Shown: positions 1-38,291 of the stretch, piece after piece
Layout of the letters: each line of letters starts with the position of its first letter
Position numbering within the stretch: the first letter of the stretch is position 1
Assembly (NCBI GenBank): GCA_027604505.1
Contig: JADIIX010000044.1
Span: 124,001-162,291, forward strand
Reading direction: 5' to 3'
DNA: 38,291 nucleotides
Source of the DNA: Gonapodya sp. JEL0774
Taxonomy: Eukaryota
The notes under the pieces: model-generated
Told to the model about the DNA's origin: nothing
What the model saw: only the letters and a program-made list of their open reading frames with translations
Database searches by the model: none
Position numbers and translations under genes: made by a program

Positions 1-1584
1 CTGTATCACATGGTGGTCAACACTCCCTTGATTGGGGCTCTATTTCTTCGAGCTTCATTTCCTTAGCTGGACGCGAGCTGAGGGAACCCAACTGGCCGTT
101 AGTGAATACACCACTGGTGGCCGAACTCCGAACAAAAATTAAGGAGAACAGGGCTGTGGTAATAACTGGCACAGGGGTTACAGGTACTTGACTTTCAACA
201 TCTTGCACCACGGGAGGCTCGAGGGCTTATTATAATTTTTCGAATCAACACTATAGCCAACCTCTGTGGTCGTCGTGCCCCACCACAAGCCCGAGGATGG
301 GCCCGTTTTGTGATTGCACTTGGCGACGAATGTCAGCGGATTTTCCAACTTGACCAGAGTTGGCGCGAAGAGGTTGGATTGGCAACTCTCACCCACAATG
401 CACCGGCAGAGGATATTCAGAAGGTGTCCCAGAGGCTTTTGGAATGGCACAGATCCATGGTCGACAAGAGTGTGGCAAGTCCTTGGGAGCTGTTCAATCA
501 CATTGCTGTGAGTAGGCCATAACGTTAGAGGACAAACACTTTGAAAATCGGGTCATCTTTGCCAAGTGGCTTCTCTTTAGTGATCTCAGGGTTGAGGATC
601 ATAGAATGGCAGAGGTGTTGGATCGTCTGGGAATATGCATCATGACAACGAATTACGGTCTGTTTTGAGCCCTCATCTTGACCCATCCAATATGTTGAAG
701 TAGTCGCTCTCCAGATACTCTTGTCGATGTTGCTCTTCGCCGCATACCTCTGCGACTGGAAGATTTGGCGAAACGGGGGGATGGGTATGTTAGCGTGCGC
801 GCGATTGCTCTGATGTGTGCATAAAGTGACCTCCATTCCAGTTGGTCACAGTTTGTCGACGGCACGGGCTTTTCTCGACATTCACGATATATTCTTCACC
901 TTCATGGTATCTTCTATGATGCAGAGGTGAGCACTGAGATGCATTAGCAAACCATTCTTCTCCGCGAATCGTCTGTTCGTCTTTCTTTTCAAGGATATTG
1001 TCCTCGCCCGCTCGACGTATCAAGAAACCCAACATACCTTTCTCACCGCGCTAAGCTCCCTCATCAAGGGCAAGTTCACTGACTTTGATCGGGAGGACGT
1101 GAGATCCACATCCCTTATTTTTGTTGGGGCTTCGCCTGCGTCCATGATCGACCTCCACTTTCGAGGGCTGTGGCGCGCCATGGAGAACCAGGCACACATT
1201 CTACCACAAAAACATTACATCCTTGTAAGGCAACAAGAGTACGACTTGGCTCTCAAGGAATTGGAGCCATATCAGCGGCATGGAAGAATGGAACTATGTC
1301 CAATAATCTATGGTGCGTTTGATGGTACTGCTCGCATTATGTTTGTTACACATTGAAAAGATCCCCCAATTTCCGCTACGACAGGTCACGACTTTCATGA
1401 TCTCCCGAGTTTTGTAGCGTGTTTATGTCCCGATTTTGCAATGTCAGGTTTCGTGACTCCTGATAAGTCCAGGTCGGTAAGCGAGGGGAACCTGACCCTG
1501 CCCCCTTTGCCGCCTATCGAAGGCTCACTATCGGAGCCGGATGTCGACGTTCAACCTGATGAGAGAATCCCCATTAAGAAGTGA
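1..1584 (+). CDS. SIR2_2 / FAM118 (SIRal)-like sirtuin-fold protein, putative NAD+ hydrolase; 5' end outside window
   Basis: Exons 3-183, 257-507, 567-657, 715-784, 842-926, 994-1312, 1385-1584 joined by GT-AG introns give an uninterrupted 398 aa frame. Motifs in order: AVVITGTGVTAN, ARGWARFVIAL, IMTTNYDTLVD, ILHLHGIFYDAEDIVLARSTYQ, SLIFVGAS..MIDLHFRGL, HYILVR, IIYGHDFHDLPSFV. These match the SIR2_2/FAM118 pattern as I recall it (GxGxS, W, TTNxD, HxHG, LFxG, YGxxYxDLP). Confidence 0.85.
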
Positions 1585-1845
1585 GAAGTTGAAGTTCGAA
1601 CACACTTTGCATGCCATATGATTTAGATCTGTAAAATAGTTTCGTAATTTTAGAAACCCAGCAGTGTATTTTAGATGCCGCAAAGTTTATTTAAATAGAC
1701 AGTACAGTCTCAGCTTGCTGCTTGGACTTATAGTCAGTAATCGGGGGAGTAATCGGGGAGGGTCCTCGGTTGGCCTCTGCTTAAGTCGCGCAGTGCTGGT
1801 GACCAGGTGAACCCGGCGTTCAGCTTCCCAATCATACAGAATCCA

Positions 1846-2642
1846 ATGACTCGGAAAACCACCAAGAAGACCACCGCATCCAAAGCATCTGAGGCGAATC
1901 ATGACTCGGATGGCACAGAGGACTCCGCACTCTCCATGGAAACTATTCGGAGAGGATCGATGCGGCAGGCTACTCAACGTGCGAACGCGCGGATCACGGC
2001 TATATTTACAGAGTCACCGATGATTTCCAATAAAATGGGTAAAAAGGCGGTCGATGCCGGTGTGATCCGGGGTGTCGGTTCGGGGAAACGGGTCGGCGCA
2101 AAGCTGGGCAAGGCAAAGAAGGCCACCAAGGGCAACAAGGAGAACGAAATTGATACAGGCATTCTTGAAGACTTAGTGAACAGACCGCTTCCACAGTTCA
2201 TGGGGCCCCGGAGTGCCATGGAATCGACAATGCCGGACCGTCGGGGAAATGACGATGTCGACGATGATGCACCCTCTGACGAGGAGGACGTCCGAAATGT
2301 GGAGATGAAGATGGCAGACAGATTTGTGTTGTTGTTGGAAAGATGTGAGTGTTCATTTACTCTAAAAAGCGTCTACAGCCGTACTGACATCCACCTCTGC
2401 TGAATGTCCACTTCAACAATCCAGGCGACGATGATGTCGATGATTTTAATGACTATATTACACAAACAGGTGACAGAGGTGTCAAACGGTGGTTGGCCGC
2501 CACAGGCCGCATACCGGTTCCTATCCAGACAACGACGTCGCGCGAATTTGTGGAGGAATATGATGGAAGCTTCGTGCAAATCGCAGCTGATTTAGGAGTG
2601 AACCTGCCGGGGGAGGAATGGAGTCTATCTGTCGATAAATGA
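1846..2642 (+). CDS. hypothetical protein (basic N-terminus, acidic middle), probably spliced; possibly degenerate
   Basis: ATG 1846 (MTRKTTKKTT...), GTGAGT donor near 2346, phase-compatible CAG acceptor near 2424, frame ending at TGA 2640-2642. No recognisable domain. Confidence 0.35.
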
Positions 2643-3439
2643 AGCACTATCGAGTGAGAACGAGTGAGTCCCTCTATGCCGTCGAAGTTCCAGTTACATT
2701 CGAACCCGACAAATAACCAATCTCCTACCAGCAGGATTTCGAAAATGACCTAGAGGTGCAGGAGCTTTCAGAGTGCAAATGATGTCAATCCGGATTGACG
2801 GGGAGCAGAGGCGTGGGGGAAAAGCCTTGCAAGACAATAAACATGCAATCCAATTTCAATTATATGGATGTGTACTGCGTGTGGTGTATTGTCTCGTTAT
2901 TGTTTTTTGAAATAGACATGTGTCATCTGATTTGGCTGGAGGTTCGTTCTACCGTGGGCTGCTTCATCCTCATAATTTTGCGAATCTCCTTGTCATGTCC
3001 AGACAGACAACACTTGGGTGAGTTCCGCCGTGTGCAAGTGGAATCGAACTTAGTGATCGTAAATGACCTCTGTGCTTTGTGAGCTTGTGAATATCGGACT
3101 CACTCATTGTGGGGGGCTTCCTCACTATCATTGCAAACTGCATGAAACGCACGGCGCCTGATTCGATCCGGATTTCGCACTGATTATAGTCTCTCTGTAT
3201 ACTCGTACTCGATTTTTCTCCTGAAATTCTCTACTCTGCTCAAATCAATCACACTCTCACCACGTATGAATATCTGTTCTGTCTGCAATTACCTCCACCT
3301 TGCGCACCGTTTTTGCGCTATCACCACAATAATCTTATATTCTCGCAATCTGATTCAACATTCATTCTGTGTGACTCTTTGCTTTCGGACATTTCAATCT
3401 GCACATTATCGTCATTCTCCAACGTTCATCGGCGCGGCT

Positions 3440-6400
3440 ATGCAACCTTCGATGTTCCGCCGACGCACCAAATCTTCTCGTCTTCCGGGATCGGGTCACG
3501 TCCCCAGCTCTTGGTTCAAGAAGGACTCGGTAGCATCGACTCCGGCGGTCGCTGCGGAACGCTTACCCAAATCAGCTTTGAAGAGGGCAGAACTGGAGGA
3601 AGATGACAAAGAGGAACCCAAGACCGACAATGGTGGTACCAATTCCAACGGCAATACAAGACGTGAATTATTCCTTGCGACTAATAGCTCGGGAGTTGGT
3701 GGCTGCTTACGTTCCTCACCGACAGGTCTGAAAAGGGCCAACAAACACCGCCTTTCCGACAGTGAAACTTCCGATACAGAAGTGTTCCGTGATGTAAATG
3801 ATCAGAGCAAGGAGAAACCGACGAGCAGCACTTCCGAATCTCCACTTTCAGACTCTTCATCTTCAGCAAAATCGAAGCCAGGAAAAGTTGCGAAGATGAA
3901 ACCCAAATCTTCAACGAAGGCTTCCGAGACCGTGGAAAGAGCAGAAAACAGTGGACAAAACGATCGGTTGGAAGTTGATGAAGACGATGCCAATCAGAGA
4001 ACCAAATCAGAAACCGTAACTCCACCTCCGTCATCCTCTTTCCTCGATGGCAGTGTTCTTACCTCTGCCGCCTCTGATGCGGATGCAATGGAAACTGATG
4101 AGTCTCCGAAGTTGTCTGCTGACTACAAGTCGGGGAAGAAGCGCAAAGCATCTCCGTCCCGTGCCTCCAAAAATAAGGCAGCCAAAAGCACGGAAAGAGA
4201 TGATGTGAGCAAGACAAAGGACAAGAGCCATTCATCAGCTGATGGTGAGCCCGAAAACGATGAATCAGACCACGAATCGGATATTGACGAGGAGGAAGTT
4301 GCGCAAATGTGCGTGTTATTTGCTCTGTTCATCGCTCTGACGACATAGCCAATTGTTTTCTTTCTCTTTCTGTAGGGTATCGAAATCGGGAGGATACGAT
4401 TTTGGATCTTGGAAGACTGGTGAAAAGTGCGTGCCTTTCCGAGCGAACTCTTGAAAGCCGCTCCACAACCGATACCAAACCCCAGAATTCCCTACTCGGC
4501 TTTATGTCGTGCATTTGAGCTCATTGAGGCTACCACTAAGCGACTGGAGATCACCAACATCCTGAGCAGATTTTTTAAAAGTGTGATAGAGACCACTCCC
4601 GAGTGTCTGCTTGAATGTCTGTACCTTTGCATCAACAGAGTGGGTGCACGCTTAGCTCTGCCGTTGGCTCAAAACTATTTGTCGAACTATTTCCTGTTCC
4701 CTTTGCCGGAATTAGCTGGGAGCCGAGTATCGCAACAAGGAACTTGGAATCGGCGAGTCTATTCTCACAAAGGCGGTAGCGTCAGCTACCGGTCGTTCTG
4801 GCGATAAGATAAAAGCGGATATGGAAAAGATGGGAGATCTTGGACAGGTTGCACAGGTGCTTCCGTGGTGGCTTGTCAAGACATCAGAATTGGTGGTTGA
4901 CGTTTCCCAATCAACAGGCAAGTCGCAGCAACCAGCCTGTGATGTTCAAGCCAAAGCCTCTGGATGTGAGTAAAGTTTTCAAGTCTCTCAAGGAGATTTC
5001 TGAAACGTCGGGGAAGGAAGTGAGTCCGTCACCGATCGCTGCTTTCTCGAGCCTGGCGTGGCTGAGACAACCCATGTTGAAGTCACAAGCTCGCAAAATC
5101 GATAAGATCAAACTCCTACTTGTCGCCTGTCAGGGAAATGAGCCCCGTTATCTGATTCGATCCCTGGAAGGGAAGCTACGCATAGGTCTTGCGGAGCAAA
5201 CGGTACTCTTGGCACTCGCGAGCGCCGCAGTTATGACGGATTCGGAACTGTCTAAATTGAAAGGTGAAAAGCTGAAAGAGAAAATTGCGGAGGGAGCCGG
5301 GATACTCAAGAGTGTGTACAGGTTGGTAATGCCAAACTCGACTGGACATTTGTTAGTGTCTTGATCTTGTTACACATCCCCATACTTCCTTGCCAGTGAA
5401 CTCCCCGATTACGATTTAATTGTTCCCGTTCTCCTCAAACATGGAATAATGAAGCTCGAAGATCATTGCCACCTCATTCCTGGTTAGTCTTTGCTTTGTG
5501 CTTGTGTATCTGTGGGAAAATGGTCCAATGTCCTCGTAGGGATCCCTCTCAAGCCCATGCTTGCCCATCCAACCAAATCTATAAGCGAAGTCCTTGATCG
5601 ATTTGAGGGAATTCATTTCACCTGCGAGTGGAAGTACGACGGCGAACGTGCCCAGGTACTTAACCATGATCATCATAATGTTCCACACTGACAGGGGGCG
5701 ATCCTCGCGTTTGTTGAGTTCACAGATCCACCACCTCGAAAGTGGAGAGACGAAGGTCTACAGCCGAAATTCGGAAGATTTATCAAAAAAATACCCGGAT
5801 ATTTTAGAGCGTGCGTCAAAGGTATAACTGCTGAATCCATTCACCTCTGGATCCGTGCGCCGACTCACCTACTTCTAGATTGCCAAGGAAGGTGTCAAGT
5901 CGTTTGTTCTCGATTGTGAGGCAGTAGCATGGGACAAAGAGGAGAAAAACATTCTACCTTTTCAAGTTTTAAGCACGAGGAAACGAAAAGTAAGTCACCG
6001 TGCTCAGGAAACCTCACATCGGGGATAGAAGGGTCACACACTTGTCCATTCTTCCAATGTTTGCTCAGGATGTTGCTGTGGAAGATCTCAAAGTGCAAGT
6101 CTGTATCTTCGCGTTCGATCTCTTGTACCTCAATGGGAAGGTGAGTGGATGACTTTCGTACCAAGCCTACAAAGGGTATCGACACTGCATTACACGACGA
6201 TAGCCGCTTATCAAAGAAGCTTTCACAGAGCGCCGTCGTTTGCTTCATGAAAGCTTTCAGCCAATTGAGGGCGAGTTCGCATTTGCCGTCTTCACGGATG
6301 CACAAGGTGCAGACGAAATTCAGAAGGAATTGGATGAGAGTGTCGCAGGCGGTTGCGAGGGCCTCATGGTTAAGACATTGGACAAGGACTCATCATACGA

Positions 6401-7210
6401 GCCCAGCAAACGCTCGAGAAATTGGTTGAAGGTTTGCACAAAGGAGATCATCGTCCACTGTGGTTTTGTTCTGATAGAGTGTCTCAATCTTATAGGTGAA
6501 AAAGGACTACTTGAAGGGTATAGGGGACACACTTGATCTTGTTGTAATTGGCGCATACCTCGGTCGCGGCAAGAGGGTTGGTGTTTACGGTGGTTACCTA
6601 TTGGCGTGCTACGAACCAGACAAAGAAGAGTACCAAACCATCTGCAAGGTTGGCTGGTGATTTTATCTGAAGCAATCTAGTTTATTGATGTTCGGCTTTC
6701 AGATCGGAACAGGCTTTTCGGAGGAGGATCTGAAGACTCAGTTTGAATCTCTCAAGGAGCATGTTGTCTCGGAACCCAAACCCTACTATTCGTATTCGGA
6801 CGACCCGCGAGTGAAGCCCGACGTCTGGTTTGAGCCTTCAATGGTAAGAGAATGTAGATACGCCTGTACGCATGCGGGTTTTTTTTGACATGTTTCCCCC
6901 CATCGATTCTTTCGTCAGGTTTGGGAGGTCCAATGCGCTGATTTGTCTGTTTCCCCCGTACATAAAGCAGCTGCTGGGGAGGTAATTTTTTTCTTTTCTT
7001 CCTGCACTGGATTCAACATTGAGGTGAATGCCCTTAAAATTCTAGGTGGATAGCACAAAAGGTATCTCGCTCCGGTTTCCGAGATTTATGCGCATTCGTG
7101 ACGACAAGCAACCTGATGACGCGACAACAGCGGAGCAGGTTGCAGATATGTATCGCTCTCAAAAGATTCATCACCAGAAAGGGAGCTCTAAACTGGAAGG
7201 CGAGGATTAA
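3440..7210 (+). CDS. CDC9: ATP-dependent DNA ligase I, about 15 introns
   Basis: The spliced product has a disordered N-terminus, a DNA-binding domain ([50 protein letters not shown]), LKPMLAHPT, motif [11 protein letters not shown] (Lys codon 5632-5634), [38 protein letters not shown] and motif [17 protein letters not shown]. Stop TAA at 7208-7210. An alternative upstream in-frame ATG lies at 3266. Confidence 0.97.
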
Positions 7211-7422
7211 GTTTCGCACTATCATAATAGTGCCGCTAGCTTCAATTTTTGATGATATTGCTAGCAAGTTATTGTGTGTTTTGGAAATGTTGAATGATCG
7301 GAATCAACGCCAGCGGCTTGTTGCGCAGGCGTCAGGTTGTTCGCCGGCAACTGCCTCCGCCATACACGATCGCGGGCCGCCCTGCGCAATTTCCTTCGAT
7401 TCGCCCAAGAAGATTTGTTCAG

Positions 7423-9343
7423 ATGCACCGGTGGATTTCGAAAATACGGGGCGCTCTACAAGAAGGTCATCAAGGCAAGAACAAAACGCGGGTTGATGGT
7501 CTCGAGACTACAGTTGGTAGGTACTGGAGGAAGGCTCATTCGATCCCTCCAGGAAACGAGGGTAATCTGAGAATCTGGCAACAAACTTGTTTATGCTACA
7601 CTGTGGATTGCATTCTTCTTGTTGTGGAGCTGCGTTAGCTTTGGCTAATCTTAATCGGTTGTGTTTCACATCGACATCGCAGAGCATCTGATAACTGTGG
7701 TTTTTGCACGCTCCGGGAGTGGACAGGAGAGTCTCGACGCCATACAGGAGGTATTGGCTACCGTTGGTGGCGACAAGCAAGCGTAAGTCAGTTGTCGAGG
7801 GTCATACTGTGGAGCGCTGCTCAATAGATTGTCCGTTTGACAGAGCTCGCCGCTTGGTGGAAACTATTGTACCGTTTCTTTCACCACGTCAAACTGCAAC
7901 TCATGATGGTTTGAAGGACGGGGCGGTGGACCTCGAGGACCATAGTTATCGACAACAGGTTCTGGCGTGCATTCGCCTTCTTGATGCACTCTTCACCTCT
8001 TCCCCTATTGTCGCCCGAGAGATCGCCGACTCAAACACGTTTTGGAAGGCTGTGAAATCGCTTTTGCGGGGGAAGGGAGGGGTGCATCCCTCATCCGGCA
8101 CCGAACCCGCCTTAGATGTGATTGGAGAACGGTTGATCGCGGTGGTCCGGAATTGGATGCGCTCAGCGGAAGATGGACCAACCAAACTGACTGTTCATAG
8201 GAAAGAGAGTGGCCTGGTGATGGATAGGCTGGTTGCCCCTGAGAGGGTTGTGGTGTGTACGATTTCGTTGCTGGCGTGCGGCTGCACCCCCGCTCAGTAC
8301 AATACCCATCAAATCCATCTACCCCTAGATCTTCTCACCTTCGTCTGGCCCCAAGCGTAATGGTGTTTTCTCACGGGACGCTGATGCATCCTCTATTGCT
8401 GCTTCCCGGAGTTCAACGACCACTACCCCAGCTTCCTCCTTCATCGTACCCCTCAATTCGGTTCGGTCGGGCGTTATGGAGCTCAAGGTCTCCATGTTGG
8501 TTTCCGAAGTTGACGAGGTCGTGCGGCAGGCGGACATTGCGATGCGGGGTAATAAGTCAAAGGCGAAAATAGTTGCGTCGAGCGATACTACCGTCGCATC
8601 GAACACACTTAGTGGACTTAATTTCCGGCCAGAGGATGTATCGGATGAAATTCAAATCAGTGAAGCAGATGCAACAGAGACTATGCAAGTGCTTGAAGAG
8701 CGCACGAAAGATCTTAACCTGAGGTGTGCAGGCATGTTGGACGAGCTGAGTGGTAACTCATCGACTTTGGATTACCAGTGTGAGTTGATCACTCAGTTCT
8801 TGCGCGAGTATGTATAGCGTCCACCACTGCTCTAACTCCTGTTGTCCCGTAAGTGTGTGTCTCCAATGCGATGGAGGACCTCAACAGTGTCGCACGCCGG
8901 CTGCGTTCCCGCCTCGGCGTGGATCCCGAACCCGACTACTTCGTTTCCACCACCTCAAACTTCTCATCTTTGCAAGTACCTGCTGACTTGGAGTCATCTG
9001 ATAGGGGGAAAGGGGGAAAACTGAGTCGAATCAGTAGGTGAGTTAAGACCCCTTACATCGCATTCAAGGACTTTGGACCTCACATTGCTCTCTTCCCTCG
9101 GTCGCTTACAGCTACTCCAGTGTTTCTACAGCCGTGGGGTCCTCTAGCTCAGGAAAGGCGCCGGACTTTGGCAGCTCCTCCACGTTATCCTCATTGGCAG
9201 GAATGTCCTCAATGGGAGTGGGCCAACAGTCCACAGTTTCAGCTGGATCATCGTCTTCGTCGGCGTGGTATCCATCGTCATCGTCAGCTGGATCGTCGGC
9301 AGCTGCCTCCACAGGGGTATTTTCGGCAGCAGCTGCTGCGTGA
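7423..9343 (+). CDS. VHS domain plus GAT-like helical domain protein (TOM1/LSB5/GGA-like trafficking adaptor)
   Basis: Phase-consistent introns 7517-7682, 7783-7843, 8253-8328, 8780-8853, 9038-9111. VHS-like helices: SLDAIQEVLATVGGDKQAARRLVETIVPFL, QVLACIRLLDALF, REIADSNTFWKAVKSLL, IGERLIAVVRNW. GAT-like segment ending NAMEDLNSVARRL, then a Ser/Ala-rich tail. Confidence 0.6.
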
Positions 9344-9982
9344 GAATCAGCGCTTGTTATAGATTTACATGGCGATACTATAGATGTTTCTGGTTTTTAT
9401 TGATTTTTGTGTGTATTTTCTGGTATTTGTATATATCATTCCTTTGTTCGCTGTGGTTTTACCCACATTCACGATAGATCATCTCACTCATTGAAGTGGG
9501 GTGTAACCCTTGAGTCATTTTGAACGGTTTCTGAGGGACATTTCCGGTAGAAGATTTTGAAAGACCGAGCGTGGGTTTTCATAAGAGCATTGAAATTGTA
9601 TTGCAAAAAGCATGCAGTTATCGTTCCAAAGGAGAAATTAGCACACTACATATGAGAATCATTTACAGTTTCGTCCCAAAGAACCACAAACTGTTCCAAA
9701 AGTGATTTGCAAGCAATTGTAGCCACCCCAGCATCTCGATCAACGTTATCCCGTGCGTGAAGAATGAATGTTGCAAGTGATCCGATATCTCAAAACCGGT
9801 ATTTCTATCCCTGTGTGCACAATGTTGCATCACTCCCTGGAAAAGCAAAAGCATCCCATTGTTGTTCCCTCAAATAGCTGCAAATATCCTGTGAGTTCGG
9901 TGAGCGGCGGAGCGGTTTCTCATCCTTCTTTTCCACAACCTCTACTGAAGACCACGGCAAAAGTCGACGTTCATTGTTGGGA

Positions 9983-12900
9983 TCACTCAATGCGAATATT
10001 GAGCGACACTCTAGTGTGCGTGATCGACGTGATATCATCTGGGTCGTCGCTCTCGTCGTACCTGCGAAGGAGATGGTTAATGGTGGGTCGGTTTGCCCAG
10101 CACATAGACCACGCGACAAGGAATCACTCAATCCCACCTCCAACACTCACTTTTCACAAATTACACCGTGACTCCACTCAGTCCTGGCCCTGCCAACCAT
10201 TCCCCATGCGTCGCCCTCCCCAACCTTGAACCTGTATGCCCTCTTCCCATCTTTCCTCACCACCACGATCCATCCATCACCCTTAACTCCTAGGGTAACA
10301 ATTTTATTCCCAAACCCTTCCAGCTGCGGCTGGTCTATGTGTAACGGGAAGTCCGCGTGTTGGAAATTAGGTTGGTTGGCGATCACCTCTCCTGCGTACG
10401 AAGGACCAAACGCAGCGTGTACGCGCTCCAAGTACCGCGCGTGGGCTGATTCAGGGAGAGGTTTGTGCCTTTCGAACCGATAGGCGTGTCCGAACCTGGC
10501 GATTTGAGGTGCCGTGCACCAGATGAACTTGATCGAGTGGCCTCCCGAGCCGAGGCCGCGCCACGATGTGACGGTGCCTTTGGGTCGCACAGATTCGATT
10601 TCGGTGAGGAGGGACGCGCAGCGTTGGGGGGACATGAGGTTTCTAGTTTGGTCGAGAATTGGGATGAGAGGCGGAAGCCATCAATGCCAAATCACAAGAG
10701 GCAACAAAGACTGCAAACTTCGGGGTACAATAACGGGCATTGTGCGATTCGCTCATCCGGAGCTGGAATATTTTCTCTCTTCCACCGCTCCCCGTGTCCG
10801 TTAACCACCCCAGAAACCGCAGATCAACCCACCTGAAGCATTTGAGCCCACTCTCCCTCAAATCCCACACCGCCCACTCGGGTCCACAGACCTTGCCAGT
10901 CTCGTCAAACACGACCGTCGTGGCCCCGTCAAAGACCCTCCTCAAATGCCCACAAAATCTCCTGCTAGGCGCAGTGGGTGCGGGGAACGGTCTCGGTTCG
11001 GGCTCCAAGGGGGGTAACGGCGGGGACGGGGACCTCGGCGGGGGATCCATGTCGGGGCTGCTGGGTGGATCCGACGAGGCATTGGGCAGGCGGTTTCGGT
11101 GTTTTCGGTGGCGGTGGCGGCGGGAGCGGTGATGGTGATGGTGGCGTGGTGGTAGTTGTCCCTCGTTGCCGGAGAGAGAAGACGAGGAGGAAAATAGAAT
11201 GTCGATGGAGTCTTCCGAGCCTGTGTCGGACGACGAGTCCGAAGACGAGTCCAGGTCCGACGAGGAAGAGTCGGTGAAGGGGTCGTGGATTGTCGATCCA
11301 CTTCCCGAATGCACTCCCATCCGACCATCGATCCTCGCCTTCTTAAACGACCTCCCCGCGCCCCCCTTCATCTTTCTCTTCCTCTCCTTCTCCCTCTCTC
11401 TTTCTTTCATCCTCTCCCTCTCCCTCTCCCTCTCCTTACCCCTCCTCTCCCTCCTCCTCCTCCTCTCCGCCTCCCTGGCCCTCTCCCTCGTCTCTGCCAC
11501 CCTCCTCCTCTCCTCCATCCGCTTGGCTTCCATCAGCGTCACACCCTCGTCGAGCGTCACGACGCGTACCGGCACACCGTGCTCGAGCTCTTCCTCTTGA
11601 ATCGATGTCAGCGGTACGATGGCGAGTTCAGCACGGAGCGCCTCCACACGAGCAGGGAGGGCTGGGTCCATGGCGGGACGAGCGGGTGCACCCACCCATG
11701 TCGCCGCGCCAAACGGCCGCACAGGGTTCCGCGTCCTCATCGGCCGGGATCGGCTGCCATATTCTGGGCCCCCGACCGCGACCGTTCTGACCGTGCTCTT
11801 CCCCTTCTCCCTCGACCTTTCTCGCTCATTTACCCGCTCCCGCTCCTTCTCCCGCACCCGCCCGTCCGTCTTAACCCTCTTGTTCCTCCCGACGACCCAC
11901 CCTTGATCCACGACTTCTTGCCACACCCGCTTTCCCAGCGCAAACTTGGACCGAGCCTGCAGCGCCGTGCCCTGTTCCAGAACCTCTTCCAGCACACCCG
12001 AGTGACCCGCCTGGGTCGGCTTCGTGGAGTCCGAAGAGCCCCGCACGTGCGCATCTCCTCCCGTCCCCGTCCCCGTTCCCATTCCCGCCGCCCCCGTTTC
12101 CGCATGCACCCCACCTCCACTTCGTCCGCTCTCGTGCCCGTGCCCGTGCCCGTACATGTCCGATTTCGATTCCGCCCGTCGCAAGACCCGGTCGCTGGGT
12201 CCGGGAGGTAACCTACTCGGCCTGAACGACGACGGGTGAGACGCGATGTGGTGGGTGGGGGTCTGGTTGTGCTTGTGGTCGCGCGGTGTTCCCATGCGTA
12301 ACCCAGCTGCCGAGGCAGACGACCCCGACCTGCCTGTGCGTAAAGAGAACCCCCAATCGAGGATCGTCTCCCAGTCCAAAAGTGGTAAGGTGTCCTTAGT
12401 GGACGGCAAGGTTGGTGGACGCGGGTCGGGTTCCACGTGCGCGTACCCGTCCCCTCCCCCATCCACGTCCAATTCCCCGTCCACTTCGGCAAGCTCCTCA
12501 ATCACCATCTGATCCTCCCCATCCCCCTCCCCGCACCCTTCCTCCGACCTCCCCGACCCCACCGACCCAGACCTAGGCGGACTGGGCATCTGCCCGGTCG
12601 TGATGCTCGTGCTAGTCCGCTGCATCTGCATCTGCGTCGGAACCGGCCCGGGGAGAGTCGGATAGGATGGCGACCGTACAGGCGACGGTGTGTTCCGCGG
12701 CGGGTCCGCGTCGATATGATGCAACGAAGGGGCTGGCGAGGGGTGGACGTGGACGTGGGACGGGAGTTGAGACGGCGAGGGGGTTCCTGTGCGGTGCCGC
12801 GGTCCTCCACCCGTGCCCAGCGATGGGGATGGGGATGGCACGGGTGGTGGGGCAAAAATGGCCGAGGGGGACACGCCCATGCCGTTGGAGAGGGTCGGAG

Positions 12901-13846
12901 GGACCGAAGTAGCAGTGGGAGCGAGGCTGGTGGGGACTCGGGTCACGTCAATACTGCCACCTACCGCCCCAGCTCCGGAAAGTACGGTGGAAAGACTCGC
13001 CGGCCCGCGGTGCATCTGCATCTGCATCGGCTGCTGCTGCTGCTGCTGTGGTGGCTGTGTGGAAGTGGAAGCCGACGTGGGCGTCGCGGCGGGAAGTACG
13101 TACACGATGTGCGGAGGAGGGGCAGCAGCATTGGAATATGCGACTGATGTCTGAGCAGCGGTTGTCTGGGTCTGCGGCTGCGTAGGGGTCGCTGTTGACA
13201 GAGCGAGCGGCTGGTTTTGGGAGGGGACGAGGTACTGTGGTTGGTGCAGGTGCAGGTGCTGTTGCTCCGTATGTCCGAGCGAGTGGTGGTGGTGTGATTG
13301 CGACTGCGACTGCGATTGGTGCACCAGCTGCTGGCCCGGGCTTGGATGTGCATTGGGTGGGATCAGGGGTGCGTAGGGGGGTGGACCGGGGAGTGAGGGG
13401 TGGAGGAGGTATCTGACGGGCTGGAGCGGGACCGAGGGGTGCTGTTGGTGTTGGGGGTGGTGGGGTTGGGATGGGAAGGGGTGCTGTTGGTGTTGGGGTG
13501 CTGGTTGCGATTGATATTGCTGGTGGTGAAGCTGGTGTTGGTGCTGGTGCTGGTGCTGGTTTTGTGAATTGTGTGGTTGCTGCTGTGTCTGGGCAGGGTG
13601 GTGGTAATGCACCTGCCCGGTCTGATGAGGTGGATGAGGAAGAGAAAGGGGATGTACGGATTGGAACTGGTGGTACTGGTGGTACTGGGGCTGGAAGGAG
13701 GGTTGGTGAAGGAGGTTGTGAGGCTGGATGGGCTGGCCCGGATGCACGAGGTGGGGAGCGAGGGTGGGAGCGGTCGGATTCGTGTTAGTGTTCGGGTTCT
13801 GGTTCGGGTTCGGGTTCTGGTTCGATGAGGACGGGGATTGAGGCAT
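9983..13846 (-). CDS. ~1194 aa protein: long Q/H/P-rich disordered region, R/E-rich coiled coil, and C-terminal AlkB-family 2OG-Fe(II) dioxygenase domain
   Basis: Exons 13846-10833, 10642-10151, 10061-9983 (3585 nt, in frame). The C-terminal domain reads GLKCFRNLMSPQRCASLLTEI...ARFGHAY...LHIDQP (HxD)...IVTLGV...GRARTEWSHGV (distal His)...RVSLNIR (RxxxxxR). Confidence 0.85.
13020..13825 (-). repeat. coding low-complexity and microsatellite tracts (polyQ, QH, QS and NP repeats)
   Basis: Plus-strand (ctg)n at 13031-13048, (gactgc)n near 13300, (tggtgc)n near 13540-13560 and (ggttcg)-like units at 13790-13823. Confidence 0.8.
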
Positions 13847-15620
13847 GTGGTTCAGGAGGTGGACCTGCACGAGCTGTGGCTGGTGCTGGCTCTGGGGATG
13901 CTGGGGATGCCAGTTGTGCGGGGAAGGTAGAAGGTAGTTCAGCTGTTGGGGCGTTGGTTGAGCTGGAGAGTACGGGGAGTAAGGAGGGAGTGTGATAAAC
14001 TGCTGAGTGTTTGAAAATGGGAGGGGAGTGGAGCTGTGGGGGGAGTGGAGGGGAGGAGGAAGGTGCGTGAGTACAGTGTGGGGTCACTGGTGGGTTCATG
14101 GGGCCCGAGTGGGGAAGAGATGCAACAGGAGCAGGAAGCAAACGCAACGTTCACCACCGCCCAGAGGGGGGACGAGAGAGTTGAGATCGCGGAGAAGATA
14201 CGAGTCGATTGGAATGCGCACAAGTGTGCGACTTGAGTTTCCGTGTCCGAGTTGCCCTTTGAGTCGATGGAAATTGCACCCACATTTTGTCCCTTTGCGC
14301 CATCGCCGAGTCCTGCTGGAGTGCGGGCGAATGAGACGGAGCGTTGACCGAGATGCGAGGAGAGATGTAGGGCGAGGACATGTGAGTGCTGAGGTCGGAG
14401 AGCCCAGCTGGGAGTGGGGAAGCGACATCCATTGCCCGTCAACACCCCTCAACCAGACAAAGTGGGGGTGATAAAGAGTCAAGAAGGAGCAGCCTGCGTT
14501 GACGAGCGACGCTCGATGTCGCAGTTTCAGTTTCAGTTGGGACTGGGAGCGGCTGCAGTCCCCGGTACAGCTCCGAATCCCCGCGCGGGAAAGCAGGTGT
14601 CCGCGCACAGTCTGTTTCTATGCCTCCCCCTCGCTTCTCGTCTGGAAATACCCCGCTGGTTGTGTCGCTGTTTTATGGGGGATTTCCTCGCTTTCCACGT
14701 CTTCGATGCTGGGTCTCGCTTCAGGTGCGGCTGGTTGAGTTTCTGTGGTCACGTCAAAGCTCATTACTCAACCTCCACACTCCAGCGCTTGTTCCCCCAC
14801 TCTCTGCAAATAAGTCTAAATTAATTTTAGTTATTTCTTGGAATGACAGTGGAGGGAACAGACGCATCTGACAGGTAATTGTCCCCGCTTATGAGAGACA
14901 CTGACCGTCAGTGTCACACCATTATACAGCCCATGTCTTAAAACACATCTGCCAGTGGATTGAAAAACAAGCATGTTATGAGAGAGTTGCCAGATTGTCC
15001 GTGCCTCCCACACTGCAGCAACTGTGTTCCATGTGGTGTGTGAGCAGATGTGAGTTCTGTCACTTTCAATTTGCACCCACCGTATCAAAAAGGACTATGC
15101 CATGGTCTTGACCTGTGATTTGTGGACAGCATGATGTCGCAATTTGAATGCAACAGAACTCACCACCTGGAGCATGCAAGAGTCCCGGCGAGGCACACGG
15201 GGTAAGAGGAGTCTCGTGCAGATGGCCAAGATAGACTGGGCTAAGAATCTGGGCCACTTTCGTAGCATAGTTTAGTGCCTATTCACGGTCTCCTTTGGGC
15301 TACCAATATTTTGTGAGTGGGTTTCTCATGGCAAGGTCTTGCTATCATGGGTATTACAATGTATCCCCGGGATAATCTGATGTTGGTGAACTCGAACTCA
15401 ATTGATTCACCACTCTTCAAAAGAGCGTGAACTACTATATCCACATAATGTCCCAGTATAGCTGCCCAGTATCTGAAATGTTGACGCCCAAAGATGTGAG
15501 GCAGGCATTGGTGCCGCGCCCCGTTCCATCCCCGGCTGGTCCGTTCCCCTCCCACAGACACCGCAGACATTCCCCCGATTCCCACGACCGGGTGGAAACA
15601 AAACGTGGACGCCGCAGGGG

Positions 15621-18600
15621 ATGCCGCCGCAGACGCCACCGCCCGATCGTCCGCCGTCGAGCGTGTCTGTGCCCCTCCACTGGCCTGCCGCTGTCCCGCA
15701 CCCCACATGGACTCCCGCTGCTGGTTGGACGCCGCACACGCTCGCCGCACAACACGCCGCACACGCCGCACACGCCCCATCTGCGATCGCCCCTCTGCCG
15801 TCTTTCCCTGCCGCACCCCTCGCTCCTCTCGTCCCGTCAACGCGCTCGCCTCCCTCCAATCCTGCTGCTGCTGCTGCTCAGTCACGCGCTCAAATACAAA
15901 GAATTCAACAGGACTCTTCGCATTTCCGTGTCCGCCATTTGGCAACGGCGGCGTTTTTGGAGGATGGCGTGCAGGCCGTGTCCAGGTCAAACTCTCGCTC
16001 AATCGCACACTCTCCCGGTGCTGCTGCCGGTGCTGCAGCCGGTTCCGCTGTCGGTGCTGCTGGTGGCGGTCCTGCTGCTGCGTCTCCTCCTTCTGCTGCG
16101 GCCTCAGCAACTCCCTCGCTCTCCAGACCTCAAAAGCACGACAAGCGACTCTCAAAGTCGGCAACTCCCGGCGCTCCCGCTCCAGCATCATCCGCAGTCG
16201 TCACTTTCTCAGACTCTCCCACTCGCCACGATTCCCAATCTCGCCCCCGTCCACGCCCACGCCCCCCGCGCGACCCCAACTCTCTTCTCCACCACCGCGC
16301 CATCCGCAACTCCCGCGCCTACATGCTCGACCCAAACACTCCTGCTCCTTTCATGACTCCTTACCCGCTCCCGGAATCTGTCGCCAACACGTATCTCCGC
16401 AACTCTTCTGTGCCACCCGTCATCGATTTTCTCACCTCGGAACCCCCCCCCACGTTCTCCCAGGCCGCCTCCTCCTCCATCCCTCCCGCTGTGCCGTCCG
16501 CACACCCCTCCTCGCCTACGCCCCCCGACAACACCACCCCAACAGCGGCACCCCCAGCCTCCATCCAGCGCTTCCGCTTCTCCGCCTTCGTACCCCCGCC
16601 CCACCACTCCCAGGCCCCAACCACCCCGGCTCCTGCCACATTACCCCCTGCATGGGCCGGCGACGCACCCCACTCGTCTTATTTCCGCAGGTACCCTTTT
16701 CCCGCCCCATCTCCCACACCGACACCACCACCACCCCTCGACGCCCGCCCCCTCTCCTCCCGCTTCTCCCTCAACCGCGTATCCTCGGTCTTCCTTGGCG
16801 CCGTCGCATCTCGCGCTCGGTCGGTAGCCGCGGCGCGGGGACAGGGACAGGTGGGACAAGGCGGGCAGGGAGCGTGGGAGGGCGGGGAAACTCCTGCTGC
16901 AGGGCAGGCACACGCGGCGCGCACCCCACGCTCCCCGTCCCCGTCCCAACCCTCCACACTCCACCACCGCACGGGGTACAAGTCCCATCTGAGCCCCACG
17001 ACTTCGTATAACGATCTTGCCAGCTCGGTCATGCGGGAGGAAGGAGGGGTGGACGGGGCCGGGATGGGTATGGGAATTGGGATGGGGACAGAGATGGGGA
17101 TGGTGACAGGAGACCCCGACGGCACCACCACCATTCCCCAGGACCACGACCAGCACGTCCCCGATGTCGCGACCACGTGGCCCGTGCCCCTCGAGGACCA
17201 AGACAACTCCGATTCTGCCTACCCGCTGGCGTTCGACCCGGACCCGGTGTCGGGATCGGTGCGTGTTTCGACGTCTGCGTCCGCATCAGGGAAGCTCCGA
17301 CATGCCGGGGGCGGTGGAGGCGCCTCGTCTCTGCAGAGGACTCTCGGGTTCCGCGACGAGGACCAGCGGGGAGTGACGTTTGCCGTGCCGGACCTGGACA
17401 AGGGGAGGGACCGGGGGACGTGGGCAGACGGTGAACCTCACTCGCATGGGAACGGGAACCTTCCTGCCCCTGCCGCCGCCTCTGCGTACCCCGACGACAA
17501 TCTCACGGACCGGTATCAGTACTTGTACTCAGGTCCCAATATGTCAGACCACCAGAGCGCGCCTGACAACGACCCACACGACCCGTACGCTATCCCGCTC
17601 GACTCACACTCCACGCTCGTGAGGCGGCACTCTCGGCCTTACAGTCCTTCTGGGGGCGGGGAGGAGTACTTGGATGGGGAAGTGAACGAGTTCGCTGACG
17701 CGTTCGGGTTGGGATACGCCAAGCAACCCCCCGGGCCGGACAAGACCGGCGACCTTGGTGCCGGCCCGTACTTCACCTCCGACGTGGACCTCGGCGCGTT
17801 GGGCCACCACCCTTCGTCTCTGCACAAGGCTGCCCGAGCGCGGAAGAGGAACCGGGCCGCGGTACACGGTGCCAAAGTGGTTCTGGCCCTGTTCATGGCC
17901 GCTGCGGGGTTCGTGGCCATCGTCCTGGGCGTCGTCAGGGAGTGGAACGCCGCGGTCGAGGCGAAAGGCAGAGCTGCGGTGAACGTGGTGTTTCCGGGGG
18001 GAGGGACAGGCGCGGGCACAGGCACAGGCACGGGGACGGGAACGGGAGCAGGGAACGGGGGTGGGACCAGCGCGACCGTACCGTACGCCAACATCACGTG
18101 CCCCTGGATCCCTGACGCAAACCTACAAGCTCGTTTGCAGCCACCGGTCGGCGTTCGCATGAGTGGGTTCTCGCTCAACTGGCAGCACGACTCCCCCGTG
18201 GCCCTCACGGCTCGTCTCGGGTTCCGGCCTTCGATTGTCGGCGCGTTCGCACACGTGCTGAACTCCTCGTACGAACGGGATATCCTTTTTTGGTACGCGG
18301 GGCAGTTGCAGGCTCAGGCAAAGGCATCTTCGAGTGCAGCGAACGGGTCAAGTACCGCCCTTAGCTTGGCGCTCATGCCCGATGTGGGACTCGAGAACGT
18401 AGCGGAGAGCGTGTGGCAGCAGGTGGCGGACGATTTGAAGACCGTGAATTACGGGATGGGGGTGCCTGTGTTTTTGAGGTTCGCACACGAGGTCGGTAGC
18501 AGGAGAAGTCTAAGGCGATTCTGTCGCCTTTGTGGCCCCTGTTCCAGGTTTTGACATCTCTTCTTTTGTTTCCGGGCTTCCTGTCCCGCTTTCCCTTTTC

Positions 18601-19599
18601 TTCCCCCTTCACCTTGCGCTCCGTCAGATGAACGGCAACTGGGTCCCGTACGGGCAACGTCCCCTTCAGTTCGTCAAGACCTGGCGGCTCCTCGCCTCTC
18701 TCGTCCGGTCCCGCACCAACCTTACTGCCATGGTGTGGGCGCCCAACATGGGGGCCGGGTACCCGTTCGGTTCTAGCGTCTACACCCCCAAGGTGGGAAG
18801 TGACGAGTACAATGCAACGGATACGAATCGAGACGGAAGGATCACAGTGATGGACGACCCCTATGGACCGTATTGGCCAGGACGGGATTGGGTGGATTGG
18901 GTGGGGATTAGTATTTGTAAGTTCTCTGTGAAGGCATCGAGGGGGGTAAGGGCGAGGGGGACTAGTTTGCGCGGGTTCGGGATCCCAACTGACCACTTCG
19001 TCCATTGTCATCAACTTTTTTGCTCACGCACGTCTAGACTGGTTCGGAAACACCTTCTCCGATGCCGTAAGCAACATCCTCCCTCCCACCGACTATGTTT
19101 CGACCATCGCCTTTGGCAATTCATCCTCGACTTTGGCTCAAAATGCCACCATCTTTGATTTCTATACCACCTATGCCGTCAATCAATCCCTTCCGATGAT
19201 GCTTCCGGAATCTGGAGCGTTGTTTTACTATTCGGACTCGAAAGGTGCAGCTGTTCCTGCGGGTGTAGGTGAGATGGAGATGAAAAAAGCGTTCTGGAAA
19301 CAAACATGGGTAGCAAGTGGGAATGGTGTTCCGCAGATGCCACTCGTGAGGGCCGTTGTCAAGTGAGTGTTTGACCCGATACGGGAGAAAGATGGTAGCT
19401 CAGCTGACGCAATTTCTTCGTTTGGTGTGTTCTCCGCAGTTTTGAAGAAGCCAAGCTTGATTCCCGCGGCAACGGTACATTTCAGCTGACGTTTAATGAG
19501 ACAATTCGTGCAAGCTTTCTTGCCGACGTTGCGGCGGATCTCAAGATCGGACCCAGCACGCTGGTGTATTATTGCGACGGCAAAATTCAGGTGGTCTAG
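15621..19599 (+). CDS. ~1214 aa type II membrane glycoside hydrolase family 26 (beta-mannanase/glucanase-like) with a long N-terminal disordered region
   Basis: Exons 15621-18491, 18628-18916, 19038-19362, 19440-19599 (3645 nt). TM helix VVLALFMAAAGFVAIVLGVV at 17877-17936 follows basic RARKRNR. GH26 motifs: VFLRFAHE|MNGNW (acid/base Glu at an exon junction), MVWAPN, YWPGRDWVDWVGISIY, PMMLPESG (candidate nucleophile). Confidence 0.9.
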
Positions 19600-19830
19600 T
19601 TGCAGGATACAAGTGGGGGCATGGACATGAGGAAGATGGGCCTTGGGTCTTCGCGGAGATAGGAAAGGTGGAGGTGGAGGTAATAATACCATGATTTCAG
19701 GGTTGTTATTTATATCTACGTCATGGTTTTGAACTATTGAGAATCCTTTGTGCGCAATGTATTGAATCCTATATATCATCCACATGCAATCAGATATCGC
19801 TTTTGCATACATTGAAGTGTTTTGCCCCGA

Positions 19831-22605
19831 TCAAGATTGTGTATACCGGGTTATTTGAGGTAACCGTGTTCGCGGCTTTGCTTTCGGGTCGTGATGTCGG
19901 TAGCCGAGAAGATAAGAAGTCGCGCTACGGACATGCTGTTGAATTTGCGATGCAATGGGGAGATGAGATAACTGCGATGTGCTCTCGCCCTGTTCACGCA
20001 GGGTGAGAACCCACCATATTTGCAAGTCGGGTATCTTCTTCCTTCTCTCTTCGACGTCTGGTGCTATTTTCGGTAATTTGACCTTCCAGGTCGTTGTGAT
20101 ACGCAATTGCGTCGTCGGGATCGAATCGGCGCTGCCAGGCACAAAACGACAGACTCACACAAGGTCGCTACCATTTCATATCCGAGCCAATGAAAAGACA
20201 AACCTTTGGGTCTATATCGACAACTTTTCGCTTTGGATCGTCCATCCGAGGATCCTTGCGCTCTCCAAGGCCTATTTCCTGTCGCACAGGGGGTTCAGAA
20301 GCGCTCCTCTTCCTAGCTTTCTTTCCCCCGTATTTTTCCCACTCCGCCTGGCTATGTGGAGCAGGTTGCGCCTGTACAAAAGGATCCCGCTGCACATGAA
20401 GCCGCTCCAACGCACGCTCTTCCTCTCTAGCTTTAATGTCCAGTTCTTCGCACTGCCTGCGGACTTCGTCTAGTTGTCGCCTGCGTTCATCTTGCACGCG
20501 CCTTGAGGCGTCACGATCCGAAGGAGATCTATCTCGAAGTGCACCGCGACCCAGCTTTGCATCGAGATCATTGACGCCACCCGAAGAAACTCGAGGCATG
20601 AGAAGTGGGGCCCCACCGCCTTCGCGACCAAAGGGGTTGTAGCTGGTCTCTGTGGATCTATCGTGAATGTGGATAAGCGATTGCACAGGGTTGGGAGGTG
20701 CGATGTCGGTCCGCGGTCTCCCAGTGCGTGCTGACGGCGAAATGGGGTGGTAGGGTTTGAGAGGGATTGTCGTACCGGTGGGTTCATTCAGTAACTCTAC
20801 AGGATTCATATTCTGGGGAACAAGACCGCACTTTGTGAGGCTAGAGCCTCCTAGAAATGTTTTGAAAACCCACCTCTTGCATCTGCTGTTTCAGATCTCT
20901 TCTGTATGACTCTTGAATTTTGGCGATTTCTTTCATTGTTTCAGGTGGATGTTTATCCGCCTTCTCGATCGCCGGAACGACCGCCTTCGTTCGCCCGGAT
21001 ACTGGGTCCGAGATGGGATCCCCACCACCCCCGCGCACAGAATTGACATATCGCTCTGTTGGCTTTTGGATAAAGTACGCACACACGTCGTGTAAGCAGC
21101 AGAAATACACCATAGAGCAAGCATACGCCTGGCAAAACAAACCTTAAGATCTTCGAGACGCTCTTCTTCTTTCCTCCGTTCCTTATCTCGCACTTGTGTT
21201 TCCCAAGAAGCCACATACTCTAGTTCTTCCTCTGCGGAAATTCTTGTGCGCGACTGTGAAAATGCAGGTCGGCTCAGCCATGGGAATCGGACGCTACGGG
21301 TGATGTGCGTTCGCTGTACGTACTTCATGCCAAGTAGCTCTTCGAACACGACCACTTCGTTTCGTCCTATCGTAAGCTGTTTTCCTCGAAACACCTGGTA
21401 GGACTTGGTCCGCTTCCAGGTTACGCCTTCCTAATTCTCTTTCCTCCTCATTCGCCTTCTTTTCATCCCCCTTTTTGCTCCGCGCTTGCTCGAGTACGTC
21501 TTTTCCCATTTGTCGAAGTTTCTCAGTGTGGTCCACTGGTTGGTAATCGGATGATTCTACGAGATTTGAGTGGAAACGTCCGGAAGATGGGGGCGGGGCA
21601 CCGAATGGGAAACTCATACGAGACGACCCCGCAGAAGAGAGGAGAGCAGTATCTAAAGACGTGGATCGTTGACGGGCCAGCCGCACCCGGCTTTGCAGTT
21701 CCTTCTGTTGGGTACTCATTGCCTCACCTGACAATGTTTTTAAACCAGTCAAACTCCCTTTCAAGAAAATTTCCTTTCAAGAAAATAAAGTGATTTCTAC
21801 CAAACTCACATAGCTCCTTTTTCACCTTTTCCTTGCGCTCAATATGCCGGGCATCCTCCGTTCCGAAAAGTAGCCCCTTCTTTAACAGGCCAGCAAATCC
21901 TCTCGCTTGCGCTGTACAGCCCCGATCTCGCTCCCTTTGGGCCTGCGTCTCAAAGGACGACGGACCCCCAACGAAGAACGGGCTTGAAGGGTCAGGTGCA
22001 ATGCGTTTCGTGAGGGCACCGGACATTGGGAATTGTGGTGAATCGAGAAGTGCAAGGATAGGCGGAGCAGAATACGAAGCATGGGTTACTGATGAGGCGG
22101 TTGGAGCTCGAGAAGTAAAGCTTCCTCCATCGAGATTTTGGTATGTCCCTAGGAGGCCATTCTTGCGTGTCGTAAGTACGCAACGAACGAAGAACAGAAA
22201 TGCTTAACACGAAAGGAACGAGGCACGTTATGGAGGCAATAACCATTCAAGAATCACCTTTTGATCCCCTCTTGATTTGCCCGGATCCGTGACAGCTCTC
22301 CTGCCGTACATTGGGCCACCTTTCATGAAGAATGTTCGGAGTATCATGCAGAGAAGAGACAAGTGCAAGAAACATAATCCCGATAGATCCAAAAATGAGC
22401 CGGTCACAAATGCGAGCGAAGAAATTTGAAATGTCTTAAACAGCAATATCGCACATTGAACCTCCGACCACTCCTTCTCCTTGGCCGCCCGCATTAATTC
22501 ATTCTTTGCTTGGATAATCCGCCTGTCAGTAGCAGGAATAAAAGGGTCGAAGGGCGTCATGTCGTGGGCCAGAAGAGTTGGGGCCAAAAATTTGTCTGCA
22601 GGCAT
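19831..22605 (-). CDS. multi-exon charged coiled-coil protein, CSPP1-like (centrosome/cilium) candidate; exon boundaries only partly resolved
   Basis: Series of minus-strand coding blocks separated by intron-like gaps, starting at ATG 22605. Motifs YNPFGREGGGAPLL (about 20599-20641), VRGGGGDPISDPVSG (about 20996-21038) and ESYRRDLKQQMQE resemble the CSPP1 NPWGKGGGGAPL and Y..EL.QQ motifs. Confidence 0.5.
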
Positions 22606-23274
22606 GGTTGAAGGAAGACCCTCCCGAATGCAAAGAAAGATGTGGACTAAAGAAGGGCTGATTCTTGAGAGTAGATTGGGTTTCTAATTTTGCTGATCGA
22701 TGGTTGGGTGGACAGCGATATGCTGTGAGTTGCTTCGCAAGTAAGACTGGGGAGGCGGCGCACCGGTGCAGTCCCCCCGCCCAGCATCCCCAACCCACAA
22801 GGGGGCAATCACTATCACCACCCTGTGTTCCTAAACTTCACGTCTCAATTATTAAGCTGAGTTTGGATTCCTTAATTGTGCGAGGTAAGCGGCTTGCATT
22901 GGATAACTGCACCAAGCTCCCGCAGATTCTTCTCGAAGCCCAAAAGTTACTACTTTTTGCATTTTGTATTGTTGTTGGACGGGAGTATTAGAAGTGTTAT
23001 TGGCAGTCAGAGCACGGTGCTGATCTGGTCAGGGGGCCCGTGGCACAGAGTTGATCACTCCAATGACCTGACCAAGTCAAGGCGCTCATCACATCAGAGT
23101 CAAGTCGCCGCTGCAGACTCTGTCTCAGTCTTCAGCCCAGGCCTCCTCGTGCTCGAACACTTCATCCACACTTTTGCTCGTAATTGGCCAGAATCACGCA
23201 CATCGGCGCAATCGGCGCTCCTGTCAAAGATCCAATCTCTCTGCTTGACCAACGTAAAGCAAACTACGACAATA

Positions 23275-26200
23275 ATGTCAGTAGCCCTTCCGCGACGGGA
23301 TGATGCAAAGCAACCCCTGGTGAGCTCGTTGTGATGGCCTGCTGGACGGTGTAGGTCAATGACACTTCTCCAATTCAGCTGCATGAAAGCGCCCATCGCA
23401 AAGATGCCAAACGAAATCCAACAAGTCAAATCGATGGAGCAGAGGAAGATTCGTGGTCTAATTGGGTCACCGTCGGACTTCTGGTGGCGACAACCGCGTG
23501 TGTTGCGGCGACGATTTGGATTGCATCGGACCTGAAACTTCCCACATACAACTGGGAGTTTATGAAAGAAGCAAGCGGACTTGTACTAGGCTCGGGGGAG
23601 TGTGAGTAGGATGTTGATTACAACGCCAGAAAGGAACAAAGCGCCAGTTCAACGCACTGTTCCTTATTTCATAGTGGCATCTTCCTCGTACTGTAGTGGT
23701 CACGGAATTCAAACAACTACGAATGTTTGTGTTTGTGACCTTGGGTATAGCGGCCATTCCTGTCAAACCGTAGTTGAAATCCGTGAGTGAGCCGCGCTAT
23801 CACGACCACAATGTCATGGCGACTATTCGATGCTGCTCTTACGCATTTGTGTCTCTTTTCCGGAAACAATATCTTCTCCTCAATTTCTAATATTATATCG
23901 CTCACAAGCCTCAATTCACCGACCAGAGGCCGAGTTTCCACTCACTTCCTCCCGACGCAGTATCTGCTTCGTTCTACCCTACTTCGGTGCCCTTAATCCG
24001 TACATTCCAGAGTCTTCTGCTTATGCTGAAATTGTCCGTACCGTATCACGGGGAGTCGGGCAGGAAGGCGGAATGGACGTGACTGTCCTCTACATTGGCC
24101 AGGAGGATAACACGGAGCAAGATGTGTGGAGTAGAGTGATGACTGAATGGCAGCAAATTGGTGTCAAAATTGAAAAGTAAGCGACCAGATTGGAAGAGTG
24201 GGAGGGTTCTTTGATACGACCTTTCTTTTGTCTTCCCCAAGACTCCCTTCCACCGGAATTCAGTTCACCAAGCCGGGGGTTACTTCGGTCTCATACGACG
24301 TTTTTCGCTATCTTCATTCCTTATCGGAACCGTGAGTATCTCTCGCATGCTCGGGAGGAACCACCATACCGTAATCCTCACAATCACGTTCTGCGATGAC
24401 AGTTATTCGGTCGTGCACTTCCTTTCTTCTACAGGGGCGGGATTTTACACAATGAAAGCACAAAAGCAGGGGCTTGTTTGCTTCTCTTCAAAGTTCGTCG
24501 TTCACGTGGACTCCCCCGGGGAACAAACGTTGCGTCGGCTCGCGGCAGCAGGTAGTCCGCCTAGGGATGTGGAAGTAGAAATGCTAAAGGCTGACTTTAT
24601 GGGACAAAAAATGGTGGAGATGGCGGTACGTTACTCAGTCGAAGAGCGATCACCAGGCTACGATAATGACCACGGCATGTGACCGCATAATCCAGGATTC
24701 GGTACTCACGTCTTTCGATGCCACAATATCAGATCTTGCCCAGCAGAAGTGGCAACTTCCGGAATCAATCTACAGTATCCCATTCATACACTCATCGTCT
24801 GGTGGTGGTGACGCCTCTCTTGGATTGCACCGTCGTTCTCTCGCGCCAATTAACGTAGATGAAATAACTTTCGTCGGCTCGCTCTCTGATGTCCATGGAC
24901 TCCAGCGTGTCTGTGACGCAATTGATATTCTTGATAACTCACTTGGTGATGTCCAATCCTTCCCTCGAATCACATTTCTGGGTCAGATCGGCAAGTTTGG
25001 GGAGATGCCTGCGGACGAGTACATTGAGTCTCGATCGCTCTCTTGGAACAACATTGATTGGGATGTAATAAGTGGCCCGCGAGCCGTCTCCGATATTGTC
25101 TCTTACCTCTCCGACGCCAAGGATGGTTCTGGGCCGCACCGTCTGGCAGTCCTCGCAAACCCATACGACCATTCTGGATTTTTTTACGCTGAGCTTGTTC
25201 GTGCGGGCGTGCCTGTGGTCGCTACTCGCCTACCTGCATATGAAGCAACTCTGGACCCCGAACTGCATTCGGACATGTTATTTGCGTCAGAGACGACTGA
25301 TTTGGTCCGCATTGTAAGAGAAAGTATTACAAGGGGCGCACTCACCCCAATCGCGAGGATTCCATTGATGGATGCTGTTGATACCAGCAATGCGTGGTTC
25401 GATATGTTCATGCGTAATGCCGCCGCGCCAGTGACATGTGACTCGAGCTCAGTCGTGCTTAGTGCTGATGCACAAAACACCGATTTCGATGATGCGGACA
25501 TGGATGGCCCTCTGATCTCGATTGTTTTGGTTCATCGAAATCGTCATCAGCTTTTAGAGCAAGCAATCAAGTCTATTGAAGACCAAACCTTCAATAATTA
25601 TGAAGTCGTTCTTGTCGACGACGGATCTGATGACCCAGATACTCTACAGTACCTGCAAGATCTTGCGTGGAAGTGGTGGGAGGAGCGTGGGTGGCGCGTT
25701 CTCCGGGAACCTAACCGCTACCTTGGAGCAGCCAGAAATACTGGAGTAAAGTACGCAAAGGGCAAATACATTCTTTTCATGGACGATGATGACTACGCCA
25801 AGCCACATCAGCTGGCAACTCTCGCCCGGGTCGTTGCGAACACAAAGCCTGACATTGTCACGGCAGGTCACGACCTCTTCGAAGGATACAGTTCTCCACC
25901 TGGCCAAGGACTTGCTCAGGGCCGCTATCTCCCTCTTGGATCTGCAACTACGGTTGGCCTTCTTGAGAATGTGTTCGGCGACTCCAACATGCTCGTTGAG
26001 CGTAACTTTTTCATCGACACTGGTGGATTTTCTGAGACATTCGGAGTCGGTTTCGAGGATTACGAATTTTTCGCAAAAGCGGTCTTGCGCGGTGCCAACC
26101 TCGAAGCTCTCCCTGAGTCACTTCACTGGTATCGTCGCCATCCGAAAGCGATGTCTTACAACACTGACCTGAAAGCTGGTCAAGTGAGATATCTGAAACC

Positions 26201-29200
26201 TTACCTCGAAGCTGAGAGAAATGTCGATCTCTCAACTCGAGAGGTTATAGGGCTGGCGAAGAGACGTTTCTTCGAGTCTTTCCCCGGCATGATGTATGTG
26301 CTGTTAAATGTCACTGGTCCGAACCCTCCAGGCCCGGAGCCTTTCTGCCCCAACGCAAACAATGGCAGTCGATCTTGTTCTGAGGATCGATGCTGCTCCA
26401 AATCTTTCATCTCAAAGAACACCACTTACTGTGACTTCCTCTGCAGTGAGTTTGGAGAATTCTGCGAGGCCAAAAAGTATCCTCTTTTTGATCTGTTCCT
26501 CCGTGTTCTCTTGCGATAAACAGGCTGCTTCCAGCTCGTATCCTTGGATAAAACTGTCTTCCCCGTCGGAATCGGACAAACGCTCCGAGCAACGGTCAAA
26601 AATCTAGATATATTCAGCACCCCAGGGGACGTCAACCTTTTGAAGTGCAAATTCAGCTTTCCTGCCACAAATTTCGTCAATCGCACTTCGGCCGTCATTG
26701 TTAGCTCAAACACGCTCTTGTGTCCCGTTCCTGTTTCCCTGCCTTACTATGCTCCTGGCGTTTATGGTTGGCAATTTTCGATCGAATACCCGACTGATGA
26801 TCGCATCGTTACAGTTCAGGCGACAGCACCAATGTCGATAAACCCTTACCCAGGTTCTTTGAACATTTCTGCGGGAAACACGATATCAAAGATACGCCCG
26901 GTAACACCTGATGTTCAGGGTTCATTTTTCATCGGAGGGACTTGCAGTATACCGCTCACCTTTACAGCAATGGATTACAGTCGCTTCGCCAATGGCACGA
27001 ATTACCCAGCGTACTGTGTCATCAACAACACGGTTGGGGGCGGTATGCCAATGTACAGTCCTGCTGTACCGGTTAATGGTACCTTCGGAGCATACACATG
27101 TTCGATCAATTGCTCATCCTCCACTCAATACCGGCTACAAATGACTCTAGATTATAATGTCACCGCAAACACATTCAGCAATCTCCTAGCTGGTAGTGTC
27201 GTTGTCAATATTTATGATTCGGCACCCACAGTGCTGTCAGCGGTCCTCTCCAACTCGGGTGCATCCATCACATTCAGCTTCAGCAAACCCATCCGGATCA
27301 GCGGCTACCCAACCCTTCCTACGAGCCTTACAGGATCACAAATATTTGATTCTTCGATGAAGGTTTTGTTTTGTGGAGACCAGGGTACCTTAAGCGACCT
27401 GGTAGTTCGAGTGTTGAACAGCGTAACCCTGGTGGTTGATTTACCATTTTCAAACACTCTGAGCTTCTCTGGGGATTTACCCCAAGTGGTATTCAAGCCG
27501 CTCAGCATCTTCTCTGCGATCAGCAATTTCGATGATTACTTTGGTGTGTCCGCGTCAGCAAGCGTTTCCCTTCCGCCATCACCTCCTGTCCCAGTGGCAG
27601 TAATTAGTGGGCCAGATGCTGTTTCGTATTGTGACTCACTTACTCTCACTGGTCTCAATTCCTATAATCTGGCTGGTCGGCCTGGTACCTATACTTGGAG
27701 CGTTCTTCCTTCCCACGGAGACGTTGTAGCATCTTTATCGTCGACTGCCACAATCACACTGAGCAAGGACATTTTATCGGCACACAAAGGGCAAACCTAC
27801 ACTTTTAGTATCACAGTCAAAAATTGGCTGCAGGGATCTTCTACTGCCACGAAAATTGTGAAGATTAGCGACAAAGGTATTCCGAGTGTCCGGGTGATTG
27901 GAGGGGCCGTGCAGAACATCACAAGTGGGGACGTTTTGACCCTCAAAGCGACTGCTACTTTGTCCATGTGTCAAACCAACTCCAGCAGTGCCCTTGTGTT
28001 CGAGTGGTCGTACAGCCCTTCGTCAGCATCCTTCGATCAAGCATTTGCCACAATGAAGAACAATCCATTCATTGTGGTTCCCTTCTCAAGTCTCTCACCT
28101 ACGCAAATTTACACTTTTTCCGTGTTGGTGTATCCAACCGGGCAACCCGATGCCTCTGCAACAACTGCGGTCACAGTTCGGCCCGTGTTAGGTCCAGTTG
28201 TTGTCTCACTCGGAGCCAGAGCGCGAACAATTTCGGCATCAACAGCGGCAACATTCTATGCTACATATCAAGATTTATCGGCGTTGAGCCTTTCAAGTCG
28301 TGTGATTACGTGGACTGCGTCTTTGGTTGGAGCGGGAACTCTGTTCCCTCTTGACCAGCCAGCGCAAAGTGGAACGGCACTAACGATCAAGGGAGGCACT
28401 TTTACCGCAGGAACTACTATAGTCCTGTCGGTTCTGGCCGATGCCAAGGACGGCACAGGCAGATCCGCGAGTGCGTCGACAACTCTTACTGTGGTTGCCG
28501 AAAAGGTCGTTAGCGCTTACAGCTTCGTTACTGCGCCATCCTACGGAGCCACTACGATATTGCAGTCAAACTCGCTCCAAGTACGCGCTTTTGTGGATCC
28601 TGCATCCATCGTGATCGGTACCCCCGTCTCTTACAGTTGGAGCTCAATTGCAGGCACTGCATCTGACAACGCCACGCCTCTAACGGTACTCACTTTGAGC
28701 AACTCAACAATCACGGATGGCGTTACATCGGTAGCGAGATTAAACGTCGCGCCTGGAGTCCTAGTTCCTGGGGGATACTACAGGTTCCAGTGCACGGTCT
28801 CTCAAGTTGGCTCTTCAAGCACAACCACCTCTGTCGAAGTTAAGGTGGCAGGTCTTCCGACGAGCGGTACTTTGTCACTGACTCCCAGCACAGGCATTAA
28901 GGCCTTGAAAACGATCGTAACTTTATCAGCTCCATACTGGACTGTGATTTCTTCAGAGCAACCATTACTCTACAAGTTCAATATTTACGTTCCGCATACG
29001 TCATATGGAACCCCCAATGTCCTTCCCGCTGTACAGATTTCCACTGACAAAGACAGCTCTGTGGACACAATACTTCCGATTTCGTCTACTTCCAACGTTC
29101 TCATTGAACTCATTGTCAAGTCGTCCATAACGCAAGCATCGACCACAACCACAATGGTTGTATCAGTTGTCAGTGACCTTGCTGACTGGACCGAGTTCAG

Positions 29201-31034
29201 TAGTCTCAACGACGCGGCTGTCGCTGCCGCTCAGAAGGCAGGGAGCGGGATGAATCGCGTCATTCAAATCTTTGCTACCTCAATGAAAGAATGGAAACCG
29301 TCAGTCTCTCTGCCACCATCTATTGCGCAAGCAATTGTAGCGAACACTTTGAATAATGTGTTCGCCAGCAATGTGGTGAGCCCTGATCTGTCCGCTGAAA
29401 GAATTGCAACAATAAGCGCCTTGGTAGACTGCGTCACATTGACCTCGGACCAAGGATCGCAGATTGGTTCCTTTTTGGCGAATGATATTGCGCGCTTGGA
29501 GTCTCAGCAAACGTCCAACCCAAGCTTCTCGATATCTGACAGTGATCTCAAATCGTACTACAAGGCCTTCTCTGGCGTGCTGACTTCCTACACTAATACG
29601 ACAACCAGCGCTAACCAATCGGAAACACTTATTTCTGGAATCCAGGCTGCCCAGCGGCTCAACCTACGATCCATGGCTTGTGGTCAACAAGGAAAGTCTG
29701 CCGCGTTCGGTGATCTTTCGACTTCCATCGGTAAATCAGATCTTTCCTCGAGTGGAACCGTTGACAGCGGAAATGGAACCAGTTTCGGTTTTGGTTCCGG
29801 TCTATCGCTTTCTGTCGGAGACCATAGCGTAAATTGTTTCTGCACACAAGCCCTAAATTCACCCCCGTATCAATTCAACTATGTCGGTGGTATGGCATCG
29901 TAAGTGGATGCTTTGGGTGATCCTACCTGTAGTCGCAGTATTTTGCTCACTAGCTTTTCTCGTTTCAATTCCGAAAAGAAATCAATCGGTGGCCTCCAAG
30001 GTCACAACATTTACAATGGGAGATTGCTCAGAAGGGCCTTCTTTTTCAAATGGTCGTCTGAATCCCAATGGTAGTTTGGAGATCAACTCGACTTCAAACC
30101 AAATTACATTCTCCCTCCCCCTGTCTTCTTCGGTCACCAAGGGATTCAACCCCAGAAATCAATCTTGTAAGTGAAACCCCTGACGGTGTTAGCCTTGTCA
30201 CGCACTAACCCTCAAACTCGATCGCATGCGAAGTCCGTTGTCAGTTTGTCGACCCCGTCACTCGGCTCTTCTCAACTTCCGGAGTCGAGACTCTCAGTTT
30301 TGACAACACAACAGGAATACTTTATTGTAAAACTACCCATTTGACATCGTTCAATGGCGCAGTTGGCCCAACCACTCCAGAATATCCACAAACACCAAGT
30401 GAGAGCTCCACAAACGTTGGAGCGATTGTAGGAGGTGTGATCGGCGGAGCAGCGTTGGTCGGAATTGCCGCAGGAAGCGTTTACTTTGTACAAAAGAAGA
30501 GGAAGGAGAAGGATTCGAAGCAAAAGATGTGAGTCTGGATTTAGATGGATCAGAACTGGTCTGACGCGTTGCGCAACAAACTCTGTCCATGCTTCTAGTC
30601 CTGCGCCGCAATCGACGACGTCAAAGCCCCCCGAGATGCATCAGAAGCCTCTGGATGAGATGAAGAATGCTGCTAAACCTGATTCCGCGGGGCCAGCGGA
30701 CACTATTCCAGTTCGCGCGCCGCCGACTCTTGATGCTAAGGTCCACACACCGACCAGCGAAAATGTGAACTCTGATCCTCCAACATCGTCAAGCAAACCA
30801 GTAGAGCGAGCGTCCCAATTGTCCGCACCACCCGAAGTCCCTCCGGAGGTCGATACAACGACCTCGGTGGCCGAGCCAGTTGCGTCAGTTCCTGTGGCGG
30901 CATTCACCTACACACCACGATTTAGAGAGAGGGAGGAGATTCCTGGCCTTCCTCTCATCCGCTTCGGTCCTCTCTACGAGCTTCCTTTAGAATACGCAGA
31001 TGCCATGAAAATGTTGGGGTTGCGCACCGGTTAG
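23275..31034 (+). CDS. ~2338 aa two-TM fusion protein: signal-anchor TM, EGF, GT4-like (GT-B), GT2 (GT-A), Cys-rich linker, REJ/PKD-like, GAIN/GPS, TM, Pro/Ser-rich tail
   Basis: Exons 23275-23319, 23379-23601, 23675-23782, 23909-24176, 24242-24331, 24403-24625, 24696-26445, 26524-29889, 29954-30166, 30234-30528, 30599-31034 total 7017 nt. All junctions are GT-AG and phase-consistent. Confidence 0.85.
23692..23763 (+). other. EGF-like module
   Basis: CSGHGIQTTTNVCVCDLGYSGHSC. Confidence 0.75.
25506..26160 (+). other. GT2 (GT-A fold) glycosyltransferase domain
   Basis: PLISIVLVHRNR..LLEQAIKSIEDQTFNNYEVVLVDDGSDD, YLGAARNTG, YILFMDDDD (DxD), GGFSE, FEDYEFF, WYRRH. Confidence 0.92.
27580..29180 (+). 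other. REJ/PKD-like beta-sandwich repeats
   Basis: PVAVISGPDAVSYCDSLTLTGLNSY..YTWSV, LTLKATATLSMC..LVFEWS, YSWS..LNVAPGVLVPGGYYRFQCTV, PTSGTLSLTPSTGIKALKT..APYW..PLLYKF. These are typical of polycystin/REJ modules. Confidence 0.75.
30236..30352 (+). other. GPS autoproteolysis motif
   Basis: RCQFVDPVTRLFSTSGVET...ILYCKTTHL/TSF. The HL|T triad is at 30338-30346, about 25 aa before the TM helix VGAIVGGVIGGAALVGIAAGSVYFV followed by KKRK. Confidence 0.85.
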
Positions 31035-31151
31035 CAAAACCTAACTGTTGTTGAACATGTGGACTACGCACTGTACATTATACTCGAGTGTCTGGTTTAA
31101 ACTGCAATAGAGATTATATAACTTGTTTGCGGTACACTCCTCTGCTCTCGT

Positions 31152-34100
31152 TCACCTCCGTCTTTCGAACGCATAAATTGCCACGATCTGCACAATCATC
31201 CAAATAACCGAAAATGACGCTATGATCAGCAGGAGACGTCGCTTTGTTGTGTTGCTCCATCCGAAAATTTCTCGATGTGTTGTCTGTCTTTGATTGGTAT
31301 CGGAGGGTTGGAGGCTGCTATGGCGGGCGTAATAGTGCCTTATGTTCGAATGAGGTAATGGATGGGTGACATTGGGGGAAGTTTGGTTGGGCACAGGATC
31401 AGCAGCACCACTGAGTAGTCGCCGGGGGCGGTACGAGAGACCCAAGACGATGAACGGAAGTACATATCCGAGCATCGTTGCGCTCGTGGCGCCAACAAAA
31501 GCGAATATCTATAAATGGAAACAAGAAATTGTAAATACTATTCGGCTTTGCGATGGAACTGCTTACTTCATCTAGGTTTAAAACAAACGTGGCAATCGTA
31601 GCGGAAGCCAAAATGAGAGAAACGGTTAAGAGAAAGTGTGGGATCTGTTTGATAAAGGTCACAAAAGGTGGGCAACAGTGGTGTGGTGAAAATGCAACTT
31701 ACAGTTCCCCACTGCTCTCCGTACCATTCAAAGTTCCCATCCAGTGGTACACCTCTTACTATGGCACTATTGATACTGTCCGAATCTGATCCCATTATAC
31801 TAGACCTCCTGCCGTCATCCGAAACAGTGGTGTCACTACTGGTTCGACGCACGGAAACATTGTCTGCATGTCTTTCATTGATGGAGCCATATCCGTACGC
31901 GAGAGACATGAAAAGAACATGGAGACGGCGACGAAGACGCGTTAGGAGTGAAGCAAGTGCCGAACGACAAGATTGAAATTGGACAGCGTAAGATGCCATA
32001 AGAGATATGGAGAACGCCACACGGGCGATAACAGCGGTGACTGATGTGATAGGATCTGAGAATGGCACGGTGTGGCACAGAATTAAGAAGCTGACAACGA
32101 GCCACTACCTCTCGAAACCTACAATTGTTCAGCAAGTTCCCAGCGACTTTGTCCTTCCATGTCAGCCACCCAAACCATCCGATAAACATGTAAACAACCG
32201 CACTGAGGGCTAAGGAGATATCGATGACGATCCCCATCCGCTTAAAGTTATGATCTTGAAGCTCGTTGTAAACGGTGTAAATCTAGGGGACAAAAAGAAG
32301 AGGAAACGTCGTAACGGTTGTGCTATACGGGTAAATCATCGAAAACTGACATTTTGGTGGCAACTGAGATAGGAGAATCGAGGTGAAGTCGGTCGTCTTT
32401 TCTGGCATTTCGCACATTCTGCTCACCTCATCAAGCTCACCAATAATGAAATGGCATATATCCCCTTCACCGCAAACTCCCCCACATCTTTGAAAAGGTC
32501 AACTCCACTTGATGCTCCATCCACGTCCAGACTTACTTTCACGGGTGCCGTGTGATCCCCGTGAACACGCCACCACATGACGACCATAAACACGACGTAA
32601 ATAACAGCAAGGTCACCGAGTACAGATGAAAAACGAAGAGAGTAGAGATGGCGTGGGAGTGAGAGCGGGATGAGAAGAACAGTGCACACTGTGTGCAACA
32701 TATGAACACTAGTAAATGCCTGTCAATGAATCGAGTGACCTAATTGCGCACTGTACCTCCAATCCACACTGATCGGTCGGTGGCCCAATTCTTGAGAGTC
32801 GAAGAAAGTTCTGCAGCTTCCGCGACCCGGGATAGGGAGTCGGACACTGCGACGAGGTAGCTGCATAACATCAAGCACCAAAACACAACGGGGTCGTGCG
32901 TAAGCTATAATTTGAGAGGCAGTTTTGCGGGGCATGCGCGCCAACCCACCCCGAGCAAGATCCGAGAGTCAAGACACAAACCACAATATCAACCCCATCC
33001 ATCTCAGCTCCTCCGGGCCATCCTTCACCTCCATAATATTGCCATCTTGTACCACCCACGGCGGCTCTAGCAACACCAGCCCAATTAACTGCTCCTGTGT
33101 CGCCCACTAACCGACGAGAGGCTCGCACTGAAGATTTGAGGGTTGCGGATGTGAGTAGAGCAAAGAAGAGGACAACGCAGCTCGCAACTTTGGGAGTGAG
33201 AAGCTGAAAAGCGAGGGGGACTGTCAAAAGTGGTGCCGCTGTTAAGGATTTGGTGAGAATAAGAACAGAAGAAAGCACTTCGGTAACAGTTTGAGAAAGA
33301 AAAGGGCGATTAGATAGAGTATAAGGGCATTTGTGACTCCTTCTACTGCCTCCTGCTCTCTCAACCGGGGCCGAACCGAAGCTCACCAGAAGCGCCTGCC
33401 GGCCTCCCAACAATCACCACGTCATCCTCTTCCTGCTCTTCGACTTCGACCTGTCCCTCTTCTTCATCATCCTCCACGCTGTCTCTTTGGATTCGGGATG
33501 ATCTGTTGCGGCGATGCCGTTGACGGGAAGGAATAGCTTTGGTTCCGTATGACGGACGCGCGGGAATCTGGGGGGTCATCTCCCCGGATGAGGAGCTAGA
33601 ATAGACAAAATGAGCAGTTTAGAAAATATGTTGAAATGAGCAGTTTCGAATATATGCAGAGATGTTCCAACAGGAAAACAGCCGAAGGAATACGCTCACC
33701 CAGTGGCCGCATCATCCCCACCGCCGTCCTCCCATTCAACGTTTCCGTGGTCAAGTCCATTTATTTGGGCGATGTCAGCATCTCTACTTTGCTCACTGAC
33801 ATCACTGTTACCGGGCTCTCTAGTGTCGCCGAATACAGTGTTGGAGATGGAGGACAGAGCCGACACTGGGTTGGTGGTCAGTATTCCTGCGCCGCTGCCC
33901 GAAGTGCTCGCCTCGGATACCTTCCGCGAGGTACGCTTCAAAGATCCAACAAACCGGTCTTTGCTGAGACTTGGGGCCGACCCTTCGGGCGGGATGGAAC
34001 TGTCTGATACAGCAGAGAGGCGGGAAACTGGTGAACCAGAATCACAATATTCGCCATCATCGCCTGAGTTATAGGGTATGCTTTCTCGGGAGGAGTTAGG

Positions 34101-34811
34101 TGTCAATCTGGGAGATCCGTGTGGTCCAGAAACACGACGATTGTGGTTGGATGGCGCACCGGACGGCGCTAGACTGTAACGGCGCCGCGTAGCAGCAGAT
34201 GGTTCATCCGAACCACGATCTTCATGAGAAAGCGCGGATGCAGTGAGCGTACCGTCGAGGAGAAGGGTCGATGTAGACGTGGCGGACTGAGGTTGGGCAG
34301 TGGTCCCGCGTTTCCCGGCAGCGAATGGCAGCTCTGGCGGATCTCCCCGATGTCTCTCGCGAGCTGGGTTGAGTTGGCGCTCACCCTCCTCATTTTCAAA
34401 TTGCACGGGGTAACCAGAAGCATCCACAAATGTCTCTTGGGGTGGAATATAAAGTAAAGTGGTATTCGCGTCCGAGTAGCCTGCGAGAATACGAGTAGCA
34501 AAGGACTCTGGTACGGCACAGCCACTTTGCGGCGGGGATGACTGAACAGAGTCGGTCGGTGGAAGAGACGACTGCCAGTTCGCAGAGGACCGCCGGCGGA
34601 AGCGACCCAACAGTGAACCAGGCCACCTGCCCCGTCCATCCTCACCCGTGTCAAATTCCTCGCCAGCAAAGGACGCAAACGAAGAGCCCGAGTTCACCGA
34701 TGCACGCACAGGGAGTGGAACACGAAGGGTTGGACTGGAGAAGCGGTTTTCATTGTCATCCTCAAGTCTTCTGTGTTGCTGCCCGACAGCGGACGATGCT
34801 GTCGCAGACAT
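31152..34811 (-). CDS. amino acid/auxin permease family transporter (Aa_trans; SLC38/AVT-like) with a long disordered N-terminus, multi-exon
   Basis: Exons encode SSVLILTKSLTAAPLLTVPLAF, LLIPLSLPRHLYSLRFSSVLG, CHQN..IYTVYNEL, VYMFIGWFGWLTWKDKVAGNLLNN, IARVAFSISLMASYAVQFQSCR and IFAFVGATSATMLGYVLP, with multiple hydrophobic helices. Confidence 0.88.
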
Positions 34812-35023
34812 CGCCCTGGCGAAGCAGCTGGGTGGTTTCCGGAAGGAAGAGAATTCTGAAAGGTTTTATATTTAAGAAAAGTTGTCCGATCACCACGATC
34901 GAAGATCCCCCCCCGAACAAGTGCAAACGCTTTTGTGAAGATATGATACATCTGACTAGAATTTTTGAACACTTGTTCCACGAATGGGTGTTGCGCTACG
35001 ATTTTACCCGATTTTGGATCATT

Positions 35024-38000
35024 TCATCCACATAAACTGTCAAAATTCTCCAGACCTTCTGTGAGCTCCATGACCTTGTCGAGCGCCTTTTCAATTCCTC
35101 TATCGTCAACAACAAGGTTGTATCTGGACAACGAATTCGTGGTGATGGACTCATTGGACTCCGAACCATCACTGGACATTTTGTTGTGAGCGACCCGTAT
35201 GAGACTCAGCATGTAAGAGGGTTGCCGCTCCGCAATAAAATCTATGAGCGTGGAATTAGGTCGCGAGGTTGTACTCGCAAGGGTTTCGAGAAGGCGTTTC
35301 AACAGTCGCGAGATCACTGGTAGAAATATGGCGAGAAAGGGGATAGAGGGATTAGATGTAGAGCGACGGAAGAAACGAAGAAGGGTCATCCACGTAGAAG
35401 ACAAGCTGTCGGCAAAAGAGCTTCCTCACAATTGGCAGGTGTCCAAAACCGCCCAACAACATTCAAAGTCGCCATAACTATGTGGACTTGACTTCGTAAT
35501 TGATCCATGAATATCGCAGCGACCCGTCTAGTTTCTGCCGGGATTTGTGCATTTCTGTTGCCGCGATCATTAAATTTGAGGAGCTCTCGCATGGCAACCA
35601 TAAGCGATATTGTTGTCATTGCCGCTGGAGAGAAACACTCAGTCAATTTGCCAATCACAATCAGATAAAAATACCTCAAAATTGAAGACTCACTCCCGTA
35701 GCACCACCAAGGGGTTGCAAGCTCCCCAATCATCTCATAACCAAATGTGACAGTAAAGTAAGAGAGGGCTTTCATCGCTGCACTGCCATGATCCAGGGCA
35801 TTCACAAAGCCAGCTTGGGAGATCCAGGAAACCAAATATTCGGGTGTCTCATCAGGTGATTGAGAAGAGGGAGAAGGCATTGGTGCAATTGGCGAATAAA
35901 AGAATGAGTAGAGACAGTGGTACCTGCAAAAGACATTTTCAAAAGAGTGATTCAAGCAATAACCACGGCTGTTCTTGAGAACATTTCCGCACTCACTGGA
36001 TGAACAGCATCAGGGCCCAAGGTTTCGAAGTCATGGCTGATTGAAGTGGTTGCACAACTTGTGCCGAGTCAGTGGAACTTCCGAGGGACATCGTCTGGGG
36101 TTTCGTTCCGAGGGTGGCACAAAACCTCGCGAACCACGTTTCGAGCGTTGTCTTAACCTCCTCCCGCAAAGCTCTTGCATGCATTAACGGGGAGGTGGTT
36201 TGTAAATCCTTTGCCGCTGAATCGTCGGACAACAAAATACTTCGCCTCGCGCAATAAAGTCGCTGTGTAAAAATCAAGGCAAGATACGAACGATTCATAC
36301 AAAGGCAAGAAAACATCATTGTCAGAAATTTCTCACAAACTCATTGATTTTTCCCAAGCAATGTTGTGTCGCAGCGCTCAATGCGAACGATCCGAGCGCA
36401 ACTGATGACGTGGTCGCTCCGGGTGGAACGGACGTGAGAACAGCCGATGAAAAGGGGGTGTGTGGTGGGGTAGGAGAGTCAAGTGCCCAGTAGACGCGGT
36501 CGTAGAACACTAACATTTGGTGACTCTGTTGAAGGATTATGAATGATAAGATCCACTCTTTGTACTAACTCTCAAGTGATGGGGTAGCAGAGAACGTTGC
36601 CTACAAGACGAGCACTACATCAAGAATTCATTCCGTGTGTGCCGTCACCTACTTTTGAACTCACACAAGAAGCCGCATCGGACTCCTCGGTCCAAAGCAT
36701 TTCATGACAAGGAAGTTGGACCATCGAGAATTCCTCGTATGGGAACTGCACTGTGGTCATGTGCGAACTCGAGTGAAGTTTGTCGAGATGCCCTATGATC
36801 CAAAGTGTCCTCCTTTTTTCCTCTTCCTCAAGCCAAGTCTCCCTGCCCGATGGCAATCCGGACGACGGGGATGACTCTGCGCAAAGGCACCATGCACCAG
36901 CCGACAACACCGCCACATTAGTACGCAGGGAATATAAATCCAACTCGTCCGTTTTGAACACGGTGAAGTTGATGAGTGCCTGCATGTTGTAGAGAGAATG
37001 GTTGGAGATAAGTTGGGGATACAAACGTAGAAGTCGTGAGCCGACGGCCTCCCGGTGCAAGGTACGGAATGTGGGCGAAGGATGGTATCGAGTGGCAACT
37101 GCAAGCATTCTGAAAATGGATGGATTGAATACGTGGCGCCATTCAGCTCAATCCCGAACAAAGCCGCATTGGTGAAAAACATACCCCAGAGTTAAAGCCA
37201 AGTGACGGCACTGCGCCGTTCTGGAAAACCTTCCCCTGTGCATGAATGGCCACGAAGTAGCAAATTTATCAAAGTAAAGGGATAGCAACTCATTGCAGTC
37301 TGAAGTCGACGGGAGAGGAGGAAGATCGTCGAATAACGAGGTTTCAAACAAACTCGGATTGGAAGAAGACCGGTTTGCATTGTAACAGCAATCTTCAGGA
37401 AAATCGTCCTTTTCGAAATCATCTCGAAGATCCAACAGATGCGCCGGCAAGCCAAAAGTTGATCTGTGGGGGCCAAACCAATCATGAGTTTGTACGCTCT
37501 GATGCTGAGGCTGGAAATGTTCCGACAAAGAAAGCGGCGATTTGAGCAAAGTGAGTGTCGGGGGATCAGATGTAATTGCGTCTGCACCCAAGGCGAGCGA
37601 AGCAAGAAAGTCCAGTTTTTCGGGAGACGGCGCGGAAAGATTGATATCTGTGCAGGGTGGCTGTAGTTTAGGAGCCGATACAAGTGCAGGCTCCTGAGAA
37701 GGAGTAAGCGGTTGAGACGGATGCAGTCCCTCATTCCCAACAGGAGACTTAAGCAAGTGTGCTTTTACGCCACCGACATGGGATCCCAGAAGAGCCTGCA
37801 TTGAAAGCATCGGGTCATACTCAATTCTGAAATCTCGAAGAGGAAGGGGCAGGAATACCTCCAGTCTCGCAAGCCTATCTGTCATTCTGACCCAATAGCC
37901 AAACTTAGACAGTTGGCGATAATGAAGAATCTGGACGTCAGCACTCACGCACCTTTTACCTTTCCCCAGCTCGGGACGTTTCCTGTTGGACCGTGGAGTG

Positions 38001-38026
38001 AGGTTTGAATCCATCACTTTTGGCAT
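35024..38026 (-). CDS. fungal-specific transcription factor domain protein (Fungal_trans / middle homology region), multi-exon; true start uncertain and may lie upstream
   Basis: RKRP..|MTDRLARLE dimerisation-type helix, ELLSLYFDKFATSWPFMHRGRF, MLAVATRY and EEEEKRRTLWIIGHLDKLHS..VQLPCHEMLW. Helical C-terminal exons end at 35024. Confidence 0.8.
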
Positions 38027-38291
38027 TGCACCTTATGTAACAGAATGGAACCAAGGGATATGAAGGCTGAAGTAAGTTGTGAAAATCGGAGATTCGTGTG
38101 GTTTGAGGAATACGCAAAATGCGGTGGGTGTACGCTCTTGAAAGACGTTTACCCGCAGAGCAGGGAGTTGTTGCTTGACCCGCCTGTGTTTGTGACAACA
38201 ATACGTTCCGAAAATATTAACCCTTTCCCCCCGCACTAATTGACCTCACTTAAGTGAGGGTTTTAGAAAATATTCCTGACGCCCAACCACA

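What the first reader, a model, noticed from the sequence alone, without database searches (positions are those of the whole stretch)
1..1584. Intact FAM118/SIRal-like SIR2_2 gene hidden by six introns: candidate fungal immune NADase
Seen: the ORF track misses it, but six GT-AG introns remove every stop and rebuild the motifs across junctions (GTGVT|AN, TTNY|D, HLHG..DAE|DIVL, IIY|GHDFHDLP). No zinc-binding CxxC pairs of deacetylase sirtuins are visible. Established: SIR2_2 domains are NAD+-depleting effectors in bacterial antiphage systems (Thoeris ThsA, DSR, SIR2-pAgo, SIR2-HerA), and human FAM118B/SIRal is a eukaryotic homologue implicated in innate immunity. The Asn of TTNYD and His of HLHG match the catalytic positions. 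Inference: an NAD+-depleting defence or cell-death effector in an early-diverging fungus. The frame is open to the window edge, so a sensor or regulatory domain may lie upstream.
Basis: partly seen in the sequence, partly recalled or inferred. Interest (0 to 1): 0.8.

Follow-up and report, generated by a model that had tools for sequence, protein, structure and literature searches.

The report
Stand-alone FAM118-like sirtuin gene in chytrid
Six predicted short introns hide an intact single-domain relative of human FAM118B and bacterial anti-phage sirtuins in a chytrid-type fungus; it likely cleaves NAD+, but fungal members of this family are already reported and an immune role here is untested.

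Summary
The gene is real. Removing six GT-AG introns opens one frame from 3 to 1584. The product matches an annotated Gonapodya prolifera protein at 323 of 378 positions with no gap at any junction. It passes Pfam SIR2_2 (45.1 bits, cut-off 24.5), has no CxxC pair, and keeps FAM118B's active-site W65, N163, H206 and D255, with Y307 as F. Human FAM118B is the best PDB match by sequence and by Foldseek. The proposed upstream sensor is not supported: both database models start 7 residues before the window frame. The gene sits in a well-supported clade (99/98) of SIR2_2 proteins without a STAND/NLR body, whose named members are early-diverging fungi and an aphelid. That clade lies next to vertebrate FAM118B with weaker support (93/89). 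It is not a FAM118 proper (23% identity). Fungal members of this lineage are already published (Bonhomme preprint, clade A). Best reading: a stand-alone, likely weak, assembly-gated NADase. Cell death or defence is inferred from family only. New member of a known kind.

The parts
1..183 (+). Coding exon 1, cut by the window edge (frame starts at 3); about 7 codons missing upstream; holds strand 1 and the GTGVT loop
184..256 (+). Intron 1, 73 nt, GT-AG
257..507 (+). Exon 2, small helical subdomain; Trp equivalent to FAM118B W65 at 298-300
508..566 (+). Intron 2, 59 nt, GT-AG
567..657 (+). Exon 3; Asn equivalent to FAM118B N163 at 651-653
658..714 (+). Intron 3, 57 nt, GT-AG, splits the Asp codon of TTNYD
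715..784 (+). Exon 4
785..841 (+). Intron 4, 57 nt, GT-AG
842..926 (+). Exon 5; His equivalent to FAM118B H206 at 903-905
927..993 (+). Intron 5, 67 nt, GT-AG
994..1312 (+). Exon 6; Asp equivalent to FAM118B D255 at 1150-1152; weak SIR2_2 hit on its own (E 7e-4)
1313..1384 (+). Intron 6, 72 nt, GT-AG; the database model P0001 uses a later acceptor and loses 21 residues
1385..1584 (+). Last exon; Phe equivalent to FAM118B Y307 at 1393-1395, last helix, about 50-residue tail, stop codon

Best explanation
This is an intact six-intron gene for a single-domain SIR2_2 (SIRim) protein of about 405 residues with a complete FAM118B-type active site and no sensor domain, which likely works as a weak NAD+ hydrolase that would be switched on by self-assembly or a separate partner, probably in stress or immune signalling rather than as a built-in suicide effector. 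Shown: the open spliced frame, family membership, conserved pocket residues, lack of zinc module and of extra domains, and tree position beside FAM118B with moderate support. Inferred from FAM118B and ThsA: NAD+ binds between the Rossmann and helical subdomains, Asn and His (helped by the Asp) promote loss of nicotinamide, water takes the ADP-ribose, and oligomerisation gates the activity. My odds: family 0.97, NAD+ cleavage 0.75, gating by assembly or partner 0.55, immune or stress role 0.4.
For: Orthologue in G. prolifera identical at 323 of 378 positions, 268 of 300 over the domain. Pfam SIR2_2 45.1 bits over cut-off 24.5, no canonical SIR2 hit. PDB by sequence: FAM118B E 1.3e-6, next non-FAM118 hit E 0.31. 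Model of the orthologue (pLDDT 83.8): Foldseek top FAM118B E 2e-11; VIA Z 21.0-21.6 shared by KomC, ThsA and FAM118B, FAM118B with the longest alignment of those five rows (274 residues). W, N, H, D kept and Y to F; these residues are named as pocket or catalytic in PMC12700824 section 21, and N163A/H206A abolish activity in the Bonhomme preprint. Both papers tie activity to crowding or filaments. 0 of 31 clade hits carry 150 or more residues after the domain, against 86 of 108 other hits.
Against: No activity or expression data. Identity to FAM118B is only 61 of 269, in the range that PMC12700824 calls non-FAM118, where filament surfaces are not conserved. Filament residue L32 aligns to Arg and F122 to Leu, so the FAM118B filament may not apply. 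The join with FAM118B is 93/89, not starred, with a single FAM118B row. Strong conservation, no close paralogue found and housekeeping neighbours do not look like a fast-evolving defence gene, though I had no second gene to calibrate the 89% figure.
Confidence: 0.6

Rival explanations
1. A strong NAD+-depleting cell-death or antiviral effector, as in Thoeris or DSR systems, triggered by an unlinked sensor.
For: Fold ties with ThsA and KomC at Z about 21. Partial PADLOC ThsA match, E 2e-5, profile positions 92-225 of 478. Its nearest outside relatives are mostly SIR2 proteins with long C-terminal extensions, some STAND ATPases. Clade A includes fungal SIR2-NLRs.
Against: No sensor domain in either model. 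No immune-type Pfam family among 22 neighbouring frames scanned. The nearest characterised relative is weak and is not reported to kill cells.
Confidence: 0.2
2. A housekeeping NAD+-consuming enzyme or scaffold with no immune role (NAD or ADP-ribose turnover, ADP-ribosyl transfer, nuclear body function).
For: Apparently single copy and 89% identical across two species over the domain; lies two genes from DNA ligase I among ordinary genes; an earlier study linked FAM118B to Cajal bodies (as cited in PMC12700824 Discussion).
Against: Patchy distribution: only a few named fungi among 150 listed hits, at about 25-35% identity, unlike a core housekeeping gene; bacterial members of the subfamily are enriched near defence genes.
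Confidence: 0.17
3. The gene is longer than the reader's model: an upstream domain, or the 639-residue fusion to the next gene given by database model P0001.
For: P0001 joins this gene to window 1789-2639. 18 of 31 clade hits have 100 or more residues before the domain. The DNA left of the window could not be seen.
Confidence: 0.05

Closest known systems
Vertebrate FAM118B / SIRal (SIRanc), PDB 9R0P and 9R3E
   Same: Single SIR2_2 domain with short tails, no zinc module, same pocket residues (W, N, H, D, aromatic), best PDB match by sequence and Foldseek, neighbouring branch in the tree.
   Different: 23% identity; filament residues L32 and F122 not kept by alignment; no second paralogue found to play the FAM118A part; fungi have no TLR pathway (recalled).
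SIRim clade A of Bonhomme et al. (bioRxiv 10.1101/2024.09.18.613514)
   Same: Eukaryotic SIRim grouping with FAM118B; the paper reports the lineage in 35 species including fungi, from EukProt, which holds the G. prolifera orthologue.
   Different: The fungal examples described in the text are SIRim-NACHT/NB-ARC-repeat NLRs; this gene is stand-alone. The text does not name Gonapodya or chytrids; Table S4 was not seen.
Bacterial anti-phage SIR2 NADases: ThsA, KomC, DSR2, Avs5
   Same: Same fold (Z 15.7-21.6) and catalytic Asn and His.
   Different: About 16-21% identity; no SLOG/Macro, STAND or other sensor part in this protein; no operon partner.
Gonapodya prolifera hypothetical protein KXS20734.1
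   Same: Orthologue, 323 of 378 identical, same start and architecture.
   Different: Already in NCBI, UniRef and EukProt but named only as hypothetical; slightly shorter tail.

Membership tests
SIR2_2 / SIRim subfamily | Pfam PF13289 above the curated cut-off | tested here: met
   45.1 bits against 24.5 for P0001 residues 176-315, identical to the spliced model there
SIR2_2 / SIRim subfamily | No zinc-binding cysteine tetrad | tested here: met
   No CxxC in the spliced model or in the orthologue
SIR2_2 / SIRim subfamily | Catalytic Asn and His (ThsA N112/H152, FAM118B N163/H206) | tested here: met
   Aligned to FAM118B N163 and H206
SIR2_2 / SIRim subfamily | Seven or more strands in the Rossmann sheet | tested here: inconclusive
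   Seven strands of 3 or more residues in the orthologue's model; sheet membership not checked
SIR2_2 / SIRim subfamily | NADase activity | not testable with these tools
   Needs an assay
SIRim clade A (SIRanc lineage) | Groups with FAM118B apart from bacterial SIRims | tested here: inconclusive
   27 clade rows plus anchovy FAM118B form one side of a branch at 93/89, not starred; one FAM118B row; no labelled rows of clades B-E or of fungal SIR2-NLRs
FAM118 clade proper (PMC12700824) | At least 41% identity to human FAM118, vertebrate host | tested here: not met
   61 of 269 identical to anchovy FAM118B; 21-24% to human FAM118B in structure alignments; fungal gene
FAM118 clade proper (PMC12700824) | Pocket residues W65, D255, Y307 (or F) | tested here: met
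   W, D, F. W and D are also kept in 105 and 107 of 108 outside hits, so they do not single out FAM118
FAM118 clade proper (PMC12700824) | Head-to-tail filament surface (L32, F122) | tested here: inconclusive
   By alignment L32 is Arg (the preceding Leu is kept) and F122 is Leu (the next Phe is kept), so a one-residue offset is possible
Fungal SIR2-NLR | Central NACHT/NB-ARC domain and C-terminal repeats | tested here: not met
   Only about 50 residues follow the domain before the stop; no such Pfam hit in either model
Thoeris ThsA | C-terminal SLOG or Macro sensor | tested here: not met
   PADLOC match covers only profile positions 92-225 of 478; no further domain
Canonical sirtuin deacylases | Zinc module and PF02146 | tested here: not met
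   No CxxC; no canonical SIR2 family listed at E up to 1

The most novel reading that the evidence does not exclude
The gene belongs to an ancient stand-alone SIRal lineage of early-diverging fungi, aphelids and protists that is the true sister of vertebrate FAM118, and it is an assembly-gated NADase serving chytrid immunity with neither TLR nor NLR fusion. A single-subunit fungal enzyme would then show whether filament gating predates vertebrates and which of two published views (ancient lineage versus vertebrate-specific mechanism) holds.
Probability: 0.2. Interest if true: 0.7.

Novelty: new member of a known kind. Interest (0 to 1): 0.35.

Why it matters
No non-vertebrate eukaryotic SIRim is tested in the parts of the two key papers that I read. 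A compact, sensor-free fungal member with a full active site is a convenient test of whether weak, assembly-gated NAD+ cleavage is ancestral to the FAM118 lineage, and of whether early fungi use it in defence. It also corrects a database model that drops a conserved segment and fuses two genes. As a discovery it is modest: the family, its presence in fungi and the orthologous sequence are already public.

Tried and rejected
No whole genome was held, so upstream DNA and a paralogue count could not be read directly. No RNA holder was listed, which says nothing on expression. A single-sequence fold failed (pLDDT 38). The ESM Atlas gave no answer. A possible seventh intron at about 3-66 was rejected because that stretch is conserved coding sequence in the orthologue. 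An upstream sensor and the P0001 fusion were rejected. A recent prokaryotic or viral origin found no support: the GTDB scan gave 6 loci at 22-26% identity and IMG/VR 1 locus at 23%; the 4 GTDB loci and the viral locus put on the tree fall outside the clade; these pattern scans are narrow. Shared intron positions with a Thoreauomyces-like metagenome gene (L008) were looked for by eye: its 3 apparent introns match none of the 6 here, which is uninformative at this distance. NCBIfam gave nothing above cut-off. Literature searches: Gonapodya + sirtuin, 0 papers; SIR2/antiphage/chytrid/'fungi immune', 0 papers with 3 of 4 terms; searches listed no test of a fungal SIRim by title or abstract start. 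The Science version of the Bonhomme paper is not held.

Full report
Observation. The window's first 1584 bases hold a spliced gene on the + strand. Removing introns 184-256, 508-566, 658-714, 785-841, 927-993 and 1313-1384 (57-73 nt, all GT-AG) gives 398 codons without a stop from position 3 to the TGA at 1582-1584. Retaining any one intron gives an early stop. As a control I tried 172 GT-AG pairs around the six sites: 53 keep the frame open, so an open frame alone proves little. The stronger evidence is independent: a Gonapodya prolifera protein (P0002, KXS20734.1, 390 residues) aligns to the spliced model at 323 of 378 positions with no gap at any junction. The host is thus likely a close relative of G. 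prolifera (inference from identity; its placement among early-diverging zoosporic fungi is recalled). Splicing itself was not observed in RNA.

Ends of the gene. The database holds this window's own product (P0001) and the orthologue; both begin 7 residues before the window frame, with similar residues. An upstream sensor domain is therefore unlikely, though both starts are predictions and I could not read the DNA left of the window. P0001 uses a later acceptor for intron 6, loses 21 residues including the conserved YG..F.DL segment, and runs on into the next gene at 1789-2639.

Family. Both proteins score 45.1 bits on Pfam SIR2_2 (cut-off 24.5) and show no other family above cut-off. There is no CxxC. 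PADLOC gives only partial matches, best ThsA at E 2e-5. In the PDB the best sequence match is human FAM118B (E 1.3e-6). A model of the orthologue folded with 89 sequences reaches pLDDT 83.8, with residues 1-17 and 367-380 under 50. Foldseek ranks FAM118B first (E 2e-11), then DSR2, KomC and ThsA. VIA-align ties KomC, ThsA and FAM118B at Z 21.0-21.6, so the fold alone does not single out FAM118B. The five pocket residues named in PMC12700824 map to Trp, Asn, His, Asp and Phe in the window protein, at 298, 651, 903, 1150 and 1393. W, N, H and D are shared by nearly all hits, so they mark this part of the family and not FAM118 alone. Identity to anchovy FAM118B is 61 of 269, and the filament residues L32 and F122 align to Arg and Leu.

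Relatives. A full HMMER scan with the orthologue found 249 proteins at E up to 0.001 and listed 150; none but itself came near its identity (others 24-39% over matched stretches). I put the 140 listed hits that cover at least 200 profile columns, plus the window model, on a quick tree; 10 hits were dropped. The window gene falls in a 32-row group (SH-aLRT 93) next to anchovy FAM118B. A careful tree of 49 rows (27 of that group, FAM118B, 16 other hits, 4 of the 6 GTDB loci and the viral locus) gives the group 99/98 and group plus FAM118B 93/89, which is not starred. The group was defined on the first tree, so the second is a refinement, not an independent test. I looked up 19 of the 31 hits in the group: 4 carry organism names (G. 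prolifera, Thoreauomyces humboldtii, Ambispora leptoticha, Amoeboaphelidium occidentale), one cluster has a EukProt member without a name, and 14 have no organism. A metagenome locus of the Thoreauomyces type has introns. Calling the whole group eukaryotic is an inference. Its architecture is distinct: 0 of 31 have 150 or more residues after the domain, against 86 of 108 outside hits; 18 of 31 have 100 or more residues before it, two of them an ADP-ribosyltransferase domain. So N-terminal additions occur in the group, but not in this gene. No close paralogue surfaced; these searches are clustered or word-limited, so single copy is only suggested.

Surroundings. Of 22 neighbouring frames scanned, Pfam recognised DNA ligase I, a family 2 glycosyltransferase, a PKD/REJ protein, an amino-acid transporter and a fungal transcription factor; none was an immune-type family. 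The six-frame profile search found no second SIR2_2 gene in the window.

Mechanism. Shown: structure of the gene, family, pocket residues, absence of zinc and sensor modules. Inferred: NAD+ cleavage by the Asn/His/Asp site. In the Bonhomme preprint human FAM118B cleaves NAD only with a crowding agent and N163A or H206A abolish this; the authors describe a weak activity that does not trigger cell death. PMC12700824 ties activity to filaments and to the FAM118A partner. A sensor-free enzyme must be held in check somehow, so low basal activity gated by assembly or a partner is my best reading (0.6). A strong death effector (0.2) and a housekeeping role (0.17) remain open. The filament surfaces are reported as vertebrate-specific, so any assembly here may use another interface; the dimer prediction could not be run.

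What is known. The preprint reports SIRims in 19.2% of queried eukaryotic genomes and the FAM118B lineage (clade A) in 35 species including fungi, with fungal NLR-type examples. It searched EukProt, which holds the orthologue, so this gene's orthologue may already be in its Table S4; that supplement could not be seen and bears on novelty. Its main text does not mention Gonapodya or chytrids, nor do 9 searchable supplement files of PMC12700824 (one further file unreadable). What I saw: preprint, passages and sections 7 and 8; PMC12700824, abstract, first two parts of Results, sections 21 and 23, part of Extended Data legends, passages; the Science version, nothing; other papers, search listings only. 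Two earlier scan notes on fungal SIR2-NLR genes point to the same paper.

Verdict. A correctly read, intact gene; a new member of a known kind; not a FAM118 proper, probably of the same wider lineage. The part worth following is the stand-alone fungal-protist group beside FAM118B and its untested biochemistry. Interest 0.35.

Noticed in passing
window 1313-1447 and 1581-2639: The database model of this gene (P0001, 639 residues) skips 21 conserved residues and fuses it to the next gene; probably an annotation error.
   Followed up: yes
window about 1846-2640 (+): The next gene, charged and low in complexity, has no Pfam or NCBIfam match in the frames scanned.
   Followed up: partly
window 1736-1758: An 11-base direct repeat, two copies one base apart, between the SIR2_2 gene and the next gene (seen).
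   Followed up: no
window about 3440-7200 (+): DNA ligase I gene with several introns.
   Followed up: partly
window 24588-29903 (+): A family 2 glycosyltransferase frame directly followed by a long PKD/REJ frame; possibly one large surface or secreted protein.
   Followed up: no
proteins P0008, P0013: Members of the same clade fuse an ADP-ribosyltransferase domain (PF01129) in front of SIR2_2, giving two predicted NAD+-consuming domains in one chain.
   Followed up: no
proteins P0007, P0011, P0012, P0024, P0026: An unnamed N-terminal domain of roughly 120 residues precedes SIR2_2, apparently twice in P0007; no Pfam match.
   Followed up: no
L008 114-1660: Intron-containing metagenome gene of the Thoreauomyces type; its three apparent introns are at other positions than the six here.
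   Followed up: partly
L001 2983-6423: An IMG/VR contig carries a 1146-residue bacterial-type SIR2 protein with an ATPase-like motif and a cysteine-rich end (motif names recalled); it lies outside the clade.
   Followed up: partly

What the first reader, a model, noticed from the sequence alone, without database searches (positions are those of the whole stretch)
23275..31034. Single gene fusing tandem glycosyltransferase domains to a polycystin/adhesion-receptor REJ-GAIN/GPS-TM module
Seen: the GT2 ORF (24666-26519) and the REJ ORF (26544-29903) are in the same frame. The only stop between them lies inside a clean 78 nt intron (GTGAGT at 26446, pyrimidine tract, CAG at 26523), and the second ORF has no ATG or signal peptide of its own. 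Splicing gives one ~2338 aa chain: TM-EGF-GT4-like-GT2-Cys-rich-REJ-GPS-TM-tail. Established: REJ plus GAIN/GPS modules occur in polycystin-1 and sperm receptor for egg jelly proteins, which are adhesion or mechanosensory receptors rather than enzymes. Inference: a double-anchored lumenal or cell-surface glycan synthase coupled to a self-cleaving receptor stalk, possibly for zoospore or gamete adhesion, encystment or wall building. I do not know of a characterised protein with this architecture.
Basis: partly seen in the sequence, partly recalled or inferred. Interest (0 to 1): 0.9.

Follow-up and report, generated by a model that had tools for sequence, protein, structure and literature searches.

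The report
Sugar enzyme on self-cleaving receptor stalk
This chytrid-type fungal gene likely makes one membrane protein that joins a sugar-adding enzyme to the stalk and predicted self-cutting domain known from polycystin-1 and adhesion receptors, an uncharacterised design also found in other early fungi and in social amoebae, where it could be tested.

Summary
Observation confirmed. An 11-exon model gives one open 2333-aa chain: anchor, EGF, GT-B, GT-A, Cys-rich linker, TIG/PKD/REJ rod, GAIN with HL|T, TM, tail. The joining 78-nt intron has the best of 315 candidate donors. No RNA run was available for this gene, but relatives carry the same fusion in one chain: many chytrids, an aphelid, a metchnikovellid, Dictyostelium and other amoebozoans, including transcript-derived and uninterrupted ORFs. 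Correction: it is not two working enzymes. The GT-B donor-binding motifs are absent in 27 of 27 fungal-type sequences but kept in 14-15 of 15 amoebozoan ones; GT-A catalytic acids are invariant. Fungal and amoebozoan GT-A domains form one clade (98/98). It is neither a polycystin nor an adhesion GPCR (single C-terminal TM). Best reading: a lumen-facing inverting GT2 on a self-cleaving tether that builds wall, cyst or coat glycan; donor, acceptor and cleavage untested. Ten literature searches found no description of the architecture. The scan noted this family before on other DNA (e1-7130512).

The parts
23275..31034 (+). Whole gene, 11 exons (23275-23319, 23379-23601, 23675-23782, 23909-24176, 24242-24331, 24403-24625, 24696-26445, 26524-29899, 29979-30166, 30234-30528, 30599-31034), 2333 aa
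   Evidence: Open frame, all introns GT-AG; better fit to the family profile than the NCBI model; no reads available
23466..23522 (+). N-terminal signal anchor (aa 45-63)
   Evidence: One of only two hydropathy peaks above 1.6; same position in most full-length fungal-type relatives
23692..23763 (+). EGF-like domain (aa 96-119, four cysteines)
   Evidence: Pfam EGF_2 23.3 bits against cut-off 22.1; EGF_Teneurin E 4.5e-05
23950..25418 (+). GT-B (GT4-like) domain, aa ~140-560, over exons 4-7; predicted catalytically dead
   Evidence: Fold matches GT-B enzymes, 7qsg Z 15.9, MshA 3c48 Z 14.3 (only the exon-7 part was folded); motifs GGIGT, GRLxxRKG, [ED]NxPxxxxE absent in 27 of 27 fungal-type sequences
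25506..26282 (+). GT-A (GT2) domain, aa 590-848, with DDGS (25617-25628), DDDD (25782-25793) and GFEDYE (26049-26066)
   Evidence: Pfam PF00535 E 4.7e-28; model pLDDT 84.8; heparosan synthase 8viw Z 23.4, rmsd 2.6 over 219; acids invariant
26346..26528 (+). Cys-rich linker (aa 870-904) that crosses the joining intron
   Evidence: relatives have a variable Ser/Thr-rich, Cys-rich or inserted linker here, several ending in a similar C..CF motif before the first TIG strand
26446..26523 (+). Joining intron, 78 nt, holding the only in-frame stop (TAA 26517-26519)
   Evidence: Best of 315 donors; same donor used by the NCBI model
26529..29177 (+). Rod of beta-sandwich domains: TIG/IPT-like (low confidence), then PKD/REJ repeats (aa 905-1787); Pfam REJ best stretch 28350-29141
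   Evidence: Pfam REJ E 1.6e-25, K319L-like PKD E 5.6e-07; model; AAVR PKD 7wjx Z 11.7; family profile hits plexin/MET IPT and KIAA0319L
29187..30361 (+). GAIN domain: helical subdomain A (29187-29666), beta subdomain B over exons 8-10, GPS motif 30239-30352 with H-L|T at 30338-30346
   Evidence: Four GAIN structures among the top 8 fold matches of the exon-8 model, Z 9.7-10.3; family profile covers latrophilin-1 GAIN 4dlq 95-381, E 1.5e-08; GPS profile without this protein scores it 16.5 bits
30416..30484 (+). C-terminal transmembrane helix (aa 2152-2174), about 25 residues after the cleavage site, followed by a basic stop-transfer stretch
30485..31031 (+). Cytosolic Pro/Ser-rich tail; two tyrosines near the end (30963-31007) spaced like the LPxY/PPxY motif of relatives but imperfect here
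   Evidence: [LP]PxY in 16 of 27 fungal-type tails, 0 of 15 amoebozoan

Best explanation
The gene likely encodes one secretory-pathway membrane protein whose lumen-facing GT2 domain is predicted to add sugar to a wall, cyst or surface-coat glycan, while its REJ rod and GAIN domain would act as a self-cleaving tether that positions and later frees the enzyme end. Steps. (1) Shown in sequence: two hydrophobic helices flank EGF, GT-B, GT-A, rod and GAIN. (2) Inferred: signal anchor in, C-terminal helix out, so both termini are cytosolic and all domains face the lumen or outside; amoebozoan relatives use a signal peptide instead. (3) Inferred from conservation: GT-A is an active, metal- and nucleotide-sugar-dependent inverting transferase; work is most likely done in Golgi or secretory vesicles where donors exist. 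(4) Inferred: GT-B is a dead scaffold or glycan-holding domain in fungi; in amoebozoa both sites look intact, as in bacterial two-site polymerases that alternate linkages. (5) Predicted: GAIN cuts itself at HL|T2128, leaving the pieces held non-covalently until force or trafficking parts them; the tail's tyrosine motif would control removal from the surface. Donor and acceptor are unknown.
For: Fusion in one chain across chytrids, Amoeboaphelidium, Amphiamblys and dictyostelids, Echinostelium, Clastostelium. Uninterrupted ORFs: L006 (1966 aa in 6081 nt) and L010 (1978 aa in 6125 nt), 2 of 79 loci fetched, amoebozoan type; fungal-type P0029 has 2210 aa with GT2 and REJ on a 6730-nt contig and P0039 is a 'complete' transcript ORF. 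GT-A: D682-D684 27 of 27, E773 27 of 27, E776 27 of 27 fungal-type; mean identity 56% in GT-A against 29.5% in GT-B. Topology: EGF; signal peptides in amoebozoan forms; N-glycan sequons in the GT module 45 seen against 105.7 expected in fungal-type, 35 against 70.5 in amoebozoan, 63 against 84.8 in presumed bacteria, which fits exposure to lumenal glycosylation; all 22 sequons of this protein lie after residue 856. GAIN by profile and fold; H, L, T are the residues whose mutation blocks cleavage in latrophilin-1 (PMC3321182). Nearest solved GT-A folds are polysaccharide synthases and wall-polymer transferases.
Against: No reads, activity, localisation or phenotype for any member. The nearest solved enzymes are only 16-24% identical, so donor and product cannot be read from them. 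The cleavage motif is optional in the family: CxxxHL[TS] in 13 of 27 fungal-type (some truncated) and 9 of 15 amoebozoan sequences. This GPS lacks the second disulphide (C2108 kept in 27 of 29, C2124 in 25 of 29 relatives) and the usual Trp, which could abolish cutting. With GT-B dead, a polymerase role is weaker in fungi than in amoebae. Sequon depletion is also partly seen in bacteria. Seven cysteines in the linker is an odd number, so the junction region of my model may not be final.
Confidence: 0.5

Rival explanations
1. Self-glycosylating surface adhesin or sensor: GT-A decorates the protein's own Ser/Thr-rich linker or rod on the way out, and the product works at the surface as a glycan-coated, force-releasable adhesion protein for settling, host attachment or gamete contact.
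For: Many relatives carry a long Ser/Thr-rich stretch directly after GT-A; other REJ-GAIN proteins carry adhesion-type heads such as fn3, filamin, EGF, TSP1; REJ proteins are tied to gamete recognition (PMC4700764).
Against: This protein and the amoebozoan forms have a short linker without a mucin-like run; bacterial relatives of the same GT pair have no such acceptor; a one-to-one enzyme per acceptor is costly.
Confidence: 0.2
2. Ordinary Golgi-type transferase with a passive stalk: the REJ-GAIN part is only a spacer, folding aid and second anchor; it is not cleaved and does not signal.
For: HL[TS] missing in about half of the family; degenerate GPS in Amphiamblys, L006, L010, L011; short Cladochytrium paralogues P0011/P0015 join GT to a TM without REJ; amoebozoan paralogues have the GT pair without REJ.
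Against: HL|T and the following Phe are kept here despite fast drift of the rest of the stalk; the 1300-residue stalk is kept in lineages far apart, including a reduced parasite.
Confidence: 0.18
3. Receptor with a glycan-binding head: the GT folds bind a glycan or nucleotide sugar without useful turnover and the GAIN-TM-tail piece reports it.
For: GT-B is already dead in the fungal branch and GT-A gained a Trp-rich insertion (W647 in 27 of 27 fungal-type); tails carry PY motifs.
Against: Every GT-A catalytic acid is invariant; the tail has no enzyme or known signalling domain and is poorly conserved.
Confidence: 0.08
4. Two neighbouring genes or a broken gene: a 926-aa type II glycosyltransferase ending at TAA 26519 and a separate or dead REJ gene.
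For: No reads for the junction; the unspliced GT frame ends in a plausible stop; intron retention could give such a short form as a minor product.
Against: No room for a promoter, no signal peptide in the REJ ORF; top-ranked donor; fusion in dozens of relatives including intron-free ORFs.
Confidence: 0.04

Closest known systems
Polycystin-1 family and receptor-for-egg-jelly (REJ) proteins
   Same: PKD-type repeats, REJ module and GAIN/GPS just before a transmembrane helix.
   Different: One helix after GAIN instead of the 11-TM body given for polycystin-1 (PMC9672506, abstract in listing); no PLAT or channel domain; an enzyme pair in place of lectin heads; a second, N-terminal anchor.
Adhesion GPCRs (latrophilin, BAI3, GPR126, GPR110)
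   Same: GAIN fold and H-L|T site about 25 residues before the membrane.
   Different: No seven-helix receptor, so no target for a tethered agonist; one GPS disulphide instead of two.
Bacterial GT4+GT2 multi-domain transferases and two-site polymerases (heparosan and chondroitin synthases)
   Same: The GT-B/GT-A pair is 30-37% identical to bacterial proteins; GT-A fold closest to heparosan synthase and related GT2 enzymes.
   Different: Sent into the secretory pathway, fused to a eukaryotic stalk, GT-B motifs lost in the fungal branch.
Dictyostelid and other amoebozoan GT4-GT2-TIG-REJ-GPS proteins (P0380 D. discoideum ACTFIW_006316, P0287, P0291); uncharacterised, automatic names only
   Same: Same domain order; GT-A in one clade with the fungal form, 98/98.
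   Different: Signal peptide, no EGF, intact GT-B motifs, no PY motif. From recall only: dictyBase lists 'poly-glycosyltransferases' pgtB, pgtC, pgtD; I could not test whether this is pgtD.
Gal_Lectin + Glyco_transf_34 fusions of anaerobic gut fungi (PMC6712302, passages)
   Same: A glycosyltransferase joined to a domain related to polycystin-1, in early-diverging fungi.
   Different: Different enzyme family and different partner domain; no REJ or GAIN mentioned in the passages read.

Membership tests
GT2 (GT-A, inverting) | GT-A fold and Pfam Glycos_transf_2 above cut-off | tested here: met
   98.7 bits against 23.3; Z 23.4 to 8viw
GT2 (GT-A, inverting) | DD(G)S, DxD and ED catalytic acids | tested here: met
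   Present here and invariant or nearly so in 27 fungal-type sequences
GT2 (GT-A, inverting) | Sugar transfer from a nucleotide sugar with inversion | not testable with these tools
   Needs an enzyme assay
GT4 (GT-B, retaining) | GT-B fold | tested here: met
   Exon-7 part matches GT-B enzymes, Z 14-16; Pfam GT1_4 only E 0.05, below cut-off
GT4 (GT-B, retaining) | Donor-binding Arg/Lys and acidic E-x7-E-type motif (motif role recalled; conservation measured here) | tested here: not met
   0 of 27 fungal-type for each of three motifs; 15, 14, 15 of 15 amoebozoan
GAIN domain | Helical subdomain A followed by beta subdomain B ending in a GPS motif | tested here: met
   Helices then strands in the exon-8 model; GAIN hits Z 9.7-10.3, middling for a helical part; family profile spans 4dlq 95-381. 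Exons 9-10 were not folded.
GAIN domain | H-L|T/S cleavage residues | tested here: met
   H2126, L2127, T2128; defined in PMC3321182
GAIN domain | Two conserved GPS disulphides | tested here: not met
   Only C2093/C2122 kept; partner pair replaced by V2108 and T2124
GAIN domain | Autoproteolysis | not testable with these tools
   Needs expression and blot
Polycystin-1 family | REJ module plus GAIN | tested here: met
   Pfam REJ 90.1 bits against 25
Polycystin-1 family | Multi-pass (11-TM) body after GAIN | tested here: not met
   One hydrophobic helix after GPS, then a 159-aa polar tail and stop
Adhesion GPCR | Seven-helix domain after GAIN | tested here: not met
   a single C-terminal helix here
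Two-site glycan polymerases (heparosan-synthase-like) | Two intact transferase sites in one chain | tested here: not met
   GT-B motifs lost here; met by sequence in amoebozoan relatives
Dictyostelium pgt poly-glycosyltransferases | Orthology to pgtB, pgtC or pgtD | not testable with these tools
   PMC2620749 not held; supplements of PMC3188802 unreadable; 'pgtD' found in 0 papers

The most novel reading that the evidence does not exclude
An enzyme-on-a-GAIN-stalk protein was already present in the common ancestor of amoebae, fungi and animals: a glycan synthase that cuts itself and is released or switched by force on its REJ rod while a cell builds its cyst or spore wall. It would be a third use of the GAIN domain beside adhesion GPCRs and polycystins, possibly the Dictyostelium GAIN protein cited as proof of the domain's age, and the fungal branch turned a two-linkage polymerase into a one-site enzyme pinned at both ends.
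Probability: 0.25. Interest if true: 0.87.

Novelty: new variant of a known kind. Interest (0 to 1): 0.68.

Why it matters
GAIN domains are studied almost only in adhesion GPCRs and polycystins, and what they did before animals is open: PMC3321182 notes a GAIN in Dictyostelium, and PMC10445921 finds none on amoebozoan family-2 GPCRs. Here is a conserved GAIN-bearing family whose head is an enzyme, with a member in a model organism, so cleavage, force release and catalysis can each be tested by point mutants. It also offers a candidate non-chitin wall or coat glycan enzyme for chytrids, aphelids and metchnikovellids, and a clean case of one active site dying in one lineage.

Tried and rejected
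No own genome was held and no RNA holder was listed; neither is evidence. A word-seeded search with the REJ exon for longer proteins returned only P0001, a sensitivity limit. The profile-free library search gave 241 REJ relatives: 0 of 25 scanned in Pfam and 0 of 147 scanned with my GT profile carry the GT pair, apart from P0001, P0005 and P0178, which were counted with the family. Foldseek on the whole stalk gave only generic multi-Ig hits, TM-score under 0.25. The first 139 residues of the stalk model have pLDDT under 50. The stalk does not confirm a single fusion: an amoebozoan stalk profile scores fungal-type stalks lower (median 120 bits) than unrelated REJ proteins (191). Trees of the whole GT pair or of GT-B alone do not join fungal and amoebozoan forms; I read this as long-branch drift of the dead domain, but two fusions are not excluded. 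A general dibasic (Kex2/furin) cut after GT-A was rejected: present in many relatives, not at that place here. Whether gi66815909 of PMC3321182 is P0380's gene could not be checked. The idea that Amphiamblys keeps this gene in place of chitin synthase found no support in passages read. ESM Atlas gave only GT1/GT2 clusters; Rfam 0 hits. Literature: 10 searches found no paper describing GT plus REJ/GAIN; subscription papers, dictyBase and the unread supplements of PMC3188802 may list the Dictyostelium gene.
Full report
Observation. The two long ORFs lie in one frame and are parted by one TAA at 26517-26519. The stop sits in a 78-nt GT-AG interval, 26446-26523. I built an 11-exon model from splice signals and frame; it is open over 7002 nt and gives 2333 aa, with ten GT-AG introns of 59-126 nt. 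Scored with a matrix from the nine other donors, 26446 is first of 315 GT dinucleotides in the two long exons. The REJ ORF has Met codons, the first about 100 residues in, none followed by a hydrophobic stretch. The top database hit, P0001, is NCBI's model of this locus, named Gonapodya sp. JEL0774. It uses the same donor and also fuses the halves, but skips much of GT-B and of the GPS; a family profile built without either model prefers mine, 1245 to 1050 bits.

Anatomy. Only two hydrophobic helices stand out, aa 45-63 and 2152-2170. After the first comes an EGF domain. Exon 7 folds with pLDDT 84.8 into the second lobe of a GT-B fold and a GT-A fold: best matches heparosan synthase (Z 23.4, rmsd 2.6 over 219 residues) for GT-A and GT-B enzymes at Z 14-16; Pfam gives GT2 at E 4.7e-28. 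Exon 8 folds (pLDDT 70.6, first 139 residues unreliable) into a string of beta-sandwiches, then a helical bundle and strands. PKD domains match the rod (Z 11.7), and four GAIN structures (BAI3, GPR126, GPR110, latrophilin-3) are among the top eight hits for the bundle, Z 9.7-10.3, which is middling for a helical part. A family profile independently covers the latrophilin-1 GAIN, residues 95-381, E 1.5e-08, and plexin/MET IPT domains. The GPS in exon 10 keeps H2126-L2127-T2128 and one cysteine pair but has lost the other pair and the usual Trp. PMC3321182 (passages) shows that H, L and T are needed for cleavage and that two disulphides hold the turn, so cleavage here is plausible but not assured.

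Family. The search with the GT exon for longer proteins found 231 hits among 7990 candidates, 120 listed. They include 2100-2700-aa proteins of Chytriomyces, Podochytrium, Entophlyctis, Irineochytrium, Cladochytrium, Zopfochytrium, Dinochytrium, Phlyctochytrium, Obelidium and Nowakowskiella, many with Pfam REJ or GPS, and Amphiamblys; a cluster member is from Amoeboaphelidium. A second search (129 hits, 120 listed) found GT4+GT2+TIG+REJ, often with GPS, in Dictyostelium species, Cavenderia and Acytostelium, and in transcriptome ORFs named Echinostelium and Clastostelium. Of 79 metagenome loci, 3 carried the stalk: L006 and L010 as single uninterrupted ORFs of 1966 and 1978 aa (amoebozoan type), L011 (fungal type) with what looks like an intron after GT-A at another position. 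Fungal-type P0029 packs 2210 aa into a 6730-nt contig and P0039 is labelled a complete transcript ORF. The fusion therefore does not depend on gene prediction. I put it at about 0.95 for this locus.

Which sites are alive. I picked 96 of the 384 proteins in hand (counting my model) for a tally. Three GT-B motifs (GGIGT, GRLxxRKG, [ED]NxPxxxxE) occur in 0, 0, 0 of 27 fungal-type sequences, 15, 14, 15 of 15 amoebozoan fusions, and 21, 23, 26 of 39 presumed bacterial ones. GT-A acids are kept: D682-D684, E773 and E776 in 27 of 27. Mean identity among fused forms is 56% in GT-A and 29.5% in GT-B, against 61% and 43% in the others. The role of these motifs in donor binding is established knowledge of GT4 and GT2 enzymes, recalled; the counts are measured. 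So the fungal protein most likely has one working site. The cleavage motif CxxxHL[TS] is in 13 of 27 (several sequences are truncated) and 9 of 15.

Topology and origin. Amoebozoan forms begin with a signal peptide, fungal forms with an anchor and mostly an EGF, so the GT pair faces the lumen in both. Sequons are scarcer than expected in eukaryotic GT modules (45 of 105.7 expected; 35 of 70.5) than in bacterial ones (63 of 84.8), weak support. In an IQ-TREE analysis of GT-A (51 of 96 rows, 257 columns, bootstrap not fully settled) 14 fungal-type, 7 amoebozoan fused and 4 unfused eukaryotic rows form one clade, 98/98; Klebsormidium and Pucciniomycotina versions fall outside. Group labels of unnamed rows are my inference; P0336, labelled bacterial, groups with Pucciniomycotina. 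Against a single fusion: whole-module and GT-B trees do not join the two groups and the stalks are no closer to each other than to other REJ proteins. One origin before the amoeba-fungus split is the simplest reading of the GT-A tree and the shared domain order; transfer between the groups or two fusions remain possible.

How it most likely works. The protein would be threaded with both ends in the cytosol. GT-A would add sugar from a nucleotide donor in the Golgi or secretory vesicles, to a wall, cyst or coat glycan; the dead GT-B would serve as scaffold or hold the chain; GAIN would cut itself and keep the pieces latched, turning the C-terminal anchor into a releasable tether; tyrosine motifs in the tail (LPxY/PPxY in 16 of 27 relatives, imperfect here) would govern removal. 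I give this 0.5. Rivals: self-glycosylated adhesin 0.2, passive uncleaved stalk 0.18, glycan-binding receptor 0.08, two genes 0.04. The link to walls and cysts rests on the nearest enzyme folds and on the life cycles of the named hosts (own knowledge); PMC5923282 (passages) lists a 'poly-glycosyltransferase' pgtB among Dictyostelium spore-wall genes, but I could not relate it to this family.

Comparison and novelty. It works like a GAIN-anchored single-pass surface protein with an enzyme head. It is not a polycystin-1 or adhesion GPCR (no multi-pass body), nor a two-site polymerase in this lineage. Ten full-text searches found no description of GT plus REJ/GAIN. Papers seen: passages of PMC6712302, PMC5923282, PMC8724618, PMC13197933, PMC3321182 (one supplement searched without hits), PMC10445921, PMC12716839, PMC6299283, PMC5381614, PMC4700764; PMC9672506 as search listing only; PMC3188802 listing only, supplements unreadable (56); PMC2620749 not held (52). 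The members sit in public databases under automatic names, and the Dictyostelium gene may be catalogued as pgtD (recalled, unchecked). Verdict: real, conserved, uncharacterised; new variant of known kinds; interest 0.68.

Noticed in passing
window 11001-19000: G+C rises to 55-67% against 46-55% elsewhere, over two long low-complexity ORFs (10643-14083 minus, 1146 aa; 15477-18554 plus, 1025 aa), neither with a Pfam hit.
   Followed up: partly
window 15477-19366 +: Intron-split gene with a long Pro-rich N-terminus, one TM and a C-terminal domain whose motif recalls GH26 mannanases (recalled); only a non-significant hit to a GH26 structure, 6ueh E 0.58, and no Pfam hit.
   Followed up: partly
window 3146-7000 +: ATP-dependent DNA ligase gene in several exons (Pfam DNA_ligase_A_N and A_M).
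   Followed up: partly
window 10147-10680 -: Possible AlkB-like 2OG-Fe(II) oxygenase exon, Pfam E 0.16 only.
   Followed up: partly
window 31152-32282 - and 36620-38032 -: Amino-acid transporter gene convergent on the finding, and a fungal-specific transcription factor gene.
   Followed up: partly
P0001 against window 23783-24436, 26244-26331, 29900-30364: The public model of this gene skips conserved parts of GT-B and the GPS by using other splice sites, so its GPS is invisible to domain scans.
   Followed up: yes
P0329-P0359: Pucciniomycotina yeasts and smuts have ~2000-aa proteins with the same GT4+GT2 pair (motifs intact) plus GT8 and no REJ; a separate branch in the GT-A tree.
   Followed up: partly
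P0004, P0006-P0010, P0012, P0013, P0019, P0020, P0022-P0024, P0037: Chytridiales members carry an extra ~230-residue domain between GT-A and the first TIG domain, several preceded by a dibasic RRDN/KRDN site that could be a Kex2-type cut.
   Followed up: partly
P0105, P0089, P0293-P0298, P0304: The GT pair also occurs without REJ: with an EGF in Klebsormidium, and in secreted ~1100-1200-aa proteins that group with the amoebozoan fusions.
   Followed up: partly
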